Below are positions 1 through 64,000 of a stretch of DNA of 64,000 nucleotides, one piece after another (within the stretch, counting starts at the first letter, position 1; the number at the start of each line of letters is the position of its first letter). Under the pieces are notes generated by a model. That model saw nothing but the letters and a program-made list of their open reading frames with translations, ran no database searches and had not been told where the DNA came from. The translations under genes and the position numbers were made by a program. The DNA lies in the NCBI RefSeq assembly GCF_904830955.1, contig NZ_LR882970.1; one strand, given 5' to 3'. This DNA comes from Planktothrix tepida. GTDB lineage: Bacteria > Cyanobacteriota > Cyanobacteriia > Cyanobacteriales > Microcoleaceae.

Positions 1-1191
1 GCCGGAGTTCCCTTTTTTAGTATATCTGGTTCTGAATTTATCGAATTATTTGTGGGAACCGGAGCCGCGCGAGTTCGAGATTTATTTGAACAGGCGAAAA
101 AGAAAGCTCCTTGTATTATTTTTATTGATGAATTAGATGCCATTGGTAAATCCAGAAGTAGTGGCAGTTTCCAAAGTGGCAGTAGTGATGAACGAGAACA
201 AACCCTGAACCAATTATTAACAGAAATGGATGGGTTTGGGGTGGGAGATGCAACGGTAATTGTCTTAGCCGCAACTAACCGTCCCGAAGCTTTAGACGCG
301 GCATTATTACGTCCTGGGCGCTTTGATAGACAGGTTTTAGTAGACAGACCCGACTTAGCCGGACGCAAAGCCGTTTTAGATATTTACGTTAAAAAAGTTA
401 AATTAGAAACGGATGTTGATTTACACGCTGTTGCCACAAGAACCCCAGGTTTTGGGGGGGCAGAATTAGCGAATTTAGTCAATGAAGCTGCTTTATTAGC
501 GGCTAGAAATCAACGAAAAACGGTGAAGCAAGAGGATTTTTATGAAGCCATTGAACGGGTGGTTGCTGGGTTAGAAAAACGCAGCCGTGTGTTGAATGAA
601 AAAGAGAAGAAAATTGTCGCCTATCATGAAGTTGGTCATGCGATAGTCGGGGCGTTAATGCCGGGAGGGGGAAAAGTGACTAAAATTTCCATTGTACCCA
701 GGGGAATGTCCGCGTTAGGATATACCTTAAGAATGCCAACGGAAGACCGTTTTTTAATGGATGAACTGGAATTCCGCGAACAAATTGCCATGCTATTAGG
801 GGGACGGGCTGCTGAAGAATTAATCTTTGGAACTGTTACCAATGGCGCATCGGATGACCTACAACGGGCTACGGAATTAGCCGAAAGAATGGTACTTAAT
901 TATGGCATGAGTAAAGCCTTGGGACCCTTAGCTTATGAAAAAGCCAAACAGAATAATTTTTTAGGTAATGCTGATGCTAATCTTCGCCGTCCCATGAGTG
1001 AAAAAACCGCAGAAGCCATTGATGATGAGGTGAAAGATATTGTTAATAATGCTCATCAAAAAGCGTTAGCAATTTTGAATTACAACCGAGAATTATTAGA
1101 TGAAATTGCTGGCAAAGTATTGAAAACAGAAGTCATTGAAGGGGAGGAATTACAACAATTTTTAGAACAGGTTAAACCTGTATCTCGATAA
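1..1191 (+). CDS. ftsH: ATP-dependent zinc metalloprotease FtsH (5'-partial; gene begins upstream of window)
   Basis: Frame 1 is open from nt 1 ([29 protein letters not shown]...). It contains the AAA second region of homology and the zinc-binding HEVGHAIVG motif (HExxH) of the M41 peptidase domain. The ORF track only starts at GTG 52 because the real start lies outside the window. Confidence 0.95.
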
Positions 1192-1284
1192 TTGATATGT
1201 TCCATAAAACCCTTTCAATTCTTACTGTTCCCTGTTCCCTTGCGCGTAGCGCTATACAATAATTGTACGATTAACGATTGATAA

Positions 1285-2844
1285 ATGCCTGCTAATTATA
1301 CCGAACTCGAAAAACGCCTTTGGGAAGCCGCCGATGAACTGCGGGCGAATTCCAAACTCAAACCCTCGGAATATTCTGTACCCGTATTGGGGCTGATTTT
1401 CTTACGTTATGCGGATTATAAATTCAGTTTGGTTGAACAAGAATTAGCGGGGGTGAGTACCCGTCGCCGCAGTGTGGGAAAGCTGGACTATCAGGCGAAA
1501 GGGGCGTTATTTTTAACAGAAAAAGCCCGGTTTGATTATTTGCTGAATTTGCCGGAAGCTGAAGATATTGGTACAGCCATTAATCAAGCGATGAAAGCAA
1601 TAGAAGATGAAAATGAAGAATTAAAGGGAATTTTACTTAAAGATTATAATCGTTTAGAAAAACCAACGCTGCGAGAGTTATTAAAAACGTTTAATCGAAT
1701 TAAATTAGCAGAAATTGGTGAGGATGCCTTTGGGGAAATTTATCAATATTTTTTAAGTAATTTTGCCCAGAAGGAAGGACAAAAAGGCGGGGAATTTTTT
1801 ACGCCGATTTCGGTGGTTAAGTTAATAGTTGAAGTCATTGAACCAGATCACGGATTAATACTCGACCCGGCTTGTGGGGCGGGGGGAATGTTTGTGCAAA
1901 GTGCGATGCGGGTCAGGGAAAAGTTAGGACGTGACCCGAATACTGCTATTAGTGTTTACGGTCAGGAAAAGACGGAAGGAACCGTTAAACTGTGTCAGAT
2001 GAACTTGGCGGTACATGGGATTTCGGGTTTACGGAATATCCGACAGGGGAATACCTATTATGAGGATATCCACAACTGCGTGGGGCAGTTTGATTTTGTG
2101 ATGGCAAATCCACCGTTTAATGTGGATGGAGTGGATAATAAAAAATTGGAAAATGATCCTAGATTTCCTTTCGCTAAACCGAAGGTAGACAATGCGAATT
2201 ATCTTTGGATTCAGTTGTTTTATACAGCTTTAAACAATACGGGACGGGCGGGGTTTGTGATGGCGAATTCTGCCTCGGATGCACGGGGTTCTGAATTGGA
2301 GATTCGGCAGGAATTGATAAAAACTGGGGCGGTGGATGTGATGATTGCCGTTAGTTCTAATTTCTTTTATACGGTAACATTGCCTTGTACGTTGTGGTTT
2401 TTGGATAAGGGAAAGGCGAAAACACATCGGAAAGAAAAGGTTTTATTTATTGATGGGCGGCACATTTACCGACAAATTGACCGCGCCCACCGCGAGTTTA
2501 CGGATGAACAGGTAGAATTTATTTCTAATATTGTGAGATTGTACCGAGGGGAAGCACCGGACACAAAAAATGGCAGTAAAATTTTACTCGATACTTATTT
2601 TCCAGAAGGAGCTTATCAAGATGTGGCGGGGTTATGTCGGGTGGCGACAAGGGCGGAAATTGAGGCGCAGGGTTGGAGTTTGAATCCTGGGCGTTATGTG
2701 GGCGTCGCCGAACGTCCGGTGGAGGATTTTGATTTTGCTGAAAAGTTGGAAGAATTGAATGAGGAATTGGAGAGTTTAAATGTTGAGGCGAGGGAGTTAG
2801 AAGAACGAATTGCTGAGAATATCGCGCAAATTTTAGGGGTTTGA
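1285..2844 (+). CDS. hsdM: Type I restriction-modification system, DNA methyltransferase subunit M (N6-adenine)
   Basis: N-terminal HsdM domain. AdoMet motif I is [11 protein letters not shown] and motif IV is NPPF ([10 protein letters not shown]). Length is 519 aa. It is followed by hsdS and hsdR. Confidence 0.92.
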
Positions 2845-2912
2845 GGGATGAGTATAATTAAGTTAAGGAAAATGAGATTAAACTTTCAGCCGTTAATTAA
2901 GAGGAACTATTT

Positions 2913-3152
2913 ATGAATGCTTATAAAGCTTACATCACGATAGAAGACCCGAAACAGGTGATTTTATCAGATTTACCTTTTCAACCTGGACAGCGAGTAG
3001 AGGTGATTATTTTAGCAGAAGAAAATCCCCGTGCAGAAATGAGTCGAAAGTTACGAGAATTATTTGACCGCACCCAGGCTTTACCAGGAGTAGAAGATAT
3101 TACTGAAGAAGAAATTACCGCAGAAATTGAGGCTTATCGTAGAGGAGAATGA
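2913..3152 (+). CDS. putative antitoxin partner of PIN toxin (79 aa, acidic C-terminus)
   Basis: Small ORF whose stop overlaps the start of the downstream PIN gene by 4 nt (ATGA). There is a GAGG RBS about 8 nt upstream. It has no recognisable fold and is assigned by context only. Confidence 0.45.
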   Translation: MNAYKAYITIEDPKQVILSDLPFQPGQRVEVIILAEENPRAEMSRKLRELFDRTQALPGVEDITEEEITAEIEAYRRGE

Positions 3153-3562
3153 AAGTTATTATTGATACCAATGTCTTAGTATCTGCTGTTCTAAAAGGAC
3201 GCAATCCGAGAATTGTGATTCAGTTTGTGGCTGATCATCCTAATTATGAATGGATTATATCACCAGAGATTTTAACTGAATACAAGGAAGTTTTAAATCG
3301 TCCCAAGTTTCCTTTAACGGAAGAAATACGGACAGAGTGGTTAACTTTTATAGAGCAATTTACTACAGTTTTAGAAGTAAATGTTGAGGTAGATTTCCCT
3401 AGAGATAGAAAAGATGCTAAGTTTCTGGCTTGTGCTGTGGTGGCTAAGGCTGATTTTTTGATTACAGGAGATAGAGATTTAACTGAAGTAAAAACCTGGG
3501 AAGATACTAAAATTATTTCAGTTTCTTTGTTTAAACAGTTGGTCATTGATGCTAGTTCTTAA
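3149..3562 (+). CDS. PIN-domain ribonuclease, VapC-like toxin (TIGR00305/PIN_3-type)
   Basis: MKVIIDTNVLVSAVL N-terminus carrying the first PIN acidic residue. Further conserved acidic positions are D in RDRKDAKFLACAV and D in ITGDRDL. Length is 137 aa. It is translationally coupled to the upstream small ORF. Confidence 0.8.
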   Translation: MKVIIDTNVLVSAVLKGRNPRIVIQFVADHPNYEWIISPEILTEYKEVLNRPKFPLTEEIRTEWLTFIEQFTTVLEVNVEVDFPRDRKDAKFLACAVVAKADFLITGDRDLTEVKTWEDTKIISVSLFKQLVIDASS

Positions 3563-3590
3563 AAGTTAATGAGGGAAAAGGATAAATTTA

Positions 3591-4721
3591 ATGAATTGGA
3601 AAGAAGCAAATCTAGGTGAATTAATTACCTTTCAAAGAGGCTTTGATATCACCAAGAAAGAATTAACACCTGGAAAATATGATGTAATTTTTTCATCTGG
3701 CTTTGGTGGTAAACATAGCGATTTTAAAGTGAAAGCTCCTGGTGTTGTTATAGGTAGAAAAGGAACCCTGGGTACGGTTTTTTTTGCTACTCAGGATTTT
3801 TGGCCGACTGACACTACGCTTTGGGTAAAAGATTTTCACGGAAACCATGAAAAGTTTGCATACTATTTCCTTCAAACTCTACATTTAGAGCAGTATGATT
3901 GTGGTGCAGCAAATCCAACATTGAACAGAAACCATATTCATACAATCCCTGTTAGGTTTCCACCTCTCCCAATACAACGCAAAATTGCTGCTATTCTCTC
4001 AACTTATGATGACCTAATCGAAAACAATACACGACGAATTAAGATATTAGAAGAAATGGCGCGATCGCTCTACCGTGAATGGTTCGTTAACTTCCGTTTC
4101 CCCGGACACGAACAAGTCAAAATGGTTGATTCAGAATTGGGTTTAATTCCTGAAGGTTGGGAAGTTGTACTTTTAGGTAAACTTGTATCGTTCCAAACTG
4201 GAAAGCTGAATTCTAATGCAGCTAAACATAATGGTAGTTATCCTTTTTTTACTTGCTCTCAAGATATATTAAGAACAGATACCTATTCTTTTAATACTGA
4301 ATGTGTTTTGCTAGCGGGTAATAATGCAAATGGAATATTCCATATCAAATATTTTAAAGGTAAATTTGACGTATATCAGAGAACCTATGTTATTCGTACT
4401 TTAGATTCAAAATTAGTTACAAATTATTACTTATATTTCGCTATACAAGCGCAATTAGATCACCTAAAAAGTATTTCTACTGGAGCAGCAACCAAGTTTC
4501 TGACCTTGACTATATTAAACAATCTCAAAATTATTGTATCTGATCCTAAAATTCAAAAAGAATTTGCAAGTTTTATTTCGGATGTCTTTTCTCAAATTGA
4601 ATTATTACAATCTAAAAACGATAACCTCCGCCAAACCCGCGACCTACTCCTCCCCAAACTCATCTCCGGTGAAATAGACGTAGAAAACCTCGACATCAAA
4701 ACCGGAGAAATCGCTGCCTAA
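3591..4721 (+). CDS. hsdS: Type I restriction-modification system, specificity subunit S
   Basis: Two target-recognition-domain halves separated by a central conserved helix (ILSTYDDLIENNTRRIKILEEMARSLYREWF). A second conserved helix is at the C-terminus (NLRQTRDLLLPKLISGEID). It lies between hsdM and hsdR. Confidence 0.85.
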   Translation: MNWKEANLGELITFQRGFDITKKELTPGKYDVIFSSGFGGKHSDFKVKAPGVVIGRKGTLGTVFFATQDFWPTDTTLWVKDFHGNHEKFAYYFLQTLHLEQYDCGAANPTLNRNHIHTIPVRFPPLPIQRKIAAILSTYDDLIENNTRRIKILEEMARSLYREWFVNFRFPGHEQVKMVDSELGLIPEGWEVVLLGKLVSFQTGKLNSNAAKHNGSYPFFTCSQDILRTDTYSFNTECVLLAGNNANGIFHIKYFKGKFDVYQRTYVIRTLDSKLVTNYYLYFAIQAQLDHLKSISTGAATKFLTLTILNNLKIIVSDPKIQKEFASFISDVFSQIELLQSKNDNLRQTRDLLLPKLISGEIDVENLDIKTGEIAA

Positions 4722-4846
4722 CCTCATATAATATAGATCAATTCCACCAACAAACTCCATCCATAACCCACCCTTGCAAAATTAGCTATTTGAATAATAT
4801 CAAAGTCAGAGAAACATCAAAAAAACCAAGAGGTTTGGGAAGGACG

Positions 4847-5013
4847 CAAAGTCCGTTAACTTAACCTCAAAAGCCTTGAAATAAATTTCAGGCTAAAAGC
4901 TAAAACCCGTTAAAACGGGTTAATAAAGAACAGTTTTAGTCATCTTTAGATGCCGATCGCTATTAGCCCGAACTTGAGTTCAGGGCTAACGTGGGTTAAG
5001 TTGACGGACTTTG
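4847..5013. repeat. MITE-like element or structured RNA with 20-bp terminal inverted repeats in the hsdS-hsdR spacer
   Basis: The left arm is caaagtccgttaacttaacc (4847-4866). It is the reverse complement of ggttaagttgacggactttg (4994-5013) with 1 mismatch. The interior carries a second perfect palindrome, aaacccgttaaaacgggtt (about 4903-4921). Total length is 167 bp with no coding capacity. Confidence 0.5.
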
Positions 5014-5086
5014 GACACCACCCTTACCCTAAAATATTACAATTTCCCCCTCGAACACGCAGATTGCTATAACCCCTAAAATTCCC

Positions 5087-8000
5087 ATGCTTAACCCAGA
5101 CTCAGAAACCGCCCTAGAACTCGAAACCATTAAACTTTTTGAACAACTCGGCTATACCACCGCCAATTGCTACCATGAAAAAATCGGCAATAACAGCACA
5201 TTAGGACGAGAAACCAAAACCGAAGTTGTGCTAATTTCCAAACTCCGCCCCGCCTTAGAAAAACTCAACCCAACCCTATCAACCGAAGTTATTAACCTCG
5301 CCATAGAAGAACTCATTCGTGATAGAAACGCCTTAAGCCTTGCTAACGCTAACCGCGAAATTTATAAACTCCTCAAAGATGGCGTAAACGTCACCTACCG
5401 CAACACCGACAACGAAGAAATTACCGAAAACGTCCAAATTATTAACTGGAAAACCCCAACGGAAAACAACTTTTTCCTCGCCTCTGAATTCTGGGTATCG
5501 GGGGAAATGTACACTCGCCGCGCTGATTTAATTGGTTTTATAAACGGAATTCCCCTATTATTTATTGAATTAAAAGCCCATTATAAACGCTTAGATTTAG
5601 CTTATCAGAATAACTTATGCGATTATAGAAACACCATTCCTCAACTGTTCTGGTATAACGGAATTGTTATCCTTTCCAATGGGTCAGAAAGCCGTATTGG
5701 TAGCGTTACCGCCCATTGGGAACACTTCGCCGAATGGAAAAAAATCAACTCAGAAGGGGAAGAAGGGATAATTTCTCTTGATACTATGATTCGGGGAACC
5801 TGTGAGAAACCTAAATTATTAGATATTATCGAAAACTTTACCTTATTTAGTGAAGAAAAAGGGCAAATTGTTAAACTTGTCGCCAAAAATCATCAATATC
5901 TCGGTGTTAATAATGCCATAGAAGCCGTTAAACAAATTCGTGAAAATCAAGGACGTTTAGGGGTATTTTGGCATACCCAAGGAAGCGGAAAAAGCTTCTC
6001 CATGCAATTTTTCTCCCAAAAAGTTCATCGCCAAATTACGGGTAATTGGACGTTTGTTGTGATCACTGATAGAGATGATTTAGACAACCAAATTTATAAA
6101 AATTTCGCCAAAACAGGCGCAGTTACCGAACCCGAAAAAGAAGTCAGGGCGAAAAGTGCGGAACATTTAAAACAACTGTTACAAGAAGATCACCGTTATA
6201 TTTTTACATTAATTCAGAAATTCCGCACCGCTAAAGGCGAAAACTATCCACAACTTTCCGACCGAGAAGATGTGATTGTTATCGCTGATGAAGCTCACCG
6301 CAGCCAATATGATACCTTTGCAAAAAATATGAGAAAAGCCTTACCCAACGCTGGATTTATTGGCTTTACAGGTACACCCTTAATGATTGGAGAAGAAACC
6401 ACTAAACGAGAGTTTGGCGATTATATTAGTGTTTATAATTTTAAACAATCCATTGAAGATAACGCCACTGTTCCGCTATTTTATGAAAACCGCATCCCAC
6501 AATTAGAACTAACGAATACAGACCTGAATGAAAATATTGCCTACGCGATAGAATCTGCTAATTTAGAGGAAGAAGCAGAAACTAAATTAGAACGGGAATT
6601 TTCGCGGGAATATCATTTAATTACCCGTGATGAACGGTTAGAAACAATTGCCCAAGATATTGTTACTCATTTTTTAGGACGGGGACACCAAGGAAAAGCA
6701 ATGGTGATTTCCATTGATCGCTTTACAGCCGTTAAAATGTACAACAAAGTACAGGCATATTGGCAACAACATTTAACCACCTTGCAAATTCAATTAGACA
6801 CCGCAGAAGCCCCAAAACGAGAAGGTCTGGAAGCAAGGATTAATTATATGCAAAATACCGATATGGCGGTGATCATTTCTCAATCTCAAAATGAAGTAGA
6901 AGCGTTTCAGAAGAAAAATTTAGATATTCAACCCCACCGGAAACGGTTAGTGAATGAAGCGTTAGACGAAAAATTCAAAGATCCAGATCATCCCCTGCGA
7001 ATTGTGTTTGTTTGTGCGATGTGGATTACCGGATTTGATGTTCCCAGTTGTTCAACCATTTACCTCGATAAACCCATGTTGAACCATACCCTTATGCAAA
7101 CCATCGCCAGGGCAAATCGGGTATTTAAAGATAAAGTTAATGGGTTAATTGTTGATTATATTGGCGTGTTTCGTAACTTGCAAAAAGCCCTAGCCATTTA
7201 TGGTTCAGCTTCTGGCGGAGGAGTCCAAGACGGAGACACCCCAGTACAAGCAAAAACGGCATTAATAGAAGAGTTGCGAAAGGCAATATTAGAAGCGACT
7301 AATTTTTGTACAGAACGAGAAATTAATTTAGAAAAACTGCAATCTGCACCAGTATTTGAACGCATTAAATTAATCTGTGATGCAGGAGAAGCTATTCTAA
7401 TTAATGAGGAATCCAAACAGCGTTATTTTGCCCTCGTTAGAAATGTAATTAAACTATATAAAGCAATTCTACCTGATCCCATTGCTGATGATTTTACCTC
7501 AATGCAGTATCTATTAATCATGATTAGGGAGTGTATTCTTTCTCAAACACCAAAAGTAGACATTTCAGACGTCAAAGCAACCGTTGAGGAAATTTTAGAT
7601 CAATCCATTGGAACTTTAAAATATGTGATTTCTGAATCAGAACAAATCATCGATTTAAGTCAAATTGATTTTGAAGCATTGAAGGCTAAATTTGCCACAG
7701 GTTATCAACGCACGGAAGCCGAAAAACTTAAAGGACAAATTAGCATCAAGCTAACCCAGATGGTTAATCTTAATAAAAGCCGGATGAATTATTTAAACAA
7801 GTTTCAGCAAATGATTGATGACTATAATGCAGGCTGTCGCAATATCGAAACGTTCTTTCAAGATTTAGTAGAATTTGCCCAAGAATTAAATATTGAAGAT
7901 CAACGGGCGATTTCGGAAAATCTGGAAGAGGAAGAATTAGCAATTTTGGATTTACTAACCAAACCCGATATTGATTTAACGGAAAAGGAAAAGCAAGACG

Positions 8001-8236
8001 TTAAGAAGGTCGCCCAACAGTTATTAGAAACCCTCAAACGGGAAAAATTGGTGTTGGACTGGCGCAAGCGACAGCGAACCCGTGCGGCGGTACAACTAAC
8101 AGTTGAGGAGATTTTAGATCGCTTACCCCAGCGTTACTCAACGGAATTATATCAGCAGAAATGTCAAGAGGTATATCAGCACGTTTACGATTCTTATTTT
8201 GGTCAGGGAAAAAGTATTTATACCCGTGTTGCTTGA
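5087..8236 (+). CDS. hsdR: Type I restriction enzyme, endonuclease/helicase subunit R
   Basis: 1049 aa. Helicase motif I is FWHTQGSGKS and motif II is VIADEAHRSQ (DEAH box). N-terminal nuclease region and C-terminal helical domain are present. Confidence 0.92.
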   Translation: MLNPDSETALELETIKLFEQLGYTTANCYHEKIGNNSTLGRETKTEVVLISKLRPALEKLNPTLSTEVINLAIEELIRDRNALSLANANREIYKLLKDGVNVTYRNTDNEEITENVQIINWKTPTENNFFLASEFWVSGEMYTRRADLIGFINGIPLLFIELKAHYKRLDLAYQNNLCDYRNTIPQLFWYNGIVILSNGSESRIGSVTAHWEHFAEWKKINSEGEEGIISLDTMIRGTCEKPKLLDIIENFTLFSEEKGQIVKLVAKNHQYLGVNNAIEAVKQIRENQGRLGVFWHTQGSGKSFSMQFFSQKVHRQITGNWTFVVITDRDDLDNQIYKNFAKTGAVTEPEKEVRAKSAEHLKQLLQEDHRYIFTLIQKFRTAKGENYPQLSDREDVIVIADEAHRSQYDTFAKNMRKALPNAGFIGFTGTPLMIGEETTKREFGDYISVYNFKQSIEDNATVPLFYENRIPQLELTNTDLNENIAYAIESANLEEEAETKLEREFSREYHLITRDERLETIAQDIVTHFLGRGHQGKAMVISIDRFTAVKMYNKVQAYWQQHLTTLQIQLDTAEAPKREGLEARINYMQNTDMAVIISQSQNEVEAFQKKNLDIQPHRKRLVNEALDEKFKDPDHPLRIVFVCAMWITGFDVPSCSTIYLDKPMLNHTLMQTIARANRVFKDKVNGLIVDYIGVFRNLQKALAIYGSASGGGVQDGDTPVQAKTALIEELRKAILEATNFCTEREINLEKLQSAPVFERIKLICDAGEAILINEESKQRYFALVRNVIKLYKAILPDPIADDFTSMQYLLIMIRECILSQTPKVDISDVKATVEEILDQSIGTLKYVISESEQIIDLSQIDFEALKAKFATGYQRTEAEKLKGQISIKLTQMVNLNKSRMNYLNKFQQMIDDYNAGCRNIETFFQDLVEFAQELNIEDQRAISENLEEEELAILDLLTKPDIDLTEKEKQDVKKVAQQLLETLKREKLVLDWRKRQRTRAAVQLTVEEILDRLPQRYSTELYQQKCQEVYQHVYDSYFGQGKSIYTRVA

Positions 8237-8248
8237 GAAGGTAATCTT

Positions 8249-8387
8249 ATATGAAATCCTTAAATGTTTGTTACGCATCCGTATTGTGTAGAGACGCGCC
8301 AATAGCCTTCGGCATAGCTTCGCCCAGGCGCGTCTCTATGTGGGGTTTAGGGTTATAATCTGTAGCGTCGATTGAAGGATTTCATAT
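8249..8387. repeat. nested perfect palindromes between convergent hsdR and mog: candidate bidirectional terminator or MITE
   Basis: The outer IR is atatgaaatcctt (8249-8261) paired with aaggatttcatat (8375-8387), 13/13 bp. The inner IR is tagagacgcgcc (8289-8300) paired with ggcgcgtctcta (8327-8338), 12/12 bp, with a 26-nt loop. Confidence 0.5.
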
Positions 8388-8425
8388 TAAATTTAAGAAA
8401 AAGATAGACTTCAGAAACAAAATTT

Positions 8426-8932
8426 CTATTGATTTAATACTTTAACTAAATGAGCTAATTCGGGTATAATTAATTGTTCCATTGCTAACTTCACTGCATT
8501 AGAAGACCCTGGAACTGAAAAAATTAATTTTCCTTGACAAACGCCAGCAACAGCACGAGAAGCCATCGCCCTTGAGCCTATTTCAGCATAACTCAAGGTT
8601 CTAAAAATTTCCCCAAAACCAGGTAAGGTTTTTTCTAATAATGTCTCAATCGCATCATAGGTGGTATCTCGCGGTGAAATTCCCGTACCCCCATTGAAAA
8701 TACAAGCATCCAGTTCAGGAATTTGGCACAAGGTTTTCAATAATTCTGTGATTTCCGTCGGTTCATCTTTAACAATTTGATAATGCCGAATAGGATAACC
8801 TGCATTCTGTAAAAACTGCTGAATTAATTGGCCGCTTTTATCCGTTTCTGGAGTGCGAGTATCACTGACTGTAATTACAGCACAATTAACCTGGATTTCT
8901 GAACTATCTGGATGAGGAATGGTTGAATTCAT
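8426..8932 (-). CDS. MogA/MoaB-family molybdopterin adenylyltransferase (molybdenum cofactor biosynthesis)
   Basis: 168 aa. Contains ITVSDTRT...GGTGISPRDTT, the MoCF biosynthesis domain signature. Confidence 0.8.
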   Translation of the reverse strand: MNSTIPHPDSSEIQVNCAVITVSDTRTPETDKSGQLIQQFLQNAGYPIRHYQIVKDEPTEITELLKTLCQIPELDACIFNGGTGISPRDTTYDAIETLLEKTLPGFGEIFRTLSYAEIGSRAMASRAVAGVCQGKLIFSVPGSSNAVKLAMEQLIIPELAHLVKVLNQ

Positions 8933-9021
8933 AAACTGTAGATCCAGAACAACAACGATGAGAAGTTAGAAGCCAAACTTTCTCTATTTCTTATAGAATT
9001 TAACTTCTAACTCCTGAGAAA

Positions 9022-9360
9022 TTAGGATTTACTAAATTCTAACCCATTCGCTTCTGCATAACGTTTCATAAACAACATAAAACGTTCCCATTCTTCGGGA
9101 GATTTCATTAAATGGATCGCTTCAATTTCCGTAGGTTTTCCATTAATAAACTTAGCTTTAACCTCACGGGTTATGATTTCCCCATCATCATCAATCATAT
9201 ACATTCCCGTGATTTCTTCCGTAGAATCATCCGCTAATGCTTTAGGATTGAGGAAATAAAATGTTGCTGTTCCTTGACTCCCATCTCGTGAACGAGTTAG
9301 GCGCACATCAGGAATTGCATCTTCATCAATACCTCTTGAAAACTGAATTTTAGCGACCAT
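9022..9360 (-). CDS. psb28: photosystem II reaction centre protein Psb28 (Psb13/Ycf79)
   Basis: 112 aa. [10 protein letters not shown]...[30 protein letters not shown]...[21 protein letters not shown] closely matches the Psb28 consensus. Confidence 0.9.
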
Positions 9361-9545
9361 ATTGTCTTGTTAAACCTTTATTCATTTAAGAGTTAACATC
9401 TTATTGTCTCACGAGATGGCACTGAAAAGGATAAAATTCCCCATAGGGTGTGTAAATACAGTCCACGGACTACCCCATCCTTCAGCAAGGATTTTACCCC
9501 CCCTTTGAGTACAATGGTGTTATTTCAGCTTGCTTATTTCAGTTC

Positions 9546-10355
9546 ATGCCTAAAATTCGCCAATTTTGCCTGAGTTTAACTCTATTATTGAGTATCCTCG
9601 TCCTGACTTGGGGAAATGTCGCCCCTCTGTGGGCCGAAAATCTACCCCTGTCTTCCACTTTGGATGGGATGCTTCAGCAAGCGTTTACAGCCACTCAAAC
9701 CGGTGAATTTGCTCAAGCAGAAACCTACTGGACAGAAATTATTAATCAATATCCCCAAAATCCGGCGATGTGGAGTAACCGAGGCAATGTTAGAGTCAGT
9801 CAAAATAAACTTCATGAAGCGATTTCTGATTATAATCAATCCCTAGAATTAGCACCTGATTTTCCTGATTCCTATTTAAACCGAGGAGTCGCCTATGAAG
9901 GATTAGGAGAATGGGAAAAAGCGATTGCAGACTATAATAAAGTCTTAGAAATAAACCCCAATGATGCGATCGCCTATAATAATCGAGGGAATGCTGAAGC
10001 AGGATTAGGAAAATGGGAAGAAGCGCTTTTAGATTATCAAACCGCCAGTGATTTAGATAAAAACTATTCCTTTGCCCGTGCCAATTATGCCTTAACATTA
10101 TATCAAGTCGGACAACCAGAAGCAGCGATTAAAATCATGAAAAATTTAGTGCGGAAATATCCCAATTTTGCCGATATGCGAGCCGCATTAACCGCCTGTT
10201 TATGGGATATGGGAAAACCCGGAGAAGCGGAAAGTAATTGGGTAGCTGTAGTTGGACTTGATCCCCGATATAAAAATATTGATTGGGTGAAAACCGTTAG
10301 ACGATGGCCCCCAAAAGTCGTTCTTGCCTTAAATCATTTTCTGAATTTAAAATAA
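9546..10355 (+). CDS. secreted/lipid-anchored tetratricopeptide-repeat protein
   Basis: N-terminal hydrophobic signal (LSLTLLLSILVLTWG). At least five TPR units of the WSNRGNV/YLNRGVAY/YNNRGNAEA type. Confidence 0.7.
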   Translation: MPKIRQFCLSLTLLLSILVLTWGNVAPLWAENLPLSSTLDGMLQQAFTATQTGEFAQAETYWTEIINQYPQNPAMWSNRGNVRVSQNKLHEAISDYNQSLELAPDFPDSYLNRGVAYEGLGEWEKAIADYNKVLEINPNDAIAYNNRGNAEAGLGKWEEALLDYQTASDLDKNYSFARANYALTLYQVGQPEAAIKIMKNLVRKYPNFADMRAALTACLWDMGKPGEAESNWVAVVGLDPRYKNIDWVKTVRRWPPKVVLALNHFLNLK

Positions 10356-10714
10356 CCCTTTCATTTAAGATAAATTCACAATAAAAATGCACTCTTCCAG
10401 CCATGAGAGCGCATTTCCAGAGCAGATAGTATGATAGACCAATCATTTCTTTTATAAGGTAAACTATCATCGTTGAGCCTTTCCTCTCTCAATAGCATGA
10501 CTTCCATCTCATCCTAATCCTATTGTTGGGCGCAGACAAAAGCATTGTTAATAATATTTTCTCGAAGTTGGGTATCACTGAGAATTGCTAATATTTCTTC
10601 ACCAAAAGAAAAAGATAGGTTTCAGAAAGATAAGTCTAAAGATTGATGTGCGTCTACCTGTGGAACTGAAACAATATTTCTATAGCCACAAATTAATGAA
10701 CCTTAACAAAAAAA

Positions 10715-12117
10715 ATGACGGTTCACCATCCTCCTGCTTTAAATCAACCCAGTGCTTATTATGTGCTGATGCTGGCAATTGTGGCAGCCCTTGGCGGTTT
10801 CTTATTTGGTTTTGATACCGCCGTCATTAATGGTGCTGTCGGAGCATTAGGGAAAGAGTTTCAAGCCAATAGTTCACAAATCGGATTGGCAGTCTCTTCT
10901 GCTTTATTGGGGTCAGCCGTCGGAGCCTTCTTTGCGGGCCAGATCGCTGATCGCTACGGACGAATTAAAGTCATGATCTCGGCTGCTGGACTGTTCTTAA
11001 TGAGTGCGGTGGGCTCTGGTATTGCATTCACCATTTGGGATTTCATGGTTTGGCGATTAGTGGGCGGGTTAGCCGTTGGGGCGGCGAGTGTAATTGCTCC
11101 AGCTTATATTGCAGAAGTCTCACCAGCCCATCTGCGGGGTCGCCTCGGTTCTCTCCAACAACTTGCGATTGTGATCGGTATTTTTGCCGCGTTACTTTGT
11201 GACTATTTTATTGCGTTAGGGGCTGGAAGTGCCGAAGCCCCGTTTTGGTTTAATATTCCGGCTTGGCGTTGGATGTTTTGGACAGAGATCCCTCCGGCTA
11301 TCCTCTACGGAATTGGATCATTGAAAATTCCTGAATCTCCCCGTTATTTAGTCGCTCAAGGTCGAGAAGCAGAAGCTGAGGTGATCTTAGCGCGAGTGGT
11401 TGGGGGAGATACTCAAACTAAAGTGATGGAAATCCGGGCTTCGGTGGTGCGAGAAACCAAGCCTCGATTGTCAGATTTGCTGGGTCGTCACGGACTATTA
11501 CCTGTGGTATGGATCGGAACAGGGTTATCGGTGCTGCAACAGTTAGTGGGAATTAACGTAATTTTCTATTACAGCAGTGTGTTGTGGCAAGCTGTGGGCT
11601 TTTCTGAACAGGATTCTTTGTGGATTACGGTAATTACCAGTGTGACCAATATTATTACTACCCTCGTTGCTATTTCTGTGGTGGATAAGTTTGGCCGCAA
11701 ACCGTTATTGATTCTGGGTTCGATTGGCATGACCATCACGTTAGGAACTCTGGCGACTGTGTTTGGAAGTGCGCCCCTAGATGCGGCTGGAAATCCCAAT
11801 TTAACCGGAAACGCTGGACTCATTGCCCTATTCGCTGCGAATATCTACGTTTTTTGTTTCGGCTTTTCTTGGGGCCGGTGGTGTGGGTGATGTTAGGAGA
11901 AATGTTTAATAATCGGATTCGCGGTGCCGCTCTTTCCGTGGCAGCTACAGCCCAATGGATCGCTAATTTCGTTGTCTCCACAACGTTTCCGCCCCTCAAG
12001 GATGTGGGGTTAGGGTTTGCTTACGGTTTATATGCAACGGCGGCGGCGATTTCTCTATTTTTTGTTCTCCTACTCATCAAGGAAACACGAGGTAAGGAAC
12101 TGGAAGAAATGGTATAG
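10715..12117 (+). pseudogene. MFS sugar porter (GlcP-like), reading frame broken by a 1-nt frameshift near 11870
   Basis: ORF 10715-11890 encodes TM1-10 of a sugar porter (GFLFGFDTAVINGA, GRIKVM, PESPRYL). ORF 11854-12117 in the +1 frame continues with the canonical ...GPVVWVMLGEMFNNRIRG... motif and the last helices. Joining them requires one extra C in ggcc/ggtg (expected tgg ggc ccg gtg gtg tgg). This is either a true pseudogene or a sequencing error. Confidence 0.75.
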
Positions 12118-12322
12118 CGTGGAACAGGCATCTTGCCTGTTAAGTAGGGTGTCGGGTGTGCAATCATATTACTTTTTTTAATATAAAAAACTTCAATACA
12201 AGGAAATATTAATATAAACGGCTCGACAAATCTTTAACAGTAGGTTATTATAACTATATGGTTATAAAACCAAATAACGAGACACCGAACCTCGAAAAAT
12301 ACATACGCAATACATAACTCCA

Positions 12323-13405
12323 ATGACAACAACCATTCAACAGCAGTTAAGAGGAAACCCATGGGAGCGGTTGTGCAACTGGATCACCAGCACCGAAAAC
12401 CGCCTCTATGTGGGTTGGTTTGGGATTCTGATGATTCCAACTCTGCTTGCTGCTACCATCTGTTTCGTTCTGGCTTTCGTTGCTGCACCCCCCGTTGATA
12501 TCGACGGCATCCGCGAACCCGTGTCCGGTTCACTGCTCTACGGAAATAACATCATCTCGGCTGCGGTGGTACCGAGTTCCAATGCAATTGGTTTGCACTT
12601 TTATCCCATCTGGGAAGCCGCTAACGTCGATGAATGGCTTTATAACGGTGGCCCTTACCAATTGATTGTCTTTCACTTCCTGATCGGCATCTTTTGTTAC
12701 ATGGGTCGAGAGTGGGAACTCTCCTATCGCTTAGGAATGAGACCTTGGATCGCCGTTGCCTATAGTGCTCCTGTGGCGGCTGCAACTGCGGTGTTGCTGA
12801 TTTATTCCATCGGTCAAGGTTCTTTCTCCGATGGTTTACCCCTGGGAATTTCCGGCACATTCAACTTTATGCTCGTTCTGCAAGCCGAACATAACGTTTT
12901 AATGCACCCCTTACATATGTTGGGTGTAATGGGAATTTTTGGTGGTGCTTTATTCTGTGCAATGCACGGATCGTTAGTGACTTCTTCTTTAGTTCGTGAA
13001 ACCACCGAAAACGAATCTTTAAACTGTGGTTACAAATTCGGTCAAGAAGGAGAAACCTACAATATTGTTGCAGCCCACGGTTACTTTGGACGTTTAATCT
13101 TCCAATATGCCAGTTTCAACAACAGCCGCAGCTTACACTTCTTCTTAGGCGCTTGGCCTGTCGTTGGCATCTGGTGTGCGTCTCTGGCGGTGGCTTGCTT
13201 CGCGTTTAATCTGAATGGTTTTAACTTTAACCAGTCCTTACTGGATTCAGAAGGTCGCGTGATCAATACCTGGGCGGATGTGATCAACCGTGCCAACTTA
13301 GGGATTGAAGCCATGCACGAACGCAACGTCCATAACTTCCCCTTAGATTTAGCATCCGGTGCATTGACTCCTGTGGCTTTAGTTGCCCCTTCTATCAACG
13401 GTTAA
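12323..13405 (+). CDS. psbA: photosystem II protein D1, divergent isoform (D1'-like substitutions G80A/F158L/T286A)
   Basis: 360 aa. Gapless alignment to canonical D1. All Mn4Ca ligand positions are retained (D170, E189, H332, E333, D342, A344). E130 is present. Position 80 is A, 158 is L, 286 is A. There are additional clustered changes at 285-293 (CASLAVACF versus FTAMGVSTM). Confidence 0.97.
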
Positions 13406-13421
13406 TTTTTAACCCACGCTA

Positions 13422-13458
13422 ACAAAAGACGCTCTCCGAAAGGAGGGCGTTTTTTTGT
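13422..13458 (+). terminator. rho-independent terminator of psbA
   Basis: gacgctctccgaaaggagggcgttttttt: an 8-bp stem (1 G.U pair), GAAA loop and a T7 run, 17 nt after the psbA stop. Confidence 0.75.
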
Positions 13459-13741
13459 GGTTAAATTTGGGTGTCGGTTGTCGGGAAGAACAAAAGGTGA
13501 GGAGGACTTTTGAAACCAGAAAGCCGCAGAAGTTGACGAGAAAACCGACTTTTGTTTCAGAATATACAAAAGCTGACATAATAAATAAATTATCTCTCAA
13601 CCCTTTTAAATCGATTTGAACCCATTTTGTGGTACAGACCGAGTTGAGGAGCCTGGGTACAATGCTTGTACTTGCAATGATTCTTTACAATCGTTAACAA
13701 TAAGTATCAGCCCCTTAGATAAACAGGAGAGTGGACGCTCT

Positions 13742-14488
13742 GTGTTCCAACGCTTGAAGCAGGACTTAAAAAATGACTTGATTGCAGGTCTGTTGGTCGT
13801 GATTCCTTTGGCAACCACGATTTGGTTGACCATCACCATCTCCAGTTCTGTGATTGAGTTTCTGACCCGCATTCCTAAGCAAATTAATCCCTTTGATGGT
13901 TTGCATCCGATTTTAGTCAACCTGCTTAATGTTTTGGTCGGGTTGGCAGTACCCCTGTTAGGGATATTATTTATCGGTTTAATGGCTCGCAATATTGCTG
14001 GACAGTGGCTTTTGGCTGTGAGCGAAAAAATCTTACAAGCCATTCCCTTAGCGGGTTCGGTTTACAAAACTCTCAAACAACTTTTAGAAACCCTTTTACG
14101 AGATTCTAATGATAAATTTCGTCGTGTGGTTTTAGTTGAATATCCCCGTCGAGGAGTTTGGTCACTGGCTTTTGTAACGGGTTCGGTCAACCGCGATATC
14201 CAGTCAGAATTGTCTGAGGAAATGGTGAGTGTGTTTATTCCCACTACCCCGAACCCCACCAGTGGATGGTATGCTATTGTTCCAGAACATGAGGTACTCA
14301 ACCTCACTCTTTCAGTAGAAGATGCGTTTAAAATTATCGTATCTGGTGGGATTGTTAATTCAACATCCTCATCGGTAAAAGCTCTTCCTCCTAAACCCAA
14401 TCCTAAATTAGAACCCCTTCTTCCCAGCGAAAATAGATTGCAATCTATTGTCCTAGAAGATGAGGGCGTTGGGATTAGTGAAAATTAA
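13742..14488 (+). CDS. DUF502-family membrane protein
   Basis: RLKQDLKNDLIAGLLVVIPLATTIWL is the characteristic DUF502 N-terminus. The ORF is open from 13616, but the likely start is GTG 13742, preceded by AGGAGA about 11 nt upstream. Coordinates of the start are uncertain. Confidence 0.6.
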   Translation: MFQRLKQDLKNDLIAGLLVVIPLATTIWLTITISSSVIEFLTRIPKQINPFDGLHPILVNLLNVLVGLAVPLLGILFIGLMARNIAGQWLLAVSEKILQAIPLAGSVYKTLKQLLETLLRDSNDKFRRVVLVEYPRRGVWSLAFVTGSVNRDIQSELSEEMVSVFIPTTPNPTSGWYAIVPEHEVLNLTLSVEDAFKIIVSGGIVNSTSSSVKALPPKPNPKLEPLLPSENRLQSIVLEDEGVGISEN

Positions 14489-14700
14489 CGGATTAGAGTT
14501 TAGATTCATTAAACGTTCAAGGGTTGGGGAAAATTCCCTAATAATAACCCCTTATTTTTTTGACTAGACTAAAGTGGTGATTCCAATTTCAAGTTTTTAC
14601 ACTCATTAAAGTGTGAAAAATTCTAAATTTTTCCTGAATTTTCAGGGATTCTTCTTTAATGTTGTGGTTCCCTATTCCTTATTCTTAAATTCTTAAACTT

Positions 14701-15342
14701 ATGCAAGCTCGTCGTACTGCTCGTGAACTCGCTTTACTGGGAATTAGTCAACTCCCAGCAACTTCAGAGCGCCTAGAACCTCAAGAATTACATGATGTTT
14801 TAATTGCTGCTGTCAGAACCTTGACTGCTGAAGGTCAAGAATCTTTAGAAACGGCTGTTTCTGAGTTACAACGCAGTAGCGATCGCCTTTTAGGAAGCCA
14901 AATTCGGGCGAATGATTTAGACATTGCACGAGCGATGGTACATGAAGCCATTGAATTAGTTCAAGGCGCGATTAATCGCTTAAGTACCGCCCTGGAATTA
15001 CCGGAATTAGTTCAACTGGCAAATCAACAAGAAGTCCGGGATTATGCCCTTGATATTTTAATTCAAGTCAATAGCCATAAAGCTGAAATTGATCAGTTGT
15101 TAACCGATGCTATGGTAGATTGGCAACTGAATCGACTCGCCCGTATTGATCGAGATATTTTACGAATTGCCGTTGCCGAATTAATGTATTTAAACTTAAA
15201 AGAACAAGTGGCAATTAATGAAGCGATTGAACTGGCAAAACGCTACAGCGATGAAGAAAGTTATCGCTTTATTAATGGTGTTCTACGTCGATTTGTCGAT
15301 AAATTAAAAACGACTGTTCCAGAATTAACAGTTGAGAGTTAA
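14701..15342 (+). CDS. nusB: transcription antitermination factor NusB
   Basis: 213 aa. ARRTARELALLGISQL N-terminus. The long cyanobacterial NusB form, immediately upstream of ftsY (conserved nusB-ftsY pairing). Confidence 0.85.
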   Translation: MQARRTARELALLGISQLPATSERLEPQELHDVLIAAVRTLTAEGQESLETAVSELQRSSDRLLGSQIRANDLDIARAMVHEAIELVQGAINRLSTALELPELVQLANQQEVRDYALDILIQVNSHKAEIDQLLTDAMVDWQLNRLARIDRDILRIAVAELMYLNLKEQVAINEAIELAKRYSDEESYRFINGVLRRFVDKLKTTVPELTVES

Positions 15343-15403
15343 CCGTCAACAGCTATCATAATTTCAGGGGGATTTCTCAAAACCCAAACTGTTCCCTCTT
15401 ATC

Positions 15404-15445
15404 CTGATAACTGATAACTGATAACTGATAACTGATAACTGATTC
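15404..15445. repeat. STRR-like heptanucleotide tandem repeat (CTGATAA)x6
   Basis: Direct reading of ctgataactgataactgataactgataactgataactgatt in the nusB-ftsY spacer. Confidence 0.9.
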
Positions 15446-15471
15446 CAGCCAACAAATATTAAATAAATCCT

Positions 15472-17049
15472 ATGGTATTTAATTGGTTTCGTCGTCAATT
15501 TAATGAAAAAACGGATCAAACTCAGGAGTCACAACCAGAGGTTAAATCTGAACCTGAAAAGGTAGAGAAACCGACTGAAACAGCCGTAGAGACGAGCGCG
15601 TCTCCACCCGCACCTCAAATTGCTGAAGATTATTTACAGTGGGCAAAAGCGGCTTATCAAAATATTCAAAAACAACAGGAACCCGAACCTGAACCCGAAC
15701 CCGAACCTGAACCTGAACCCGAACCTGAACCTGAACCTGAACCCGAAGCTATCACAGAGCCGGAAGTTGAACCAACGGTTTTAACCCCAGAAATACCAGA
15801 GGCGGAAGCGAGTATTGAAACGGTTGTAGAAGTAGCTGAAACGGACGTAAAAGTACCCGAACCCGTTGTCACCCCTCAAACCGATACAACTCAGTCAGAA
15901 ACCCTAGAAACGTCCGAACCCTTGCCATTTTGGGCAACAGCAGCTACGGAACGTCAAGCCAGGGTGGAACGGTTAAAAGAAACCGCCATTGAGGAAGAAG
16001 AACCCGAACCCAGCGAAACGGCATCCTCAAACGCAGGAATGGTGTTTGATGAGATGTTTATGTGGTCGGCCCAGGTCTTAGCGGATCAAGGTCGTCGTCC
16101 CGATGAAGTTGCTTTAGAAGAAATTACCTGGTTACAGAAACTCTGGAAAGCGTTAGGACGGACACGACGCAACTTACTCAACCAATTAAAAGCGATTGTT
16201 GGTCAAGGCCCCTTAAATCAACAAGCTGTTGATGAAATTGAATCCATGCTATTACAAGCGGATGTGGGTGTAGCCGCAACGGATCGCGTGATTGAAGCGT
16301 TACAAAGTAAACTCCGCCAAGAAGCCTTACCCCCAGAACAAGCGATCGCTTATCTCAAACAAATTTTAAGGGGAATTTTAGAAGAACCCTTTGAAAAGGG
16401 GTATCCCATTACCTTTGCACCAGAGAAAGATACCTTAAATATTTGGTTAGTCACCGGAGTCAATGGAGCCGGGAAAACCACAACGATTGGCAAAATTGCC
16501 CATTTAGCCCAAAAATCCGATTATCGGTGTTTAATTGCTGCTGGAGATACCTTTCGAGCAGCAGCCGTTGATCAGGTGAAAGTTTGGGGCGATCGCAGTG
16601 GCGTTGAAGTCGTGGCGAACCCCGGAAAAAATACCGATCCGGCGGCGGTGGTTTATGATGCCATTGAAGCAGCCAGAGCCCGAAATACAGAATTATTAAT
16701 TATTGATACAGCCGGCCGCTTGCAAAATAAAAAGAATTTAATGGAGGAACTCAATAAAATCCGTCGAGTGATTGATAAACGCGCCCCAGAAGCCAAAATA
16801 CAATCATTATTAGTTTTAGATTCTACCTTGGGCCAAAATGGGTTACGACAGGCGGAAGTTTTTTCTGAAGTTGCTCAACTCAGTGGGGTGGTCTTGACAA
16901 AACTTGATGGAACTGCTAAAGGTGGTGTTGCCCTAGCGATTGTCCAACAACTCGGCTTACCGATTCGATTTATCGGAGTTGGGGAAAGTATCGAAGATTT
17001 GCGCCCCTTTTCCAGCTACGAGTTCATTGAAGCCCTCTTAAGTGGGTAG
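15472..17049 (+). CDS. ftsY: signal recognition particle receptor FtsY
   Basis: C-terminal NG domain with GVNGAGKTTTIGKIA (G1), DTAGR and TKLDGTAKGG motifs. Acidic N-terminal domain containing a (PE)n tract. Confidence 0.92.
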   Translation: MVFNWFRRQFNEKTDQTQESQPEVKSEPEKVEKPTETAVETSASPPAPQIAEDYLQWAKAAYQNIQKQQEPEPEPEPEPEPEPEPEPEPEPEAITEPEVEPTVLTPEIPEAEASIETVVEVAETDVKVPEPVVTPQTDTTQSETLETSEPLPFWATAATERQARVERLKETAIEEEEPEPSETASSNAGMVFDEMFMWSAQVLADQGRRPDEVALEEITWLQKLWKALGRTRRNLLNQLKAIVGQGPLNQQAVDEIESMLLQADVGVAATDRVIEALQSKLRQEALPPEQAIAYLKQILRGILEEPFEKGYPITFAPEKDTLNIWLVTGVNGAGKTTTIGKIAHLAQKSDYRCLIAAGDTFRAAAVDQVKVWGDRSGVEVVANPGKNTDPAAVVYDAIEAARARNTELLIIDTAGRLQNKKNLMEELNKIRRVIDKRAPEAKIQSLLVLDSTLGQNGLRQAEVFSEVAQLSGVVLTKLDGTAKGGVALAIVQQLGLPIRFIGVGESIEDLRPFSSYEFIEALLSG

Positions 17050-17100
17050 AGATATGAAAGATGTAAAGTGTGAGGGAAGAATGTGCAGAGTGCAAAGAAG

Positions 17101-17214
17101 CAGTCAGCAGTCAGAAGTCAGAAATTAATTATTTCTCCCCTGCGGTCACTGCTCCCCCTGCTCCCCCTGCTCCCCCTGCTCCCTGCTCCCTGTTCCCTGT
17201 TCCCTGTTCCCTCA
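17101..17214. repeat. cluster of STRR-like short tandem repeats: (CAGTCAG)3, (GCTCCCCCT)3, (GTTCCCT)3
   Basis: Direct reading. The GTTCCCT units are the reverse complement of the AGGGAAC/AGGGAAT repeats at 19588-19680 and 23847-23886. Confidence 0.85.
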
Positions 17215-17222
17215 AACTGAAC

Positions 17223-18695
17223 ATGACAGCCTTGCCCCTACCCAGACGCTCCGATCAATTTGCTGACTCGATTTCGGGTTCTGCAACACCAGAGACCACA
17301 CCAGTTTTCACCCTGAAAGAACTGGTGGCGCGTTTGCATCGAGAACAGCAAAACGTGAACGAGTTGTTAAGTTCCTTGGGGTATGCCCTGCGTAGCTTCA
17401 ACAACCTGAATCAATTTTTAGAGTTAACTCCCTTAGTAGCCAGTCGGGTAACAGATGCCGATGGGGGAGCATTAGTCCTATTTAAACCCAACGGACAAGT
17501 CCGATTTCAACGGCTCCATTGTCAGGAAGGACGCCAGTGTCAAGATATTCGACAAGCAATTGAAACTGTGACCCGACAAATCTCGTTGATGCCAAAAACC
17601 AGCCTGGGAGACTTGTCTGAATCGGCTTTACAAACCTATACAGCGAATTTAGATTATCAGGTGAGTCGCTACCTGGGTTCTGATGTGCAGCTATTTGGCA
17701 CACCAATTTTGGTCAATAATACGGAACGGGGACGGCTATATGTTTTTAGTCATGATGCCAATTACGTTTGGACACCGACCCGTCAAAAATTAATTCGATT
17801 AGTCGCGGATCAAACCGCCGTTGCGATCGCTAATGATGAGTTAGCAACATCCCTGCGGGAAAAAGAACGCTTAGATCGAGAGTTAGAAATTGGGGCAGAA
17901 ATTCAGTTACAATTACTACCTCGAAAATGCCCGACTATCCCCGGTTTAGATATTGCTGCCCAATGTCAAACGGCTAACCGAGTGGGTGGGGATTATTATG
18001 ATTTTATTCCCTCTAATTTTGACAAACGGGGTGATCATCCCTCTATTCATCAGGATGAACGCTGGAGTATTGTGATTGGGGATGTCATGGGTAAAGGAGT
18101 TCCGGCGGGTTTAATTATGACCATGACACGGGGAATGCTGCGGGCTGAAGTTCTAAACCGCCATTCTCCGGCTCAAATTTTGGGGCATTTGAATCAAGTC
18201 ATGTATGCGGATTTAGAAAACTCTAACCGCTTTGTGACGTTATTCTATTCAGAATATGATCCGGCAACTCGAATGTTGTCCTATAGCAATGCCGCTCACC
18301 ATCCCCCGTTATTATGGCAAGTAGCAACGAATACTATTCGACGGTTAGATACTCTGGGAATGTTGATTGGTTTAGATGCGGATAGTTGCTATTATGAAGC
18401 TCAAATCCAACTTTCTCCTGGGGATACCCTAATTTATTATACGGATGGATTTACCGATGCTATGAATCAACGGGGCGATCGCTTTGATGAGGAAAATCTT
18501 AGTAAAGCTTTTCATTGGGCGTGTCAAAATTGTAGAAATCCCCAATTGATTCTGGAATATTTGTTTGAACAAGTTCAACAATTTATTGGTTCAGGAAATC
18601 GAAATGGAGATGATATGACCCTTGTGGTGTTGCAAGTTCAACCCAACAACGGAGGTAATCTTGATGATCACGGTTCTGATACTGAATCCTATTGA
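17223..18695 (+). CDS. GAF-domain sensor fused to PP2C-type (SpoIIE/RsbU-like) serine/threonine phosphatase
   Basis: The C-terminal PPM domain is recognisable. Its first metal-binding Asp is in GGDYYDF, and further conserved Asp/Gly blocks are in VIGDVMGKG, YTDGFTD and GDDMTLVV. An upstream GAF-like region is present. Start is set at ATG 17223 (MTALPLP...) because 17070-17222 is heptamer-repeat DNA. Confidence 0.8.
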   Translation: MTALPLPRRSDQFADSISGSATPETTPVFTLKELVARLHREQQNVNELLSSLGYALRSFNNLNQFLELTPLVASRVTDADGGALVLFKPNGQVRFQRLHCQEGRQCQDIRQAIETVTRQISLMPKTSLGDLSESALQTYTANLDYQVSRYLGSDVQLFGTPILVNNTERGRLYVFSHDANYVWTPTRQKLIRLVADQTAVAIANDELATSLREKERLDRELEIGAEIQLQLLPRKCPTIPGLDIAAQCQTANRVGGDYYDFIPSNFDKRGDHPSIHQDERWSIVIGDVMGKGVPAGLIMTMTRGMLRAEVLNRHSPAQILGHLNQVMYADLENSNRFVTLFYSEYDPATRMLSYSNAAHHPPLLWQVATNTIRRLDTLGMLIGLDADSCYYEAQIQLSPGDTLIYYTDGFTDAMNQRGDRFDEENLSKAFHWACQNCRNPQLILEYLFEQVQQFIGSGNRNGDDMTLVVLQVQPNNGGNLDDHGSDTESY

Positions 18696-19000
18696 TGGAG
18701 TTAATAGTTTTTATCACAGTTTAGACTTGATAACCCAAGCCCCGATTTTAGCTCAACAAGTGGATGTGGATATTGTTGCTGATTTTGTCAGAACTTGGAA
18801 CCATATCTTGAAAACAGGTCAACTCTGGGCATTTTTTATTGGGGTAGTTGCCGGATGGAGCCTTAAGAGTTTATTACCTTGAATATTAGGGACAAGGAGA
18901 AGGAAAGGGGAGCAAGGGGAGAAGAGGAGGGGGAGGGGAAATCATTAGCTTCTGGCTCTGCACTTGGTACTCAATAAAAGGCAATAGTCAATACCCCTGT

Positions 19001-19510
19001 TCAGGTTTCTTTCTTCGGGCAATAATTCACTAATTCTTTAAATAAAGCTTCATTTTGAGAAGCAGTTTGTTTGGCTTTTTCTCCGACTTCTTGGACGGTT
19101 TGTTGCGCTTGTAAGAGTTGTTGTTTTCCCTCTGGGGTAATAGAGGCTTTCTCCGCAGTCGTTAAGGTTTCACCGAGTTGTTTGAGGCTGTTGGATAGGT
19201 CTCTAAATTGTTGGGTAGCGTTTTTTTGAATGGTTTGTAAAGGTTTATCTTGAATTTTTAAGGTTTCAATGTCCTGAGAAATTTGATTTAATTGTTGTGA
19301 GAGTTTTAGGGTTGTTATTGCATCCCCTTGAGGACTGAGATTAACCACTAAGGTTTGACCTTCACCAATAGCACTAATCAGTTTTGTACATTCGGCAGAT
19401 TTACTGCTACAACTAATGAGGGAAAAGGCGATCGCAACAACAGCCACGATCCTTATAGGAATGGAAAAAGATAAAGAAGATTGAAAATGCAAGTCCTCAG
19501 AAGGTTTCAC
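19001..19510 (-). CDS. putative lipoprotein, Gln-rich coiled-coil (unknown function)
   Basis: Signal peptide ending in lipobox LISC. The remainder is low-complexity and Q-rich. Confidence 0.45.
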   Translation of the reverse strand: MKPSEDLHFQSSLSFSIPIRIVAVVAIAFSLISCSSKSAECTKLISAIGEGQTLVVNLSPQGDAITTLKLSQQLNQISQDIETLKIQDKPLQTIQKNATQQFRDLSNSLKQLGETLTTAEKASITPEGKQQLLQAQQTVQEVGEKAKQTASQNEALFKELVNYCPKKET

Positions 19511-19587
19511 AAGATTTTAGGATATTCAACCTCAACTATTGTGCAGTGTTCTGGGTAGAAAATCAAGGGTTATTTTTAAGATCTAGT

Positions 19588-19680
19588 AGGGAACAGGGAA
19601 TAGGGAATAGGGAATAGGGAATAGGGAATTACGAATTACGAACCGGGAACAGAAGGGAAAAGAAAATAGGGAATAGGGGG
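19588..19680. repeat. STRR-like heptamer repeats (AGGGAAT/AGGGAAC)n followed by (TACGAAT)2
   Basis: Direct reading of agggaacagggaatagggaatagggaatagggaatagggaattacgaattacgaa... Confidence 0.85.
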
Positions 19681-19803
19681 TGAGAAAAAGTGATTAGCCA
19701 TCTGACAATTATTTGTAGCCAATATTTAAGGACTTCATATTACGAATAGAGTGCGTGCGCTGTGGGGAGCGAAGCGAAGGATCACGCACCCTATTGTATT
19801 GGG

Positions 19804-21525
19804 TTAACTTTCATCTTCATCGGGTTGCAGTTCTTTTGCTTTTTCAAAGGCTGCAACGGCTTCTTCAGTTTGCCCTAACTCTTGCAAAGTTAGACCCAGA
19901 TTATACCAGACATCTGCATCATTAGGTTGCAATTCCAGAGCTTGATTAAAAGAAATTAAGCCTTCTTCTAATCTCCCTAAATTGAGCATAGAAAATCCTC
20001 GATTATACAAGGCATTAAAATAGTTGGGTTCTAATTCAATGGCTTGTTGATAACAGTCTAATGCTTCTTCTAATCTCCCTAAATCGGACAACACATTTCC
20101 GCGATTATTCCAAACATAGGCATCATTCGGTTCTAACTCCAGAGCCAGTTCATAGGATTGTAAGGCTTCTTCAATTCGGCCTAAAATCTCTAAGATACTT
20201 CCGCGATTATTCCAAGCATCAGCATATTCTGGATGCAGTCTAATCGCTTGTTCAAAGGAGTCTAACGCTTCTTCAAGTCGGCCTAAACTTTTGAGAGTAT
20301 TACCCCGATAAAACCAAACACAAATATGATCGGGTTGGAGTTGAATTGCTGTATTAAAGGATAGTAAAGCAGCTTCAAAATCCCCGGCTGCATCTTGTTT
20401 AATGCCTTGTTCAAACCATTCCTCTACCTCAGAGGAAGTTCTCTCAATAATTGGGGTTTCTTCTGGCAGAATTTCCGGTTGATAATTAACAAGATGTTCC
20501 TCAATAATTGGGGTTTCTTCTGGCAGAATTTCCGGTTGATAATTAACAAGATGTTCCTCAATAATTGGGGTTTCTTCTGGCAGAATTTCCGGTTGATAAT
20601 TAACAAGATGTTCCTCAATAATTGGGGTTTCTTCTGGCAGAATTTCCGGTTGATAATTAACAGGATGTTCCTCAATAATTGGGATTTCTTCTGGCAGAAT
20701 TTCCGGTTGATAATCAACAAGAGGTTCCTCAATAATTGGGGTTTCTTCTGGCAGAATTTCCGGTTGATAATTAACAGGATGTTCCTCAATAATTGGGGTT
20801 TCTTCTGGCAGAATTTCCGGTTGATAATTAACAGGATGTTCCTCAATAATTGGGATTTCTTCTGGCAGAATTTCCGGTTGATAATCAACAAGAGGTTCCT
20901 CAATAATTGGGGTTTCTTCTGGCAGAATTTCCGGTTGATAATCAACAAGAGGTTCCTCAATAATTGGGGTTTCTTCCTCCGTTGAGACCGTTACTCCATC
21001 TTCCAGAAATTCCGCTTCAATAATTGGATACACCCCAACATTCTCTGAAGGTTGTGCAGGAGAGGGAACCGTTACCCCATCACCCGCAAATTCCGCATCA
21101 ATAATTGGATAAGCTTCTCTGTTATCTAAGATTTCTGACTCTGTTGGTGGAGCTATCTGTTCCAAGATACTTCTCCCAATGCGTGCTGAAATATCTCCTA
21201 TTTCTCCAATTTCCAAACTCGCTAACAGTAACATTCGTCGTGCGAGTTCTTCATGTTGGCTAGGTGTTTGTAGGAGTCGGTTTCCAAAGCGTTGTAACCA
21301 AGCCACTAACTCCCCTTCTTGAACTTTATTCCCAATCAACCAGCCTTTAACTTGTCCCCGACTAGCACCTTGTTGCACTGTGTCCAAGAGTTGCAGAAAC
21401 AGTGCTTCATATTCCGTATCTGTCCGAGTAGGAATGGCTTCGGAAGTTGGGGATGGAGGAGAGGGCTGTTTCCCAAACAGGCGTTGAATCAGTCGTTTGA
21501 AAAATTGAATAATTCGGCGTAACAT
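19804..21525 (-). CDS. TPR-repeat protein with about 9.5 tandem copies of a 19-aa acidic/proline repeat
   Basis: The C-terminal half has at least six TPR units (AWNNRG, VWNNRG, ALYNRG...). The middle section has repeated ETPIIEE(P/H)(L/P)V(D/N)YQPEILPE units encoded by 57-bp tandem repeats. The N-terminal about 130 aa is a basic domain. Confidence 0.75.
   Translation of the reverse strand: MLRRIIQFFKRLIQRLFGKQPSPPSPTSEAIPTRTDTEYEALFLQLLDTVQQGASRGQVKGWLIGNKVQEGELVAWLQRFGNRLLQTPSQHEELARRMLLLASLEIGEIGDISARIGRSILEQIAPPTESEILDNREAYPIIDAEFAGDGVTVPSPAQPSENVGVYPIIEAEFLEDGVTVSTEEETPIIEEPLVDYQPEILPEETPIIEEPLVDYQPEILPEEIPIIEEHPVNYQPEILPEETPIIEEHPVNYQPEILPEETPIIEEPLVDYQPEILPEEIPIIEEHPVNYQPEILPEETPIIEEHLVNYQPEILPEETPIIEEHLVNYQPEILPEETPIIEEHLVNYQPEILPEETPIIERTSSEVEEWFEQGIKQDAAGDFEAALLSFNTAIQLQPDHICVWFYRGNTLKSLGRLEEALDSFEQAIRLHPEYADAWNNRGSILEILGRIEEALQSYELALELEPNDAYVWNNRGNVLSDLGRLEEALDCYQQAIELEPNYFNALYNRGFSMLNLGRLEEGLISFNQALELQPNDADVWYNLGLTLQELGQTEEAVAAFEKAKELQPDEDES
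20443..20986. repeat. 57-bp tandem repeat array (about 9.5 copies) inside the TPR gene
   Basis: Unit ctcaataattggggtttcttctggcagaatttccggttgataattaacaagatgttc, with 1-4 substitutions per copy. Confidence 0.9.
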
Positions 21526-21764
21526 AAATAGGCTTAGACAATAGAGTTGTTATGAAGATTCAAGGCAAAACCGCCAAGATATCGGACATAATACACCTTT
21601 TTGATTCAGCCGTTTAATTCAATCCTTCTATAATAATATTAAAAGCTTACAATCTCACCCTCTGGGGTGAATAGGCCACAATCTCAAAGTTAAGTAAATT
21701 CTCGGATGTTCAGGGTCGTTGTGTTGTTATAAACTCAACTATAATTTCTACCGGATTATCACCC

Positions 21765-22124
21765 ATGTTGAAATTTAGAGTATTAATTGGACTAACCTTG
21801 CTCCTGAGTTTATTTGCAACTGAAGCGAAAGCCCAGACTCAAAGTGTAAAATTCACTCTCGTTAACGGTACCAGTCGAACTTTAGAATCATTCTATGCTT
21901 CGCCTCCAAGTACCAGTGATTGGGAAGAAGATATTTTGGGAGTTGATGTTCTTCCCCCAGGAGAGTCAACGGAAATCACGATTGATGATGGCCGTGAAGA
22001 TTGCCACTATGATTTCAAAGGGGTATTAGGCCCTAGTGATGATGGCAGTGTCGGACGGGGTGAATTAATTCAATCAGGAGTTAATGTCTGCGACGGTGGG
22101 AGTTACACCTATTACGAAAATTAG
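21765..22124 (+). CDS. small secreted protein, unknown function
   Basis: Signal peptide MLKFRVLIGLTLLLSLFATEAKA. 119 aa with 2 Cys. No recognisable family. Confidence 0.4.
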   Translation: MLKFRVLIGLTLLLSLFATEAKAQTQSVKFTLVNGTSRTLESFYASPPSTSDWEEDILGVDVLPPGESTEITIDDGREDCHYDFKGVLGPSDDGSVGRGELIQSGVNVCDGGSYTYYEN

Positions 22125-22190
22125 GACGTTTGCAAAAGGCAAAAGCTAGAAAACAATATGGGTTGAGTTCCCAGCCTTTTACAGGGGTTG

Positions 22191-22481
22191 TTACAGCATT
22201 CGTAATAGTCCCTGTTGACCAAGGAGCATTTCCCGCAGCAGACTGAAAATCCCCACCCAGATAATCGGGGTGATATCTACACCTCCCAAAGGAGGAACGA
22301 TTTTACGGGTGACGACTAAAAAGGGTTCTGTCGGCCAAACAATCAAGTTGAAAGGAAAACGCTGTTGATTGACTTGGGGATACCACGTTAGGACGATTCT
22401 GAAAATAAACAAAAACGTCATTAAACCTAGAATTAAGCCTAAACCCCACATTAAAATGGTTGTATTCATAAGATGAGACAA
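22191..22481 (-). CDS. ycf19: YggT-family membrane protein Ycf19
   Basis: About 92 aa, two TM helices, and the motif IVLTWYP typical of YggT/Ycf19. The start is possibly at the internal MNTTIL. Confidence 0.8.
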   Translation of the reverse strand: MSHLMNTTILMWGLGLILGLMTFLFIFRIVLTWYPQVNQQRFPFNLIVWPTEPFLVVTRKIVPPLGGVDITPIIWVGIFSLLREMLLGQQGLLRML

Positions 22482-22683
22482 AATATTTTAAGTTTTGTTA
22501 CTGCTTCTGAGATTAATTTTAACGGTTTTGGGGTATTTTCTCAGAAACCGGGGAATGGCTGCCCCAGATTTTAACCGAAAACGGGATTAACTCAGAATTA
22601 TCGCCTTTCTAGGACGATGGAGTGTCAAGTATTGTTAAAATAGTAGACCAAGAAATTATTCTAAGACAAGGATCGCATTTGTT

Positions 22684-22803
22684 ATGACACCTTCATTGAT
22701 GAACTTTTTCTATAGTTTGCTGGCTGGAATTCTGATTGTGGTGATTCCCGCCACCGTCGGTCTGATTTTTATCAGCCAGAAGGATAAAATCATTCGTTCC
22801 TAG
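22684..22803 (+). CDS. psbX: photosystem II reaction centre protein X (PsbX), 39 aa, absent from the ORF track
   Basis: Translated by hand as MTPSLMNFFYSLLAGILIVVIPATVGLIFISQKDKIIRS. It has the PsbX hallmark MTPSL N-terminus, a single TM helix and an ISQKDK C-terminus. It is divergent to ycf19, as in many cyanobacteria. Confidence 0.85.
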   Translation: MTPSLMNFFYSLLAGILIVVIPATVGLIFISQKDKIIRS

Positions 22804-23004
22804 ACCGACTCTCTGGAGACAAGTCTTGGTACACTTGCCAAAATCCTTGTTAAACCGATAAACTTAGGGGCTAAGAAGTCAGAACTTAATCTGAATCCCT
22901 AGCCCCTCCTGTTTATTTTGCCAACAATACCCATCCAGAAGTGCCGATCAGTAGAGATTCTCAAGAGAACTCGCTAAGATAGGACTGGCATAGGAGAACG
23001 AATA

Positions 23005-23835
23005 ATGGTTAATTTAGGTTTAAATTTCAGCAGCTTAGTCGGGATTATCCTCGCGGTTGCTGGTGCTGGATTATATTTCCTGCGTTCCTGGCGTCCAAAA
23101 CTGGCACGGGATCATGATATTTTCTTTGCGGCCATCGGGTTACTTTGTGGCGGGATTCTGCTCTTTCAGGGATGGCGACTTGATCCCATTCTAGCGTTTG
23201 GTCAATTTTTATTAACGGGAAGTGCGATTTTCTTTGCGGTGGAAAGTATTCGCCTCAGAGGAATTGCCGTTGTCCAAGCTAAAGAACGAGCCCCCATTGT
23301 GGATGATGAACGCTATGTCAGTAACGTTTATCGGGTCGATGCAGAATTAGACGAACTCGAACCCACCGACGAATATATGCCCATGGCTCGTCAAATTCGC
23401 GGGAGTCGGGATACTCGTTTAAGTAGAGCCGATAGCTATGACGATGATGCTGTCCGTCGGCGTCCCTCTAGCCGCAAAAATAGCAGTGTTGACTATCCTC
23501 CGGTAGAAGATCGTCCTCGCAAGCGTCGTCCCCGTCCTGAATCTCGTCCTGACACTGCATCTGACTGGGGAGAACCCCCCAGAGAACGGGAAGAAAGATC
23601 GGCTAGAAAGCGTCCTAACCGTCCTCCCGCATCACCTTCAGTAGAGAAAGAGGATTGGGCCGTTTCTGAAACACCCCGTTCTCGTCGTCGTCCCTCCTCT
23701 TCTTCTTCTTCTTCTTCAGAATATCGTTATTCTGAAGATCGCAATCGCAACACGAATTCAACTGATTATGTTGAATATCGACCCGTAGACTATTCTGATG
23801 ATGAGGTTGATAGTCCTTCCAATTTTGAAAAATAA
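23005..23835 (+). CDS. ycf66: Ycf66-family membrane protein with long disordered Ser/Arg/Asp-rich C-terminal tail
   Basis: The N-terminal about 100 aa (MVNLGLNFSSLVGIILAVAGAGLYFLRSWRPKLARDHDIFFAAIGLLCGGILLFQGWRLDPIL) matches the Ycf66 N-domain. The tail includes a (TCT)7 microsatellite at about 23698-23718. Confidence 0.75.
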   Translation: MVNLGLNFSSLVGIILAVAGAGLYFLRSWRPKLARDHDIFFAAIGLLCGGILLFQGWRLDPILAFGQFLLTGSAIFFAVESIRLRGIAVVQAKERAPIVDDERYVSNVYRVDAELDELEPTDEYMPMARQIRGSRDTRLSRADSYDDDAVRRRPSSRKNSSVDYPPVEDRPRKRRPRPESRPDTASDWGEPPREREERSARKRPNRPPASPSVEKEDWAVSETPRSRRRPSSSSSSSSEYRYSEDRNRNTNSTDYVEYRPVDYSDDEVDSPSNFEK

Positions 23836-23964
23836 ATTCCATCTTGTAGGGAACACCGAACAGGGAACACCGAACAAGGAATAGGTTTCAATATCAGTTT
23901 ATTTATGCTTGAGGAATGAGACTTCTGTCTGATTCCTATTTTTTTATCTATTCCCTAGTTTTTC

Positions 23965-24429
23965 TTAAAATTCCCCATAATGAGTTGTATTTTCGAGACT
24001 CATTAATTTGACACTATCGGATAAATGAAACCCTAGTTTTTCATAAAAAGGAACCATTTCAGGTAAACACATTAATAGAAAAGCTTCCACATCTTTTAAA
24101 GCGGGATGAGTCAGAATTTCATCGATTAATTTTTTCCCTAATCCTTGATTTTGATAGGAACTCTCCACTAAAACATCCCAAATTAAGGCTCGATAGGTAT
24201 AATCTGTTAAAACTCTTGTAAATCCGATTAATTTTTGGGTATCAGAGTCTACTAGACCGATTATAATATCGGAGTGATTTAGCATTTTTTGGATGTCTTT
24301 TGAGGTGCGTTGATGACTCCACCATCCTTGTTTATAAAGTTGCTCTAAATCTTGTACTTGGCTTGGGGTTAACTCTTGAATTACGATAATAGGCAAGGGA
24401 ATTATCCTTCTAAATCGTTTATTGATCAC
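23965..24429 (-). CDS. GNAT-family N-acetyltransferase
   Basis: Motif A QNQGLGKKLI and overall 154-aa GNAT architecture. Confidence 0.75.
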   Translation of the reverse strand: MINKRFRRIIPLPIIVIQELTPSQVQDLEQLYKQGWWSHQRTSKDIQKMLNHSDIIIGLVDSDTQKLIGFTRVLTDYTYRALIWDVLVESSYQNQGLGKKLIDEILTHPALKDVEAFLLMCLPEMVPFYEKLGFHLSDSVKLMSLENTTHYGEF

Positions 24430-24471
24430 TATTTTACAGCAATTCGGTAAAAAACAAAAATTAAGAGTTGC

Positions 24472-25665
24472 TTACAGGGAGAGACTCTTAAGAATTTCTA
24501 AAGCTGCGCGATCGCACACTCCCTCCTCTCCTAACGCTTGCTTCATCTGTTGATACTGATTTAACATTTCTTGTCGTTTTTGTGGATTTGTTAATAATTC
24601 TATCGCCTCTTGAACGATATTTTCGGGAGTGGCTTTTTCTTGTAATAATTCAGGAACAATGGCTTGCATTTGCACTAAATTAGTCGGGGACATAAACGGA
24701 ATCGAAAATTTCAGGAGATGACGAGCGACCCAAGCCGTTAAAGCACTGACTCGATAAACGACAACTTGGGGAACCTTTAATAAGGCAATTTCTAAGTTAA
24801 CTGTTCCTGATTTTGCGATCGCTAAATCGGCGGCAGATAAGACTTCTAAGGTTTGATAGTAACTCGTTGTTGAAACTAAAACGGCATTCAATTGATAGGT
24901 TTTTATAGCTGTTTCAATCGCTATTTTATACTCAGGTAAAGATAAGGGAATCCAAAATTTTACCTGGGGTATTTTAGCTTGAATTTGTTGAGCCGCTTCA
25001 AATAATATGGGCATTAAATATTTAATTTCTTGCCATCGAGAAGCCGGAAGTAAAGCGATCGCAATTTCATCCGGTTGAATGCCTAATTTTCGGCGAGATT
25101 CTTCTCGACTTGGTGCTGTTTTCATCCGGTCTAATAGGGGATGACCAACCCATGTCACCTTCGCACCTTTTGATTGAAAATAACGTGCTTCTTCAGGAAA
25201 AATGGCAAGAATACGATTCGTTAGTTTAACAATTTGTGCTGTACTTTTTGAACCCAACGACCATACCCATTCTTGCGGCGCAATATAATAAAAAATAGGA
25301 ATTGTTGGCAAGTTATGTTTAATAAAATTTCCCATCCCAATATTTGGCCCCATATAATCAATTAAAATAACTAAATCAGGAGGATGCTCTTTTAAATAGT
25401 GTTTGACTTGTTTTTGCATTAAATAGGTCGGGATAATATAGGGGATAGATTCTAAAATTCCAACGGAACCAATTCCTGTGGTATTCCCTAATAATTTGGC
25501 TCCTGCTGATGCCATTTTTTCTCCCCCTAATGCGATAATTTGTATTAATATTCCTGCCTTTTTAGCTTGTCTGAATAAAGCTTCAATTAACAGTGATCCT
25601 TGTAAATCACCGGAAACTTCTCCGGTACTTATAAAAATACGAATAGGGGGAGTCTTGTGAACCAT
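24472..25665 (-). CDS. lpxB: lipid-A-disaccharide synthase
   Basis: RIFISTGEVSGDLQGSLLIEAL N-terminus. A GT19 fold of 397 aa. Confidence 0.9.
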   Translation of the reverse strand: MVHKTPPIRIFISTGEVSGDLQGSLLIEALFRQAKKAGILIQIIALGGEKMASAGAKLLGNTTGIGSVGILESIPYIIPTYLMQKQVKHYLKEHPPDLVILIDYMGPNIGMGNFIKHNLPTIPIFYYIAPQEWVWSLGSKSTAQIVKLTNRILAIFPEEARYFQSKGAKVTWVGHPLLDRMKTAPSREESRRKLGIQPDEIAIALLPASRWQEIKYLMPILFEAAQQIQAKIPQVKFWIPLSLPEYKIAIETAIKTYQLNAVLVSTTSYYQTLEVLSAADLAIAKSGTVNLEIALLKVPQVVVYRVSALTAWVARHLLKFSIPFMSPTNLVQMQAIVPELLQEKATPENIVQEAIELLTNPQKRQEMLNQYQQMKQALGEEGVCDRAALEILKSLSL

Positions 25666-25940
25666 TGGAAATCAATAATTAATTTTGAGAGAACGTACTA
25701 TAGCAATTCTATTCCTAACCTAATTTTTAATTATAGGGGTTTACTGACCTGATCCAGAGTTTAATTCAAAATTTGAGGAAGGATATCGGACAAAACACGA
25801 TAGAATCATGAATTGTAGGTGCAAGCTGTAGCTGTCCCTACAGAAGTCTTCTGAATGCTAAAAAGTAATGTAGCTCAGGAACGTTTATGATCCTTATTAG
25901 GTCTTAGTTCATAGACCTGATTCATATTGTAACTTAAATA

Positions 25941-28448
25941 ATGGCAGTCTTATTCATGAACTCTTTATTGACTTTAGCAAGACTTTCCTGGGGAATTCTG
26001 ATTTTTAGCGGTTTCAATTTTATCGGGAATACTTCTCCCACATTGGCGAGTCCTGTTCAACAGTTGGAACAGCAATCCTCAACGTTAAAATTAGCACAAT
26101 TTCCTCAACAATTATCTGAGAAACCTGTAGGAGGATTATATGTTCAATCTCCTACTCAAACTCAAGTTTTTCCCCTCAAAAAAACCCAGGTTAAAGCTAA
26201 AATTTCAGGAAATCTTTCTGAAGTAGAAGTTTCTCAAACCTTTGAAAATCCGTTTAAAGAACCTTTAGAAGCGATTTATGTGTTTCCCCTTCCTGATCAA
26301 GCCGCCATTGATCAAATGGTAATCAAAATTGGCGATCGCACGATTAAATCGAGAATTGAAACCAAAGAAGGTGCGAGAGAAATCTATCAACGTGCTAAAG
26401 ATCAAGGTCGCACCGCAGCTTTATTAGAACAGGAACGAGATAATATTTTTACTCAGTCTGTAGCCAATATTCAACCGGGTGAGCAAATATCCGTAACGAT
26501 TCGCTATATTGATCAATTAAAATTTGAAGGGGGAGATTATGAATTTGTTTTTCCGATGGTGGTTGGCCCCCGTTATATTCCGGGTCAATTAATTGATAAA
26601 AATCAACCCAATACGAATCAAGTCCCCGATGCAGATCGGATTACACCGCCTATTATTGATCCTAATACAAAATCAGACCATAAAATTCAAGTTAATCTTG
26701 AAATAGATGCAGGTATTCCTATTGAAAATATTCGTTCAACTTCCCATAAAATTATTACCCAACAACAAGGAAATCGAGTTTTTGTTCGTTTAGATGAATC
26801 GGATAAAATTCCGAATAAGGATCTAATTCTAAGATATCAAATTTCAGGAGAAAATACAAGAGCAACGGTCTTAACAGAAGCGGATCAACAAGGGGGACAT
26901 TTTGCCACTTATCTGTTACCTGCAATTCGTTATAATCCTAATCAAATTATTCCCAAAGACGTTATTTTTTTAATGGATACTTCCGGTTCTCAAGAAGGTG
27001 AACCCTTAACAAAATCCAAAGAATTAATGAAACGGTTTATTCAAGGATTAAATACTGAAGATACCTTTACCATTATTGATTTTGCAAATACGACTAATAC
27101 GTTATCCGAAACTCCCCTAGAAAATACCCCGGCTAACCGAGAAAAAGCACTCAATTATATTAATCAATTAGAAGCTAATGGCGGTACAGAATTATTAAAT
27201 GGTATTCAAGCGGTGATGCGTTTCCCTTCACATCCAACGGGTCGGTTACGCAGTATTGTTTTACTCACCGATGGTTATATTGGAAATGATTCCGAAGTCA
27301 TTGCAGAAGTGCAAAATAAACTTAAACCTGGAAATCGATTTTATTGTTTTGGGGTGGGAAGTTCAGTCAATCGATTTTTATTAAATCGTTTAGGAGAAAT
27401 GGGACGAGGAACAGTACAAATTGTTCGTCAAGATGAACCTACTCAAACCGTTGTTGAAACTTTTTTTAAACAGATTAATAATCCCATTTTAACCGATATT
27501 GAAATTAGTTGGCAAGGGGAAGGATTAAAACCGGAAATTTACCCCATCACCTTATCAGATTTATTTGATAATCAACCTTTAGTTTTATTTGGACGTAAAT
27601 TAGATCGACGCAATGGCTTATTAAAAATTACAGGAACCACAGCAAACGGCGATCGCTATGAACAAACCTTACCTGTTAATTTTCCAGTCGTTAATACGAA
27701 GGAATCTGGTAATATTGCCATTGCTAAATTGTGGGGACGGTCTAAAATCAAAGAACTGATGAATCAAATGTTTTCCGGTGAAACAAAATCTGGAGTTGAC
27801 GCAGTAACACGCACCGCTTTATCGTATCAATTATTATCAAATTATACGGCATTTGTTGCTGTGAGCGAAGAAGTTCGAGTTAATCCAAATGGAACCCGTC
27901 ATACCGTAGAAGTTCCTGTAGAATTACCCGAAGGTGTCAGTTATGAGGGAATTTTTGGCACACCTGCAACCCTTCAACTTCAATCTACAAATTCAATGCC
28001 TATAGGACGAGTTCGTTCAGCATCGGGTTACAATAATTATAGTAGTCAACGAAGCCCAGAACTTGCGCCTGCACCCTCTCCATTTCAAGGTGCAGATAGA
28101 CTCGATACAAGGCTTCAGGCAGCTAGAAATACGGGTTCTACTATTGCAGTGGTTCAACTAACCGGAATTAGCGATCGCGCCCTTTTAGATGACTTAAATC
28201 GTTATTTACAGGGGTTAAATTTATCGATTCCAATTAATGGAAAAGTCAGTTTTGAAATGATTGTTGATCAAGGCAATGTCCAACGAGCAATTTTTGATGA
28301 CCTTGACTCTAATTTAGATTTAGATGATAATCAAAAACAAGCGATAATCATTGATCAAATTCGACGATCGCTGTTAACTTGGCAACCTCCAACTTCAATC
28401 AGTGGAAAGATCAGAATAACCTTAGAATTAAAAGCAACAAAATCCTAA
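25941..28448 (+). CDS. secreted VIT (vault inter-alpha-trypsin) plus von Willebrand factor A domain protein
   Basis: Signal peptide. VIT domain at about aa 60-190. VWA domain with the MIDAS motif DTSGS (VIFLMDTSGSQEG). 835 aa. Confidence 0.8.
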   Translation: MAVLFMNSLLTLARLSWGILIFSGFNFIGNTSPTLASPVQQLEQQSSTLKLAQFPQQLSEKPVGGLYVQSPTQTQVFPLKKTQVKAKISGNLSEVEVSQTFENPFKEPLEAIYVFPLPDQAAIDQMVIKIGDRTIKSRIETKEGAREIYQRAKDQGRTAALLEQERDNIFTQSVANIQPGEQISVTIRYIDQLKFEGGDYEFVFPMVVGPRYIPGQLIDKNQPNTNQVPDADRITPPIIDPNTKSDHKIQVNLEIDAGIPIENIRSTSHKIITQQQGNRVFVRLDESDKIPNKDLILRYQISGENTRATVLTEADQQGGHFATYLLPAIRYNPNQIIPKDVIFLMDTSGSQEGEPLTKSKELMKRFIQGLNTEDTFTIIDFANTTNTLSETPLENTPANREKALNYINQLEANGGTELLNGIQAVMRFPSHPTGRLRSIVLLTDGYIGNDSEVIAEVQNKLKPGNRFYCFGVGSSVNRFLLNRLGEMGRGTVQIVRQDEPTQTVVETFFKQINNPILTDIEISWQGEGLKPEIYPITLSDLFDNQPLVLFGRKLDRRNGLLKITGTTANGDRYEQTLPVNFPVVNTKESGNIAIAKLWGRSKIKELMNQMFSGETKSGVDAVTRTALSYQLLSNYTAFVAVSEEVRVNPNGTRHTVEVPVELPEGVSYEGIFGTPATLQLQSTNSMPIGRVRSASGYNNYSSQRSPELAPAPSPFQGADRLDTRLQAARNTGSTIAVVQLTGISDRALLDDLNRYLQGLNLSIPINGKVSFEMIVDQGNVQRAIFDDLDSNLDLDDNQKQAIIIDQIRRSLLTWQPPTSISGKIRITLELKATKS

Positions 28449-28453
28449 ATTTC

Positions 28454-29449
28454 ATGAACAATCTGAGATCAATTTCAACCTTAAATCAAAGCTATCCCCT
28501 CAGTATTGCTCCCATGATGGATCGCACTGATCGCCATTATCGTTATTTTATGCGACAAATCACCCGGCGAACGTTACTTTATACGGAAATGGTGACAACC
28601 GCAGCGATTTTGCATGGAGATCATGAAAAATTATTGAGCTTTTCTCCTGAAGAAAAACCCTTAGTTTTACAGTTAGGAGGAGATCATCCTCATCATCTTG
28701 CGACCTGCGCTAAAATAGCAGAAGATTGGGGATATGATCAGGTTAATTTAAACGTAGGCTGTCCCAGTGATCGCGTTCAAAATGGCAATTTTGGGGCTTG
28801 TTTAATGGCGCAACCAGAATTAGTTGCACAAGCCATAAAAGCGATGCAAAAAGTTGTTCAAATTCCTGTCACCGTTAAGCATCGAATTGGCATTGATGAT
28901 CGGGATCGTTATGAAGATATGGCGGATTTTGTTAGAATTGTTTCTGAAGCCGGATGTCAACATTTTACCGTTCATGCTCGCAAAGCTTGGTTACAGGGTT
29001 TAAGTCCGAAAGAAAACCGCACCATTCCCCCATTACGCTATCAAGAAGTACATCAATTAAAACAAGAATTTCCCCATTTATTGATTGAAATTAATGGGGG
29101 GTTTAAAACCTTAACAGAAGTCAAAGAACAATTGCAATTTGTGGATGCAGTTATGATAGGACGTGCTGCTTATGATCACCCCTATTTATTTGCAATAGCT
29201 GATCAAGAAATCTATGGAGAAAAAACACCCCCCCTCACTCGCCGAGAAGTCATAGAAGCGATGTATCCTTATCTTGAATATTGGTTACAAAAAGGGGTAA
29301 AATTGAATAGTATTACTCGCCATTTATTAGAACTTTTTGCTGGACAACCGGGAACAAAAGCTTGGAAACGATATATTAGTGAAAATGCCCATCTTCCGGG
29401 TGCTGGGGTAGAGGTTCTTCAGCAAGCTTTAGAAAAAGTTTTAGGTTGA
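28454..29449 (+). CDS. dusA: tRNA-dihydrouridine synthase A
   Basis: LSIAPMMDRTDRHYR...LQLGG...CP...VKHRIG DusA signature. Start set at in-frame ATG 28454 (MNNLRS), downstream of the VIT-VWA stop. Confidence 0.9.
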   Translation: MNNLRSISTLNQSYPLSIAPMMDRTDRHYRYFMRQITRRTLLYTEMVTTAAILHGDHEKLLSFSPEEKPLVLQLGGDHPHHLATCAKIAEDWGYDQVNLNVGCPSDRVQNGNFGACLMAQPELVAQAIKAMQKVVQIPVTVKHRIGIDDRDRYEDMADFVRIVSEAGCQHFTVHARKAWLQGLSPKENRTIPPLRYQEVHQLKQEFPHLLIEINGGFKTLTEVKEQLQFVDAVMIGRAAYDHPYLFAIADQEIYGEKTPPLTRREVIEAMYPYLEYWLQKGVKLNSITRHLLELFAGQPGTKAWKRYISENAHLPGAGVEVLQQALEKVLG

Positions 29450-29559
29450 TATAGTCAGTCTAAATCAATTGTGACAATAATTACCGTGCATCGTAGGGGC
29501 GACGCTTAACCCGTCTGGTTTTATTGATAGCGATGCGCCAGCAGGCGCGGCTAGCGCCA

Positions 29560-30015
29560 TCGCTTATACCATAAAAGCCTTACAAGGATTAAAAATCAAA
29601 CAACTTGGGCAACAAAAATATATCAACCGCCTTCAAGAATTAGGGCGGAGTGTTCAACGGCACAGCAACTTTTGGTCTTGTCAATATGGGCTTTTATGGA
29701 TAGCTGGAATGGAAATTTGGGCAGACTTGGCTCAACAATTAATGAGAACTAAATGCAATAAGATCCCTTTTTTTCAAAGAGGTCAGAGAGCTATGATGTT
29801 GATTCAGTCTACCTTCTAGCTTCTTTGTCACCCCGTCAGCCGCCCAAACTCTTAAACACCATCTTCCCGATATTTGCCATTATTTTATTAATCGAACAAC
29901 CAGTGGAGTCATGGAGGGATTAAACAACCGGATCAAATTAATTCTTCGTCAAAGCTATGGCTTCAAAAATTTTGAGATGATGCGTGAAAAGCTACTAGCT
30001 TGTCTTTCTTTATAA
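29560..30015 (+). pseudogene. degenerate C-terminal remnant of an ISL3-family transposase
   Basis: The terminal frame encodes ...INRTTSGVMEGLNNRIKLILRQSYGFKNFEMMREKLLACLSL*, which is the ISL3 hallmark (...TNA.TEG.NNKIK..KR.AYGF.NF...). The upstream part is in another frame with stops. No intact ORF. Confidence 0.55.
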
Positions 30016-30054
30016 GATTTACTTATCACCATAGGTACAGGAGAACCTAAATCC

Positions 30055-31422
30055 ATGAACATAACACTCCCAAATAGGTACGACTTCCTTTCTCGCTTCT
30101 TTAGACTAGCTTTCATCAATGTCCTGTCCAATATTATGGAGCCTCTGGCTGGGACAATCAGCTTAGCGTTCCTGGGCCATCTAACCGAAATCCATCACTT
30201 AGCAGGGGTTACTCTCTCTACCACTCTGTTTAACTTCACCTATTTCATTGTGAACTTTTTACGCATGGGAACCACTGGAGTGACAGCGCAAGCGGTGGGA
30301 CGGGATGACACCGAAGATATGCTGCTGGTGGGACTGCGTAATGCTTTAATCGGACTGGGTATAGGCGGACTGCTTCTGTTGTTGCAATATCCTCTGCAAC
30401 AGTTGTGGTTTGGTCTAATGAGCGTGACTCCAGAGGTTAAGGCTTCAGGTATTGACTATTTCAATGCCCGAATTTGGGGAGCGCCTGCGGTTGTCGTCAA
30501 TTTTGTTCTGATTGGGTGGTTTCTCGGACGAGAAATGAGTGGCTTTGTGTTGCTGATGACCCTAGTAGGCAATGCGGCTAATGTTGTGTTCGACTACCTG
30601 TTTATTGTCCGTTGGGACTGGGCAAGCACGGGGGCGGGACTGTCTCAGGCAATTAGCCAGTATCTGGTGTTAGTGGTAGGCATAATTTTGGCGAGTCTCA
30701 ATATCGAGTGGAAGGAAGCTCGAAGTGCAGCCAGAAAGTTTTGGGATGCCAGCGCATTTAAAGCGACTTTTACCCTGAACGGCAACCTCTTTATCAGGTC
30801 TTCGGCTAATATGTTCGTCGCCACCTTTTTCACGGCTCTAAGTTCTGCAATGGGGACAACTATCCTGGCTGAAAATGCCTTACTCTTACAAGTAATAATG
30901 CTTTCCAGTTACTTTTTTGAAGGAATAGGATTTGCTACCGAGACTTTGGGTGGAAATTTTAAAGGCAAACAAACAATAGATCGATTGTTGCCCCTATTGC
31001 AGGTGGCAGTCTCAACCAGCCTACTGGCGGCATTAATTTGTTCTGGAGTGTCTATCCTGTTCCCGAATACAGTCTTTGGGTTATTAACCAATCATAGTGA
31101 AGTGAAGGAACTTGTTAAAATCTATGTTTCTTGGCTACTCTCCAGACTGGGATTTAGTTCAATTGCTATGATACTGGATGGATACTTTGCTGGTTTAGCC
31201 CAAGGGCATTTTATACGTAACGCTACTTTAAGCGGAGCAATGTTTGGATTTGCGCCCTTAGCAGTCATGGCATGGCATTATCAGAGCAATCATCTCTTAT
31301 GGTTGGCTCTATCAATGTTCGCAGCAATAAGAGTGGTAGTGCTTGCGGTGCAGGTGTCCGCAACATTGAAAGATGAACCTCTGGTTGTCGCCGAGCAACT
31401 GCCTGATTCACGCATAGGTTGA
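30055..31422 (+). CDS. MATE-family efflux transporter (DinF-like)
   Basis: 455 aa with 12 predicted TM segments and a MATE N-terminal signature. Confidence 0.85.
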   Translation: MNITLPNRYDFLSRFFRLAFINVLSNIMEPLAGTISLAFLGHLTEIHHLAGVTLSTTLFNFTYFIVNFLRMGTTGVTAQAVGRDDTEDMLLVGLRNALIGLGIGGLLLLLQYPLQQLWFGLMSVTPEVKASGIDYFNARIWGAPAVVVNFVLIGWFLGREMSGFVLLMTLVGNAANVVFDYLFIVRWDWASTGAGLSQAISQYLVLVVGIILASLNIEWKEARSAARKFWDASAFKATFTLNGNLFIRSSANMFVATFFTALSSAMGTTILAENALLLQVIMLSSYFFEGIGFATETLGGNFKGKQTIDRLLPLLQVAVSTSLLAALICSGVSILFPNTVFGLLTNHSEVKELVKIYVSWLLSRLGFSSIAMILDGYFAGLAQGHFIRNATLSGAMFGFAPLAVMAWHYQSNHLLWLALSMFAAIRVVVLAVQVSATLKDEPLVVAEQLPDSRIG

Positions 31423-31536
31423 GCCGTCAACGTTTGCCTGTTTAAAACTTCAGCTAATTTGGTCAAAGTAGATTTTGATGGCGTAGCCTGTAAAAATCTA
31501 ACCTAGCAGGTAGTTAGAAATTGGCAGCAACAACTG

Positions 31537-31809
31537 TTACAGTCTGCTGATAACGAAAGATTTGATAACGTTAACTGTTTCAAAATTCTCCAGTAAGAAT
31601 TCTTCTGGATTTAAGGTAATACCAAACTTTTCTTCCAGAAAGCTAGCCAGTCGAAAAATGCCCAGCGAGTCAACCAGTCCTTCTTCGATTATGGACAAAT
31701 CATTTGATAAAACCATATCGGGTCTATCGTACATGAAATTTTGGATAATATGCTCTTTAATTATCTGTTCTATCTGTGCTTCCGTGTACTTGTTTACGGC
31801 GGTCATTAT
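31537..31809 (-). CDS. stand-alone acyl/peptidyl carrier protein
   Basis: 90 aa from ATG 31809 (AAGGAG RBS 8 nt upstream). The phosphopantetheine attachment motif is LVDSLGIFRL. The ORF track begins at an upstream alternative start. Confidence 0.75.
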   Translation of the reverse strand: MMTAVNKYTEAQIEQIIKEHIIQNFMYDRPDMVLSNDLSIIEEGLVDSLGIFRLASFLEEKFGITLNPEEFLLENFETVNVIKSFVISRL

Positions 31810-31825
31810 CAATCTCCTTATTGAA

Positions 31826-33445
31826 CTATTTTGAATTCTCTTGAAGTTCTTCGGTACGCAGTAAGGTTTTGTCAATCTTGCCTGTAGGGGTTTTAGGTAA
31901 CCCAGAACGAAACTCAATTAGCTCCGGTATCATGTATTTAGGTAGACGCTGTGCACAAAAATATTCTACATCGCTCTTTTTGAGATTATTTCCATCCTGT
32001 GTGGCAATTATAGCCTTGATTTTCTTGCCGATTTCCTCATCGGGAATAGCAATTACGGCTGCTTCAACAATTGCAGGATGAGCGTATAGCGTCGTTTCAA
32101 TTTCATCCAGTTCAATTCGGTATCCTCGGCTCTTAATCTGGTTATCGCGACGACCTAAATAAATATAGTTGCCATCAGAATTGAGTTTCACTAAATCCCC
32201 AGTTCGGTAAACTTTTTCTAACCATCCGCAACCTGGTACGGGGAAAGGTGTGAGAGCCTGTTGGGTTTTGTCATGATTTCCCCAGTATCCTTTCATTAAG
32301 GAGGGGCTACGCACGTAAAGTTCCCCAACTTCTCCTGGTTTGGTAATTTCCTTGTGTTCATTAACGGCAAATACCTCTGTGTTGGCACAAGCTTTGCCAA
32401 TGGGCAGAGTTCTTACCTCTTCAGGAGGAATTTCCTTTACCGGATAGTAAGTACAGACATTTGTTTCTGTGGGTCCGTAGAGATTATAGTAGTTGGCTTG
32501 CGGTAGCAACTCCATAAGTTGACGCAGGTATTTAACTGGGAACACTTCCCCCGCAAACAAAATCGTCCGAATATGGGGAAATTGAGCCTGATGCAGGTTG
32601 CCGTAAACAATTAGCTGTCTCAGCACTGAAGGGACAGAATACCAGATGGTAATTTGTTGTTCTTCAATAAACTGAGCGAGGTTTCTGGGAAACACTGAGA
32701 GTTCCGGTGGTACCAGAATGACAGTCGCACCTGCTTTGATAGTGGTGAAGATATCAAAGATGGAAAGATCGAAATGAAGTGGGGCGTGATTGGAAACGCG
32801 ATCGCTCCTTTGTACCTGAAAGCAATCATAAGCCCAGTTGACAAAGGTTAGAGAAGCTCGATGGCTAATCATCACCCCTTTGGGAGTGCCAGTGGAGCCG
32901 GATGTGTAGAGAATGTAGGCAAGATCGTCTTCAATCAAATTGCTGGGTGGTGATGGGTTTGGCGGTGCTTGCAACACCTCTTGCCAAGACACCATCCTGA
33001 CATTTGACAGATTACCCGTGTCCTGTTGTGCTTCATCGTCAGCGAGTACCAGGCACTGGACACCAGAGGTGTTTGGCAGTTGAAGGCTGGCTATCTTTTT
33101 ATGGGTACTCACCAAAGCCTTCATCTGGCAATTGTCAATGATAAAGCCTATCCGCTTCGCAGGAGCTAAGGGGTCTAGGGGAACGTAGACAGATCCAGCT
33201 TTAAGGATACCGAAAATGGCAATGACTGCTTCAATGGATTTGTTCACGTAAATGCCGACGCGATCGCCTCTTGATATCCCGCAACTTATCAAGAGGTGGG
33301 CTAACTGATTAGAAACTTGGTCTAACTCCCGATACGTGATGCTGCTATTTTTATAGATTACAGCTTCCCGGTCTGGATATTGCTTGGCACTAATTTCTAA
33401 AAGCTGTTGCAGTAGATACGGCATGGGTTTTGGGCTGTCTTCCAT
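31826..33445 (-). CDS. stand-alone adenylation enzyme (amino acid-AMP ligase; AnaC/PltF-like)
   Basis: A-domain cores are present: A3 YTSGSTGTPKGV, A5 YGPTE, A7 YRTGDL, A8 GRRDNQIKSRGYRIELDEIE, A10 PKTPTGKIDK. No C or T domain. Start set at ATG 33445 (MEDSPKPMPYLLQQLLE...). Confidence 0.9.
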   Translation of the reverse strand: MEDSPKPMPYLLQQLLEISAKQYPDREAVIYKNSSITYRELDQVSNQLAHLLISCGISRGDRVGIYVNKSIEAVIAIFGILKAGSVYVPLDPLAPAKRIGFIIDNCQMKALVSTHKKIASLQLPNTSGVQCLVLADDEAQQDTGNLSNVRMVSWQEVLQAPPNPSPPSNLIEDDLAYILYTSGSTGTPKGVMISHRASLTFVNWAYDCFQVQRSDRVSNHAPLHFDLSIFDIFTTIKAGATVILVPPELSVFPRNLAQFIEEQQITIWYSVPSVLRQLIVYGNLHQAQFPHIRTILFAGEVFPVKYLRQLMELLPQANYYNLYGPTETNVCTYYPVKEIPPEEVRTLPIGKACANTEVFAVNEHKEITKPGEVGELYVRSPSLMKGYWGNHDKTQQALTPFPVPGCGWLEKVYRTGDLVKLNSDGNYIYLGRRDNQIKSRGYRIELDEIETTLYAHPAIVEAAVIAIPDEEIGKKIKAIIATQDGNNLKKSDVEYFCAQRLPKYMIPELIEFRSGLPKTPTGKIDKTLLRTEELQENSK

Positions 33446-33557
33446 AGAATGTTCAAACGATAATACAGCGAGATGAATTCGTACCAATTCTTCGTAGCGC
33501 GCCGCAGCGTTGTCTCGTAATCTCGCAAATGCTCTCGCGTAAACAAAAAATCACCCT

Positions 33558-34703
33558 CTATAATCCCATAAATTGGGCAATTATTTGGTACTGAATCTCA
33601 GAGGTTCCTGAATAAAGCTTGCTCCCTAACGCATCCCTTAATTCTCGTTCTAGTTCTAACTCAGTTAGATAGCCATAACCACCATGAATCTGAATTGCAT
33701 CAAGGCAGGACTGCACCCAAGATTCACTAATATAAAGTTTTGCCATTGCCGCTTCCATAATCGCCGTTTTTTTATTATTTTTTAACCATCCTACTTTATA
33801 CAGCAGCGCTCTAGCTGTTTCAAGTCGCATCTTCATGTCAACAATTTTGCTGCTAACTAACTGAAATTTTCCAATCGATTGACCAAATTGCTGGCGCTTC
33901 CTAGCATATTGAATGCAGCTTTCTAACAGACGTTCCATAGTCCCGATCGCACTGGCAAGAATGAATCCTCGCTCCCATTCCATACTGTGATTAAAGATAG
34001 CAAGTCCCGAACCCTCTTGACCAAGACGATTTTCACTCGGCACTTCACAATTTTCTAGGAACAGTTCACCTAACTGAGTCGTTCTTAAACCCATTTTGGA
34101 AATTTTACGATTGATCGCGACTCCGGCAAAATCTTTTTCGACGATAAATCCAGTAATTCCCCGTTTTCCTTTTTCGGGAGCGACATTCGCAAATACAATG
34201 TAAAGGTCAGCAACTGGACCATTTGTGACCCAATTCTTAACACCATTTAAGATGTACTTGTCTCCCTGTATTTTGGCAGTAGTCTTAAGATTGTAAATAT
34301 CCGAACCTGCTTCTGGTTCACTTGCCCCATGAGCGCCAATGAATTCACCGCTACAGAGTTTGGGGAGATACTTTTGTTTTTGAGCTTCGGTGCCAAAGGT
34401 TAAAATCGGTATTTCGCCAGCCCATATATGAGCGTTGATGGCAAAGATTAGACCATTGTCTTTACAACCATAACCTAAAGCTTCCAAGGCACAAATCGTT
34501 GTAAGAATATCTGTCCCAGTTCCCCCATAATGTTCAGGAATTGGCAGACCGATCAGACCAAATTTCCCACATTTTTCCCAACTTTCTCGGTTAAATTCTT
34601 CTCGCCAATCTAGGTCAATTAGATTTGATTGCAACTCTTGTTGGGCGAATTTAACAATCTTCTCTCTAAACTGAATTTGTTCCTCTGTCCATGAAAAGTC
34701 CAT
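33558..34703 (-). CDS. acyl-CoA dehydrogenase-family flavoprotein (candidate aminoacyl-S-carrier protein oxidase, AnaB/PltE-like)
   Basis: 381-aa ACAD fold (MDFSWTEEQ...). The catalytic-base region is YSGTSEIQ. It lies directly upstream of the A enzyme and carrier protein. Confidence 0.8.
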   Translation of the reverse strand: MDFSWTEEQIQFREKIVKFAQQELQSNLIDLDWREEFNRESWEKCGKFGLIGLPIPEHYGGTGTDILTTICALEALGYGCKDNGLIFAINAHIWAGEIPILTFGTEAQKQKYLPKLCSGEFIGAHGASEPEAGSDIYNLKTTAKIQGDKYILNGVKNWVTNGPVADLYIVFANVAPEKGKRGITGFIVEKDFAGVAINRKISKMGLRTTQLGELFLENCEVPSENRLGQEGSGLAIFNHSMEWERGFILASAIGTMERLLESCIQYARKRQQFGQSIGKFQLVSSKIVDMKMRLETARALLYKVGWLKNNKKTAIMEAAMAKLYISESWVQSCLDAIQIHGGYGYLTELELERELRDALGSKLYSGTSEIQYQIIAQFMGL

Positions 34704-34713
34704 TTTTCAAAGC

Positions 34714-36495
34714 TCATTGTGGTGATGAATGTATTCTTATATTGGAATCTGGGTGTCGTTGCTCTATTAACAATTTTCCGATTTCTGAAAGACACTGCTT
34801 GACAAGAGCGATGAAATCTTCCGGCTGTAGATGTTTACTCGTTACAGCAAAGGTAATCTTGTTGCGATCGATGACATAGCCGATTCCATAGTCGCGACAT
34901 GGACTGGGGCAGGCTATCTCTACACCCATTTTATTACTTAGGGCAGAAGCGGAGAAGCTTGGGTCTAAGATAACTTCTTCAAAGGTTTTATCTTGAAAAA
35001 TATCGAGAACACTGCTGCCTTTATAGCGAGCTAAGTTATAAAGCGCATAAAGGTGCATGACCACTCCCTGCCCGTTTTTAGTGTTAAACACTCGCCATAA
35101 ATGAGCGTTAACAGCACGTTTTAGAGTCCGATATCGCACTTCGTCTGAAGCTCCCTCAGTAAAGGCTTGAATGAGTTCTACAGATTCGGGTGTAACTACT
35201 AAGGCGTAGTCGTGCCGCCCGTACCGGAAGGTTCTGTTGTGTACAGCTTGCCAAGCGCTAGTAGTAATCTTACCATGCAGGCGAGTGTAAGCAATCTGTA
35301 GCGACAGGAGAAACACAGCATCAGCAATTAAACCATGTTGCTGGATAAAGTCTGACCCAAATTCGTCGAAAATTATTATCCCCATCTGAATTTGTTCGCT
35401 CAGACGCTCTGCATCTGTTAATGCTTGCGCTACTTCTTCTTTGAGTGTCCGATCTAACTTCCAGCACAGTCGCTGTGGTGGTTCGAGTTCGACTGAACTG
35501 GAGGATGTAAGGGATTCTTCAAGGGGTTCAAGCTCCCGGTTGACCTCGCTTATCAACCGTGCTACCGGATAACCATCGACATTACTGTGTTCAATTGTTA
35601 CAGCGAACTGACCCTCAGAGTTAAAAACGAGCCGAATAGGTTTATCGAACCATCGGTTTCGCGCACCATCTCCAGTAAAGGCAGTTCTTGCTAGCCTTTC
35701 CAAATCGGGAGGCGTTATTTCGTCTAAACAGACAACAAATAAGGCGCTATCCAATAGTTCTAGAGAGCAAGCGTTTTCTGCATCTAGGTTCGTGAGGTAG
35801 GAGCGAACTGTTGCCCACTGTTCTCTGGGGAGAGATGTCAGCACTCCCACAGGAAGTTCCCCTGGATGAGTATTTTCCAGAATCCAATCAATTTGCTGTG
35901 CTACAGCTTCCACCGACGGTAACGTATCCCCTGGGAGCAACTTTAAGACGTAAAACGTATCCCGTCGGATGACCACAATATGCTCAGAATTTTTCGCCCT
36001 TTGAAAGCTGTCACATTTGATTCCAGGAATTCGCGCACTGCCAAACAAATTGTCATACTGAGCCATACAAAGGGGAGGTTTGTTTCGTTGAAATACATCG
36101 CGATCTGGCTCTAGTTCCCGATATTTGATTTTCAGGTGGAATTGGAGGGTATTAAAAATTATGATGGCGACAATGCGGGTAAAGGAATATTTCGAGGTTG
36201 TCAAGACGGGCGAAGCCACCCCTGTGCTTCTCATATTTAGTTGTGAAGACCGCATTTCTAAATAGGTTTCCTCTTTAAATTGTTGTAAATAGTTAGTATT
36301 AGTTGAGCGGTCAATCATCTCCAATTGCTTCTGTAGTTCGACTCCACTCCCTTGTTGAAATTCCCTTACGGCGGTCTTAGTTCGCTCTAATTCTGTGTCA
36401 CTCAACAGCGGTGTTACCATCTCGATATAACGAGCGCAGGTGTCTGAGAGTTTGGGCAAAGGTAGTTTTGGAAGAGACTCTTGGAATTGATACAT
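34714..36495 (-). CDS. choline/carnitine O-acyltransferase-family protein
   Basis: The N-terminal LPKLPLPKLSDTCARYIEMV resembles the family signature LP+LPVP.L..T...Y. The catalytic His block is IEHSNVDGY (family motif EHSxxDG). 593 aa. Confidence 0.7.
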   Translation of the reverse strand: MYQFQESLPKLPLPKLSDTCARYIEMVTPLLSDTELERTKTAVREFQQGSGVELQKQLEMIDRSTNTNYLQQFKEETYLEMRSSQLNMRSTGVASPVLTTSKYSFTRIVAIIIFNTLQFHLKIKYRELEPDRDVFQRNKPPLCMAQYDNLFGSARIPGIKCDSFQRAKNSEHIVVIRRDTFYVLKLLPGDTLPSVEAVAQQIDWILENTHPGELPVGVLTSLPREQWATVRSYLTNLDAENACSLELLDSALFVVCLDEITPPDLERLARTAFTGDGARNRWFDKPIRLVFNSEGQFAVTIEHSNVDGYPVARLISEVNRELEPLEESLTSSSSVELEPPQRLCWKLDRTLKEEVAQALTDAERLSEQIQMGIIIFDEFGSDFIQQHGLIADAVFLLSLQIAYTRLHGKITTSAWQAVHNRTFRYGRHDYALVVTPESVELIQAFTEGASDEVRYRTLKRAVNAHLWRVFNTKNGQGVVMHLYALYNLARYKGSSVLDIFQDKTFEEVILDPSFSASALSNKMGVEIACPSPCRDYGIGYVIDRNKITFAVTSKHLQPEDFIALVKQCLSEIGKLLIEQRHPDSNIRIHSSPQ

Positions 36496-36520
36496 CTACT
36501 TACACTTATAGCTAAGATTA

Positions 36521-37492
36521 TCAGAATTGTGACATAGAAATCAAAATTTTTCTCGAACCAAAAAACGGTCTTCGTCCATGACAAACTAACATATTATCTA
36601 TGACTAGAACATCACCCTCCCGCCAAGGAAAAACAACAGTTTGTTTACCAATAGTTTCTCTAATTTCATCTAGCATTGAAACATCAATTGGAGTATTGTC
36701 GCCAAAGCAAGCATAGTGAGGGAGTTCCTCTTCGTTACCGTCAAAATAAAACATCATAGCTTCGTAGATATTTTTAGGAAGAGTAGATGGATGAAATAGA
36801 TCGGCTTGATTAAACCAAACTTGTTCATCTGTACGAGGATGAGTTGCAATAGCAGGACGAATCTGGCTTAATCGCAATCCTCCATCCTTCTTCCACTCAA
36901 AATCCATACCAGCTTTTCTATTATGCTCTTCTACTAGGGACTTATCTGAAGTTTTAAAAGCATCTTGCCATGAAACTCCCATGCCATTACTACTAGGTAA
37001 ATTGCGGATATACTTCACTTGTTTAAGTGTGAACTTTTCCACAATCTTTGGGTTAAGACTTTTGAGGATTTGGCGACTATCAGCAATTGGTGTTTCTCCG
37101 CCCTCTTTAGGCGCAGTAATACAGCAAAAATAGAGTTGGTCTGGCCATTGGCTAGAGTAGGATAACTCATTATGCAAACTAATGGAGTATTCAGCTGGAT
37201 ATTCAGTTGAAGTATAAATACCACTAGCTAGTTGGGTTCGGGGAGAATTTCCATCAACATAATCTATTAAATTACCTGAAATAGATTTAACGAATTTTTC
37301 AAAAGCTAAGATTGTATTGACATCAAAACCTCGAAAAAGAATCGCTCCGTGTTTCAAAATTTTGTTTGATAAAAGTTCACTATTATCTTTGTACCATGAA
37401 AGGAGATAATCAAAATTAGACGATTCGCGTTTTGTGTCAGGTTCTACTAGCAAGGGTAGATTGTGATTCGAGTCGAAAATTCCTATTTTCAT
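36521..37492 (-). CDS. Fe(II)/2-oxoglutarate-dependent dioxygenase, TauD/TfdA, SyrP or gamma-butyrobetaine-hydroxylase-like
   Basis: HxE facial-triad motif in ISLHNELSY. Distal His and Arg in LVCHGRRPFFG. 323 aa. Confidence 0.75.
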   Translation of the reverse strand: MKIGIFDSNHNLPLLVEPDTKRESSNFDYLLSWYKDNSELLSNKILKHGAILFRGFDVNTILAFEKFVKSISGNLIDYVDGNSPRTQLASGIYTSTEYPAEYSISLHNELSYSSQWPDQLYFCCITAPKEGGETPIADSRQILKSLNPKIVEKFTLKQVKYIRNLPSSNGMGVSWQDAFKTSDKSLVEEHNRKAGMDFEWKKDGGLRLSQIRPAIATHPRTDEQVWFNQADLFHPSTLPKNIYEAMMFYFDGNEEELPHYACFGDNTPIDVSMLDEIRETIGKQTVVFPWREGDVLVIDNMLVCHGRRPFFGSRKILISMSQF

Positions 37493-37566
37493 AATGATTG
37501 AGCTTTTTTAGTCAAATGAAAGAGCTTGTTAATTACCTCAAAAATTTCCACTTAACAGACCAATTA

Positions 37567-40500
37567 CTAAGCCAATGGAGCCTGTGTTTGCTTTAGGCAA
37601 GAGAGAAGTTGTGTGGCTAACACCTGTACGTGCGGCTGTTGCATCATGGTGCTATGGTTCCCTGGAACAACATGAATGTCTATAGTAGAAGAAAACTCGT
37701 TCCAGCCCAAAGCAGGTTCTTTTCGCCTTTGTTTCAACTCTTCTGTATCACCCTCAAATACATCAACCTCACTAGAACGGAAAAGAGTAATGGGAGCTTG
37801 TTGCAGCCCCGAAGGCAAATAAGCACGATGAGCTTTCAGGGACGCAATGTATACTTGCACTAGCCCCCGTACTAACCCTATTCCCGCATCAGGGGGTAGC
37901 AAATTGACCCGTATCAACCGTTCTTTGAGATAGTTCAATTGCTCCTCCTGAGATAGGGAAGCAAGAGTTTCTTTAGATACCTCCAACTTGAGGGAGAACA
38001 TATATTCAATATAGCTGGCAAAATCAAAAAGATATGCCACCTCATCTTCATCAGAATAATTCGGCTTATTAGCAACAATTGGCGCAACAACGTCAATAAT
38101 TGCAAGTAGAGCGACCTCATGCCCCTGTTTGAGCAACTGAGTTGCCATCTCAAAGGCAACTACACCTCCAAACGAATGCCCTCCCAGCAGGTACGGACCA
38201 GAGGGCTGAACTGTCTGTATTGCTTCAATATAGTAGGTGGCTATCTCTTCCAACTGTGTAAAAGGCTCTGATTCGCCATCCAGTCCCCGTGCTTGCAGAC
38301 CGTAGAAGGGTTGCTCAGATCCAAGATGACGCGCTAGCTCATATAAGTAAATCACATTTCCCCCAACTCCAGGCACAAAGAAGAAAGGTCGCTTCTCGGT
38401 GCCAGACTGAATTGCTACCAAAGGAGACCAAGGCAAGGAATGAGTTTCGGATCGAAGACAACTAGCTAGCTGTTCGATAGTTGGGCTAGAGAAAAGCGTT
38501 GCTATGGGCAGATTTTTCCCAAAATGCCGCGAAATTTGAGCCATTAAGAGTACAGCTAAAAGAGAATGACCTCCGAAAGTAAAGAAGTTATCCTTCATTC
38601 CAACAGTCGGAAGCTTCAAAACCTCTGACCAAATTTGCTGTAGTTGCTGTTCAACTGTGTCACGGGGAGGGACAAAGCCCATTGAGTTACTTAATTCCGT
38701 ATCTGGTGTCTCCAAGGCGCGACGGTCTACCTTACCATTGGGGGTGAGAGGTAAAGAAGAAAGCATCACAAAGGCTCCCGGCACCATGTAGTCTGGGAGC
38801 TTTTGTTGGAGGAAGTGCCGCAGTTCAATGGTGGCAGGAGGTTCATGGTTGGGAACAACATAAGCTACCAGTCGTTTGTTATCTGGTTGGTCATCCCTTG
38901 CTAAAACTACTGTCTCCCGTAACTCTGGGTGTTGAGCTAGCGCTGCTTCGATTTCTCCGAGTTCAATACGGAAACCGCGAATCTTCACTTGACGATCCAG
39001 CCGACCAAGGAACTCAATGTTACCGTCTGGAAGGTAGCGGGCATTGTCCCCGGTTTTGTAGAGGCGTGTTCCTTCTTCTTGGCTAAAGGGGTTGGGGATG
39101 AATTTTTCTTTTGTCAATTCTGGGCTGTTGAGGTAGCCTCGCGCCAGTCCAAAACCACCAATATGCACTTCCCCAGGTACACCAACAGGGACTGGTTGCA
39201 GATGGCAGTCGAGCAGATAAATTTGTGTGTTGGTGATCGGGCGACCGATAGGGACAATTTTGATTGGCTCATCCTGTTGTGCCGGAATTGGATAAGTGGC
39301 AACAATTCCACAAGTTTCAGTTTGACCAAACATATTGATTAATCGTGCTTTGTGCTGAAAACCAAACGTCCACTGAGTAGGAAGATCGGACAGCAGCGGT
39401 TCGCTCGCCGACACAATTAAACGCAGTTTGTTATCTAACAGTGCTTGTTTCGTAACAGGTTCTAAGCTAGCAAGTGTATGAATGCAGTTACGCCAATAAG
39501 AGGGGACAATATCAATAACTGTCACACTATGTTGTTTAATTGTCGTAAATAGTGATTGTGGGTCTTTTCTCTGTTCAGAAGTTGCAATTTTGACAGTTGC
39601 CCCACTAGCCAGAGGCACGATCAACTGTCTGACAGAAGATGAGAAAGCAATCGATGCGGTGTGCAAATATACATCTTCTGCTGTGATATTTAGCACTTGA
39701 CTCATTGCTTGGGCATAGTGACACAAATTAGCGTGTGTCACCTGTACTCCCTTTGGCTTTCCCGTTGAGCCAGAGGTATAAATGACATAGGCTAAATTAG
39801 CAACTGTTGCTGTTTGGTTTAAATTTTCTTCTGAGTGTTGAGCAATGAGATGCCTATCTGTATCTAAGCAAACAACTTGTGCCGTATGTTCAGGCAGTTC
39901 TGTTATCAAGCACTCCTGAGTCAACAACACCTTTGGTTGTGAATTTTGCAACATGAACGCTAAGCGCTCTTTGGGATAGGATGGGTCTAAAGGCACATAA
40001 GCCCCTCCAGTTTTGAGGATGCCAAGTAGACTCACTACCATCTCTAAGGAGCGATCAACGTAGATGCCCACCAGCACTTCTGGCTCCACACCTAGAGTTT
40101 TCAAGTGATGTGCTATTCTGTTCGCCCGTTGGTTCAAATCTTGGTAGGTCAGTTGCTCCCCTTCAAAAACCACCGCAATAGCATCAGGCGATCGCTCCAC
40201 CTGTTCCTCAAATAACTGGTGGATACACTTATTGAAGGGATACTCTTTTGTGGCGTTGTTCCACTCTACTAATAGCTGGTGTCGCTCTGGCTCTGTGAGC
40301 AATGGCAATTCTGAAACCTTCTGTTGAGGATTAGCAACAATTCCCTCTAGTAAGGTCTGAAAATGTTGAGCCATGCGATTGATCGTACTGGCATCAAACA
40401 AGTCAGTATTGTATTCCCACGTCCCGATTAGTCCAGAGTCGCTGTTGACGAAAGCTACAAACAAATCCAACTTCGCCGTAGCTGTTTCTACCGCTACTGG

Positions 40501-41820
40501 ACTCACCGTTAAGCCTTCCATGTCTATCTGCATCGCTGGGTAAAGCACAAACCTCACTTGGAAATACGGTGTGTAGCTTAAGTTACGCGCTGGCTGCAAT
40601 TGTTCTAATAACTTTTCAAACGGTAGGTCATGATGAGCGTATGCTCCCAAAGCCACGTCCCGGACTCTTGAGAGTAGCTCCTCAAAACTCGGATTACCTG
40701 ATATATCAGTCCGCAGAACCAACGTATTGAGAAACAATCCAATCAATCCCTGAAGCTCACGGCGCTCCCGGCCTGCGTAAGGCGTGCCTACGCAAATATC
40801 GGTCTGCTCTGTATAACGGTAAAGCAATGTGAAGAGCGCCGCCAACAGCGTCATAAACAGAGTAACTCCTTTGCGTTGACTTAAAATCATCAAAGCCTCT
40901 GTTAGTTCTTTTGAGAGTGCTTGTCGGTGACACGCCCCTCGAAACGTTTGAGTTGCTTTTCGCACTCGGTCAGTTGGCAGTTCCAATATTTCTGGCGCAC
41001 TCCTCAGTTGTTGCTTCCAATAAGCAAGTTGAGACTCTAGTATGTCTTCCTGTAACCACTGCCGCTGCCAAACAGCAAAGTCGGCGTACTGAATCGGTAG
41101 CTCTGGTAGCTCTGGTAGCAAGTCATTGCAGTAGGCTGTGTAGAAAGCTGCTAACTCTTTGACCAATACGCCCTCTGAAGGAGCATCCCAGACAATGTGA
41201 TGTATTGTTAGTAACAAGATATGTTCTGTCGGTGTTAGCTTTAGCACAGAAGCTTGAATCAACCCAGAGCTACTGAGGTCAAAGGGTTGCTGGATTTGTG
41301 CCCTGGCTTTTAGCCCCCAAGCAATTTCTCTTTCACTCTCAGGTAGCTCACTCAAATCTATGACTTGCACACTCAAGGTCAAGCCAAGAGCAATAACCTG
41401 AACGGGTTGCCCCTCAACCGTTGTGAAGTTGGTGCGTAAGACCTCGTGGCGTTGAATTATCTTGTTGAGGCTTTTCTCTAAAGCGACAACGTTGAGAGAA
41501 CCATTAAGTCGCAGAGCTAGTGGTACGTTGTAGAAGGGGTTAGTTGGCTCCAACTGGCTCAAGAACCACAGTCCTTCTTGGGCAAAAGACAGAGGCAAGT
41601 TACCAGTTCGCGAAACTCTTAGAAGGGGTAGGTCAGTATCATTGGCGATCGCATTGCTGTTCTGTAGCAACTTTACAAGTTCTGCCTTATGCAATGCCAG
41701 TAAATTACGTACCTCTGGTGTCAGTACCTTCTTTGGTGCCCGCACGCGCAACTGGTCGTCTTCGACCCACAACTTCACACCAGCTAGGGCGAGTTCAGCT
41801 ACAAATTGCTTAAGGTTCAT
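37567..41820 (-). CDS. single-module non-ribosomal peptide synthetase: N-terminal TubC-type docking domain, C, A, T and TE
   Basis: The N-terminus (MNLKQFVAELALAGVKLWVEDDQLRVRAPKKVLTPEVRNLLALHKAELVKLL) matches the TubC-type docking-domain pattern. The C domain has HHIVWDA. The A domain has LAYVIYTSGSTGKPKGV, NMFGQTE, YKTGD and GRLDRQVKIRGFRIELGEIE. The T domain has FFTFGGHSLLAV. The TE has GHSFGGVVAFEMA (GxSxG). Confidence 0.95.
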   Translation of the reverse strand: MNLKQFVAELALAGVKLWVEDDQLRVRAPKKVLTPEVRNLLALHKAELVKLLQNSNAIANDTDLPLLRVSRTGNLPLSFAQEGLWFLSQLEPTNPFYNVPLALRLNGSLNVVALEKSLNKIIQRHEVLRTNFTTVEGQPVQVIALGLTLSVQVIDLSELPESEREIAWGLKARAQIQQPFDLSSSGLIQASVLKLTPTEHILLLTIHHIVWDAPSEGVLVKELAAFYTAYCNDLLPELPELPIQYADFAVWQRQWLQEDILESQLAYWKQQLRSAPEILELPTDRVRKATQTFRGACHRQALSKELTEALMILSQRKGVTLFMTLLAALFTLLYRYTEQTDICVGTPYAGRERRELQGLIGLFLNTLVLRTDISGNPSFEELLSRVRDVALGAYAHHDLPFEKLLEQLQPARNLSYTPYFQVRFVLYPAMQIDMEGLTVSPVAVETATAKLDLFVAFVNSDSGLIGTWEYNTDLFDASTINRMAQHFQTLLEGIVANPQQKVSELPLLTEPERHQLLVEWNNATKEYPFNKCIHQLFEEQVERSPDAIAVVFEGEQLTYQDLNQRANRIAHHLKTLGVEPEVLVGIYVDRSLEMVVSLLGILKTGGAYVPLDPSYPKERLAFMLQNSQPKVLLTQECLITELPEHTAQVVCLDTDRHLIAQHSEENLNQTATVANLAYVIYTSGSTGKPKGVQVTHANLCHYAQAMSQVLNITAEDVYLHTASIAFSSSVRQLIVPLASGATVKIATSEQRKDPQSLFTTIKQHSVTVIDIVPSYWRNCIHTLASLEPVTKQALLDNKLRLIVSASEPLLSDLPTQWTFGFQHKARLINMFGQTETCGIVATYPIPAQQDEPIKIVPIGRPITNTQIYLLDCHLQPVPVGVPGEVHIGGFGLARGYLNSPELTKEKFIPNPFSQEEGTRLYKTGDNARYLPDGNIEFLGRLDRQVKIRGFRIELGEIEAALAQHPELRETVVLARDDQPDNKRLVAYVVPNHEPPATIELRHFLQQKLPDYMVPGAFVMLSSLPLTPNGKVDRRALETPDTELSNSMGFVPPRDTVEQQLQQIWSEVLKLPTVGMKDNFFTFGGHSLLAVLLMAQISRHFGKNLPIATLFSSPTIEQLASCLRSETHSLPWSPLVAIQSGTEKRPFFFVPGVGGNVIYLYELARHLGSEQPFYGLQARGLDGESEPFTQLEEIATYYIEAIQTVQPSGPYLLGGHSFGGVVAFEMATQLLKQGHEVALLAIIDVVAPIVANKPNYSDEDEVAYLFDFASYIEYMFSLKLEVSKETLASLSQEEQLNYLKERLIRVNLLPPDAGIGLVRGLVQVYIASLKAHRAYLPSGLQQAPITLFRSSEVDVFEGDTEELKQRRKEPALGWNEFSSTIDIHVVPGNHSTMMQQPHVQVLATQLLSCLKQTQAPLA

Positions 41821-42070
41821 AGAGCGATTTCCTTCATACTGTCATCGAGTTCAGTGGATGGGGATGCTGACTGGAGCAGAGCCAATGCCCATTGCTCTAG
41901 CATTAGCTCTGCTAGAGAGGAAATGCTCACACCCTCCATAATTTTCATAACAGGCATCACCCCCGACTTGAACCAGGGCTGTTTCAAAGTCGGGGGGAAA
42001 AGAGTAAAGAAATAGCGATCGCTAGCTGATAAAATCAAAAGCGGTCGCTGATTTTTTTGTAAAAATAAAG

Positions 42071-43270
42071 ATGCTAACAATTCTAATAGAAAAACTGAAA
42101 AAAGTCAAGGATTACCGGAAAGCCCAGGGAACAAGGCATCCAATATGGCTAGTATTATTAATAGTCATTTTGGGGCTAATGTCGAGAAATTTAGGGTACA
42201 GAGAACTCGAAAATTTTGCGAAAATCAATCAATACCAACTGAGTCAAGTTTTAAAAATCAAGCTAGAAAAACTGCCATCATACTCAACAATAAGAAGAGT
42301 AATACAAGGAGTAGATTGGTTAAATTTAATTGAGATATTTAATGAATGGGCTACTTGTAATTATCCGCATCAAGAAGAACTAGATTGGTTAGCAGTAGAT
42401 GGAAAAAGCCTGAGAAGCACTCTCAAAGATTTTGGAGATAAATCCCAAAATTTTGTGATGATTGTTGCACTGTTTAGTCAAAGAACAGGATGCGTATTAA
42501 ACCTGAGAAAGATGGAGAACAAAAAAGAATCAGAAATCAGCCAAGCCCAAAAGATAGTAAGGGATTGCCAGTTAAAAAGAAAAGTAATAACCTTTGATGC
42601 GTTGCACTGTAATCAGAAAACTGCTGCCCTAGTTATTGAGAGCGGGAATGATTATATAATGGCTTTAAAGAAAAATCAAAAAAAGTTATATGAGCAAGTT
42701 GAAGCGGTAATAAAAAGTGAAAATCCTGTGAGTGTAGATGTGACTCATGAACACAGCCATGGCAGAAAAGTGACTCGAAAAGTTTCCATTTATCAAGTCA
42801 ATAACAACTTTCACAAAGGCTGGAAACATCTGAAACTTGTGATTCAGATAGAAAGAAGTGGCAACAGAGGAAAAAAACCCTATCAAGAAAAAGTATATTA
42901 TATCAGTAGTGCCGTTAACGAAGCTCAAACCTTAGCTCAAATCATTAAAGGACATTGGGGGATTGAGAATCAATACCATTGGGTAAAAGATGTAATTTTT
43001 CAAGAAGATAAAAGCCGAATTCGTAACTTTCAAGCAGCTAGCAACTTTTCAACTCTTAAAACTCTGGTAATCAATCTTTTCAGAAGTTGGGGTTTTGTAT
43101 CAATAACAGAAGGACAACTTTTTCGCCTCATTCCTAAAAATTGGGGACTCAATTTGACTCCCCAATTTGGGAAAATGAAACAGCCCTGGGAATTTGAAGG
43201 GGGTTCCTGTCCCGATGCCATTATATCGTTTATCTCGTTCTGCCTTAAAACCGGGTATGAACCGATTTGA
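42071..43270 (+). mobile_element. ISAs1-family (IS4/IS5 superfamily, DDE) transposase gene, apparently intact
   Basis: 399 aa. The N-terminal DYRKAQGTRHPIWLVLLIVILGLMSRNLGYRELENFAK is typical of ISAs1/H-repeat transposases. The C-terminal DDE_Tnp_1 region carries the E in HWGIENQYHWVKDV. Terminal IRs were not identified by eye. Confidence 0.75.
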
Positions 43271-43424
43271 TAATCTGATTGAGAAGTTGGTACGTTATCA
43301 TCCCGAACATTGTATGACATTGAACAACCAGTTTATCATTTTGAATAGATTCCAATTTCCCGCGGCTTAAATAAACATTAAAGAGGATTTGTAAAAATAC
43401 ATCAAAATCAGTTTTTAACTTTTC

Positions 43425-43955
43425 TCAATTGTTTATTCTATCTCTCAATTTAAAGTGAAAACGTCCTGCGTAGAATATCGCACTGATTAACACATTAAGG
43501 GTTAGTTTAAGCCAAGCCCCTACTACGCCGAAAGACATAACGCTTGTTAGTAATAATGAAACAGGTATCATTACAAACCAACCGCCTAATAAACTGATAT
43601 TTCGCACATAGAAAGTATCATTTAATCCCACCAAAGCGGCTCGGTAAATCATAAAAATAGCATCGCCAGCTTGGTAAAAAATATGAATACGCAGAATGGT
43701 AGTAGTGGTTGCTATGACTTCAGTGTCGTTACTGAATATTCCGATGACTAACGGCGAAAAAACTAGGGCGAGAATGCTAACTCCTTCCATCATTATAACT
43801 GCCCAGCAGGCGGCAAGGGATGATTCTTCTTTTGCGCCAACTGCGTCGTTACGCGCTATCGCATGGGCGACTTGAACGGTTGTCATACTGGCAGCACCTG
43901 CGCCAAAGATGTAACCAATATCTTTAATTCTCATCCCGATAGTGTGTGCCGCCAT
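43425..43955 (-). pseudogene. C-terminal half of a second MATE efflux transporter, N-terminal half missing
   Basis: 176 aa corresponding to MATE TM8-12. Upstream coding sequence is replaced by an IS5-type remnant. Confidence 0.7.
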
Positions 43956-44036
43956 TGGTACTACACCAAGATGACTAATTGGGGCTTGCTGAAAAAGTAA
44001 CAGAAAAGGAAACGAATGATGAACTAGCGAATGAAG

Positions 44037-44941
44037 TTAGAAGGGTAAATCAGTTTTTTTTTGAGGAAAGAAGTTAACCGATAAGTTATGATAATCAATG
44101 ACTCGAAAAAAGTAATTGACTAAAAAAATTGACACCAAAATCTGCCTAAGAATGGCAGAGAGATTCATGACTAAAAAAGTAATAGCAATTGCCGTTTCGG
44201 AAGTATGAGCTAGTTTATTCATAATCCGATTCAGGCTAAATCTTCTTTTCCCTTGCCCAAATTTGCCCTCAATTGAATTCCGAATCTTTTCATCGTCTAA
44301 CGCCTGCTTCTTAGTAGCTTCACTCAGATTTACTGGGGGTCTCCCTAACGGAGGGCCACTGATTCTAATTCCTCTTTCTTTACACCAAGCTCGGTTGTCT
44401 CTAGTTCGGTAAATTTTATCTACATGGACTGACTCAGGATAATACCCCGTATATTCTTTAAAAGCCTCTATTTGTGCTTTTAATATATTGCAGTTGTTTT
44501 TTAACTGCCTTTCGTCTTTTTTGTCGGGAAGGTCGGCGTTGTTTGGCTATTTCTAGGTAGTCTTTTCTGGCTTTCTTTCTATAAGTTCTAGGTTTCTTCT
44601 CTGATTTATCCTGACGGCTTTTATACAAACTATCAATGATTTTTTCCGTTTGTTCTCTGGCTTGATTTAAAATTTTTAAGTCCGTCGGATCTGTCACTTA
44701 TCCCTAATTTTTCTTTAATGATTAAGGCTCCCAATGCCATTCTAAATCTTTTGGCTGGTGCTCCCATCACAGATGAGAATAATTCTTCATATTCTGCTTC
44801 AAATTCTTCCCAGGGTATCACTTTTGCCATGATGACCCAGCGATTCTCTTCCGACAGCTTTCCCTCAAACGGCAGTTTGAAATCTTCTGCTGGTGTCCTT
44901 GGTTGTTCGTCTTTACGGTACATTTTCCCCGACTCCTGCAA
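44037..44941 (-). mobile_element. IS5-family transposase, fragmented by frameshifts and internally deleted (non-functional)
   Basis: Three consecutive ORF fragments. The InsH-N-like head is MYRKDEQPRTPAEDFKLPFEGKL...IMAKVIPWEEFE...MGAPAKRFRMALGALIIKEKLGISDR. The tail is ...RISGPPLGRP... and (V)EGKFGQGKRRFSLNRIMNKLAHTSETAIAITFLVMNL. Confidence 0.7.
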
Positions 44942-44951
44942 GGTTTTTGGG

Positions 44952-47111
44952 CTATTTTACACCCCTCCCTTGCACCTGATTCATTTTTTCTTGTCTTCTC
45001 CTCCCCTCTGTTCTGGCTTTTCGCCTTTTTTCAGCAAGCCCTAAATAACGACCAACCCCAACATATCGGAAATATTCTAGCTTGCCACCGGAGTGACTGC
45101 GGCGATCGCTCGTATATCGAAAGCCGAGGATATTGCCCACTGGTGACGAAGGGACAATGGCTAAATAGTCTCGTGGTGGGCGATTGACCAGGGATAAGCT
45201 AGTGTCGTGAAAGTCGATCACCTGCGATCGCATTAAAGCACTGAGGTGGTCAAGCACAAAGCTTAACCGATTCGCCAGAACTGTCACCAAGATGGCGAAC
45301 TGTAAATGGCGCGTCGCTTCCTCAAACTGGGTTTTATCGGTCAGAGAAATATTCACAGCCTCTAGCCATCGCTTCAACCAGTCCCCGATTTCCGCTAATG
45401 CAACTTGATCACTTTCACCACTGAGTAAGGTAAACGCCAAATCGGATAGTTCTCCTCCTTTGCGACGATTGAGAGGAGCTTGCAAAAATCTCTCAAGGGT
45501 CTGCATCAGTTGTTTGCGACGCTGACGTTCTTCAACTGGAGGTAAACCCGCTTCAATGCGTTTTTGTCGTTGTTGACTGCGTTCACTGCGAGTCAGTTTA
45601 GGTTGGGTTTGCTGATTATCTGTTTCTAAGGGAGGTTCTAGAATATCTCGAATAATATGGGCAAAGACTGAACGACCTGTAAACGGAGTTGAGCCTAACC
45701 ATTGCACCAGTTTCGGTTGATTGTGAAGTTTAGGCAGAATAATATCAGTGGCAATTTGAGCAAAATCATTCGCTTTCTTGGCATCTGCAATCAGTTTAGC
45801 TGCCAGAGGGCGACGATCAGAATTATAAATTGCATTGGCGAATTTAATTCCTAATTGATTTAATAAGGAATTTCCAGAAGCATCCACTAACACTTCATCA
45901 GGTGCAAACGCTTCATCAAACTGCACTTGGACTCGATCTGCTTCATCAATAAAAAGAAAGTGGCATTCACGGTAAACGGCTTCAGCAAACGTTAGTTTTT
46001 CTTCTAACAATTGGCGGGGAATGGGAGTATGAATCAAACTCGCTGGGGTTAATACCCAAACTAAAGATTGTCCAATGTCTCGTTCTAATTGATGATGAGG
46101 GCATTGGTAATAAAAAGGGCAGGTGCTATATTTATTATTTTCAGTTTCTTCTTCCTCACCTTCATCATCATCACTAGGACTATTCTGATTTATACTGTTC
46201 ACTTTTTGGTAAAGATTATGGCAAGGTTCGGAACCAAATTCCCATTTTTCCTCCGCTTGAACTAATGCTAATAAGGGGCAGATTGGATTAAACCAACGCC
46301 ATGCCGGATGGGTAGCTCCTTGATAAATTTCTTCTCCTTTTGTGGATAGAATAGGTTCATAAACTTTTTCTAATTGTTGAAAGCGATCGCTTCCTAGGAT
46401 AGGAGTTGCTGGAATGCCTAAACCATGGGAAAATAAAGAAGCGAGTCGTACCTGTGCCACCACATCATTCACAATTAAAGCACAGCGATATCCTTGTTTA
46501 GCGAGAGAGTAAATCAGAATTTCAAGCAAGGTCGATTTACCCACATTCAATAAACCGACGATATGGAGCAATTTGTCTAGTTTGAGTTCTTGATTTTGAT
46601 CACAGAAATTATCAGTTGATTCGTTATAAATTCGCCAGTTAATTTCTTTAAGTCGGCTATCATAATTTTCTGGTTCATATCCGCATTCAGCTAATTTAGC
46701 GTCCATTTCCCTGGCTGAACTGAGCAACTCCTCTTTAGTGATGGTTTGAGCAAAATTGTTTTGTTGGCGAATGTGATTAAACGCTACATTTCGCGAGAGA
46801 TCAAGATTAGCAACGGCTTCGGGAATATTGATAGGAACTTCTACGGGTGCATGACCTTTGTTAGAAATTTTTGCATACCAATAGCCCGTAGAGGCAAGTT
46901 TAATTTTTCGTTTGCTATGAGAGGGTGTTGTTGATAAGGTTTCTTTATAAAAAGAATGGCGTTGAGGGTGAATTGTGGTCGGAATTAAGACAGGGCTATC
47001 GTTATCAGGAAAACTGATTGCTCTGTCTGGAGTGGTGGGTTGTGGCAAAACTTTAACGCTGCGACGGCTACAAGAGACCTTGAGGAAAGGTGGCAAGATT
47101 TTGGTTTCCAA
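44952..47111 (-). CDS. large P-loop NTPase of unknown family
   Basis: Walker A is LHIVGLLNVGKSTLLEIL, Walker B is FLFIDEADRVQ, and there is a Cys/His cluster CPFYYQCPHH. The N-terminal about 140 codons of the tracked ORF are low-complexity and overlap plus-strand ExeA-like fragments. A likelier start is near MDAKLAECGYE (about 46700). Confidence 0.5.
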   Translation of the reverse strand: METKILPPFLKVSCSRRSVKVLPQPTTPDRAISFPDNDSPVLIPTTIHPQRHSFYKETLSTTPSHSKRKIKLASTGYWYAKISNKGHAPVEVPINIPEAVANLDLSRNVAFNHIRQQNNFAQTITKEELLSSAREMDAKLAECGYEPENYDSRLKEINWRIYNESTDNFCDQNQELKLDKLLHIVGLLNVGKSTLLEILIYSLAKQGYRCALIVNDVVAQVRLASLFSHGLGIPATPILGSDRFQQLEKVYEPILSTKGEEIYQGATHPAWRWFNPICPLLALVQAEEKWEFGSEPCHNLYQKVNSINQNSPSDDDEGEEEETENNKYSTCPFYYQCPHHQLERDIGQSLVWVLTPASLIHTPIPRQLLEEKLTFAEAVYRECHFLFIDEADRVQVQFDEAFAPDEVLVDASGNSLLNQLGIKFANAIYNSDRRPLAAKLIADAKKANDFAQIATDIILPKLHNQPKLVQWLGSTPFTGRSVFAHIIRDILEPPLETDNQQTQPKLTRSERSQQRQKRIEAGLPPVEERQRRKQLMQTLERFLQAPLNRRKGGELSDLAFTLLSGESDQVALAEIGDWLKRWLEAVNISLTDKTQFEEATRHLQFAILVTVLANRLSFVLDHLSALMRSQVIDFHDTSLSLVNRPPRDYLAIVPSSPVGNILGFRYTSDRRSHSGGKLEYFRYVGVGRYLGLAEKRRKARTEGRRRQEKMNQVQGRGVK

Positions 47112-47181
47112 ATCTTTGTCAGTGGATAAAAGTCGGGCGAGTTTGGCAACTAGAAAATCTGATCACAACAGAAGCGATTGA
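46975..47181 (+). pseudogene. N-terminal fragment of an ExeA/TniB-like AAA ATPase (transposition helper)
   Basis: GKLIALSGVVGCGKTLTLRRLQ is Walker-A-like and typical of ExeA-type ATPases. Only 68 codons survive. A possible C-terminal fragment (TEAIDVLAKRLRTPLQI) at 47090-47290 is in a different frame. Confidence 0.35.
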
Positions 47182-47193
47182 TGTGCTGGCTAA

Positions 47194-47385
47194 ACGGTTG
47201 AGAACTCCGCTACAAATAATAAAATTAAAATACCTGCCAAGAAATTCTGTAAAATATCTCGAAAGGCAAACCCAATTGCTACCCCACTAATACCCAATAA
47301 TTGGACTAAATCTCCCGCTTTCAAAGAAGGAATAATAATCGATAATGCGATAAACAAACCGACCAGGATTGTTGTGCCTTGGGCT
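47194..47385 (-). pseudogene. fragment of an MscS-family mechanosensitive channel gene
   Basis: The minus-strand frame encodes ...SIIIPSLKAGDLVQLLGISGVAIGFAFRDILQNFLAGILILLFVAEFSTV*, which is the MscS pore-helix signature (GxAxGFAxxDxxxNFxAG). It is truncated at both ends. Confidence 0.45.
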
Positions 47386-47488
47386 AATCGTCAGACTTTT
47401 GAACTCATGCGTCGTTACTGATGTTAGTCAAATTGAGTGGAATTAAAATCTATCTAAGGTTGGTAATTGCGACAACACTCTAAAATAA

Positions 47489-48304
47489 TTAAGAACTTAT
47501 TCGTTTAAGTATTCCTGATTTAGCAAAATAAGGTTGATTTTCTGATGGGGAAATACGACCCAGACCCGGAATTTTTGATTCATCAGGAGGAGGAAGGGGT
47601 GCTGTTAAAGGTTGGGTAATATCACGCCCAACTAATCGTTTAGATAAACGAGAAATCCGAGGATTTTGTCGCATCTGAGTTTCATTCATAGCATAAATGT
47701 GCAGATCAATATATTGTTGAGCGATCGGATCATATAAATGTTCTTTCATGATTCCTTCTAATTGAAATCCTGCGGTAATTAAAGCTGCATGGACAGGATG
47801 GTTATAACCATAACAATAGGCATAATAGCGATGTAAATGATAGGCATTAAAAATTAAATCTGTCATTAATAAACCCGCTTCAATCCCATAGGAAATAGAA
47901 CGATATTTTTCTTCAAAAATTCCAATTAACAGTTCAGCCCTTTTATGGAGAGCACTATAGTCGGCGGCGGCAATAATTCCAATGATGCCATGATGTTTAT
48001 GAATCATTAAACATTCTAAATAACCACTTTCAGCAGGTGTTAAACGGGATCTTCTGATTAATTTTTCTCTAACTTCTTCTACGGTTTCTGCTGTATCATT
48101 CAAACGAAATAAACGCATAAATTCATAACAAGAATACATTTTTTCAAATAGAAAAATAGCATCATCGGGAGTTGTGCGTTTGAGGGTTAGAGAACATCCT
48201 TGATGCAGAATGAGAGGATTTAAAGTCATAGGGTTATAGCAGGGAATAGTTAACAAAACATAGAGAATTACAATAAACCGGGGTAAAACGTTTGATAAAA
48301 CCAA
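47489..48304 (-). CDS. hypothetical protein, possibly GNAT-fold acyltransferase
   Basis: About 245 aa from the probable start MTLNPLILHQ (about 48229). The GIIGIIAAADYSALHKRAELLIGIFEEKY block is reminiscent of GNAT motif A. Weak assignment. Confidence 0.35.
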   Translation of the reverse strand: MVLSNVLPRFIVILYVLLTIPCYNPMTLNPLILHQGCSLTLKRTTPDDAIFLFEKMYSCYEFMRLFRLNDTAETVEEVREKLIRRSRLTPAESGYLECLMIHKHHGIIGIIAAADYSALHKRAELLIGIFEEKYRSISYGIEAGLLMTDLIFNAYHLHRYYAYCYGYNHPVHAALITAGFQLEGIMKEHLYDPIAQQYIDLHIYAMNETQMRQNPRISRLSKRLVGRDITQPLTAPLPPPDESKIPGLGRISPSENQPYFAKSGILKRISS

Positions 48305-49089
48305 GTAAAATTCTGTTGAATTGTGGTTTCAAAACGTTTGGGTAGCAGATAATTCACTAATGGCTGATGGGGATTATAGGGTTCTTCGACATATTTACCA
48401 AAAGACTGGGAATAATTAGATAATTCAAAATTAATTAAGGTTAAATTCGGTGTAATGGGTTGGAGGTTTAACCAACTGAATAATTCTGTTAAGACTTCTT
48501 GAGGATTCGTCATTAAATGCTCGTAAACGACATAAAATAATCGTTCCTGTAAACTAATTTCTAAGTCTTGAATTTGTTCTAAAGCCTTGAGACTTGAACC
48601 GATAATCCCTGGAGGAATAAATAATTTTTGAGCGCGTTCTACTCGTGAAATAGAAGCTAATTTATCAGGAAAATCTAATAGTAATGTTTTTTGATGTTGT
48701 GTTTCTATCGCACCATAGATTTGACCTAATTCTCTGACAAAAATAACCATTTTAAAATCAGGATCAATTAAATTAACTAACTCTAAATGCTCCAACCATT
48801 GGGGATGAAAATCAACAATCCAAGGTTGAGAGATCGGTTCAGACCATCCGTTGATAAACCCTCTCATTCCTAAGAGTGATCGCTCCATTGTCCCCTTAAA
48901 ATCCTGATTTAATTGGTTAATTAATTCGGGGTTAGTGGTCAAAAAGTTGCGAAAGTTCAGCAGTAAGTCACAAAGAGGCGATCGCAAATAATTACTATTA
49001 ATTTCAGGATGTTGGGCTAACAGTTGACTAACAAAAAACATCCCAGAGCAAGGAAGTCCGGTTAAATAAAGGTAACGATGATGGAGCAT
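48268..49089 (-). CDS. sulfotransferase-like P-loop protein (putative)
   Basis: YLYLTGLPCSGMFFVSQLLAQHPEI resembles the sulfotransferase 5'-PSB loop (PKSGTT). 273 aa. Confidence 0.4.
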   Translation of the reverse strand: MLHHRYLYLTGLPCSGMFFVSQLLAQHPEINSNYLRSPLCDLLLNFRNFLTTNPELINQLNQDFKGTMERSLLGMRGFINGWSEPISQPWIVDFHPQWLEHLELVNLIDPDFKMVIFVRELGQIYGAIETQHQKTLLLDFPDKLASISRVERAQKLFIPPGIIGSSLKALEQIQDLEISLQERLFYVVYEHLMTNPQEVLTELFSWLNLQPITPNLTLINFELSNYSQSFGKYVEEPYNPHQPLVNYLLPKRFETTIQQNFTWFYQTFYPGLL

Positions 49090-49122
49090 AAAAAAATGTT
49101 GAAGTTGTTAGGAATTGTTAAA

Positions 49123-49153
49123 GAAACCCGATTTCTTGAAGAAACCGGGTTTC
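49123..49153 (-). terminator. terminator hairpin downstream of giant gene 1 (duplicated at 58129-58159)
   Basis: gaaacccg / cgggtttc is a perfect 8-bp stem with a 15-nt loop, 13 nt after the stop, followed by a T-rich stretch on the coding strand. Confidence 0.6.
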
Positions 49154-49165
49154 GGGATGTATTCG

Positions 49166-52100
49166 TTAATTAAGGGTAAAAGAATTAGCGGTAATTGAGT
49201 TAGCAGGAACACCGATTAAAGTGGCTAAAAGTTCATTATTGGCTGCGACTTGAATCAAGGTATTTCCGGCTTGAGTTCCACTCCCTTGAAGGATGGTAAG
49301 CTGATTAAAATTATAATTTTGCGTCAATTTTAACAGATCCTTACCTCCAACAAAATCTAGGATAAAATCACCATTTTCACCCGGATTTAACATAAAGATA
49401 TCGGCTCCTTGACCCCCGATGAGGGAATCTGTTCCGACTCCACCATTAAGGGTATCATTGCCTAAATCTCCTGTGACTAAATCATCGCCGTTACTTCCAT
49501 CTACAAAATCGTCGCCTTGACCGCCATGAATCAGATCGTTATCGTCGCCACCGTAAAGGTTATCGTTCCCTGTACCTCCTGACAACAGATCTTCTCCAGT
49601 ATGACCAACTAACAGGTCGTTTCCAACTTCTCCTAATACCGTATCATTGCCTAAATCGCCACTGAGGGTATCGTTTCCTAAACCTCCGAAAATCAGGTCA
49701 TTGTCTTTACCGCCTCCCACCCAGTCTTCATCGGCTCCACCATAAATTAGGTCGTTTCCAAGGAAACCATAAATCACATCTTGACCTAGGTTTCCTGAGA
49801 GGAAATCAACTTCACCATAACCGAGTAGGGTATCTTGACCGACACCGCCACTGAGGGAGTTGGGACGCTCATCTCCTAAGAGCAGGTCATCGGGGGGGTT
49901 ACTGGTGGGAATGGAGGTTAGATTTTTCCGAGCGATAAATTGTTCGATGGGGTCGCTCAGGGATGAGGGATTTGTTGTTTTTGGGGTGGGAGTTGAGGGA
50001 GTTGGAGTTGTAGGATTAACGGAATTGATGAGATTAACAACCTCCTGATTAGAATTGGGGGTAATATTACTGTTATTATTGAGATTGTCTTCGGGGTTAT
50101 CTGTAGGAGGTGTGTTAGGATCTGTTGGGGGTTGGTCAATAACAGAAGTATCGATGGTGGTGGTAGCAATTTGAGTGGTTAACGCTTCTCCAGTATTCTC
50201 AGCCACTACTTCGTCAAAGGATTTTGTACCACTGAAGGCGGCACTTAAATCTTCCGTGACGCTGGTTTGGGCGACTTTTTGGGCTTGGAAGATGCCATCA
50301 GTGGTGGTGGAGGTCAGGATTTGCTGGTTGCTGTCAGCGATAACTTGGGATAATTGAGCCGCATTGTTGGTAATCACCTCTAGGTTAATAGTGTTGCCTG
50401 GGTCTATCTCTGCTAACATATTGGTTATATTGCCAACTGTGTTAGTAATCAGAGTTTGAATCGCTGTGCTATCACTGAGATTAACACTACTACTTTGCAG
50501 GAGTTCGGCTAGATTCCCAGTCACCTGAGCATCTAAGCTATTGCTGCTGATGCCAGCAACGGTTTGCAGGGAGTTACTGATTTGACTAATCAGGGTTTGC
50601 ACTGCCACTTGTGCCGCTAACACCGCTAAACCTTCAGGAGAACCCGCTTGGGCGGCTGCGATGGCATCAAAGGTGGCTAAATTAATGGTGCTGGGGAGTC
50701 CCAAAGCAGTTTTGACTTGGGTTTCGGATGCGTCTGGGGTGAGTCCTGTATCGACGAGGGTAGAAATTAGGGTGGTTAGAGGGGTAACTACCGTAGAATC
50801 GGGAACTGCCCGCAGTGTGCCTGTAAAGGCTTGTCCGGTAATGGCATCGGTGCCACCGACGACCACATATTCCCCTTCATCGAAGTCGAGAGTGCCATTG
50901 CTGTTGAGGTCGAAGTTACCCGCAATCTCCAGGGTGAAATTACCCGCAGCATCTGTGGTTGCACCAGGTTCATCGCTATCTTGGGTGCGGTTGAAGTTGG
51001 TGTCTAGGAAGGCTGTGGCTCCAGAGATGGGGCCATCTAAAGCTTTGGCTTTGATAGTTTTGGAGATAGCTGCGGGGCTGGCGACTTTAATATCGCTACT
51101 GAACACAGCATGAGTGTTAAGGTTAGCTCCTTGAAAGTCTTGAGTTTTGGTGGCTGCATTGGCGGCTAAGTTGTCTGTAAAGGTGGTATCACTGCTAATG
51201 GTGACGGTTGGGGGTGAGGTGGGTAAACCTTGCTTATTAATCTCCTTCTGAGCATCTATCGTTGCTTGGGTGAGGGCAAAAATCGCACCCCCCAGCCCTT
51301 TTCCATCATCGGTGGTGATAAGATTTTCAGTTCCGGTTCCTCCAATGGCTCTGGAATTTGAGAAACTGGAGCCTGTGATGGTGAGGTTGCCTTCCCGGAC
51401 AAAAATCGCTCCTCCCATCCCTGCACCGCCGCTGCCGAAGCCGAGGCCGCCACCGCCGCCGAAGCCGCCGATGCTGCCGCTGCGGCCGAGGCCGCCGCCG
51501 CCGCCGAAGCCGCTCATGCCGCCGAAGCCGCCGCCGCCGCCGAAACCGCCGAAACCGCCGAAACCGCCCCAGCCGCCGCCGCCCCAGCCGCCGCCGCCGC
51601 CCCAGCTGCCCCAGCCGCCGAAACCGCCAAAACCGCCCCAGCCCCCGTTGCCGCCGAAGCCGCCGCCGCCGCCATTGTTAGCTGCTATCTTCTGCAACCC
51701 AATACCACCACCAAACTGCTTATTGCCCCCTTCGCCATTACCACCAATAGCTTGATTCCCCTCAAACTTCACTCCATCAACCTTCACATCCCCTTGATAA
51801 ATAAACAGTGCCCCTCCCATCCCCGCACCACCACCGGAGTCATAACCATCGCCTCCCTTAGCAACTGCGTTTTTCAGCGTCAGGTTCTTAAAACTCACAT
51901 TCCCTGATTTGACAAAGAAAATCGGACGGTCATCTTGAGCCGCTTTACCATTATTATTGTTATCCCCATTGATGGTATGTCCTTGCCCATCAACAGTCAT
52001 ATCGCTATCAACCAAACTCCACATCCGAATCACATCGTCGCCAAAATTCAGACGCACATCGGTATTGAGTTTGATGGTATCGGCTCCGGGCTTCTCGTTA

Positions 52101-55100
52101 GCCGTTTTAATTGCCCAACTCAGAGTTCCTTCGGTATCTCCCTTACCGTTATCTAAATCTTTAGTAACAGAAATGGGCGTGTTCCCTGTACTTACCGCAC
52201 TGGTAGCGCCACTATTCACCGTTTCCGAGGTTCCCCCGCCATCGGTATAACTCACCTGCACCCGCACGGGCTTGCCAACTTGAGTCGCACCCAAGGCAAA
52301 TGTAGTATTGGTTGCCCCACTAATATTTGTCCAAGTCGCGCCATTATCGGCTGACTCTTGCCATTGATAATTAAAAGTTCCTAAACCATCCGCATCCGCT
52401 AAGGTATTTGTTGCCGTTAAAATTTGGTTTTGTGTTGCTGTTCCTGTAATACTAATATTCCCTGTCGGTAAGTCATTAACGTTAGTAACGGTAGTTGTGG
52501 GTGTACTATTAACAGTTTCTGCTGTTCCTAGTCCATCAGTATAACTAACTTTAACCTGTACCTTTTTCCCAACTTGTGTCTGAGATAAGGTGAACTCATT
52601 ATTAGTCGCTCCACTAATATTAGTCCAAGTCACTCCATTATCTGCTGACTCTTGCCATTGATAATTTAATGTTCCTAAACCATCAACATCCGCTAAGGTA
52701 TTGGTTGCCGTTAAAATTTGGTTTTGGGTTGCTGTCCCTGTAATATTAACTGTTCCTGTGGGTAAGTCATTAACGTTAGTAACCACAGAAGTCGGACTAC
52801 TATTAACCGTTTCTTGTGTTCCTTGTCCATCAGTATAACTAACTTTTACCTGTATATTTTTCCCCACTTGCGCTTGAGATAAGGTAAAAGTATTATTAGT
52901 TGCTTCACTAATATCAGTCCAGGTGACTCCATTATCTGATGACTCTTGCCATTGATAATTAAACATTCCCAAACCATCAAAATCTGCTAAAGTATTGGTT
53001 GCAGTTAAAATTTGGTTTTGTTTGGGTGTTCCTGTAATACTAACATTACCTGTAGGAACATTATTCAAAAGCGCATAAACCAGAGAAGTCGGACTACTAT
53101 TAACGGTTTCTTGTGTTCCTAGTTCATCGGTATAACTAACTTTTACCTGTATATTTTTCCCCACTTGGGTTTGAGATAAAGCAAAAGTATCATTAGTCGC
53201 TCCACTAATATCAGTCCAGGTGACTCCATTATCGTCTGACTCTTGCCATTGATAATTTAATGTTCCTAAACCATCCGCATCCGCTAAGGTATTGGTTGCC
53301 GTTAAAATTTGGTTTTGTGTCGCTGTTCCTGTAATACTAACATTACCTGTGGGTAAGTCGTTAACATTAGTAACTACAGCAGTTGGACTACTATTAACCG
53401 TTTCTGCTGTTCCTAATAGGTCTGTATAACTAACTTTTACCTGCACCTTTTTCCCAACTTGTGTTTGAGATAAGGCAAAAGTATTATTAGTCGCGTCACT
53501 AATATTAGTCCAGGTGACTCCATTATCGGCTGACTCTTGCCATTGATAATTAAAAGTTCCTAAACCATCAACATCTGCTAAGGTATTGGTTGCCGTTAAA
53601 ATTTGGTTTTGTGTCGCTGTACCCGCAATATTAACTGTTCCTGTAGGAGCATTATTCAAAAGTCCAGAAACCACAGAAGTCGGACTACTATTAACCGTTT
53701 CTGCTGTTCCTAATAAGTCAGTATAACTAACTTTGACTTGTACCTTTTTCCCAACTTGCGTTTGAGATAAGGTAAAAGTATTATTAGTCGCTCCACTAAT
53801 ATTAGTCCAGGTGACTCCATTATCAGATGACTGTTGCCATTGATAATTAAACGTTCCTAAACCATCAACATCTGCTAAGGTATTTGTGGCGGTTAAAATT
53901 TGGTTTTGTGTTGCTGTTCCTGTAATATTAACTGTTCCTGTAGGAGCGTCGTTAACATTAGTAACAACAGAAGTCGGACTACTATTAACCGTTTCTGCTG
54001 TTCCTAATAGGTCAGTATAACTAACTTTTACTTGTACCTTTTTCCCCACTTGTGTTTGAGATAAGGCGAACGTATTATTAGTTGCTCCACTAATATCAGT
54101 CCAAGTGACTCCATTATCAGATGACTGTTGCCATTGATAATTAAACGTTCCTAAACCATCAACATCTGCTAAGGTATTGGTTGCTGTTAAAATTTGGTTT
54201 TGTGTCGCTGTTCCTGTAATATTAACTGTTCCTGTAGGAGCATTATTCAAAAGTCCAGAAACCACAGAAGTCGGACTACTATTAACCGTTTCTGCTGTTC
54301 CTAATAAGTCAGTATAACTAACTTTGACTTGTACCTTTTTCCCAACTTGCGTTTGAGATAAGGTAAAAGTATTATTAGTCGCTCCACTAATATTAGTCCA
54401 GGTGACTCCATTATCAGATGACTCTTGCCATTGATAATTAAACGTTCCTAAACCATCAACATCTGCTAAGGTATTTGTGGCGGTTAAAATTTGGTTTTGT
54501 GTTGCTGTTCCTGTAATATTAACTGTTCCTGTAGGAGCGTCGTTAATATTAGTAACCACAGAAGTTGGACTACTATTAACCGTTTCTGCTGTCCCTAATA
54601 GGTCAGTATAACTAACTTTTACCTGTACCTTTTTCCCCACTTGGGTTTGAGATAAGGTCAAAGTATTATTAGTCGCTCCACTAATATTAGTCCAGGTGAC
54701 TCCATTATCAGATGACTGTTGCCATTGATAATTAAAAGTACCTAAACCATCTGCATCTGCTAAGGTATTTGTGGCGGTTAAGGTTTGATTTTGGGTCGCT
54801 GTTCCTGTAATATTAACTGTTCCTGTAGGAGCGTCGTTAATATTAGTAACCACAGAAGTCGGACTACTATTAACTATTTCTGCTGTCCCTAATAGGTCAG
54901 TATAACTAACTTTGACCTGTACCTTTTTCCCCACTTGTGTTTGAGATAAGGTGAACGTATTATTAGTCGCTCCACTAATATTAGTCCAGGTGACTCCATT
55001 ATCGGCTGACTCTTGCCATTGATAATTAAACGTTCCTAAACCATCAACATCTGCTAAGGTATTGGTTGCCGTTAAAATTTGGTTTTGTGTCGCTGTTCCT

Positions 55101-57907
55101 GTAATATTAACTGTTCCTGTAGGAGCGTCGTTAACATTAGTAACCACAGAAGTTGGACTACTATTAACCGTTTCTGCTGTTCCTAATAGGTCTGTATAAC
55201 TAACTTTTACCTGCACCTTTTTCCCAACTTGTGTTTGAGATAAGGCAAAAGTATTATTAGTCGCGCCACTAATATTAGTCCAGGTGACTCCATTATCGGC
55301 TGACTCTTGCCATTGATAATTAAACGTTCCTAAACCATCTGCATCTGCTAAGGTATTGGTTGCCGTTAAGGTTTGATTTTGTTTTGCTGTACCCGCAATA
55401 TTAACTGTTCCTGTAGGAGCATTATTCAAAAGTCCAGAAACCACAGAAGTCGAACTACTATTAACCGTTTCTGCTGTTCCTAATAGGTCTGTATAACTAA
55501 CTTTTACCTGTACCTTTTTCCCAACTTGTGCTTGAGATAAGGTGAAAGTATTATTAGTCGCTCCACTAATATTAGTCCAGGTGACTCCATTATCTGAGGA
55601 CTCTTGCCATTGATAATTAAACGTTCCTAAACCATCAACATCCGCTAAAGTATTGGTGGCGGTTAAAATTTGGTTTTGTGTTGCTGTTCCTGTAATACTA
55701 ACATTACCTGTCGGTAAGTCGTTAACATTAGTAACTACAGCAGTTGGACTACTATTAACTGTTTCTGCTGTTCCTAATAAGTCAGTATAACTAACTTTTA
55801 CTTGTACCTTTTTCCCAACTTGTGCTTGAGATAAGGTGAAAGTATTATTAGTCGCTCCACTAATATTAGTCCAGGTGACTCCATTATCTGCTGACTGTTG
55901 CCATTGATAATTTAATGTTCCTAAACCATCAACATCTGCTAAGGTATTTGTGGCGGTTAAAATTTGGTTTTGTGTTGCTGTTCCTGTAATACTAACTGTT
56001 CCTGTAGGAGCGTCGTTAATATTAGTAACTACAGCAGTTGGACTACTATTAACTGTTTCTGCTGTTCCTAATAGGTCTGTATAACTAACTTTTACTTGTA
56101 CCTTTTTCCCTACTTGTGTTTGAGATAAGGCGAACGTATTATTAGTTGCTCCACTAATATTAGTCCAGGTGACTCCATTATCTGCTGACTGTTGCCATTG
56201 ATAATTTAATGTTCCTAAACCATCTGCATCTGCTAAGGTATTTGTGGCGGTTAAGGTTTGATTTTGGGTCGCTGTTCCTGTAATATTAACTGTTCCTGTA
56301 GGAGTATCGTTAATATTAGTAATACTTAAATTAGAGGTAGCTGTGGCGGTACTAAAAGCTGTTATTCCTCCATTGGTGCTGACATTCACACCCGTTTGTC
56401 CATTGCTGCCACTGGTGCCATCCCATCCTCGATAAGTGAGGCTGACATTGCCGTTAAAGTTGGCATTGGGAACAAATCGAACTAAGGTTGTATTACTTAA
56501 AAGAGTCGCTGAACTGTCTGTTACTGCCCCAAATGCTGTCCAATTGCTGCCGTTATTGTTAGAAAACTGCCAAGTTCCGTTACTTGTATTGCTCAACCCT
56601 GTTACTGCTATGCCACTGGGGTCGCTGTTGGCATCGGTGAAACCACTGCTTAAGACGGTGGAAACTAATGTCCCTGGATTGGTTGTCGGGTCTTCGTTAA
56701 TTGTGGTTAAATTAGATACGTTAGCTGCATTTAGGACGGGGGCGCTGTTGTTGTATTCTCCTGTTGCTCCAAAAAAGTTCAACCAAGTGTTTGTATTTGT
56801 GCCACTGGTTCGGGTTATGGTGATGCTTTGCAGGATTTTCGTTGTATCGGGTGTTAACCCTAAACCAAAGATTTTTCCAGCATTAAAATCCCAGTAACTT
56901 GAGCCGGTTGTATCGTTACTTAAGTCTAGTCCATTAATCAGATAGTAACTAGAAGCTGACTCGGTAATTGAAGTGGCAATATCGGCAATTGTGGCTGTAC
57001 TGGTGCTGGTGCTGCTATCGCTATAGTTAAATTTTATATTTATTGTCCCGCTACCATTTGTCCCGGTGGCAAACAGGTGAATTTTTTGGTAGGGACTAGC
57101 CGTGACGTTAAAGGTAAAGGATGAGTTGTTGGTGGTGAGGATTTTGGCATTGTTGCCGTCATTGCTGTTATTGTAGCCGAGTTGAATGTTGGGATGGTAG
57201 CTGTTGGCTGCAAACAAGCCGTTGTCGGGTAAACCGTTGCCATTGGTTCCTGCTTTAAAGGTGGCAAAAGACTGAGTGACTAGGGCGTATGTCGGTGAAC
57301 CGAAGGGATTTTGGCTGGGGTCTGTGGTGCCGTTATTGTAGTTAATAATGACATCATCGCTGAAGATTGAGCTAACATCGAAGTCTTTGATTGCTAATAC
57401 TCCAGCATAGCTTTTCATTGTTACTGCTGAAAAAGCTAGGGGGGTTTCTATTGACCCGATGGTTTTGTCTAATTTCCAGTCTCCTCCTAGGGTCGCATTG
57501 CCAGTTTTTTGGCTGGATGCTGCTATGTTGGCCCCTATCATTTGATTCAGGTGCTGGATGAATTTTTCTCCTATTTTTCCGGCTGCTACTTCACATCCAT
57601 ACACTAAAATATCGGCGGTTTTTGTTAGGGCTTTTCCCCACTGCTGAAGTGGTTTCCTAAAACCATCTAAATTTTCCCTATTTAGAAGGTCTGAACCGAG
57701 TTGTAAATGACCGGGGCTTCCGTGAGAAACGATATGTAGGGCTTGAATTTTTGATAAGCCTTTGAGTGCTTGTGTGATCTGTTCTACCCCACTTGGGTCT
57801 GGGTCTAAAATCACGATTTCTGCGTTTTTGTTGGCTCCTTCTATTAGGCTTGGGTAGTTGTCGATAGTGGAGTCAATGAAAATAATTTGTTTTTTCATGG
57901 TTTTCAA
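49166..57907 (-). CDS. giant (2913 aa) secreted RTX-type adhesin
   Basis: The N-terminus is MKTMKKQIIFIDSTIDNYPSLIEG... (DUF4347-like). Next come 14 repeats with the ...NYQWQ(E/Q)S(A/S)DNGVTWTNISGATNNTF.LSQ.QVGKKVQVKVSYTD... signature. The Pmp-like beta-helix has GGALF, GGAIFV and GGAIFAL motifs alternating with FKNL, FEGN and FSNS. A GGFGGWGG-type low-complexity insert follows. C-terminal nonapeptide repeats are LGNDTLSGDLGNDTVLGEVGNDLL..., followed by an unstructured secretion signal. Confidence 0.9.
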   Translation of the reverse strand: MKTMKKQIIFIDSTIDNYPSLIEGANKNAEIVILDPDPSGVEQITQALKGLSKIQALHIVSHGSPGHLQLGSDLLNRENLDGFRKPLQQWGKALTKTADILVYGCEVAAGKIGEKFIQHLNQMIGANIAASSQKTGNATLGGDWKLDKTIGSIETPLAFSAVTMKSYAGVLAIKDFDVSSIFSDDVIINYNNGTTDPSQNPFGSPTYALVTQSFATFKAGTNGNGLPDNGLFAANSYHPNIQLGYNNSNDGNNAKILTTNNSSFTFNVTASPYQKIHLFATGTNGSGTINIKFNYSDSSTSTSTATIADIATSITESASSYYLINGLDLSNDTTGSSYWDFNAGKIFGLGLTPDTTKILQSITITRTSGTNTNTWLNFFGATGEYNNSAPVLNAANVSNLTTINEDPTTNPGTLVSTVLSSGFTDANSDPSGIAVTGLSNTSNGTWQFSNNNGSNWTAFGAVTDSSATLLSNTTLVRFVPNANFNGNVSLTYRGWDGTSGSNGQTGVNVSTNGGITAFSTATATSNLSITNINDTPTGTVNITGTATQNQTLTATNTLADADGLGTLNYQWQQSADNGVTWTNISGATNNTFALSQTQVGKKVQVKVSYTDLLGTAETVNSSPTAVVTNINDAPTGTVSITGTATQNQILTATNTLADVDGLGTLNYQWQQSADNGVTWTNISGATNNTFTLSQAQVGKKVQVKVSYTDLLGTAETVNSSPTAVVTNVNDLPTGNVSITGTATQNQILTATNTLADVDGLGTFNYQWQESSDNGVTWTNISGATNNTFTLSQAQVGKKVQVKVSYTDLLGTAETVNSSSTSVVSGLLNNAPTGTVNIAGTAKQNQTLTATNTLADADGLGTFNYQWQESADNGVTWTNISGATNNTFALSQTQVGKKVQVKVSYTDLLGTAETVNSSPTSVVTNVNDAPTGTVNITGTATQNQILTATNTLADVDGLGTFNYQWQESADNGVTWTNISGATNNTFTLSQTQVGKKVQVKVSYTDLLGTAEIVNSSPTSVVTNINDAPTGTVNITGTATQNQTLTATNTLADADGLGTFNYQWQQSSDNGVTWTNISGATNNTLTLSQTQVGKKVQVKVSYTDLLGTAETVNSSPTSVVTNINDAPTGTVNITGTATQNQILTATNTLADVDGLGTFNYQWQESSDNGVTWTNISGATNNTFTLSQTQVGKKVQVKVSYTDLLGTAETVNSSPTSVVSGLLNNAPTGTVNITGTATQNQILTATNTLADVDGLGTFNYQWQQSSDNGVTWTDISGATNNTFALSQTQVGKKVQVKVSYTDLLGTAETVNSSPTSVVTNVNDAPTGTVNITGTATQNQILTATNTLADVDGLGTFNYQWQQSSDNGVTWTNISGATNNTFTLSQTQVGKKVQVKVSYTDLLGTAETVNSSPTSVVSGLLNNAPTGTVNIAGTATQNQILTATNTLADVDGLGTFNYQWQESADNGVTWTNISDATNNTFALSQTQVGKKVQVKVSYTDLLGTAETVNSSPTAVVTNVNDLPTGNVSITGTATQNQILTATNTLADADGLGTLNYQWQESDDNGVTWTDISGATNDTFALSQTQVGKNIQVKVSYTDELGTQETVNSSPTSLVYALLNNVPTGNVSITGTPKQNQILTATNTLADFDGLGMFNYQWQESSDNGVTWTDISEATNNTFTLSQAQVGKNIQVKVSYTDGQGTQETVNSSPTSVVTNVNDLPTGTVNITGTATQNQILTATNTLADVDGLGTLNYQWQESADNGVTWTNISGATNNEFTLSQTQVGKKVQVKVSYTDGLGTAETVNSTPTTTVTNVNDLPTGNISITGTATQNQILTATNTLADADGLGTFNYQWQESADNGATWTNISGATNTTFALGATQVGKPVRVQVSYTDGGGTSETVNSGATSAVSTGNTPISVTKDLDNGKGDTEGTLSWAIKTANEKPGADTIKLNTDVRLNFGDDVIRMWSLVDSDMTVDGQGHTINGDNNNNGKAAQDDRPIFFVKSGNVSFKNLTLKNAVAKGGDGYDSGGGAGMGGALFIYQGDVKVDGVKFEGNQAIGGNGEGGNKQFGGGIGLQKIAANNGGGGGFGGNGGWGGFGGFGGWGSWGGGGGWGGGGWGGFGGFGGFGGGGGFGGMSGFGGGGGLGRSGSIGGFGGGGGLGFGSGGAGMGGAIFVREGNLTITGSSFSNSRAIGGTGTENLITTDDGKGLGGAIFALTQATIDAQKEINKQGLPTSPPTVTISSDTTFTDNLAANAATKTQDFQGANLNTHAVFSSDIKVASPAAISKTIKAKALDGPISGATAFLDTNFNRTQDSDEPGATTDAAGNFTLEIAGNFDLNSNGTLDFDEGEYVVVGGTDAITGQAFTGTLRAVPDSTVVTPLTTLISTLVDTGLTPDASETQVKTALGLPSTINLATFDAIAAAQAGSPEGLAVLAAQVAVQTLISQISNSLQTVAGISSNSLDAQVTGNLAELLQSSSVNLSDSTAIQTLITNTVGNITNMLAEIDPGNTINLEVITNNAAQLSQVIADSNQQILTSTTTDGIFQAQKVAQTSVTEDLSAAFSGTKSFDEVVAENTGEALTTQIATTTIDTSVIDQPPTDPNTPPTDNPEDNLNNNSNITPNSNQEVVNLINSVNPTTPTPSTPTPKTTNPSSLSDPIEQFIARKNLTSIPTSNPPDDLLLGDERPNSLSGGVGQDTLLGYGEVDFLSGNLGQDVIYGFLGNDLIYGGADEDWVGGGKDNDLIFGGLGNDTLSGDLGNDTVLGEVGNDLLVGHTGEDLLSGGTGNDNLYGGDDNDLIHGGQGDDFVDGSNGDDLVTGDLGNDTLNGGVGTDSLIGGQGADIFMLNPGENGDFILDFVGGKDLLKLTQNYNFNQLTILQGSGTQAGNTLIQVAANNELLATLIGVPANSITANSFTLN
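52230..56340. repeat. 14 tandem copies of a 294-bp coding repeat (about 98-aa 'tandem-95'-type Ig/cadherin-like unit)
   Basis: Near-identical units, each ending ...QVGKKVQVKVSYTDLLGTAETVNSSPTSVVTNVNDAPTG. Confidence 0.9.
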
Positions 57908-58128
57908 TTCAGTTGATTAATTAATGGCCAAAGGATTCTAATCAGTAGTTGCCGGGAGATCGCACCCATTTGAAGGGATGAACAGGAAGGACGATCTCTA
58001 TTGACCCGATGTACAATTTTTCCTCGGTTTAAACAGTACAATCGGGGAAATTGCCGTTGGGTATATCTGGAGAACGTCTTAATTTAACGTTAATAACTCT
58101 AGTATACTCGATTTTAGGAATCTTTAAA

Positions 58129-58159
58129 GAAACCCGATTTCTTGAAGAAACCGGGTTTC
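58129..58159 (-). terminator. terminator hairpin downstream of giant gene 2
   Basis: Same gaaacccg...cgggtttc hairpin as at 49123-49153. Confidence 0.6.
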
Positions 58160-58171
58160 GGGATTTCTTCG

Positions 58172-61100
58172 TTAATTCAGGGTAAAAGAATTAGCGGTAA
58201 TTGAGTTAGCGGGAACACCGATTAAAGTGGCTAAAAGTTCATTATTGGCTGCGACTTGAATCAAGGTATTTCCGGCTTGAGTTCCACTGCCTTGCAGGAT
58301 GGTAAGCTGATTAAAATTATAATTTTGGGTCAATTTTAACAGATCTTCACCTCCGAGAAAATCTAGGATGATATCGCCATTTTCACCCGGATTTAACATA
58401 AAGATATCGGCTCCTTGACCCCCGATGAGGGAATCTGTTCCGACTCCACCATTGAGGGTATCATTGCCTAAATCTCCTGTGACTAAATCATCGCCGTTAC
58501 TTCCATCTACAAAATCGTCGCCTTGACCGCCATGAATCAGATCGTTATCGTCGCCACCGTAAAGGTTATCGTTCCCTGTACCTCCTGACAACAGATCTTC
58601 TCCAGTATGACCAACTAACAGGTCGTTTCCAACTTCTCCTAATACCGTATCATTGCCTAAATCGCCACTGAGGGTATCGTTTCCTAAACCTCCGAAAATC
58701 AGGTCATTGTCTTTACCGCCTCCCACCCAGTCTTCATCGGCTCCACCATAAATTAGGTCGTTTCCAAGGAAACCATAAATCACATCTTGACCTAGGTTTC
58801 CTGAGAGGAAATCAACTTCACCATAACCGAGTAGGGTATCTTGACCGATACCACCACTGAGGGAGTTGGGACGCTCATCTCCTAAGAGCAGGTCATCGGG
58901 GGGGTTACTGGTGGGAATGGAGGTTAGATTTTTCCGAGCGATAAATTGTTCGATGGGGTCGCTCAGGGATGAGGGATTTGTTGTTTTTGGGGTGGGAGTT
59001 GAGGGAGTTGGAGTTGTGGGATTAACGGAATTTATTAACCCAACGGTGCTACTATTAATAACCTCTTGATTCGGGTCAATGTTACCGTTATCAATGATGG
59101 TTCCTCCTGTGTCTGGGTTGTTGGGATCTGTTGGGGGTTGGTCAATAACAGAAGTATCGATGGTGGTGGTAGCAATTTGAGTGGTTAGGGCTTCTCCAGT
59201 ATTCTCAGCTACTACTTCGTCAAAGGATTTTGTACCACTGAAGGCGGCACTTAAATCCTGGGTGACGCTGGTTTGGGCGACTTTTTGGGCTTGGAAGATG
59301 CCATCAGTGGTGGTGGCGGTCAGGATTTGCTGGTTGCTGTCAGCGATAACTTGGGATAATTGAGCCGCATTGTTGGTAATCACCTCTAGGTTAATAGTGT
59401 TGCCTGGGTCTATCTCTGCTAACATATTGGTTATATTGCCAACTGTGTTAGTAATCAGAGTTTGAATCGCTGTGCTATCACTGAGATTAACACTACTACT
59501 TTGCAGGAGTTCGGCTAGATTCCCAGTCACCTGAGCATCTAAGCTATTGCTGCTGATGCCAGCAACGGTTTGCAGGGAGTTACTGATTTGACTAATCAGG
59601 GTTTGCACTGCCACTTGTGCCGCTAACACCGCTAAACCTTCAGGAGAACCCGCTTGGGCGGCTGCGATGGCATCAAAGGTGGCTAAATTAATGGTGCTGG
59701 GGAGTCCCAAAGCAGTTTTGACTTGGGTTTCGGATGCGTCTGGGGTGAGTCCTGTATCGACGAGGGTAGAAATTAGGGTGGTTAGAGGGGTAACTACCGT
59801 AGAATCGGGAACTGCCCGCAATGTACCCGTAAAGGCTTGTCCGGTAATGGCATCTGTACCGCCGATGGCGACATACTCTCCTTCACCCGCATCAATAAAC
59901 CCGTCGCTGTTGAGGTCGAAACTATCGGGAATGTCGAGGGTAAAGTTGCCAGCACTGTCGGTGGTGGTACTGGGTTCGTCGCTGTCTTGGGTGTCGTTGA
60001 GGTTGCCATCAAAGAACAGGGTAGCACCAGCAATGGGGCCATCTTGAACTTTGATATTGCCATATCCGGCGTTGGTGTTGAGTTTAACTCCAGAGGCAGC
60101 TTGAGTTTTGGTGGTGTCATCAACCGTTAGGTTATTTTCAAAGGTGGTATCACTGCTCATGGTGACGGTTGGGGGTGAGTCTGGTAAACCCTCGTAATTA
60201 ATCTTCTTCTGAGTATCTATCGTTTCTTGGGTGAGAGCAAAAATCGCACCCCCCAGCCCTTTTCCATCATCGGAGGTGACACGTTTGCTATTTCCCTTTC
60301 CACCAGTGGCTGAATTATTTTTGAAGATGGAACTTTGGATGGTGAGGTTGCCTCCCCGGACAAAAATCGCTCCTCCCATCCCTGCACCGCCGCCAGAGAT
60401 GGGGTCGTCGGAACGATCGCGCAAATTGGACAAGTCCCTTAAGTTGAATTTGCTGCCGTCTGCGCCGTAGCCGCCGCCGTAGCCGCCTTTGCCACCATTG
60501 CCACCCCCACCCCCGCCGTCGCCGCCTTTGCCACCGCCACCACCGAAGCCGCCGTTGCCACCGAAGCCGCCTGTGCCACCGCCACTTGTGCTGGTGATGC
60601 CGAAGCTGTCATTGCCGCCGTAGCCGCCGCTGCCGCCGCCGCCACCGAAGCCTCCTCGCCCGGCACCTTGGCCGACGAAGCCTTGACCGCCGCCGTTGCC
60701 ACCCTTGCCGCCGAAGCCGCCCGCGCCGCCTTGGCCACCGTTGCCGCCGTTGCCGCCGAAGCCACCGTTGCCGCTGTAGCTGTATCCGCCGAAGCCATTG
60801 TCGTTGTGATTACTGCCGTTGTCGCCGCCATTACCCCCGTAGCCGCCATTGCCACCGTAGCTGCTGTTGCTGCCGTTACTGCCATTGTTAGCTACTATAT
60901 TCCGCAACCCAATTCCACCACCGTTAAACTGCCCGTAGCCTGTTGAGAAATTACCGCCAATGGCCTGATTCCCGTCAAACGTCACGTTATCAACCGTGAC
61001 ATTCCCTTGATAAATAAACAGGGCACCCCCCATCCCCGCGCCAGCGCCGCCATTGTAAGAGCCATCGCCTCCCTTAGCAACTGCGTTTTTCAGGGTTAAA

Positions 61101-64000
61101 TTCTTAAACGTGACATCAAGAATACCATTGCTCCCCTTGTCGGTGTGTTCCGGTTCCCCCCCATAGATAAAGAAGATGGGACGATCATCTTGATCTGCTT
61201 TACCATTACTATTGTTATCCCCATTGATAGTATGTCCTTGCCCATCAACAGTCATATCGCTATCAATCAAACTCCACATCCGAATCACATTGCTACCAAA
61301 ATTCAGACGCACATCGGTATTCAATTTTATGGTATCGGCTCCAGCTTTCTCGTTAGCCGTTTTAATTGCCCAACTCAGAGTTCCTTCGGTGTCTCCCTTG
61401 CCGTTATCTGTGTCTGTGGTGACGATGATCTTATCCCAAAGGACTGCATTGGTTGGGTTACTATTAACGGTTTCTGTGGTTCCTTGTCCATCGGTATAAC
61501 TAACTTTTGCTTGTACCTTTTTCCCCACTTGGGTTTGAGATAAGGTGAACGTATTATTAGTCGCTCCACTAATATTAGTCCAGGTCACTCCATTATCGGC
61601 TGACTCTTGCCATTGATAATTAAACGTTCCTAAACCATCTGCATCTGCTAAGGTATTTGTTGCCGTTAAAATTTGGTTGTGTTCGGGTGTTCCTGTAATA
61701 CTAATATTCCCTGTGGGTAAGTCATTAACGGCAATAACATCAATAGTAATCGTATTAGCTGCCACACTATCAATAATGCCGTCATTAACGGTGAACTTGA
61801 AGTTGGCATAACTGCTACCGTTAGCATTGGCAACTGGGGTGAAGACTAAGCTGGGAATATCAACAGCAGAGATCACCTGGTTAGCTGTGACAGCAGTGCC
61901 ATTCAGTTGTAATGTCCCCACTGTGGGCAGTTGGGTGATTTTTATTGATGCTAGGGTATCTGTGGTGTCTACATCACTGAAACCGAAGTCGGTGGCAGCA
62001 AAGGTGTAGGGGTTGTCTTCGTTAACGGTTAGGGTTTTGTCCGTGGCAGTGGGAGTATTGTTAAAGGCCGTTACCACAATGGAGGCGGTGGCGGTGTTGG
62101 TGCTAAAGGCTGTTGTACCGCCGTTAATGCGAGTGTCGGCTGTAGTTCCGGCTGTACCTGTGGACTGATCCCAGGCGCGGAAGGTGAGGGCAGTGGTAAT
62201 AGTCCCGTTGTAGTCAGCGTTGGGTTGGAAGCGGACTTTGTTACTCGGATCTAATAATAGGGCGTTACTGTTGCTGACGGCAGGGAAGTTTGTCCAGGTT
62301 GTGCCGTTGTCGGTGGAATATTGCCAGGTGCCGTTCTTGTCGGCGGCTGTAATAGCAATGGCTTCGGTGATGGTGGTGGTGTCTACATCGAATATGGGGA
62401 AAAGATTGCTATAGATTTTGCTGATAGGGTTCCATGGACTATCCTTGCCCGTGAGCAGGATGTCGGTGTCCCCATCAGAGTCAAAGTCGGCTGTGGTGAC
62501 GGAACCATTGTAAACACCCGTGAGGGAGACGTTGGTGTTTTGGCTAAAACCGCCACTGCCGTTGTTGCTATAGATTTGGCTGATGCGGTTTCCTGAACTA
62601 TCCCAGCCCGTGAGCAGGATGTCGGTGTCCCCATCAGAGTCAAAGTCGGCTGTGGTGACCGAACTATAGACAACACCGGGGAGGGAGACGTTGGTGTTTT
62701 CGCTAAAACCGCCACTGCCGTTGTTGCTATAGATTTTGCTGATGGGTTTATCAAAACTATCCCGGCCCGTGAGCAGGATGTCGGTGTCCCCATCTTTGTC
62801 AAAGTCGGCTGTGGTCACGGAACTTCTGTGAACACCCGTGAGGGAGACGTTGGTGTTGAGGCTAAAACCGCCACTGCCGTTGTTGCTATAGATTTTGCTG
62901 ATGCGGCCAGAACCATCGAACCCCGTGAGCAGGATGTCGGTGTCCCCATCAGAGTCAAAGTCGGCTGTGGTGACCGCACTATTGGAAACACCGGTGAGGG
63001 AGACGTTGGTGTTGAGGCTAAAACCGCCACTGCCGTTGTTGCTATAGATTTTGCTGATGGGTTTATTAGAACTATCGGAGCCCGTGAGCAGGATGTCGGT
63101 GTCCCCATCTTTGTCAAAGTCGGCTGTGGTGACCGAACTACAGTAAACACCGGGGAGGGAGACGTTGGTGTTGAGGCTAAAACCGCCACTGCCGTTGTTG
63201 CTATAGATTTTGCTGATGCGGTTATTATAACCAGCGGAGCCCGTGAGCAGGATGTCGGTGTCCCCATCTTTGTCAAAGTCGGCTGTGGTCACGGAACTAG
63301 CGTTAACACCCGTGAGGGAGACGTTGGTGTTGAGGCTAAAACCGCCACTGCCGTTGTTGCTATAGATTTGGCTGATGCGGTTTCCTGAACTATCCCAGCC
63401 CGTGAGCAGGATGTCGGTGTACCCATCTTTGTTGAAGTCGGCGGTGGTGACCGAACTAAAGTAAACACCGGAGAGGGAGACGTTAGTGTTTTCTTTGATA
63501 CCTAAAGGTGGAGGAATAAGATTCCCGACAGTATCCCCACTGGAGTTGCTGTCATCTTCGTTAATAGGGGTGAGGCTATAGGTGAAGTTGGTATTATCTA
63601 ATACGGGAGCATGGTTAACGGCAGTGACATTAGTAACGGTAGCTGTGGGTGTACTATTAACCGTTTCTTGTGTTCCTAGTTGATCAGTATAACTCACTTT
63701 TACCTGCACCTTTTTCCCCACTTGGTTTTGAGATAAGGCAAAAGTATTATTAGTTGCTCCACTAATATTAGTCCAGGTGACTCCATTATCGGCTGACTGT
63801 TGCCATTGATAATTTAATGTTCCTAAACCATCAACATCTGCTAAGGTATTCGTTGCAGTTAAAGTTTGGTTTTGTTTTGCTGTCCCTGTAATACTAACAT
63901 TGCCTGTGGGTAAGTCGTTAACATTAGTAACGGTAGCTGTGGGTGAACTATTAACAGTTTCTGCTGTCCCTAATAGGTCAGTATAACTAACTTTTACTTG
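58172..64000 (-). CDS. second giant RTX-type adhesin paralog (more than 1940 aa), 5' end beyond window
   Basis: The frame is open from the window edge at 64000 with no in-frame start or stop in 63722-64000; the ORF track begins at an internal GTG. Architecture: tandem-95 repeats, seven FG-GAP/VCBS repeats (VTTADFDKDGDTDILLTG), a cadherin-like domain, one tandem-95 repeat, a Pmp-like beta-helix with a Gly/Asn/Tyr-rich insert, and a helical region plus RTX block about 99% identical to gene 1. Confidence 0.9.
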   Translation of the reverse strand, partial: QVKVSYTDLLGTAETVNSSPTATVTNVNDLPTGNVSITGTAKQNQTLTATNTLADVDGLGTLNYQWQQSADNGVTWTNISGATNNTFALSQNQVGKKVQVKVSYTDQLGTQETVNSTPTATVTNVTAVNHAPVLDNTNFTYSLTPINEDDSNSSGDTVGNLIPPPLGIKENTNVSLSGVYFSSVTTADFNKDGYTDILLTGWDSSGNRISQIYSNNGSGGFSLNTNVSLTGVNASSVTTADFDKDGDTDILLTGSAGYNNRISKIYSNNGSGGFSLNTNVSLPGVYCSSVTTADFDKDGDTDILLTGSDSSNKPISKIYSNNGSGGFSLNTNVSLTGVSNSAVTTADFDSDGDTDILLTGFDGSGRISKIYSNNGSGGFSLNTNVSLTGVHRSSVTTADFDKDGDTDILLTGRDSFDKPISKIYSNNGSGGFSENTNVSLPGVVYSSVTTADFDSDGDTDILLTGWDSSGNRISQIYSNNGSGGFSQNTNVSLTGVYNGSVTTADFDSDGDTDILLTGKDSPWNPISKIYSNLFPIFDVDTTTITEAIAITAADKNGTWQYSTDNGTTWTNFPAVSNSNALLLDPSNKVRFQPNADYNGTITTALTFRAWDQSTGTAGTTADTRINGGTTAFSTNTATASIVVTAFNNTPTATDKTLTVNEDNPYTFAATDFGFSDVDTTDTLASIKITQLPTVGTLQLNGTAVTANQVISAVDIPSLVFTPVANANGSSYANFKFTVNDGIIDSVAANTITIDVIAVNDLPTGNISITGTPEHNQILTATNTLADADGLGTFNYQWQESADNGVTWTNISGATNNTFTLSQTQVGKKVQAKVSYTDGQGTTETVNSNPTNAVLWDKIIVTTDTDNGKGDTEGTLSWAIKTANEKAGADTIKLNTDVRLNFGSNVIRMWSLIDSDMTVDGQGHTINGDNNSNGKADQDDRPIFFIYGGEPEHTDKGSNGILDVTFKNLTLKNAVAKGGDGSYNGGAGAGMGGALFIYQGNVTVDNVTFDGNQAIGGNFSTGYGQFNGGGIGLRNIVANNGSNGSNSSYGGNGGYGGNGGDNGSNHNDNGFGGYSYSGNGGFGGNGGNGGQGGAGGFGGKGGNGGGQGFVGQGAGRGGFGGGGGSGGYGGNDSFGITSTSGGGTGGFGGNGGFGGGGGKGGDGGGGGGNGGKGGYGGGYGADGSKFNLRDLSNLRDRSDDPISGGGAGMGGAIFVRGGNLTIQSSIFKNNSATGGKGNSKRVTSDDGKGLGGAIFALTQETIDTQKKINYEGLPDSPPTVTMSSDTTFENNLTVDDTTKTQAASGVKLNTNAGYGNIKVQDGPIAGATLFFDGNLNDTQDSDEPSTTTDSAGNFTLDIPDSFDLNSDGFIDAGEGEYVAIGGTDAITGQAFTGTLRAVPDSTVVTPLTTLISTLVDTGLTPDASETQVKTALGLPSTINLATFDAIAAAQAGSPEGLAVLAAQVAVQTLISQISNSLQTVAGISSNSLDAQVTGNLAELLQSSSVNLSDSTAIQTLITNTVGNITNMLAEIDPGNTINLEVITNNAAQLSQVIADSNQQILTATTTDGIFQAQKVAQTSVTQDLSAAFSGTKSFDEVVAENTGEALTTQIATTTIDTSVIDQPPTDPNNPDTGGTIIDNGNIDPNQEVINSSTVGLINSVNPTTPTPSTPTPKTTNPSSLSDPIEQFIARKNLTSIPTSNPPDDLLLGDERPNSLSGGIGQDTLLGYGEVDFLSGNLGQDVIYGFLGNDLIYGGADEDWVGGGKDNDLIFGGLGNDTLSGDLGNDTVLGEVGNDLLVGHTGEDLLSGGTGNDNLYGGDDNDLIHGGQGDDFVDGSNGDDLVTGDLGNDTLNGGVGTDSLIGGQGADIFMLNPGENGDIILDFLGGEDLLKLTQNYNFNQLTILQGSGTQAGNTLIQVAANNELLATLIGVPANSITANSFTLN

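Follow-up and report, generated by a model that had tools for sequence, protein, structure and literature searches.

Do the six co-directional genes on the minus strand of this Planktothrix tepida PCC 9214 locus form a complete biosynthetic pathway, or are they what is left of a larger one? The stretch of DNA analyzed here (64,000 nucleotides, the window), which belongs to record LN889812.1, codes for, from the downstream end, a stand-alone carrier protein (ACP), a stand-alone A enzyme, an ACAD-fold flavoenzyme, a carnitine/choline-acyltransferase-fold (CAT) enzyme, a dioxygenase and an NRPS. All six genes described in an earlier note on this DNA were found with the domain content stated there (Pfam), separated by gaps of 19, 112, 10, 25, and 74 nt. 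That note knew of no characterized cluster of this composition, and none turned up in our analysis; the locus is probably the already catalogued orphan NRPS cluster PNL3, which has a size of 11.3 kb and was listed for PCC 9214 only (Pancrace 2017; PMC5259702).

The flanking genes also agreed with the earlier description. Convergent with the six genes lies a complete MATE efflux gene (30055-31422, plus strand; Pfam MatE; NCBIfam GntT equivalog, 654 bits versus a cut-off of 525), whose position is kept in a related metagenomic contig, L088, and which shares 84% nucleotide identity with the MATE gene there. Between dus and this gene, a degenerate remnant of an ISL3 transposase (29836-29997, plus strand) was detected by tblastn with the ISL3 transposase of the Microcoleus cluster L092 as query (50% identity over 54 aa, residues 355-408, E = 1e-12). 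At the other end, an ISAs1 element is followed by a fragment of a second MATE gene (43425-43955, minus strand), a 176-aa ORF with only one MatE domain (E = 3.8e-14) and no similarity to the first MATE gene detectable by tblastn.

The NRPS gene (37567-41820, minus strand) encodes a terminal module with the Pfam architecture TubC_N docking-C-A-T-TE. Its core motifs are intact (H207-H208..D212 of the HHxxxD motif in the C domain, SGSTGKPKG at 683 in the A domain, S1086 in the T domain and S1216 of the GxSxG motif in the TE domain), and the specificity code of its A domain, SSRDVAMGIK, lacks Asp235. The orthologous gene of Microcoleus, with 93% nucleotide identity, is located directly behind a PKS gene. 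No PKS gene is present within the 64-kb window, but the start of the NRPS gene is overlapped by the 3′ remnant of one (41817-41964, minus strand), comprising the ACP end and the docking tail. These 46 codons (138 nt) correspond to the last 46 residues of the Microcoleus PKS (2203 aa), with an amino acid identity of 85% (E = 1e-23). Of the cognate upstream module of the docking NRPS, only these last codons are left, and then the insertion sequence begins. The view that a single C-A-T-TE module is used here instead of PKSs thus cannot be maintained, as the 93%-identical Microcoleus cluster has both the PKS and a loading module. The NRPS represents the final module of an NRPS-PKS-NRPS assembly line whose PKS was deleted at the insertion sequence. 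An ORF of 87 codons (41817-42080), which lies within the coordinates given in the earlier note, ends in this PKS remnant, overlooked at that time.

The ISAs1-family element extends from 41965 to about 43300 (plus strand; the right-hand end is approximate). Its transposase gene (42071/42179-43270, plus strand) encodes 363 aa as called from 42179 and matched the model NF033564 transpos_ISAs1 with 259.7 bits (cut-off 70) as well as Pfam DDE_Tnp_1. The transposase gene has the length of that of ISPlr1, an element with a 1092-nt transposase gene listed for Planktothrix (PMC9366434). The same study documented rearrangement of Planktothrix peptide clusters driven by insertion sequences; the cluster in the window was not among the seven pathways analyzed. 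Inactivation of mcy and other peptide clusters by ISPlr1/ISAs1 resembles the present case in that an ISAs1-family element with a 363-aa transposase is found at the break in a megasynthase gene. The event in the window goes beyond a simple insertion, as several genes were deleted. The arrangement of insertion sequence and NRPS is shared by Planktothrix pseudagardhii, the copy of which is 99.8% identical over 19 kb.

Comparison with related clusters suggested how the locus may have arisen. Positions 34788-41964 matched the Microcoleus sp. B9-D4/D2_18a_B4 cluster (L092) with 92.9% DNA identity over 7182 bp, and the homology ends at the insertion sequence (41964). In Microcoleus, the cluster extends further upstream with a complete KS-AT-DH-cMT-KR-ACP PKS, the loading NRPS and the precursor genes, so that the intact order is aminotransferase and DHDPS-like precursor enzymes, loading C*-A-T, PKS, docking-C-A-T-TE, TauD, and CAT. 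A second variant of this intact layout was found in L098; the aminotransferase and DHDPS-like genes are kept in both variants and are absent from the window. Positions 30050-36506, on the other hand, showed 84-92% DNA identity to contig L088, where the order is CAT-ACAD-MT-halogenase-A-ACP-MATE. As the megasynthase of L088 shares 75% identity with the Microcoleus PKS and 56% with the loading module of that cluster, both clusters can be assigned to one family. Along the CAT gene, sliding identity changed from a Microcoleus-like to an L088-like pattern close to the 3′ end, about 100-140 nt before the stop codon (near 34790-34860). This places a recombination joint of the two cluster types in the CAT gene. 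In the spacer between the ACAD and A genes, we found 35 codons of an FADH2-dependent halogenase gene (33442-33546, minus strand) with 91% amino acid identity to residues 354-388 of the 456-aa L088 halogenase and 97% nucleotide identity over 100 nt. This remnant in the 112-nt spacer had likewise escaped the earlier note.

These findings leave little doubt that the locus is a truncated mosaic. The single operon of the earlier note gives way to a locus in which two cluster types recombined within the 3′-terminal part of the CAT gene, and which has lost a methyltransferase and a halogenase in addition. In the proposed course of events, the ISAs1 element would have replaced all that lay upstream of the final 46 codons of the PKS gene, the CAT 3′ end would have recombined with a sister cluster carrying CAT-ACAD-MT-halogenase-A-ACP-MATE, and the MT and halogenase genes would then have been deleted, leaving the 35-codon scar. 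According to the broader reading, the locus is what remains of a member of a cyanobacterial family of NRPS-PKS-NRPS clusters and is horizontally mobile, recombinant and truncated by an insertion sequence; this reading, which includes a pyrrolyl-CAT mechanism as outlined below, appears likely.

The ACAD, A and ACP genes had been interpreted as a cassette for converting proline to a dehydroprolyl or pyrrolyl thioester, and this interpretation was supported. The stand-alone A enzyme (31826-33445, minus strand, 539 aa) is of the PltF/AnaC type and a predicted L-proline--carrier protein ligase. The earlier note had proposed to extract the codes of both A domains and to place the ACAD among its relatives; besides the NRPS code given above, this yielded DLFYLALVCK for the A enzyme, identical at nine of ten positions to DLLYLALVCK of PltF as read from the alignment with 6O6E, which was also the top PDB match of the pocket fragment (E = 5.7e-45; the enzyme matched Pfam as well). 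The closest solved relative of the ACAD (33558-34703, minus strand) is AnaB (4IRN; E = 1e-176, 66% identity, 590 bits), any other chain reaching at most 342 bits. Its two best NCBIfam models were PigA (447 bits, cut-off 500) and RedW (400 bits, cut-off 650), both below cut-off. By best-match comparison against PDB and NCBIfam, it groups with the characterized prolyl-S-carrier-protein dehydrogenases of the AnaB clade and not with fatty-acyl-CoA dehydrogenases. The ACP (31537-31806, minus strand, 89 aa) carries Ser47 in a DSLG motif (Pfam PP-binding, 23.1 bits, cut-off 20.8). The A enzyme and the ACP share 91 and 94% identity, respectively, with their L088 counterparts.

It is highly probable that this cassette provides a proline-derived (dehydro)prolyl- or pyrrolyl-S-ACP. 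The A enzyme would load L-proline onto the 89-aa ACP, and the flavoenzyme would oxidize the prolyl-S-ACP, most likely to pyrrole-2-carboxyl-S-ACP, because sister cassettes whose ACADs are 84-94% identical adjoin pyrrole-type FADH2 halogenases. The halogenase scar in the spacer also points to a pyrrole rather than to the pyrroline of AnaB. As a counterpoint, AnaB, the nearest characterized ACAD, catalyzes a two-electron oxidation only and reportedly stops at pyrroline-5-carboxyl-ACP (work attributed to Mejean, Mann and colleagues).

With PltF/PltE/PltL of pyoluteorin biosynthesis (also RedM/W/O and PigI/A/G), the cassette has in common a near-identical A code, an ACAD-fold dehydrogenase and a small carrier protein, and FADH2 halogenases occur both in plt and in the sister cassettes. 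It differs in the ACAD, which is only 41% identical to PigA and stays below the PigA and RedW cut-offs, and in its linkage to a CAT-fold enzyme in place of the loading step of a type I PKS. The anatoxin-a cluster of Oscillatoria PCC 6506 shares the gene trio (AnaB/AnaC/AnaD), the cyanobacterial host, a nearby MATE gene and the closely related ACAD. However, the type I PKSs AnaE/F/G are absent from the window, and the deleted PKS belonged to another cluster family, since its remnant matched the KS-AT-DH-cMT-KR-ACP PKS of an NRPS-PKS-NRPS family distinct from ana.

The dioxygenase (36521-37492, minus strand) belongs to the TauD family of Fe(II)/2-oxoglutarate enzymes (PF02668, 138.5 bits) and is 91% identical to its Microcoleus orthologue. 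Its triad H107-x-E109...H305 aligned with that of At3g21360, the nearest structure (E = 3e-42) together with 9YUT, an unnamed TauD/TfdA protein. The designation as BBOX-like was not borne out: the TMLD model TIGR02410 scored 37.7 bits against a cut-off of 268.3, and the structure-chain search returned no BBOX or TMLH chain at E = 1e-3 or better.

The surviving part of most interest is the unusual CAT-like enzyme paired with the proline-to-pyrrole cassette. The CAT protein (34714-36495, minus strand) matched PF00755 over its full length (450.8 bits, residues 11-565), is about 30% identical to CrAT and CPT2, and belongs to a cyanobacterial, cluster-associated subclade. The catalytic motif E302-H303...D307-G308 (E-H-x-x-x-D-G) is kept and is invariant in 26 homologues. 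With the CrAT numbering registered by Glu453 and Asp430, the equivalents of Tyr452, Ser454, Thr465, and Arg518, which we take to be the carnitine-binding residues (roles said to derive from Jogl and Tong, 2003), are W415, A417, H428, and M480, i.e., the carnitine site is lost. A Rivularia/Calothrix clade keeps the carnitine signature YES...GRTE and DRHL. Lys419 and Lys423, which contact the 3′-phosphate of CoA (PMC11852590), correspond to S381 and Q385. Both lysines were lost in all 12 aligned members of the cluster-associated subclade; in the proteins with the carnitine signature, the Lys423 equivalent was lysine in 14 of 14, and the Lys419 equivalent arginine in 11 and glycine in three. With the eukaryotic CrAT, CPT2, and ChAT and the cAT domain of fungal PKSs, the enzyme thus shares the PF00755 fold, the catalytic histidine in EHSxxDG and the S-x-S oxyanion motif, but it differs from them in the replaced carnitine-carboxylate residues, Arg518 and Lys419/Lys423, and in being a stand-alone bacterial protein encoded in a biosynthetic cluster.

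In clorobiocin and coumermycin biosynthesis (CloN1-N7), a carrier-bound pyrrole-2-carboxyl group is moved onto a sugar hydroxyl by transfer enzymes that do not have the CAT fold. By analogy, a proline-derived pyrrolyl-S-carrier protein might serve here as donor of a tailoring O-ester. The CAT enzyme would accept the acyl group carried on the phosphopantetheine arm of the ACP and transfer it to a hydroxyl group of the assembly-line product to form an ester, possibly at a hydroxyl installed by the TauD enzyme. A precedent in fungi is the CAT-fold cAT domain of a PKS, which esterifies carrier-bound polyketides (PMC8582187). We tentatively propose that the CAT enzyme may be a carrier-protein-dependent O-acyltransferase for the proline-derived group. 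Somewhat more tentatively still, the cluster-associated cyanobacterial CATs (window, Microcoleus, Nostoc CHAB 5844, Aerosakkonema, and several metagenomic contigs) may form a new class of such enzymes, which would use a phosphopantetheinyl-ACP instead of CoA as donor and hydroxyls of natural products instead of carnitine as acceptors, and would have been recruited from a carnitine-type enzyme as kept in Rivularia/Calothrix. If so, these CATs transfer (halo)pyrrolyl and further acyl groups to the products of PKSs and NRPSs and correspond, as stand-alone bacterial enzymes, to the fungal cAT domain. A weaker extension of this idea is that the P. tepida mosaic remains expressed and yields a small pyrrole ester or amide that is novel.

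The CAT enzyme could instead be unrelated to the pyrrole cassette, acting as a generic acyl-CoA-dependent O-acyl(acetyl)transferase or, like the fungal cAT, in chain release or transfer, with pyrrolyl-S-ACP as starter for a C domain as in L088. We regard this as unlikely, but not lightly so. The Microcoleus and BROC3 clusters encode closely related CATs (85-87% identity) without any pyrrole cassette; the donor therefore cannot always be pyrrolyl-ACP and the role could be generic. In BROC3, the CAT gene lies immediately behind an NRPS without a TE domain, which terminates in C domains; in L090, it is located ahead of a loading module of the AprA type. The L088 megasynthase has an N-terminal C domain, which could itself accept pyrrolyl-S-ACP and leave the CAT another job. 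Against an acyl-CoA donor speaks the loss of both CoA 3′-phosphate lysines throughout the cluster-associated subclade, unlike in the carnitine-signature clade. In addition, the CAT adjoins a stand-alone A and ACP pair in four contexts (window, L088, Nostoc CHAB 5844, Aerosakkonema), and the type of ACP is kept between the window and Nostoc CHAB 5844 (64% identity) despite unrelated A enzymes (24%).

None of the six ORFs is interrupted, their catalytic motifs are complete, and dN/dS was 0.08-0.35, well below 1. Function may thus have been retained, and the truncation may be of recent date. As the NRPS now has neither an upstream donor module nor precursor genes in the window, the P. tepida locus is likely crippled and probably no longer makes the ancestral product. 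The intact relatives are the better targets.

The same intact ORFs, motifs and dN/dS values would be expected of a self-sufficient operon, in which pyrrolyl- or dehydroprolyl-S-ACP feeds the C domain of the C-A-T-TE module, TauD hydroxylates and CAT acylates, giving a small N-pyrrolyl compound. A promoter-like hexamer pair at 42108-42080, inside the end of the insertion sequence and facing the NRPS gene, and the layout kept in P. pseudagardhii fit this idea. However, such sites were no more common than in shuffled sequence, and the near-identity of the P. pseudagardhii copy deprives it of value as independent evidence of selection. The cognate partner of the TubC_N docking domain is the PKS tail, present only as the 46-codon scrap, and the C-terminus of the ACP (..NVIKSFVISRL) is unlike that tail. 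Moreover, the module is PKS-fed in every intact relative and the pyrrole cassette came by recombination from another cluster type, which makes a self-sufficient operon improbable. That another P. tepida megasynthase (e.g., PHL1, PPL2, or PPL3) hands its chain to the orphan module in trans, the pathway being split rather than dead, is very improbable: one more NRPS/PKS hybrid and two small PKS clusters are listed for PCC 9214 (PMC5259702, Table 3) and the NRPS has kept its docking domain and all motifs, but no Planktothrix protein, and hence no orthologous donor, ranked among the 120 closest homologues of the PKS from Microcoleus (at least 45% identity), although P. tepida proteins were present in the database, and the aminotransferase and DHDPS-like genes are missing as described. 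The two giant ORFs at 49-64 kb of the window encode DUF4347/FG-GAP/RTX proteins.

By Pfam, all the elements listed in the earlier note are present in the window. The minus strand encodes a carrier protein of 89 amino acids (31537-31806), which is a true gene, a stand-alone adenylation (A) enzyme (31826-33445), an ACAD-fold protein (33558-34703), a full-length Carn_acyltransf protein (CAT; 34714-36495; 450.8 bits), a TauD dioxygenase (36521-37492), and an NRPS of 1417 amino acids with the domain order TubC_N docking domain-C-A-T-TE (37567-41820). A complete MATE gene (30055-31422) and an ISL3 transposase scrap (29836-29997) lie on one side, and an ISAs1-family transposase (starting at 42071 or 42179 and ending at 43270; NCBIfam equivalog model, 259.7 bits) and a single-domain MATE fragment (43425-43955) on the other. 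The CAT protein is identical in every residue to one encoded on LN889812.1 (GCA_900009145.1) of P. tepida PCC 9214. Scans for promoters and terminators gave no more sites than the shuffled expectation. The locus fits PNL3, an orphan cluster of the NRPS class with a size of 11.3 kb that was reported from strain PCC 9214 only and with "no significant similarity in databases" (Pancrace et al., 2017; PMC5259702), and it was therefore already catalogued, yet not analyzed. In agreement with the earlier note, no characterized cluster of this composition was found in the literature searched, whose reach was limited. The comparisons with related clusters described here revealed that the locus is a real but degenerate, chimeric cluster.

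The carrier protein, the A enzyme, and the ACAD had been proposed to form a proline-type cassette, and this proposal was supported. In an alignment to a GrsA-PheA fragment, which itself yields the textbook code DAWTIAAICK and thereby verifies the register, the specificity code of the A enzyme is DLFYLALVCK. The code of PltF (6O6E) obtained by HMMER alignment, DLLYLALVCK, shares nine of the ten positions, and PltF was by far the best solved match of the pocket fragment (E = 5.7e-45). No literature on the code DLFYLALVCK was found, which is weak evidence given the limited reach of the search. The ACAD is AnaB-like, with 66% identity to AnaB (4IRN; E = 1e-176) and 41% to PigA, whereas ordinary ACADs reached at most 300 bits; in NCBIfam, the PigA and RedW models scored highest, neither of them reaching its equivalog cut-off. 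Since the ACAD does not group with the fatty-acyl type and the A code is not a non-proline code, the interpretation stands, and in all three features tested the cassette is of the PltF/E/L-AnaC/B/D kind known from pyoluteorin and anatoxin-a. The locus as a whole is not an ana cluster. In three further contexts, FADH2 halogenases of the pyrrole type are the direct neighbours of ACADs with 84-94% identity, and because a halogenase scar is also present in the window (see below), pyrrole-2-carboxyl-S-ACP is favoured as the putative product of the cassette over the pyrroline expected from AnaB chemistry. Four metagenomic contigs (L005, L006, L007, L008) carry compact halopyrrole-type clusters with an ACAD 84-87% identical to that of the window, a halogenase, an A enzyme, a small ACP, a second halogenase, a DUF3179 protein, and a free-standing condensation domain; there, pyrrolyl transfer would fall to the C domain and not to a CAT.

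The closest ACAD relative with a useful context (94% identity) is located on a 20-kb metagenomic contig (L088/L089), where the gene order is C-A-T-KS-AT-DH-KR-ACP-TE megasynthase, CAT, ACAD, methyltransferase, FADH2 halogenase, A, 89-aa ACP, and a convergent MATE gene. The region 30050-36506 of the window, comprising MATE, ACP, A, ACAD, and CAT, is 84-92% identical to L088 at the DNA level. Within the 112-nt spacer between ACAD and A, 100 nt match the 3′ part of the halogenase gene of L088 with 97% identity, and the translated spacer contains 35 residues with 91% identity to residues 354-388 of the 456-aa halogenase. This remnant indicates that the methyltransferase gene and most of the halogenase gene were deleted from the cassette in the window. 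A sliding-window comparison along the CAT gene showed that its first approximately 1640 nt are about 92% identical to Microcoleus and 74-94% to L088, whereas the final approximately 140 nt are 34-40% identical to Microcoleus and 79-91% to L088. This switch of identity marks a recombination joint in the 3′ end of the CAT gene. Both parental clusters are related to each other, as the L088 megasynthase shows 75% identity over 1242 aa to the Microcoleus PKS and 56% to the Microcoleus loading module. The G+C content of the locus is higher than that of the flanks (0.43-0.48 versus 0.36-0.40), and its low dS to Microcoleus (0.10-0.22) would fit a horizontal transfer.

The absence of a PKS, which the earlier note had presented as a property of the cluster, was not borne out as a design feature. 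Outside Planktothrix, the nearest homologues of the CAT (87-88% identity) were found in Microcoleus sp. D2_18a_B4 and B9-D4, where a PKS of 2203 aa with the domains KS-AT-DH-cMT-KR-ACP directly precedes the equivalent NRPS-TauD-CAT block. In the window, an 87-codon ORF (41817-42080) overlaps the start of the NRPS gene, and its final 46 residues match the C-terminal 46 residues of the Microcoleus PKS (85% identity, E = 1e-23). The segment 34788-41964 is 92.9% identical to the B9-D4 DNA over 7182 bp, and the alignment breaks off at position 41964, within the PKS tail and at the start of the IS element. The NRPS has retained its N-terminal docking domain, the tail of its partner PKS is reduced to a scrap, and no comparable PKS-like docking tail is present on the stand-alone ACP. 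The 120 best matches to the Microcoleus PKS, which extend to 45% identity, include no Planktothrix protein, and the database searched does contain P. tepida proteins. Taken together, the PKS tail, the Microcoleus layout, and the lack of a Planktothrix protein among these matches indicate that the absence of a PKS is the outcome of a deletion beside the ISAs1 element. Upstream of the Microcoleus PKS, a C*-A-T loading module is encoded together with an aminotransferase, a small methyltransferase, and a member of the DHDPS family; a second variant of this cluster family (L098; PKS 80% identical) has kept the aminotransferase, the DHDPS-like gene, a small ORF, the loading NRPS, the PKS, the NRPS, and TauD. 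None of these upstream genes (loading NRPS, PKS, aminotransferase, DHDPS-like) is present in the window. In L098 (15388-23001), the last NRPS, of 2052 aa, has an additional C domain at its end in place of the TE and is followed by TauD and then by a DDE_5 transposase and a carbamoyltransferase, a further sign of reshuffling of the NRPS-PKS-NRPS family by IS elements.

The truncated layout recurs unchanged in P. pseudagardhii No713; because the two sequences share 99.8% identity over 19 kb, housekeeping flanks included, this truncation is the same event as in P. tepida and not an independent conservation. The window segments 43815-45098 and 45423-46982 are missing from the equivalent position in No713; they cover most of a 719-aa nSTAND3-like NTPase ORF (44952-47111). 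At the junction of PKS scrap and IS element, a near-perfect hairpin (CCCCCGACTT-GAACCAGGGCTGTTTCA-AAGTCGGGGG) is located at 41963-42000. Its 14-nt loop sequence (41973-41986) has a perfect inverted match at 43176-43189; as the latter lies inside the called transposase ORF, the assignment of the IS ends is ambiguous. Damage of peptide clusters by IS elements is well documented in Planktothrix, including the ISAs1 element ISPlr1 (PMC9366434), whose transposase gene of 1092 nt has the same length as that of the window. The locus adds a concrete case of IS-mediated deletion and inter-cluster recombination to the turnover of Planktothrix clusters. It is also a warning for genome mining: a tidy "orphan NRPS operon" of unprecedented composition may be all that is left of a larger assembly line, and what betrays the truncation here are gene scars of 138 nt and 105 nt that are ignored by gene callers.

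The idea that the Microcoleus cluster, too, arose by deletion, from a pyrrole-cassette cluster of which it kept only the methyltransferase, was rejected, as its methyltransferase is unrelated to that of L088 (22% identity, E = 0.003). A complete cluster combining PKS, NRPS, TauD, CAT, and the pyrrole cassette was found neither in the genome contigs searched nor around a PKS with 80% identity (P0243), and the metagenome contigs searched contained only relatives with at most 56% identity.

The NRPS A domain (residues ~537-1030) has all core motifs and the pocket SSRDVAMGIK, which is identical in the Microcoleus orthologue. Asp235 is a universal residue of A-domain pockets; here it is replaced by Ser, accompanied by Arg239 and Asp278, and FGQTET replaces YGPTE. 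To our knowledge, no specificity code matches this pocket, and the codes of the related A domains of Microcoleus sp. BROC3, which read as Asn and Gln, give no guide to its substrate. From this unusual pocket, the substrate may be one that lacks a normal alpha-amino group. The dioxygenase has the triad H107-x-E109...H305, and its nearest structures are the uncharacterized At3g21360 protein and an unnamed TauD/TfdA protein (9YUT). Its designation as BBOX-like is unsupported beyond shared Pfam membership, because it scored 37.7 bits with the TMLD model, far below the cut-off of 268, and matched no BBOX structure.

When functional residues of carnitine acetyltransferase (CrAT) were mapped onto 26 bacterial CAT homologues, two groups became apparent. 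Tyr452, Ser454, Thr465, and Arg518 of CrAT are carnitine-site residues. Lys419 and Lys423 contact the 3′-phosphate of CoA (PMC11852590). The Rivularia/Calothrix/Mastigocoleus group (14 aligned sequences) has kept the motifs Y-E-S...G-R-T-E and D-R-H-L, with Lys at the Lys423 position in 14/14 and Arg (11/14) or Gly (3/14) at the Lys419 position. The group of the window protein has kept the catalytic E302-H303...D307-G308 and the S-x-S motif, and W415/A417/H428/M480 replace Tyr452/Ser454/Thr465/Arg518, with S381/Q385 where CrAT has Lys419/Lys423. Fold and catalytic motif place the protein in PF00755; because both its carnitine-site and its CoA-phosphate-site residues are lost, the predicted enzyme should not be named "carnitine acyltransferase". 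CATs of heterocystous cyanobacteria with the full carnitine signature (YES...GRTE, DRHL; proteins P0021-P0047, P0053, P0055 on contigs L013-L035 and L044) occur in Rivularia, Calothrix, Mastigocoleus, and Richelia genomes; they have Lys at the Lys423 position throughout and mostly Arg at the Lys419 position. These proteins resemble true bacterial acyltransferases of the carnitine type, and the regions within 10 kb of them contain no other cluster gene of the window.

Carrier-protein enzymology was found in all genomic contexts examined for the CAT group of the window. These are the NRPS-PKS-NRPS cluster of Microcoleus, an NRPS of Microcoleus sp. BROC3 that has no TE and terminates with C domains (CAT 85% identical), an AprA-type PKS loading module on a further contig (L090), a PKS on the opposite strand in Microcoleus N9_A2, and, in four cases (window, L088, Nostoc CHAB 5844, Aerosakkonema BLCC-F183), a directly adjacent stand-alone A enzyme and ACP. 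The Nostoc ACP is 64% identical to that of the window; the Nostoc A enzyme is unrelated to the window's (24% identity) and lacks Asp235. The lost contacts to the CoA nucleotide and the recurrent A and ACP neighbours would be best explained by a switch of the acyl donor from acyl-CoA to an acyl-S-phosphopantetheinyl carrier protein. A functional precedent for carrier-dependent acyl transfer by this fold is a fungal cAT domain that esterifies carrier-bound polyketides (Hang et al., 2017, as cited in PMC8582187). The argument is weakened because close homologues also occur without a stand-alone ACP; there, the donor must be a carrier domain of the megasynthase or something else. With the carnitine site lost, a new acceptor is to be expected. 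The CAT fold is not modelled by the NRPS/PKS module of antiSMASH (PMC8582187), and no report that places a CAT-fold enzyme of cyanobacteria or other bacteria in a biosynthetic cluster was found in a literature search of limited reach, for which absence is weak evidence. This coherent cyanobacterial subclade, which lost the carnitine and CoA 3′-phosphate sites and is associated with stand-alone A and ACP pairs and megasynthases, is a candidate for new tailoring or transfer chemistry and deserves experiments, for which the intact relatives from Microcoleus or metagenomes are to be preferred. On L090 (9998-19832), the CAT is 78% identical to that of the window and lies directly upstream of the PKS, whose loading region is of the tert-butyl starter type, with WelO5-like halogenases, a radical SAM enzyme, and a MATE gene in the surroundings; this is another uncharacterized cluster type using the same CAT clade. 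In BROC3 (L010, 22-11737), the NRPS, whose A domains are of the Asn and Gln types, has T-C-C as its last domains and is followed by the CAT, which might serve as release enzyme, and a JmjC/cupin hydroxylase is encoded on the strand opposite to both.

All six ORFs of the locus are intact. The dN/dS values, 0.24-0.35 versus Microcoleus for NRPS, TauD, and CAT and 0.08-0.19 versus L088 for ACAD, A, and ACP, are averages over the whole divergence, which are blind to selection after the truncation and do not date it, and they were not taken as functional evidence. As neither a loading module nor a PKS nor precursor genes are left and the docking domain is orphaned, we consider it more probable than not that the locus no longer makes its ancestral product. 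It may have a residual or new function, e.g., pyrrolyl transfer to another acceptor. A search for the product is best started from the intact cluster of Microcoleus B9-D4 and the halogenase-bearing metagenomic cluster rather than from the P. tepida remnant.

The MATE gene at 30055-31422 scored above the cut-off of the NCBIfam equivalog "guanitoxin biosynthesis MATE GntT" (654 versus 525 bits). No other gnt pathway gene is present in the window, and automatic annotation would probably give this gene a wrong name. The rest of the window is of the housekeeping type, with psbA-like, ftsY, lpxB, and dus genes and a complete type I restriction-modification system (HsdM, HsdS, HsdR; 1285-8236). The giant ORFs at 49-64 kb were ruled out as the missing PKS/NRPS, since they encode DUF4347/FG-GAP/RTX surface proteins. 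Of these secreted-type proteins (49166-63721), one has 2913 aa and carries DUF4347/RTX repeats, and the other has 1849 aa and carries FG-GAP/cadherin-like/RTX repeats. Upstream of both, a GNAT acetyltransferase gene and a sulfotransferase gene are arranged head-to-tail (47489-49089), and around these genes and those of the giant proteins the G+C content locally reaches 0.52.

Follow-up and report, generated by a model that had tools for sequence, protein, structure and literature searches.

A putative AnaB/AnaC/AnaD-like type II cassette for proline loading and oxidation beside a carnitine-acyltransferase-fold gene in Planktothrix tepida

The biochemistry of AnaC, AnaD and AnaB in anatoxin formation comprises the loading of proline and its subsequent oxidation to P5C-AnaD (PMC3252866, PMC6053186). 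The clusters that encode these proteins have a conserved anaB-anaG order in which anaE, anaF and anaG directly follow anaD, and they also include the anaA thioesterase and a cyclase (PMC6053186, PMC3252866). The same class of chemistry is carried out by the pyrrole cassettes PltE/PltF/PltL (pyoluteorin), RedW/RedM/RedO, PigA/PigI/PigG and Bmp3/Bmp4/Bmp1, which likewise combine a proline-specific stand-alone adenylation (A) enzyme, a carrier protein (CP) and an ACAD-fold dehydrogenase. RedW, PltE and Bmp3 perform a four-electron oxidation of the prolyl group (PMC10849742).

The stretch of DNA analyzed here (64,000 nt from Planktothrix tepida, hereafter the window) contains three genes of predicted corresponding function on its minus strand, where they run from 34703 to 31537 in the order ACAD, A enzyme and CP with intergenic gaps of 112 nt (ACAD/A) and 19 nt (A/CP) (Table 1). 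A sequence-only reading of the same DNA had likened this order to anaB-anaC-anaD, and all three genes were recovered in that arrangement. The identity of the triad to known proteins (50-66% across full-length proteins) is too high to be a matter of chance. It is thus probable that these 3.2 kb encode a free-standing (type II) set of enzymes that loads and oxidizes proline in the manner of AnaB/AnaC/AnaD, and that they make up the downstream portion of a mosaic operon. As such the cassette is a further case of a known kind.

Table 1. Features at the locus, in order of window position.
Feature	Length (aa)	Coordinates	Strand	Evidence
MATE efflux transporter, convergent with the CP gene		30055..31422	+	Pfam MatE
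Stand-alone carrier protein, AnaD-like, predicted phosphopantetheine Ser47 in DSLG	89	31537..31806	-	PP-binding
Stand-alone adenylation enzyme, predicted AnaC/PltF-like L-proline--[carrier protein] ligase	539	31826..33445	-	Pfam, code
ACAD-fold flavoprotein, predicted AnaB-like prolyl-carrier-protein dehydrogenase	381	33558..34703	-	Pfam, PDB, NCBIfam, identity
Carnitine/choline-acyltransferase-fold enzyme	593	34714..36495	-	Pfam Carn_acyltransf, 451 bits
TauD/TfdA-family Fe(II)/2-oxoglutarate dioxygenase	323	36521..37492	-	Pfam TauD
Terminal NRPS module, TubC_N docking-C-A-T-TE	1417	37567..41820	-	Pfam domains
Type I PKS 3' remnant, last 45 codons (ACP end and C-terminal docking tail)		41817..41957	-	
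DDE transposase (IS element)		42071..43270	+	Pfam DDE_Tnp_1, DDE_Tnp_1_assoc

The A enzyme matches AMP-binding and AMP-binding_C in Pfam and nothing else, so that its description as a stand-alone enzyme holds, with no C or T domain attached. It scores 392 bits against TIGR01733 (cut-off 317), and the core motifs A3, A5, A7, A8 and A10 can be made out in its translation, which includes YTSGSTGTPKG, NLYGPTE, YRTGD, GRRDNQIKSRGYRIE and PTGKIDK. The mechanical open reading frame extends to 33487; homologues start at the Met encoded at 33424. The specificity code was read from a MAFFT alignment with a GrsA fragment as anchor, the anchor itself giving DAWTIAAICK, and is D235 L236 F239 Y278 L299 A301 L322 V330 C331 K517, or DLFYLALVCK. 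Every residue that the sequence-only reading had assigned by hand (D235-L236-F239...L299-A301-L322-V330-C331) is confirmed by this alignment, and position 278, which it had left uncertain, is Tyr. This code is the same as that of AnaC from both Kamptonema (P0068, L093) and Cylindrospermum (P0088), and is identical in 105 of the 120 best homologues of the A enzyme, which is 62% identical to AnaC overall. The pattern D-L-(L/F)-Y-L-A-L-V-C-K, which the sequence-only reading had cited for proline A domains of pyrrole pathways, is borne out by PltF (PDB 6O6E), by far the best PDB match across the specificity region. PltF reads D-L-L-Y-L-A-L-V-C and agrees at eight of the nine positions compared, with L239 instead of F, position K517 lying outside the query.

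The CP is recognized by PP-binding (PF00550) at 24.2 bits (cut-off 20.8), and in an alignment its Ser47 (VDSLG) falls on the DSM/DSL motif of AnaD and other carrier proteins. The DSLG motif reported earlier is therefore present, although the protein is 89 rather than 90 residues long. All three domains of the ACAD fold (Pfam Acyl-CoA_dh_N, M and 1) were found in the flavoprotein, in agreement with its earlier assignment to this fold. Among solved structures AnaB (4IRN) is its best match with 590 bits, any other chain scoring at most 342 bits; strong matches also include Bmp3 (6CXT) and the solved L-prolyl-PCP dehydrogenase 5ZW0. The ACAD of the Kamptonema ana locus (L093), whose N-terminus is the 4IRN sequence, is 66% identical to that of the window. 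In NCBIfam, the highest scores are with the models for the prolyl-PCP dehydrogenases PigA and RedW, some 80-125 bits over the next ACAD model; however, both scores are under the equivalog cut-offs (447 vs 500 bits for PigA, 400.6 vs 650 bits for RedW), and the protein is thus not an orthologue of either. No AnaB-specific model was among its NCBIfam matches. The residue Glu244, the catalytic glutamate in AnaB numbering, is kept at the same position in the alignment of the two proteins (SMEWE244RG). The catalytic glutamate is conserved in both AnaB and Bmp3 (PMC10849742). With the exact AnaC code, AnaB as the best solved relative of the ACAD and 50% identity between the CP and AnaD, the earlier placement of the triad in a proline pathway is upheld.

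The triad is accordingly predicted, as its most likely function, to load proline on the carrier protein and to oxidize it there. The A enzyme would activate L-proline as prolyl-AMP and thioesterify it onto the phosphopantetheine arm at Ser47 of the CP, and the FAD-dependent ACAD, with Glu244 as base, would then dehydrogenate prolyl-S-CP. The product would be either 1-pyrroline-5-carboxyl-S-CP (two electrons, AnaB-like) or pyrrole-2-carboxyl-S-CP (four electrons, as for PltE, RedW and Bmp3). An alignment separates AnaB from the group formed by the window ACAD and its relatives in cyanobacterial halogenase clusters at 68 positions; to our knowledge, no sequence determinant is known that separates pyrroline-forming from pyrrole-forming enzymes.

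The genes upstream of the triad have a different history. A segment of 7,170 bp on the NRPS, TauD and acyltransferase side is 93% identical at the nucleotide level to a Microcoleus locus (L090), and this homology is bounded at 41956, inside the PKS 3' end, and at 34788, some 74 nt short of the acyltransferase stop. The last ~25 codons of the acyltransferase differ from those of the Microcoleus orthologue, which places a recombination junction near 34788. The intact Microcoleus cluster has the order NRPS-PKS-NRPS-TauD-CarnAT-MT and is without the triad, and its trailing methyltransferase gene is absent at the window locus. The PKS remnant, 82% identical to residues 2158-2202 of the Microcoleus PKS, overlaps the NRPS start codon (ATGA), and the transposase occupies the site expected for the upstream NRPS and PKS genes. 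On the other side of the junction, the block of A enzyme, CP and MATE (window 33443..30050) shows 91% nucleotide identity to a metagenome contig (L175), and dN/dS values of 0.11-0.23 for these three genes in that comparison denote purifying selection. Judged by these matches, the locus is a mosaic whose upstream half comes from a Microcoleus-type cluster that has lost its first two synthases, and in which the MATE gene travels with the A and CP genes as one block. The 93% nucleotide identity to the donor type and the visible breakpoints make the locus a dated case of cluster remodelling.

Such a history raises the possibility, which we hold to be rather unlikely, that insertion-sequence rearrangements have brought a seemingly intact proline cassette next to an NRPS cluster that lacks its front end, with no cooperation between them and no defined product, even if the genes may still be expressed. 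This would account for the PKS stub and transposase exactly at the upstream homology breakpoint, for an NRPS that keeps its TubC_N docking domain when its PKS partner is gone, and for the recombination junction inside the acyltransferase 3' end. Consistent with it, dN/dS is ~0.3 for the NRPS, TauD and acyltransferase genes, above the values for the A and CP genes, and the combination of a Carn_acyltransf gene with the triad was seen only in two Planktothrix assemblies with this same sequence (L001, L002). Planktothrix lineage 3 is moreover rich in insertion sequences and has uncharacterized NRPS and PKS genes (PMC9366434). Against it, all six open reading frames are intact with products 99-100% identical in both assemblies carrying the locus, dN/dS is well below 1 in every gene, and the NRPS core motifs HHxxxD, GGHSL and GHSFGG are readable in the translation. 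The layout is also operon-like, on one strand, with the 19-nt gap within the triad and the ACAD start only 10 nt past the stop of the acyltransferase gene.

If the two halves do cooperate, the acyltransferase-fold enzyme may take part in the hand-over. Its match to PF00755 covers model positions 1-568 of 574, and it is ~30% identical to eukaryotic family members. Residues E302/H303 are invariant in 16 bacterial homologues, and E302-H303-S aligns with the EHS of CPT2. The carnitine-carboxylate contacts of the family, CrAT Y452/S454/T465/R518 (Tyr, Ser, Thr, Arg), are replaced by Trp, Ala, His and Met when the protein is aligned to CPT2. Fold and catalytic residues are kept, but with these contacts replaced a carnitine-using role is unlikely. 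A precedent for this fold in thiotemplate assembly lines is the cAT domain of fungal highly reducing PKSs, by which polyketides bound to a carrier are esterified onto alcohols (Hang et al. 2017, as cited in PMC8582187). It is a precedent for the off-loading of a CP-bound acyl group, although the window enzyme is a free-standing bacterial protein.

The oxidized prolyl thioester may be handed to the acyltransferase and off-loaded onto an alcohol or amine other than carnitine, or alternatively be accepted by the NRPS through its C domain, with subsequent export of the product by the MATE pump. The A domain of this NRPS is without Asp235 (code SSRDVAMIVK); the protein is 92% identical to the Microcoleus NRPS that comes after the PKS, as is the TauD dioxygenase to its own Microcoleus orthologue, and the best PDB matches of the dioxygenase are At3g21360 and 9YUT. 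We tentatively propose a new release logic, for which the odds are at present against us, in which the acyltransferase, with its remodelled carnitine site, takes pyrrole- or pyrroline-2-carboxyl directly from the CP and esterifies it onto a TauD-installed hydroxyl of the NRPS substrate, an unusual, non-alpha-amino one. The ~55-member cyanobacterial Carn_acyltransf family would then be a class, not recognized before, of trans-acting off-loading enzymes for NRPS and PKS carrier proteins, and the pathway in Planktothrix would have been rebuilt through replacement of the NRPS-PKS front end with a proline cassette. Cooperation of the pieces would also make the locus a handle on an uncharacterized bacterial carnitine-acyltransferase-like family. 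The closest CP beyond the near-identical loci (64% identity) comes from Nostoc sp. CHAB 5844, where its gene has an AMP-ligase gene on one side and a Carn_acyltransf homologue on the other, and CP-like open reading frames with an adjoining AMP-ligase-like match are found near homologues in two further loci (L025, L100). Among 160 Carn_acyltransf loci from genomes and metagenomes, none had an adjacent AnaB- or AnaC-like gene. The confinement of the pairing to the two Planktothrix assemblies suggests that it is recent, and it lends no comparative support to a functional coupling of acyltransferase and triad.

The closest relatives of the cassette are found in uncharacterized cyanobacterial ACAD-halogenase-A clusters (L003, L006-L009, L094), which have the same code and identities of 83-87% for the ACAD, 73-80% for the A enzyme and 48-52% for the CP. 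Their halogenases match the carrier-protein-dependent FADH2 class (CmlS, PltA, Mpy16, Bmp2) and are encoded between the ACAD and A genes, where the window has its 112-nt gap with no remnant; two of them gave no significant tblastn match in the window. These clusters also have a free-standing C domain, DUF3179 and a ProX gene, all absent from the window, and their CP is encoded several kb away. The described pyrrole pathways differ similarly, as the window is without a halogenase or pyrrole-consuming synthase, and its triad genes are contiguous whereas pyrrole clusters usually have the CP gene placed apart. Kinship with the halogenase clusters nevertheless hints slightly at pyrrole rather than AnaB-type pyrroline as the product.

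XrtA/PEP-CTERM exopolysaccharide loci (L177/L178) have ACAD, A and CP genes in the same order with the same code and with Glu in EWER. This triad has an amidotransferase and a deacetylase of the XrtA system at its sides, each scoring higher than its NCBIfam cut-off, and is closer to that of the window (71/69/54% identity) than AnaBCD are (66/62/50%). The ACAD-A-CP order is therefore not specific to ana, and the code is common to a broad family, with assays confined to the branches of AnaC and PltF. These parallels could mean that the cassette serves modification of the cell surface or exopolysaccharide, as its XrtA-locus relatives presumably do, with the NRPS merely adjoining. The exosortase-associated ligase TIGR03098 is indeed the second-best NCBIfam match of the A enzyme, yet its 379 bits are far under the cut-off of 592. 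The XrtA loci further contain Wzy, glycosyltransferase and polysaccharide deacetylase genes beside the amidotransferase; none of these, and no XrtA gene, is present in the window, and other L177 genes gave no tblastn match there. With a MATE pump and secondary-metabolite enzymes as nearest neighbours, this use appears very improbable. The occurrence of the ACAD-A-CP proline cassette in anatoxin and halogenase clusters, in XrtA loci and now beside a carnitine-acyltransferase-fold gene marks it as a mobile and widely reused module.

The breadth of this family also bears on the substrate, since the code by itself cannot tell proline from close analogues such as methylproline, pipecolate or dehydroproline, and assays cover only those two branches. 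That the A enzyme loads one of these other cyclic imino acids is nonetheless improbable to a like degree, given that the window revealed no gene for synthesis of a modified proline and that all 10 code residues are the same as in AnaC, which loads L-proline (PMC3252866).

The ana cluster of Kamptonema/Oscillatoria PCC 6506 shares with the locus the three proteins, their order on a single strand and similarly short gaps, along with an identical 10-residue code, Glu244 and a homologous MATE gene nearby (50% identity). Its surroundings differ, as the triad of the window has an NRPS, a TauD dioxygenase and the acyltransferase-fold enzyme as neighbours, and the CP gene is followed by the convergent MATE gene and not by anaE, anaF and anaG. 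An anatoxin-type use, with the ACAD making (S)-1-pyrroline-5-carboxyl-S-CP as starter unit for a PKS, draws on this shared order and code and on AnaB as the best solved ACAD homologue, and is hardly credible, because AnaE, AnaA and the cyclase AnaI (from L093) had no tblastn match in the window, the sole PKS trace, the 45-codon stub, stems from a different PKS of Microcoleus type, and the ACAD and A enzyme are nearer to homologues from non-ana cassettes, namely those of the halogenase clusters and XrtA loci, than to AnaB and AnaC. The missing ana PKS, thioesterase and cyclase largely refute an anatoxin pathway at this locus. The triad is thus present without that pathway in Planktothrix lineage 3, so that matches to anaB, anaC and anaD alone do not indicate toxin potential, for which the PKS genes are needed.

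The stretch from 31537 to 34703 comprises, exactly as the sequence-only reading had proposed, the genes for an acyl-CoA-dehydrogenase-fold flavoprotein (ACAD), a stand-alone adenylation (A) enzyme and a carrier protein (CP). These genes lie in a head-to-tail run of six minus-strand open reading frames, in the order NRPS, TauD-family dioxygenase, Carn_acyltransf-fold protein (CarnAT), ACAD, A enzyme and CP, with intergenic gaps of 10 nt (CarnAT-ACAD), 112 nt (ACAD-A) and 19 nt (A-CP). An identical ACAD protein is encoded in GCA_900009145.1 (LN889812.1) and in GCA_904830925.1 (LR882967.1), the latter being P. pseudagardhii No713 (PMC9366434). No tRNA gene that might mark an integration site is present within the window, and a promoter and terminator scan returned counts at or below the shuffled expectation.

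Features of the locus and its surroundings, in window coordinates
Feature	Position	Strand	Remark
NRPS (TubC_N docking, C, A, T and TE domains)	41820..37567	minus	domain search
TauD-family dioxygenase	37492..36521	minus	domain search
Carn_acyltransf protein, full-length	36495..34714	minus	domain search
ACAD-fold protein	34703..33558	minus	domain search
Stand-alone A enzyme	33445..31826	minus	domain search
Carrier protein, 89 aa	31806..31537	minus	domain search
MATE transporter, convergent with the carrier-protein gene	30055..31422	plus	
PKS stub	41817-41957	minus	
DDE transposase	42071-43270	plus	at the site taken in Microcoleus by the remaining PKS and the upstream NRPS
MatE fragment, 176 aa	43425-43955	minus	
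150-bp stretch resembling Microcoleus DNA	44154-44301		
Type I restriction-modification system	1285-8236	plus	
719-aa ORF	44952-47111	minus	
GNAT and sulfotransferase genes	47489-49089	minus	
Two giant secreted-type proteins	49166-63721	minus	

The A enzyme contains only AMP-binding and AMP-binding_C domains and passes the cut-off of the amino-acid-adenylation model TIGR01733. Its specificity code was read from an alignment of the enzyme, its 120 best homologues and, as anchor, a fragment of GrsA that gives the canonical DAWTIAAICK. The code is DLFYLALVCK; the residues previously read by hand are correct, and position 278, which had been left open, is Tyr. The same code occurs in AnaC of Kamptonema and Cylindrospermum and in 105 of the 120 best homologues. 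Over the specificity region the best solved match by a wide margin is PltF (6O6E), an L-proline--[L-prolyl-carrier protein] ligase, with 135 bits as against 91 for the next; its code in this region is DLLYLALVC, which bears out the proposed likeness to proline A domains of pyrrole pathways.

The top solved relative of the ACAD is AnaB (4IRN), at 590 bits compared with at most 342 for other chains, and among NCBIfam models it scores highest with PigA and RedW, both for prolyl-PCP dehydrogenases, though under their equivalog cut-offs. The catalytic glutamate, whose role in these dehydrogenases has been described (PMC10849742), is residue 244, within SMEWERG and at the same position as in AnaB. 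The CP passes the PP-binding cut-off and carries Ser47 within the DSLG motif noticed earlier, although its length is 89 rather than the 90 residues first given. Strong homology to assayed enzymes makes it very probable that the first two steps are the loading of proline and its FAD-dependent oxidation on the CP. The oxidation by AnaB ends at pyrroline and that by RedW, PltE and Bmp3 goes on to pyrrole (PMC10849742); because the ACAD studied here is nearer to enzymes that adjoin halogenases, there is a weak hint of a pyrrole-type rather than an AnaB-type pyrroline product. The cassette is a known type of proline loading and oxidation system; more unusual are its mosaic surroundings and CarnAT-fold neighbor.

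The Kamptonema ana locus (L093) contains a cyclase-like gene, a thioesterase, an ACAD whose N-terminus is the 4IRN sequence, an A enzyme, a CP and two PKS, with a MatE gene upstream. Comparison with this locus confirms the shared ACAD-A-CP order, and the proteins of the two loci are 66% (AnaB), 62% (AnaC), 50% (AnaD) and 50% (MatE) identical. In anatoxin biosynthesis proline is put on AnaD by AnaC and then oxidized by AnaB to pyrroline-5-carboxyl-AnaD, and the order from anaB to anaG is conserved across all known ana clusters (PMC3252866, PMC6053186). No match to an AnaE-like PKS, AnaA or the cyclase (AnaI) is found in the 64-kb window; the locus is therefore not an ana cluster, and membership in one is ruled out.

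The nearest A homologues (73-80% identity, their ACADs 83-87%) lie in metagenomic and MAG clusters arranged as ACAD-halogenase-A, and several of these add a second halogenase, a free C domain, DUF3179 and ProX. The matches of their halogenases fall in the carrier-protein-dependent class (CmlS, PltA, Mpy16, Bmp2). These cyanobacterial clusters (L003, L006-L009 and L094) combine a Pro-type A enzyme with one or two halogenases of the carrier-protein type and are probably halogenated pyrrole pathways, for which no named product is known. A halopyrrole pathway is ruled out for the present locus, since no halogenase lies in the window and no remnant of one in the 112 nt between the ACAD and A genes. 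The ProX/OpuAC protein of the related clusters was considered as a sign of a betaine acceptor, a reading that was dropped; proline supply is simpler because the protein matches the glycine-betaine/L-proline binding protein ProX.

A further A homologue, at 69% identity, belongs to a same-order ACAD-A-CP triad in an XrtA/PEP-CTERM exopolysaccharide locus. This triad (71, 69 and 54% identity to the window proteins) is closer than AnaBCD, and sequence comparison thus indicates that the order is a property of the cassette family and not of anatoxin clusters. On metagenome contig L175, an A-CP-MATE block is 91% identical to the window at the nucleotide level, and another gene lies upstream of A. Taken on such evidence, the cassette family appears to be mobile and wider than ana. 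The earlier observation is confirmed and its interpretation supported: the enzyme identities of an anaBCD-like cassette stand, whereas the order is not specific to ana. The XrtA-locus triads occur on two metagenome contigs (L177 8828-11882 and L178) and have a proline-type code; the amidotransferase and deacetylase encoded there score over their NCBIfam cut-offs.

The surroundings of the cassette have a different affinity. Window positions 41956..34788 are 93% identical to a Microcoleus contig over 7,170 bp. In Microcoleus a 2203-aa PKS precedes the homologous NRPS with an ATGA stop/start overlap, TauD, acyltransferase and methyltransferase genes follow, and the full cluster opens with a 932-aa C-A-T NRPS. 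The upstream end of this homology lies 136 bp before the NRPS start, within a PKS stub that comprises the last 45 codons of a type I PKS (the end of an ACP plus a docking tail, 82% identity) and retains the ATGA overlap with the NRPS start codon. A search at the boundaries of the transposase, which directly adjoins the stub, gave no convincing terminal inverted repeats. The MatE fragment beyond the stub, annotated in No713 as two short ORFs, is only 25% identical to the intact MATE transporter and appears to be left over from a different, unrelated one. The 150-bp stretch is 74% identical to positions 12545-12693 of L090, just downstream of the Microcoleus cluster; it could be a short repeat element or the trace of a rearrangement.

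The downstream limit of the Microcoleus homology is about 74 nt short of the CarnAT stop codon, inside the gene, which therefore encodes a C-terminal tail different from that of the Microcoleus protein; the ACAD gene starts 10 nt past the stop. The triad is absent from the intact Microcoleus cluster (L176), and among 160 genomic and metagenomic Carn_acyltransf loci not one has AnaB- or AnaC-like genes next to it; the view that the triad belonged to the NRPS-TauD-CarnAT cluster ancestrally is therefore rejected. The two Planktothrix assemblies with this sequence provide the sole observed case of such a pairing. GC content is 0.43-0.48 across most of 30001-42000, compared with 0.36-0.40 in the flanks, and is consistent with horizontal acquisition of the gene cluster. 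The dN/dS values are 0.11-0.14 for A and CP (0.11-0.23 for A, CP and MATE, against L175) and, above these, about 0.3 for NRPS, TauD and CarnAT. All are well below 1; the six genes are intact and, by this measure, under purifying selection, with A and CP more tightly constrained than NRPS, TauD and CarnAT. The pattern is compatible with a functional locus as well as with a relic.

CarnAT retains the catalytic EHS histidine. In an alignment with CPT2, the four positions that contact the carnitine carboxylate in the CrAT and CPT2 structures are Trp, Ala, His and Met in CarnAT, and because these contacts are replaced CarnAT is probably not a carnitine enzyme. The nearest CP beyond the near-identical loci (64%, Nostoc sp. 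CHAB 5844) has an AMP-ligase on one side and a Carn_acyltransf homologue on the other, and CP-like ORFs with an adjoining AMP-ligase-like match stand near homologues in Desulfonema and on a metagenome contig. For the oxidized thioester, off-loading from the CP by CarnAT is a plausible hypothesis, given these CP neighbors and a fungal cAT domain that is described as esterifying carrier-bound polyketides (PMC8582187). A literature search for cyanobacterial carnitine acyltransferases in gene clusters found nothing relevant. About 55 bacterial Carn_acyltransf proteins, mostly cyanobacterial and 40-88% identical (including loci L010-L037 and L095-L112), constitute a family of their own, apart from the eukaryotic enzymes (about 30% identity), with the carnitine-contact residues replaced; the neighborhoods examined contain NRPS/PKS genes or stand-alone A and CP genes.

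The A domain of the terminal NRPS (about residues 520-1050) has the A5 motif NMFGQTET and the code SSRDVAMIVK, which is shared by the Microcoleus orthologue. Asp235, the alpha-amino-binding residue of adenylation domains, is absent from both, and the substrate is for this reason probably not an alpha-amino acid.

Housekeeping DNA makes up the left flank of the window. A complete restriction-modification system (HsdM, a PIN-domain gene, HsdS and HsdR) adjoins the 3' part of an ftsH-like gene (ORF from base 52). On the other side, the 719-aa ORF has no confident Pfam family and a single weak match, to an nSTAND3 NTPase. The GNAT and sulfotransferase genes are followed by the two giant proteins, one of 2913 aa with DUF4347 and RTX repeats and the other of 1849 aa with FG-GAP, cadherin-like and RTX repeats.

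Follow-up and report, generated by a model that had tools for sequence, protein, structure and literature searches.

A stand-alone enzyme of the carnitine-acyltransferase fold, a candidate carrier-protein-dependent acyltransferase in a recombinant thiotemplate cluster of Planktothrix tepida

The window analysed here, a 64,000-nucleotide stretch of Planktothrix tepida contig NZ_LR882970.1, encodes a choline/carnitine-acyltransferase-fold enzyme (cAT) that, as alignment shows, lacks the residues with which family members bind the carnitine carboxylate and the CoA 3′-phosphate. We think it rather likely that cAT is a stand-alone, carrier-protein-dependent O-acyltransferase, which would move an acyl group from an acyl-S-PCP to a hydroxyl. 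Donor and acceptor are read from the gene context, and the acyl group would most likely be proline-derived, of the pyrrole type.

Results

The gene in question consists of a single intact open reading frame.

34714..36495, minus strand: cAT, stand-alone choline/carnitine-acyltransferase-fold enzyme, 593 aa (ORF, motifs, PF00755, predicted structure)

It begins with ATG and runs from 36495 to 34714, and the plus strand across 34714-36495 has many stops. The motifs on which the original prediction had relied, LPKLPLPKL and EHSNVDGY, are both present in the 593-residue frame: SLPKLPLPKL spans residues 7–16 and TIEHSNVDGYP residues 300–310, with the catalytic histidine at His303. In a Pfam search, the single match of cAT was Carn_acyltransf (PF00755; E 9.3e-135, 450.8 bits against a cutoff of 22.3), covering profile positions 1–568 of 574, and neither the Condensation (PF00668) nor the Transferase models matched at E ≤ 0.01. 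Thus, the proposed membership of the carnitine/choline-acyltransferase family is confirmed. The AF2 model (pLDDT 86, pTM 0.88) adopts the CrAT fold of two domains, between which the active site lies, and aligned in Foldseek with COT, CrAT, ChAT and CPT2 at TM 0.84–0.90 and rmsd 2.7–3.6 Å; folds of the NRPS C-domain type appeared among the tail matches at TM 0.26–0.40. The label "eukaryote-type" did not hold up. In a neighbor-joining (NJ) tree, cAT falls in a bacterial, mostly cyanobacterial clade apart from the eukaryotic enzymes, to which it is about 30% identical, and the tree gives no support to a recent transfer from eukaryotes. That the family is rare in bacteria was roughly right, with at least 85 PF00755 matches among 185,579 species genomes.

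We compared the active site of cAT with those of the characterized enzymes. In the alignment, His303 falls on His343 of human CrAT and on His372 of CPT2, so the catalytic histidine expected from the prediction is there, and the catalytic E-H dyad is retained as E302-H303. Among the loci of our residue table, this position is His in all but L069, which has Gln. Ser554 of the CrAT S-T-S motif stabilizes the transition state; cAT has S515-A516-S517, in which both serines are kept, the middle threonine is replaced by alanine and Ser517 is the equivalent of Ser554. The position of CrAT Met564 is alanine (M564A). In the 2003 structure of Jogl and Tong, Tyr452, Ser454, Thr465 and Arg518 of CrAT reportedly bind the carnitine carboxylate. 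All four are substituted in cAT (Y452W, Trp415; S454A, Ala417; T465H, His428; R518M, Met480), and the carnitine-like chemistry that had been suggested is thus not supported. The CoA 3′-phosphate is held in CrAT by Lys419 and Lys423 (PMC11852590). Both positions are Lys in every eukaryotic reference of the alignment and are replaced in cAT (K419S, Ser381; K423Q, Gln385). A sister cyanobacterial clade retains both lysines and has Y-E-S/T/D-R at the carnitine-carboxylate positions.

On these substitutions, we rejected a canonical CrAT or ChAT function. More broadly, cAT might be an ordinary acyl-CoA:carnitine/choline O-acyltransferase, serving primary or osmolyte metabolism, whose place beside NRPS genes is incidental, as its NCBI annotation ("choline/carnitine O-acyltransferase"), CrAT fold and catalytic dyad could suggest. 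We find this hardly credible, since the carboxylate-binding residues and both 3′-phosphate lysines are replaced in cAT and retained in the sister clade, the operon neighbours of cAT lie only 10–25 nt away, and homologues are fused to carrier domains, as described below.

On its downstream side, cAT is followed by genes for a putative proline-activating cassette and an exporter.

33558..34703, minus strand: L-prolyl-S-carrier-protein dehydrogenase (DH), flavoprotein, 381 aa (Acyl-CoA_dh domains)
33442..33546, minus strand: relic of an FAD-dependent (pyrrolyl-PCP-type) halogenase, 35 codons (DNA match, tblastn)
31826..33487, minus strand: stand-alone adenylation enzyme (A; AMP-binding domains)
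31537..31806, minus strand: PCP, 89 aa, with a DSL serine motif (PF00550, 24.2 bits against a cutoff of 20.8)
30055..31422, plus strand: MatE-family exporter, convergent with the operon (PF01554)

The DH gene follows the cAT stop codon at a distance of 10 nt. Its product scored under the equivalog cutoff of both NCBIfam PigA (447 bits, cutoff 500) and RedW (401 bits, cutoff 650), and matched AnaB (PDB 4IRN) with 590 bits at roughly 70% identity, judged by eye from the alignment. The stand-alone A, called as a 553-aa ORF, probably starts near 33447, giving 539 aa, the length annotated for this enzyme in locus L088. It matched PltF (6O6E) with 356 bits and carries the specificity code DLFYLALVCK, which we take to denote proline; the extraction returned DAWTIAAICK for the control, GrsA. 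The enzyme is, from its code, probably proline-specific. We propose the 89-aa PCP as the acyl donor for cAT. Pyrrole-2-carboxyl-S-PCP cassettes of the PltF/PltL/PltE and RedM/RedO/RedW types consist of a stand-alone A that activates proline, a PCP encoded by its own gene and a prolyl-PCP dehydrogenase resembling acyl-CoA dehydrogenases. In the window, the probably proline-specific A, the PCP and the DH all share one operon with cAT.

The upstream side contains an oxygenase, an NRPS and the remains of a further synthase.

36521..37492, minus strand: TauD/TfdA-family Fe(II)/2-oxoglutarate oxygenase, 323 aa (PF02668, E 5e-40)
37567..41820, minus strand: single-module NRPS, TubC_N docking-C-A-T-TE, 1417 aa (Pfam domains)
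41817..41956, minus strand: PKS relic, last ~45 codons (ACP end and docking tail; tblastn)
41973..43189, no strand assigned: insertion sequence with a DDE transposase (PF01609, PF13808)

The TauD gene lies 25 nt upstream of cAT, and its product has the HxE...H residues. It had been described as gamma-butyrobetaine-hydroxylase-like, a reading that we rejected together with that of a trimethyllysine hydroxylase: its partial match to NCBIfam TMLD (TIGR02410) is 37.7 bits against a cutoff of 268.3, far below the TMLD/BBOX threshold, and its best PDB matches are the uncharacterized At3g21360 (1Y0Z) and 9YUT. We regard it as a generic TauD-family enzyme, which may make the hydroxyl acceptor for cAT. 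The A domain of the NRPS has the specificity code SSRDVAMGIK, with Ser in place of the α-amino-binding Asp235. TauD, the C-A-T-TE NRPS, DH, stand-alone A and PCP are all encoded on the same strand as cAT, and the location in a cyanobacterial NRPS operon, as originally described, stands.

To place this arrangement among its relatives, we counted the association with thiotemplate genes over 155 distinct homologous loci. Both CoA lysines are lost in 30 of the 155, and 16 of these 30 adjoin PCP, ACP, C, KS or TE genes, compared with 3 of the 125 lysine-keeping loci (odds ratio 46, p 4e-11, over loci that are not independent in kinship). Since, in the NJ tree, which carries no support values, the enzymes linked to thiotemplate genes fall into a single clade and, separately, L027, the association represents about two evolutionary events. 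In 14 loci both lysines are lost and no thiotemplate neighbour was detected; some of them lie on short contigs or come from an alphaproteobacterial clade of their own.

Direct linkage between cAT and carrier proteins was found in several architectures. L090 encodes a single 1974-aa protein, cAT-A-KR-ACP, whose cAT is 75% identical to that of the window, and L027 encodes a KS-AT-KR-ACP-cAT fusion. A look-up of the genomic context in Rivularia PCC 7116 (P0039) brought up nothing. Orthologous PCPs flank the cAT genes of L002, L085, L086 and L170; in three other architectures (L086, L085 and L002) they lie directly upstream of cAT and are 80%, 69% and 64% identical, respectively, to the 89-aa PCP of the window. 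The transfer in trans of an acyl or pyrrolyl group from a carrier protein, put forward in the original prediction, thus gains strong comparative support from the PCP–cAT pairing, the two carrier fusions, the lysine loss and the conserved gene block described next.

This block is seen in L170 (Ga0334949_000552), a metagenomic locus with the order NRPS/PKS-TE, cAT, DH, MT, halogenase, A, PCP, MatE. Its 10-nt cAT–DH junction is identical to that of the window, and its DH (at the same junction), A and PCP are 94%, 91% and 94% identical, respectively, to ours. MatE is conserved at the end of the block, with 84% DNA identity to the L170 gene and 67% to those of L083 and L089. In the window, MT and most of the halogenase gene have been deleted; the 35-codon relic has 97% DNA identity to L170 positions 13056-13155, inside the halogenase CDS, and 91% identity over 35 aa by tblastn. 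The assembly lines of L170 and L090/L093 are 84% identical in their C-terminal ~1100 residues (tblastn) and about 84–87% identical at the DNA level in the rest, and cAT is also common to both. Their donor cassettes differ, L170 having a halopyrrole cassette and L090/L093 the fused A-KR-ACP. L172/L173 have a related halopyrrole cassette and a free-standing C domain, without cAT.

The halogenase of these relatives bears on the identity of the donor. Presumably, the DH, A and carrier-protein genes of the window stand in the order and orientation of the ana cluster. However, no PKS of the ana type (anaE/anaF/anaG) follows the PCP gene, its place being taken by the convergent MatE, and the nearest relatives of the cassette (84–94% identical) contain an FAD halogenase between DH and A. 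We therefore rejected the view that DH-A-PCP is a fragment of an anatoxin cluster. The halogenase partner in L170-L173 argues for a pyrrole product of the DH, that is, for pyrrolyl-S-PCP chemistry of the PltA/PltE type and not a pyrroline starter. Against a pyrrole donor, AnaB, which among solved structures is nearest to the DH, makes pyrroline-5-carboxyl-ACP and not pyrrole (PMC3252866).

The same comparisons indicate that the cluster is a recombinant mosaic and partly eroded, a state that the earlier reading had missed. Residues 1-570 of cAT are 88% identical to the Microcoleus-D2 type, compared with 77% to the L170 type, and a recombination hinge lies within the 3′-terminal part of its gene. 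Upstream of it, TauD is 91% identical to the copy at the corresponding position in Microcoleus D2, and the NRPS region has 93% DNA identity to Microcoleus sp. D2_18a_B4. No donor cassette was found within 10 kb of cAT at the Microcoleus D2 locus. Because the body of the window cAT resembles that of Microcoleus, whose locus lacks a cassette over this distance, the native donor may not be the adjoining pyrrolyl-PCP. The identical cAT–DH junction of L170 leads us largely to reject a chance juxtaposition of cAT and the proline cassette, with donor specificity left uncertain by the Microcoleus-type body.

At the other end, the PKS relic matches the C-terminus of the L001 PKS at 38 of 45 residues (tblastn). 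The upstream PKS is intact in Microcoleus, and DNA homology of the window ends at 41956, 17 nt from the insertion sequence, which has perfect 14-nt terminal inverted repeats (41973-41986 and 43176-43189) and a transposase ORF at 42071-43270 on the plus strand. A truncated MatE lies at 43425-43955. The whole region has a 99.8% identical copy in Planktothrix pseudagardhii (LR882967.1), which carries the same insertion sequence. A promoter and terminator scan was uninformative, giving fewer sites than shuffled sequence and no promoter enrichment; the best minus-strand -35/-10 match, at 42108-42080, falls inside the insertion sequence.

Given this erosion, cAT could be an evolutionary relic: an intact enzyme of a pathway that no longer has a product, with no current substrate and with DH-A-PCP beside it through recombination of two related clusters. 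The 45 PKS codons left beside the insertion sequence with its perfect inverted repeats, the deletion of MT and halogenase down to a 35-codon remnant, the hinge at the 3′ end of cAT, the truncated MatE and the lack of promoter enrichment are in keeping with such a history. However, the six remaining ORFs are all full length with their catalytic motifs. In comparisons with three relatives, the dN/dS of cAT, TauD and NRPS is about 0.3 and does not increase along the Planktothrix branch, which indicates purifying selection and argues against pseudogenization. Moreover, a second genome preserves this arrangement at 99.8% identity, and the cAT–DH junction is native, as its identity in L170 indicates. 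We consider it unlikely that cAT is a relic, although this is the strongest competitor of a working carrier-protein-dependent transferase. The pathway may nevertheless be simplified or no longer productive in this genome, because the upstream PKS (through the insertion sequence), MT and halogenase have been lost; the remaining ORFs are intact.

Discussion

If cAT is a carrier-protein-dependent O-acyltransferase, the reaction could proceed as follows. The A enzyme (539 or 553 aa) would load L-proline onto the 89-aa PCP, and the flavin-dependent DH would oxidize the prolyl-PCP to the pyrrole-2-carboxyl (or 1-pyrroline-5-carboxyl) thioester. Its phosphopantetheine arm would then enter the tunnel equivalent to the CoA tunnel of CrAT, while His303 would deprotonate an acceptor hydroxyl bound in the remodelled "carnitine" tunnel, allowing this hydroxyl to attack the thioester and form an ester. 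The acceptor would most likely be a product or intermediate of the adjacent assembly line, its hydroxyl possibly introduced by the TauD oxygenase.

A comparable logic is known from the pyrrolyl-transfer system of aminocoumarin biosynthesis (CouN1/CouN7, CloN1/CloN7), in which an acyl-CoA-dehydrogenase-like flavoprotein makes pyrrolyl-S-PCP from PCP-loaded proline and a dedicated acyltransferase passes the pyrrole-2-carbonyl group to a scaffold hydroxyl. The aminocoumarin transferase is of the serine α/β-hydrolase type and not of the His-dependent CAT/carnitine-acyltransferase fold. If the proposed logic is the same in the window, cAT would be a non-homologous replacement. Free-standing or terminal NRPS C domains that form esters and acyltransferases of the WS/DGAT or PapA5 type belong to the same structural superfamily as cAT and act on pantetheine thioesters by a His-based mechanism; cAT differs from them in having no PF00668 match, a length of 593 aa and motifs specific to carnitine acyltransferases. 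With CrAT, COT, CPT2 and ChAT (1NM8, 1NDB, 1XL7, 2H4T, 1Q6X), cAT has in common full-length homology (24–28% identity), the fold, the E-H dyad, the Ser554 equivalent and the N-terminal LPxLPxPxL motif, but its carnitine and CoA 3′-phosphate residues and Met564 are replaced and its gene context is thiotemplate. The cassette, too, has a known counterpart in AnaB/AnaC/AnaD of anatoxin-a biosynthesis, from which the window differs in lacking the anaE-G PKS genes.

The closest functional parallel is fungal. In the searchable literature we found only fungal cases, and no precedent for a cAT encoded in a bacterial biosynthetic cluster. The cAT domains of fungal HR-PKSs, Tv6-931 of Trichoderma virens and LtbA of Aspergillus luteorubrus, belong to the same Pfam family and release acyl chains from the ACP by passing them to polyols or glucinol (PMC10901484). 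They thus transfer a carrier-bound acyl thioester to a non-carnitine hydroxyl in secondary metabolism, to which we liken the window cAT by its gene context, and the catalytic His and Ser are conserved in both. The fungal domains are fused into the PKS, and the bacterial homologues in L090 and L027 are likewise fused to carrier domains. By contrast, the window cAT is bacterial and free-standing, lies beside a TE-bearing assembly line and is paired with a separate A + PCP cassette. In the NJ tree, the bacterial clade is a lineage apart from the eukaryotic enzymes, the fungal PKS domains having been compared by description.

Chain release of this fungal type would have a full-length chain bound to the NRPS/PKS, and not the small PCP, as donor and a small polyol or alcohol as acceptor. 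Apart from the fungal precedent, it could account for L027, in which cAT is fused directly behind the final ACP of a PKS module, and for Microcoleus BROC3 (L004), in which cAT follows an NRPS without TE. However, in the window, L001, L170 and L090/L093 the assembly line already has a TE of its own at its end, and cAT co-varies with separate A and carrier-protein cassettes, being fused to one in L090. We therefore judge chain release to be quite improbable for the window. With a TE already present and a separate A + PCP cassette alongside, cAT looks like a late acyl-coupling enzyme and not a release domain.

At about even chances, the cyanobacterial cAT lineage as a whole is a portable module for late-stage acyl coupling in thiotemplate pathways, esterifying the product of the assembly line with an acyl group that a separately loaded carrier protein brings in. 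In this reading, donor cassettes have been swapped around a constant cAT and the CoA tunnel has become a docking site for holo-carrier proteins. If so, it would be a new, trans-acting bacterial use of the cAT fold, parallel to and independent of the fungal PKS domains, and would extend off-loading and esterification chemistry of this kind from fungal polyketide synthases to bacteria. It would also be a natural example of a CoA-binding site turned to carrier-protein recognition, and could provide a free-standing tool with which pyrroles, hydroxy acids and other carrier-bound acyl groups might be attached to the scaffolds of natural products. For genome mining, PF00755 proteins lacking the equivalents of Lys419/Lys423 and of Tyr452, Ser454, Thr465 and Arg518 would then separate carrier-protein-dependent cATs from enzymes of the CoA/carnitine type. 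This signature flags uncharacterized cyanobacterial clusters in L170, L090/L093, L083, L004, L002/L085 and L027. Among the donor cassettes, a further type consists of an A-PCP pair flanked by chorismate/aminodeoxychorismate-type genes.

cAT belongs to the carnitine/choline acyltransferase family

The cAT gene (34714-36495) is a single minus-strand ORF with an ATG start, encoding 593 aa; the plus strand across the same interval is riddled with stops. PF00755 (Carn_acyltransf) was the top and sole Pfam match of the protein (E 9.3e-135, 450.8 bits, profile positions 1-568 of 574), the Condensation and Transferase models gave no match in this search, and an NCBIfam search found no model matching cAT. 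Its phmmer matches in the PDB were CPT2, CrAT, COT and ChAT only (E 1e-57 to 1e-49). An AlphaFold2 model (pLDDT 86, pTM 0.88) superposed on these structures with TM-scores of 0.84-0.90, the next structural matches being NRPS E/C domains and WS/DGAT at TM <0.4. Thus, the Pfam match, the PDB matches and the superposition make membership of the carnitine/choline acyltransferase family secure, as the original prediction had claimed from two motifs, both of which are present (SLPKLPLPKL, residues 7-16; TIEHSNVDGYP, residues 300-310).

The gene lies within the following operon:

41956-41817, minus strand, relic of the 3′ end of a PKS gene (45 codons)
41820-37567, minus strand, NRPS (TubC_N docking, C, A, T and TE domains)
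37492-36521, minus strand, TauD-family Fe(II)/2-oxoglutarate oxygenase
36495-34714, minus strand, cAT
34703-33558, minus strand, acyl-CoA-dehydrogenase-like prolyl-carrier-protein dehydrogenase (DH), 10 nt past cAT
33487-31826, minus strand, stand-alone adenylation (A) enzyme
31806-31537, minus strand, carrier protein (PCP), 89 aa
beyond the PCP gene, convergent with the operon, MatE exporter

The nearest genome is that of Planktothrix pseudagardhii (LR882967.1; 99.8% identity over 14.8 kb), and DH matches a Planktothrix tepida protein at 100% identity. The neighbour once thought to be butyrobetaine-hydroxylase-like proved to be the TauD-family oxygenase. In the NRPS A domain (about residues 535-1035 of the 37567-41820 protein; specificity code SSRDVAMGIK, GQTE instead of GPTE), Ser replaces Asp235, the alpha-amino anchor, and the domain's substrate is probably not a standard alpha-amino acid. 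Just past an insertion sequence described below, we noted a truncated MatE gene (43425-43955, 176 aa). The region 44952-63721 contains two giant proteins of secreted type, one of 2913 aa bearing DUF4347/RTX repeats and the other of 1849 aa bearing FG-GAP/cadherin/RTX repeats, besides a GNAT and a sulfotransferase (47489-49089) and a weak match to a STAND NTPase; no NRPS gene occurs among these features.

The carnitine and CoA-phosphate contacts are replaced

We aligned cAT with human CrAT (1NM8), rat CPT2 and about 160 homologues. The E-H dyad with its catalytic histidine survives as Glu302-His303, and the S-T-S motif retains its two serines (S515-A516-S517). CrAT residues Tyr452, Ser454, Thr465 and Arg518, which in the 2003 structure of Jogl and Tong reportedly hold the carnitine carboxylate, are Trp415, Ala417, His428 and Met480 in cAT. 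Lys419 and Lys423, which bind the 3′-phosphate of CoA (PMC11852590), are kept in all eukaryotic references of the alignment and are Ser381 and Gln385 in cAT; the acyl-tunnel gatekeeper Met564 is Ala528. Since the carnitine-carboxylate and CoA 3′-phosphate residues are replaced, cAT is, as judged from its sequence, a family member without the hallmarks of a carnitine or choline acyltransferase. The carnitine-like chemistry once suggested for the operon is not borne out, all carboxylate positions being substituted. Within the cAT clade, variation is greatest among the residues on the acceptor side, which would fit a change of acceptor from cluster to cluster; between the cATs of the window and of L170, a metagenomic locus, residues 481-540 share 50-60% identity, against 77% overall.

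Lysine loss is associated with thiotemplate neighbours

A scan of 185,579 species genomes and JGI metagenomes, followed by context look-ups, yielded 157 distinct loci of two kinds. The first (about 50 loci; Rivularia, Calothrix, Mastigocoleus and, more distantly, Pseudonocardia, Nocardia and gammaproteobacteria) keeps Lys423 and Y-E-S/Thr465, cyanobacterial members additionally Asp-Arg518. These genes adjoin a HalD/WelO5-like Fe/2OG enzyme, a hydroxylase by its H-x-D motif, and the look-ups found no thiotemplate genes beside them. The hydroxylase is divergently transcribed and almost always paired with the PF00755 enzyme (cyanobacterial loci L007, L009-L017, L019-L022, L026, L028-L030 and L038; Pseudonocardia, Nocardia and gammaproteobacterial loci L039, L045 and L047-L077); together, the two enzymes may form a bacterial module that hydroxylates and then O-acylates a carnitine-like compound. 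The second kind, which forms a clade with the query that is monophyletic in a neighbour-joining tree lacking support values, has lost both lysines and the carnitine set and lies beside PCP, A-domain, NRPS or PKS genes. The label "eukaryote-type" was not upheld.

Among the 155 loci at which both lysine positions were alignable, both lysines were lost in 30, and 16 of these had thiotemplate neighbours (PCP, ACP, C, KS or TE domains), as did only 3 of the 125 loci keeping them (odds ratio 46, Fisher p 4e-11; the association is not phylogenetically independent and represents about two evolutionary events, the query clade and L027).

cAT homologues are fused to or paired with carrier proteins

In the metagenomic locus L090 (3459-9383), a single 1974-aa protein comprises cAT (75% identical to the query), A, KR and ACP and directly follows a PKS ending in ACP-TE. 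L027 (4994-11719), from a marine cyanobacterial MAG, encodes KS-AT-KR-ACP-cAT in one protein, mirroring the fungal PKS-cAT architecture. Three loci have a PCP directly upstream of cAT that resembles the PCP of the window: L086 (80% identity), L085 (69%) and Nostoc sp. CHAB 5844 (64%). The A enzymes of these loci differ from the window A, although 46 aa of a window-type A domain persist as a relic in L085 and L086/L087. The order in Aerosakkonema is cAT-A-PCP-sulfotransferase.

In L002/L005 (Nostoc sp. CHAB 5844) and L085, cAT and its PCP are accompanied by an unrelated A enzyme, by genes of the aminodeoxychorismate/chorismate type (PabAB-like, chorismate mutase, class IV aminotransferase), by a GNAT and by an amidohydrolase resembling histone deacetylases; L085 additionally has a vanadium haloperoxidase. 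These genes suggest a donor derived from an aromatic amino acid and, perhaps, an amine acceptor. The cAT of L083 (8536-19832), which shares 78% identity with the query, has a WelO5-like Fe/2OG enzyme on one side and, on the other, a PKS whose loading module is of the AprA type (pivaloyl/t-butyl starter); radical SAM, FGE-sulfatase and MatE genes occur nearby.

A probably exchangeable donor cassette

L170 carries the closest homologue of DH on a long contig (94% identical), in the order NRPS/PKS (A-T-KS-AT-DH-KR-ACP-TE), cAT, DH, SAM methyltransferase, FAD halogenase, A (91%), PCP (94%) and MatE. The window A enzyme has the code DLFYLALVCK (extraction control: GrsA, DAWTIAAICK) and scores 356 bits against the prolyl ligase PltF. 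DH is roughly 70% identical, as read by eye from the alignment, to AnaB, which makes (S)-pyrroline-5-carboxyl-AnaD (PMC3252866), and scores under the NCBIfam PigA and RedW equivalog cutoffs. In every close cassette relative, a PltA-type halogenase separates DH from A, which argues for pyrrolyl-S-PCP as the putative donor; the oxidation may amount to either −2 Da or −4 Da.

In tblastn, the L170 and L090/L093 assembly lines are 84% identical over their C-terminal ~1100 residues; the remainder shows about 84-87% DNA identity, and cAT is shared as well; their donor cassettes are halopyrrole genes in L170 and a fused A-KR-ACP in L090/L093. By sequence comparison, this would amount to a natural donor-swap experiment. 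L172 (4537-9866) and L173 (559-5624) have closely related DH-halogenase-A cassettes (84-86%) without cAT. Alongside them are a PCP, a second halogenase, a DUF3179 protein and a condensation domain that stands free (464-467 aa); here a non-orthologous enzyme of the same fold superfamily may have replaced the transferase.

A probable carrier-protein-dependent acyltransferase

The fusions, PCP pairing and lysine loss lend weight to the idea, raised in the original prediction, of a trans acyl- or pyrrolyl-transferase from a carrier protein, and we lean towards cAT being a carrier-protein-dependent acyltransferase. Pro would be loaded on the PCP and then oxidized; the pantetheine arm would enter the tunnel that formerly held CoA, and His303 would activate a hydroxyl of an acceptor lying in the remodelled carnitine tunnel, forming an ester between acyl group and hydroxyl. 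A candidate for making that hydroxyl is the TauD oxygenase next to cAT, both in the window and in Microcoleus. The nearest bacterial functional analogy, non-homologous, is pyrrolyl transfer by CouN7/CloN7 in aminocoumarins. Documented carrier-protein-dependent family members are only the C-terminal cAT domains of fungal HR-PKSs, those of Tv6-931 (polyol release and recapture) and LtbA (glucinol off-loading) (PMC10901484); no bacterial case was found in the literature searched. Thus, the fold and chemistry are known already, and a bacterial, trans-acting, donor-cassette-coupled use appears undescribed.

The Planktothrix locus is a mosaic

Window 36506-33545 matches L170 8201-11159 in unbroken DNA, so the cAT-DH junction is native. 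Beyond it the match is piecewise: 33543-33444 corresponds at 97% identity to a stretch of 100 nt within the halogenase gene of L170, leaving a relic of 35 codons (91%; 33442-33546) in the DH-A "intergenic" space, 33443-31471 matches the A and PCP genes, and 31425-30050 matches MatE. The methyltransferase and most of the halogenase have therefore been deleted from the window. On the other side, 41956-34788 shares 93% identity with Microcoleus sp. D2_18a_B4, in which the same NRPS-TauD-cAT is preceded by a PKS of at least 2203 aa. This homology stops about 25 codons before the cAT stop, and the remaining tail matches L170 and the metagenomic locus L089. With a cAT that has a Microcoleus-type body and an L170/L089-type C-terminal tail, the window is, on these alignments, a recombinant with its hinge inside the cAT gene.

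Beside the lost PKS, of which the last 45 codons alone remain, lies an insertion sequence with perfect 14-nt inverted repeats (41973-41986/43176-43189). The element, within 41817-43270, encodes an ISAs1/IS4-type DDE transposase, lies 17 nt from the end of the Microcoleus PKS homology and holds, at 42108-42080, the top-scoring sigma-70-like match directed towards the operon.

With the PKS, methyltransferase and halogenase lost, the Planktothrix pathway may be simplified or dead, a rival reading that we regard as rather unlikely. All remaining operon ORFs are intact, and dN/dS is ~0.3 for NRPS, TauD and cAT against Microcoleus (0.25-0.46 across all cAT pairs), compatible with continued, moderate purifying selection.

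L089 (1-5807; cAT 88%, C-terminal tail as in the window), a metagenomic relative, has a split TauD gene: an insertion with a MatE gene and a 409-aa ORF is flanked on both sides by copies of the final 40 TauD codons, which is further evidence of frequent rearrangement around cAT.

Follow-up and report, generated by a model that had tools for sequence, protein, structure and literature searches.

A Planktothrix tepida NRPS with an apparently orphaned docking domain has most probably lost its upstream PKS

In the window of Planktothrix tepida PCC 9214 DNA analysed here (the whole stretch of 64,000 nt), a peptide synthetase has most probably lost the type I PKS that once preceded it, the cluster being a horizontally acquired one in ordinary decay. 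Judged from its sequence context, the TubC-type docking domain of this NRPS appears to be an orphan without a cognate carrier protein: 48 codons of the partner are left, the DSL serine is gone, and the window holds no cognate upstream subunit with a functional carrier protein. The features concerned are as follows.

31537–34703, minus strand: pyrrole-2-carboxyl-PCP cassette (predicted), comprising dehydrogenase, A domain and PCP
31537–31806, minus strand: PCP of this cassette, 89 aa, with a PP-binding match
31826–33487, minus strand: PltF-like stand-alone A domain
33558–34703, minus strand: PigA/RedW-like prolyl-PCP dehydrogenase
34714–36495, minus strand: choline/carnitine O-acyltransferase-family enzyme; homologous to the Microcoleus (L001) and Anabaena (L021) loci as far as 34788, within the 3′ end of the gene
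36521–37492, minus strand: TauD-family Fe/2-oxoglutarate dioxygenase, part of the block shared with Microcoleus and Anabaena
37567–41820, minus strand: NRPS, docking-C-A-PCP-TE (Pfam), 1417 aa, reading frame intact
41662–41811, minus strand: TubC-type β-hairpin docking domain (PF18563), NRPS residues 4–53, kept in orthologues
41817–41963, minus strand: type I PKS relic, final 48 codons and stop; C-terminal half of the ACP and acidic docking tail
41817–42080, minus strand: chimeric open frame, noted earlier, 87 codons from a TTG
41965–41973, no strand: junction, 9 nt, GACTTGAAC on the plus strand, homologous to neither PKS nor IS
41974–43188, plus strand: ISAs1-family IS, degraded copy, with 13-nt terminal inverted repeats CAGGGCTGTTTCA
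42071–43270, plus strand: transposase ORF, 399 codons (NF033564 and Pfam)
43425–43955, minus strand: MatE transporter gene fragment (PF01554), C-terminal 176 aa alone
44037–44301, minus strand: remains of another transposase, unrelated to the first (DDE_Tnp_1_2)

The docking domain and the remnant upstream of it

The preliminary description had given the NRPS a TubC-type N-terminus, and Pfam agrees: PF18563 matches residues 4–53 (E 3.7e-16; 59.4 bits, cutoff 26; profile positions 2–51 of 52) at the extreme N-terminus, and the Condensation domain begins directly after it, at residue 73. The same order, PF18563 right before C, is found at the SLiM/β-hairpin (TubC-type) junctions of tubulysin (TubB/TubC), epothilone (EpoA/EpoB) and enacyloxin (PMC9113145). 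Orthologues of the window NRPS also share with these junctions an upstream carrier protein with a short acidic tail and translational coupling of the two genes, whereas in the window the upstream carrier is destroyed, its serine and everything before it being gone, and a non-functional stump is left.

The stump lies in a small open frame that had been described as an 84-codon ORF (41817–42068) starting exactly at the IS. Position 42068 reads TTA, which is not a start codon, and the stretch sits inside a frame of 87 aa from a TTG (41817–42080) that runs into the IS. Alignment assigns codons 37–39 to the junction and codons 40–87 (41963–41820) to the PKS; codons 1–36 are the left end of the IS, as follows from the 13-mer ends that place the element at 41974–43188. 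The other end of the frame is as described: the translation finishes ELDDSMKEIAL, and the TGA (41819–41817) overlaps the NRPS ATG (41820–41818) as ATGA. The relic begins after the lost DSL phosphopantetheine serine, with homology starting about 20 codons past the DSL motif, and has neither a complete ACP with this serine nor the upstream catalytic domains; Pfam returned no match on the 87-codon frame and no PP-binding match in the relic. Its docking tail reads ...STELDDSMKEIAL up to the stop. When the remnant was compared with synthetase C-termini by tblastn, as had been proposed, it was clearly similar to the C-terminus of the Microcoleus PKS (84% aa identity over 45 aa, E 3e-21), which occupies the same genomic position, and this bears out the view that it is the tail of a truncated upstream megasynthase. 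It aligns with the PKS C-termini of Microcoleus (L001), Anabaena sp. PCC 7108 (L021) and a metagenome contig (L023).

Rather than a gene, the small ORF is very probably what is left, at the 3′ end, of a type I PKS gene formerly located directly upstream of the NRPS. A genuine gene, whose short peptide with a docking tail would serve as a docking-domain decoy or regulator, is highly improbable, even though the frame is open, contains in-frame ATGs (M42, M45 and M48; the ATG at 41957 would give a product of 46 aa, for example) and is translationally coupled to the NRPS, and although surplus free SLiM peptide blocks turnover in vitro (PMC9113145). An open frame is what a recent relic of true coding sequence would show; IS sequence makes up its 5′ third, both public annotations leave it uncalled, and the Pfam match is absent. 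The tail itself has been hit by a charge-reversing change: a G-to-A substitution seen only in P. tepida gives MKEIAL in place of MEEIAL, which is otherwise invariant. The altered position is one of the five residues in contact with the docking domain (PMC9113145).

Intact clusters and distribution in Planktothrix

In Microcoleus (L001), a 2203-aa PKS ends ...LGLDSLMAIELRNRLNNEMGVNLPVMKIMEGVSISSLAEVMLEQWALTQIQSASPSTELDDTMEEIAL and overlaps as ATGA an NRPS that is 92% identical to that of the window, as is the NRPS of Anabaena sp. PCC 7108 (L021). The PKSs of these two genomes (2203–2245 aa) have the architecture KS-AT-DH-cMT-KR-ACP, end ...MEEIAL with the ATGA overlap and are preceded by a C-A-T subunit; the PKS–NRPS arrangement is the same in metagenome contig L023. 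A type I PKS ending 4 nt into the NRPS (ATGA) was found in these three loci and also in Nostoc (L005), Microseira and relatives (L011–13) and a second Planktothrix cluster (L016), and all of these PKSs end in an ACP and an acidic tail of the type ...E(D/E)MEEI(A/T)L. NRPS homologues that have no upstream PKS (L003, L004, L006) have no TubC_N domain. The association of the docking domain with an upstream PKS tail holds across all loci examined, and the comparison of orthologous loci put forward in the preliminary description came out in its favour.

The window is collinear with L001 from 41956 to 34788 (7.2 kb, 93% nucleotide identity by BLAST), and alignment extends the homology to 41964, with the break inside the ACP. 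The NRPS, TauD and acyltransferase proteins are 86–92% identical to those of Anabaena sp. PCC 7108 and Microcoleus and stand in the same order, and the PKS–NRPS junction has the same sequence; the Planktothrix cluster, however, is without the C-A-T and PKS genes and has an extra downstream cassette of putative prolyl-PCP dehydrogenase, A domain and PCP. We know of no product for the intact Anabaena sp. PCC 7108/Microcoleus cluster. Because dS is only 0.04 (Microcoleus to Anabaena) to 0.15 (either to Planktothrix) between orders, the cluster family has evidently moved horizontally among cyanobacteria recently. If domain content is a guide, the intact C-A-T subunit and PKS would build an intermediate on the PKS ACP, the acidic tail after the ACP (...ELDDxMEEIAL) would bind the β-hairpin docking domain, and the C-A-PCP-TE NRPS would add the final amino acid and free the product.

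The P. pseudagardhii chromosome carries the same relic and IS at 99.7% nucleotide identity. Among called Planktothrix proteins, the Microcoleus PKS as query found no orthologous PKS and no protein of more than 68% identity, and the 68% match (P0009/P0142) belongs to a different, complete cluster. Upstream of the IS within the window there is no megasynthase, only the MatE fragment, transposase debris, an NTPase, a GNAT protein, a sulfotransferase and RTX-type giant proteins. The large ORFs at 49166–57907 and 58172–63721, considered as the missing megasynthases, are RTX/FG-GAP/cadherin-type repeat proteins. The suggestion that a loading or earlier module had been lost was right in that upstream synthesis genes are missing, but the partner is a PKS (KS-AT-DH-cMT-KR-ACP) and the C-A-T gene has gone too, which is not simply a loading module.

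The ISAs1-family element and the breakpoint

The inverted repeats CAGGGCTGTTTCA are perfect (13–14 nt) and lie at 41974–41986 and 43176–43188; the 13-mer is absent elsewhere in the window, where 0.05 occurrences are expected by chance. The same ends delimit three full P. agardhii copies, which served as reference for the ends and for an internal deletion: the window copy is not full-length but lacks 231 bp near its 3′ end that the full-length copies contain (L017 2549–2779). Its transposase matches the ISAs1 model NF033564 (NCBIfam) over profile positions 1–314 of 314 (259.7 bits, cutoff 70) and has the Pfam domains DDE_Tnp_1 and DDE_Tnp_1_assoc. The ORF overruns the IS end by 82 nt owing to two additional nucleotides (GG) at the boundary; its P. 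pseudagardhii counterpart has 372 aa and stops at the junction TGA. Public annotation gives the window transposase a later start (363 aa).

PKS homology ends 9 nt from the CAGGG end of the IS. No clean 8–10-bp target-site duplication is present at the IS, where the flanks GACTTGAAC and GGAATTTGAA pair ACTTGAA with ATTTGAA; the P. agardhii copies have CCGTGCACGG-type duplications. The IS marks the breakpoint and may have had a causal part in the loss of the PKS, but since a clean duplication is missing it may also not have caused it. The earlier statement that an IS replaced the partner is thus borne out as to place, the IS being at the breakpoint, and not as to cause, which the missing duplication and the nine unrelated nucleotides in between leave unsupported. 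Simple insertion of the IS into an intact gene was rejected, since its excision in silico adds only ~38 codons, with no start codon or recognisable coding content.

We infer that the truncation arose through mobile-element activity, either as an IS-adjacent deletion or by recombination during or after horizontal acquisition. The lineage of P. tepida and P. pseudagardhii would have kept nothing of the cluster upstream of mid-ACP, a loss of at least 9.4 kb that takes in the C-A-T gene together with 98% of the PKS. Beyond the breakpoint, 9 nt from the degraded ISAs1-family element, a MatE fragment and then the debris of a second transposase now follow, and the operon would have lost its upstream promoter region.

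It is possible, though we do not favour it, that the IS was a bystander: the truncation would be older, dating from a horizontal transfer or an illegitimate recombination in which a Microcoleus/Anabaena-type block was joined to other DNA, and the ISAs1 element would have entered a small GC palindrome at this existing junction later on. P. agardhii copies do sit in the middle of GC-rich palindromes, in either orientation and with 8–10-bp duplications such as CCGTGCACGG, and on either side of the window IS stand CCCCCGACTTGAAC and GGAATTTGAAGGGGG, which make up a split C5...G5 palindrome and contain a degenerate 7-nt repeat; taken together, the junction, the run of C5 on its left and that of G5 past the IS resemble a split GC palindrome. 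This putative duplication, however, is imperfect, with copies of unequal length, and IS-adjacent deletions likewise leave no duplication. The 9 nt unrelated to PKS between relic and IS would suit a later insertion, as would the evident mobility of the cluster at the dS values given above and the far end of the conserved block, at 34788, where recombination has likewise joined it to an L025-type block. The IS copy, in turn, is old and degraded, which is compatible with either history, and the DNA to its right matches nothing able to date the events: 43189–45000 and the MatE fragment, compared with every fetched locus, matched in the same genome and P. pseudagardhii only. L001 contains a transposase fragment to which the second transposase debris is 74% identical at nucleotide level.

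The IS-associated remnants of mcy, apn and mic in Planktothrix (Entfellner et al. 2022, PMC9366434) provide a parallel from the same genus, in which patchy, mobile-element-rich NRPS/PKS clusters leave remnants. That study catalogues the ISAs1 group that includes the IS of the window and lists a single fragment of it per lineage-3 strain, nothing more. The present orphan cluster lies outside its analysis and differs in that the remnant is a docking tail exposing an orphan docking domain, and in that the IS is here a putative cause only.

Downstream genes and pathway status

The predicted pyrrole-2-carboxyl-PCP cassette resembles PltF/PltL/PltE, PigI/PigG/PigA and RedM/RedO/RedW in its PigA/RedW-like dehydrogenase, PltF-like A domain and 89-aa PCP, but is linked to a carnitine-acyltransferase-like enzyme and not to a PKS ketosynthase. 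The dehydrogenase scores best against the models of PigA (447 bits, cutoff 500) and RedW (401 bits, cutoff 650; NCBIfam), both under the equivalog cutoffs, and the best match of the A domain among stand-alone enzymes is PltF (PDB 6o6e, E 4e-105). The cassette is missing from L001 and L021 and is kept beside the acyltransferase in metagenome contig L025. Derivation of the L001 and L021 downstream genes from an L025-type cassette was considered and rejected: the methyltransferase of L001 and the AMP-binding fragment of L021 are unrelated to the L025 and window genes.

The reading frames and catalytic motifs of the NRPS and all downstream genes are intact. Compared with the intact orthologues, the window NRPS has a non-neutral dN/dS of 0.29, on a branch that mixes time before and after truncation; since truncation, P. 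tepida and P. pseudagardhii have diverged by 8 synonymous and 13 non-synonymous changes in six genes, too few to show decay. Promoter-like matches near the junction (6 against 4.9 expected) are no commoner than in shuffled sequence, so we make no claim of an outward-reading IS promoter. The original pathway is likely broken or inactive: with an orphan docking domain and the upstream promoter region lost, the original hybrid product could presumably no longer be made, and we infer loss of function.

A rewired pathway, in which docking-C-A-PCP-TE takes its acyl donor from the ACP tail of P0142, the second hybrid PKS of the same genome (PHL1-type cluster), or from pyrrole-2-carboxyl-S-PCP of the adjacent cassette and makes a new, smaller product, is unlikely. 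Every open reading frame is intact, including those of the cassette (A domain, PCP and dehydrogenase) and of the acyltransferase, which form a unit kept in contig L025; yet the 89-aa PCP ends ...VIKSFVISRL and has no acidic docking tail, and the C domain is 92% identical to those of orthologues that take a polyketide-ACP donor. P. tepida and P. pseudagardhii do encode a 3289-aa NRPS/PKS with the tail ...SAPPATELSDDMEEITL, close to the lost cognate one, and SLiM/β-hairpin pairs are promiscuous, with crosstalk seen in vitro (PMC9113145). The PHL1 PKS, however, is already paired and translationally coupled with a docking-domain NRPS of its own, and the promoter-proximal part of the operon is gone, with promoter-like matches at the junction near the expected number. 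That the near-identical acidic tail of P0142 (...ELSDDMEEITL) recruits the orphan NRPS, one PKS thereby feeding two different terminating NRPS modules, is more unlikely still; if true, such cross-docking would amount to a natural branching of an assembly line brought about by cluster decay, with the neighbouring acyltransferase and pyrrole cassette decorating the second product.

With loss of the PKS as the preferred reading, genome mining should treat the cluster as what remains of a larger, truncated hybrid PKS–NRPS cluster and not as a self-contained one-module NRPS pathway; product prediction or heterologous expression should begin from the intact Anabaena sp. PCC 7108 and Microcoleus versions. 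A partnerless N-terminal docking domain offers an inexpensive way to recognise a broken assembly line, and a few dozen leftover tail codons can be enough to identify the lost partner, while current understanding of docking domains and insertion sequences is unchanged by these findings. An orphan 11.3-kb NRPS cluster, PNL3, has been reported in PCC 9214 (Pancrace et al. 2017); judging by its size, the window cluster is probably PNL3 of P. tepida PCC 9214.

The remnant upstream of the orphan NRPS

The preliminary description reported an NRPS with an orphan docking domain, its upstream synthetase gene apparently truncated at an ISAs1 element, and we found every component of that observation: the docking-domain NRPS, the upstream frame, the ATGA overlap and the ISAs1 transposase. 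The relevant genes are all on the minus strand.

37567–41820, minus strand, NRPS of 1417 aa
41817–42080, minus strand, open frame of 87 codons with a TTG start, directly upstream of the NRPS

In Planktothrix tepida PCC 9214 the NRPS is recorded as CUR34148.1 / WP_072720629.1, with the Pfam domain order TubC_N docking domain (residues 4–53, E 3.7e-16), Condensation, AMP-binding, PP-binding, Thioesterase. The upstream frame ends in ...STELDDSMKEIAL*, with its TGA overlapping the NRPS ATG as ATGA. Since the degraded IS starts at 41974, codons 1–36 of this frame are IS sequence.

Using the NRPS as query with one genome per species, we retrieved 13 loci. In the closest, from Microcoleus sp. (L001), the NRPS is 92% identical over its full length, and immediately upstream lies a 2203-aa type I PKS (KS-AT-DH-cMT-KR-ACP) that ends in ...LGLDSLMAIELRNRLNNEMGVNLPVMKIMEGVSISSLAEVMLEQWALTQIQSASPSTELDDTMEEIAL* and shares an ATGA overlap with the NRPS as in the window. 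Nucleotide homology between the two forms a single collinear block (window 41956–34788, 93%), whose other edge at 34788 is a recombination joint as well. In a five-way alignment the PKS homology begins at GGGGGT (41964–41959), preceded by nine unrelated nucleotides (41965–41973) and then the IS end. This start of homology makes the relic the last 48 of about 2200 PKS codons, spanning the ACP beyond the phosphopantetheine serine and the docking tail. Anabaena sp. PCC 7108 (L021) has the same C-A-T / PKS / NRPS / TauD / acyltransferase order with a 92% identical NRPS, and the C-A-T/PKS/NRPS core recurs together with TauD on the metagenome contig L023, where the NRPS is C-A-T-C.

In each of the TubC_N-bearing NRPS loci (L001, Nostoc L005, L007, L011–13 from Microseira and relatives, the second Planktothrix cluster L016, L021 and L023), the upstream PKS ends in an ACP and an acidic tail such as ...EDMEEITL, ...EDTEDFTL or ...EEEEEVIRL, and a 4-nt PKS/NRPS overlap is present in all but L007. 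The docking domain is absent from the three NRPS homologues that have no upstream synthetase (L003, L004 and L006). Among the loci compared, a docking domain without a partner occurs only in the window and its sister genome, P. pseudagardhii. This co-occurrence fits known docking pairs, in which the tail has <15 residues and its last five form a strand salt-bridged to a beta-hairpin (review PMC9113145).

The ISAs1 element and its junction

42071–43270, plus strand, transposase (NCBIfam ISAs1 model, 259.7 bits versus a cutoff of 70)

The IS carries a perfect inverted repeat, CAGGGCTGTTTCA, at 41974–41986 and 43176–43188, with no other occurrence in the window (chance expectation 0.05). Three full-length P. 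agardhii copies (L017–L019) have different flanks and exactly the same ends as the window copy, which is missing 231 bp near the 3′ end relative to them. Each lineage-3 strain holds only one fragment of the ISAs1 group to which the window IS belongs (Entfellner et al, 2022, PMC9366434). At the right boundary (43186–43192) P. tepida has two extra G compared with P. pseudagardhii, so that the junction-formed TGA is gone and the transposase ORF is extended from 372 to 399 codons.

The P. agardhii copies, on the No758 chromosome with IS ends near 1405 and 2832 in L017–L019, occur in either orientation. Each of the three lies centrally in a long GC-rich palindrome of one common type (CCCCCCC-AAA-CCCCCC-GTGCAC-GGGGGG-CTA-GGGGGGG), and their 8–10-bp duplications, for example CCGTGCACGG, are palindromic. 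These features point to a hairpin-targeting preference of this element.

The window IS is flanked by CCCCCGACTTGAAC and GGAATTTGAAGGGGG. We detected no clean target duplication there, only a degenerate ACTTGAA/ATTTGAA pair bounded by runs of C5 and G5. The absence of a clean duplication, the 9-nt spacer between relic and IS, and the palindrome-like flanks are compatible with insertion of the IS into an already existing junction, in which case it would not have caused the truncation, but an IS-adjacent deletion would likewise leave no duplication.

Apparent loss of the upstream genes and mobility of the cluster

P. pseudagardhii No713 has the identical IS/relic/NRPS arrangement at 99.7% nucleotide identity. 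When the Microcoleus PKS was compared with ~ 5.8 billion called proteins, no Planktothrix protein exceeded 68% identity, and the match at 68% belongs to the PKS portion of a separate, complete hybrid cluster with its own TubC_N-bearing NRPS; the matching protein is P0009 in P. pseudagardhii and P0142 in P. tepida. No megasynthase was found upstream of the IS within the window, which there contains a MatE fragment of 176 aa, remains of another transposase, and NTPase, GNAT, sulfotransferase and RTX-type giant proteins. Thus, judged from called proteins, the C-A-T and PKS genes appear to be absent rather than relocated.

This other hybrid cluster, L016 (P. pseudagardhii chromosome 2.51–2.54 Mb, with an orthologue in P. 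tepida), is a complete paralogue of the part that was lost. Its gene order is aminotransferase, DHDPS, PhyH, C-A-T-KS-AT-DH-cMT-KR-ACP and TubC_N-C-A-T-C, followed by prephenate dehydratase-, cupin- and SDR-like genes reminiscent of the aeruginosin Choi-moiety genes. It is probably the orphan "PHL1" of Pancrace et al (2017).

Divergence was compared over the NRPS, TauD and acyltransferase genes (L001 10001–17072, L021 16735–23901, window 34714–41820). For these genes dS is only about 0.03–0.04 when Microcoleus, of the Oscillatoriales, is set against Anabaena sp. PCC 7108, of the Nostocales, and 0.12–0.24 to Planktothrix. These values indicate a very recent horizontal transfer of the cluster between cyanobacterial orders. 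The cluster family is clearly mobile, with a dS of 0.04 between Microcoleus and Anabaena and of 0.15 to Planktothrix.

Planktothrix offers well-documented cases of NRPS/PKS clusters decaying in association with IS elements (PMC9366434), and PCC 9214 was reported to hold an orphan 11.3-kb NRPS cluster, "PNL3", with "no significant similarity in databases" (Pancrace et al, 2017, PMC5259702), which from its size we infer to be the window's cluster. What is new is its recognition as a truncated piece of a hybrid cluster that was once larger and whose intact version can now be named.

From the MatE fragment to the GNAT gene (43956–47111), the two P. tepida assemblies differ from each other and P. 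pseudagardhii differs too (compared with L014 and L015); this stretch, which in the window holds remains of a transposase and an ORF of 719 aa that weakly matches STAND-NTPases, is a variable spot rich in mobile elements. Two giant repeat proteins follow on the minus strand (49166–57907, 2913 aa; 58172–63721, at least 1849 aa), with DUF4347, FG-GAP, cadherin-like and RTX nonapeptide repeats, among them ~ 295-bp tandem units of 84–90% identity. In L014, a draft assembly of this strain, the region encoding them is collapsed.

Pathway activity and the pyrrole cassette

31537–34703, minus strand, complete, stand-alone cassette predicted for pyrrole-2-carboxyl-S-PCP (PltF-like A domain, 89-aa PCP, PigA/RedW-like prolyl-PCP dehydrogenase)

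The original pathway product is likely no longer made in P. tepida. The donor modules and the promoter-proximal part of the operon are gone, and promoter-like matches at the junction were not above chance. In P. tepida alone, the relic docking tail reads MKEIAL where all others have MEEIAL, a charge reversal caused by a coding-strand G-to-A substitution at 41834; the substitution also leaves GAAGG in place of the GGAGG located 12–16 nt before the start codon of the NRPS. Against inactivity, every remaining gene is intact and the NRPS has a dN/dS of 0.29 versus intact orthologues; the 8 synonymous and 13 non-synonymous changes accumulated since truncation are too few to inform on activity. Room for a rewired rather than a dead pathway is left by the downstream pyrrole cassette and by a second Planktothrix PKS with a tail (...ELSDDMEEITL) very similar to the one that was lost; docking tails of this kind are known to be promiscuous (review PMC9113145). 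We consider rewiring improbable.

The pyrrole cassette lies beyond, and adjoins, the carnitine-acyltransferase-family gene and is absent from L001 and L021. On the metagenome contig L025 it is kept, again beside an acyltransferase of this type and also a MatE gene, together with an extra halogenase and methyltransferase, a block whose composition suggests (halo)pyrrole ester decoration.
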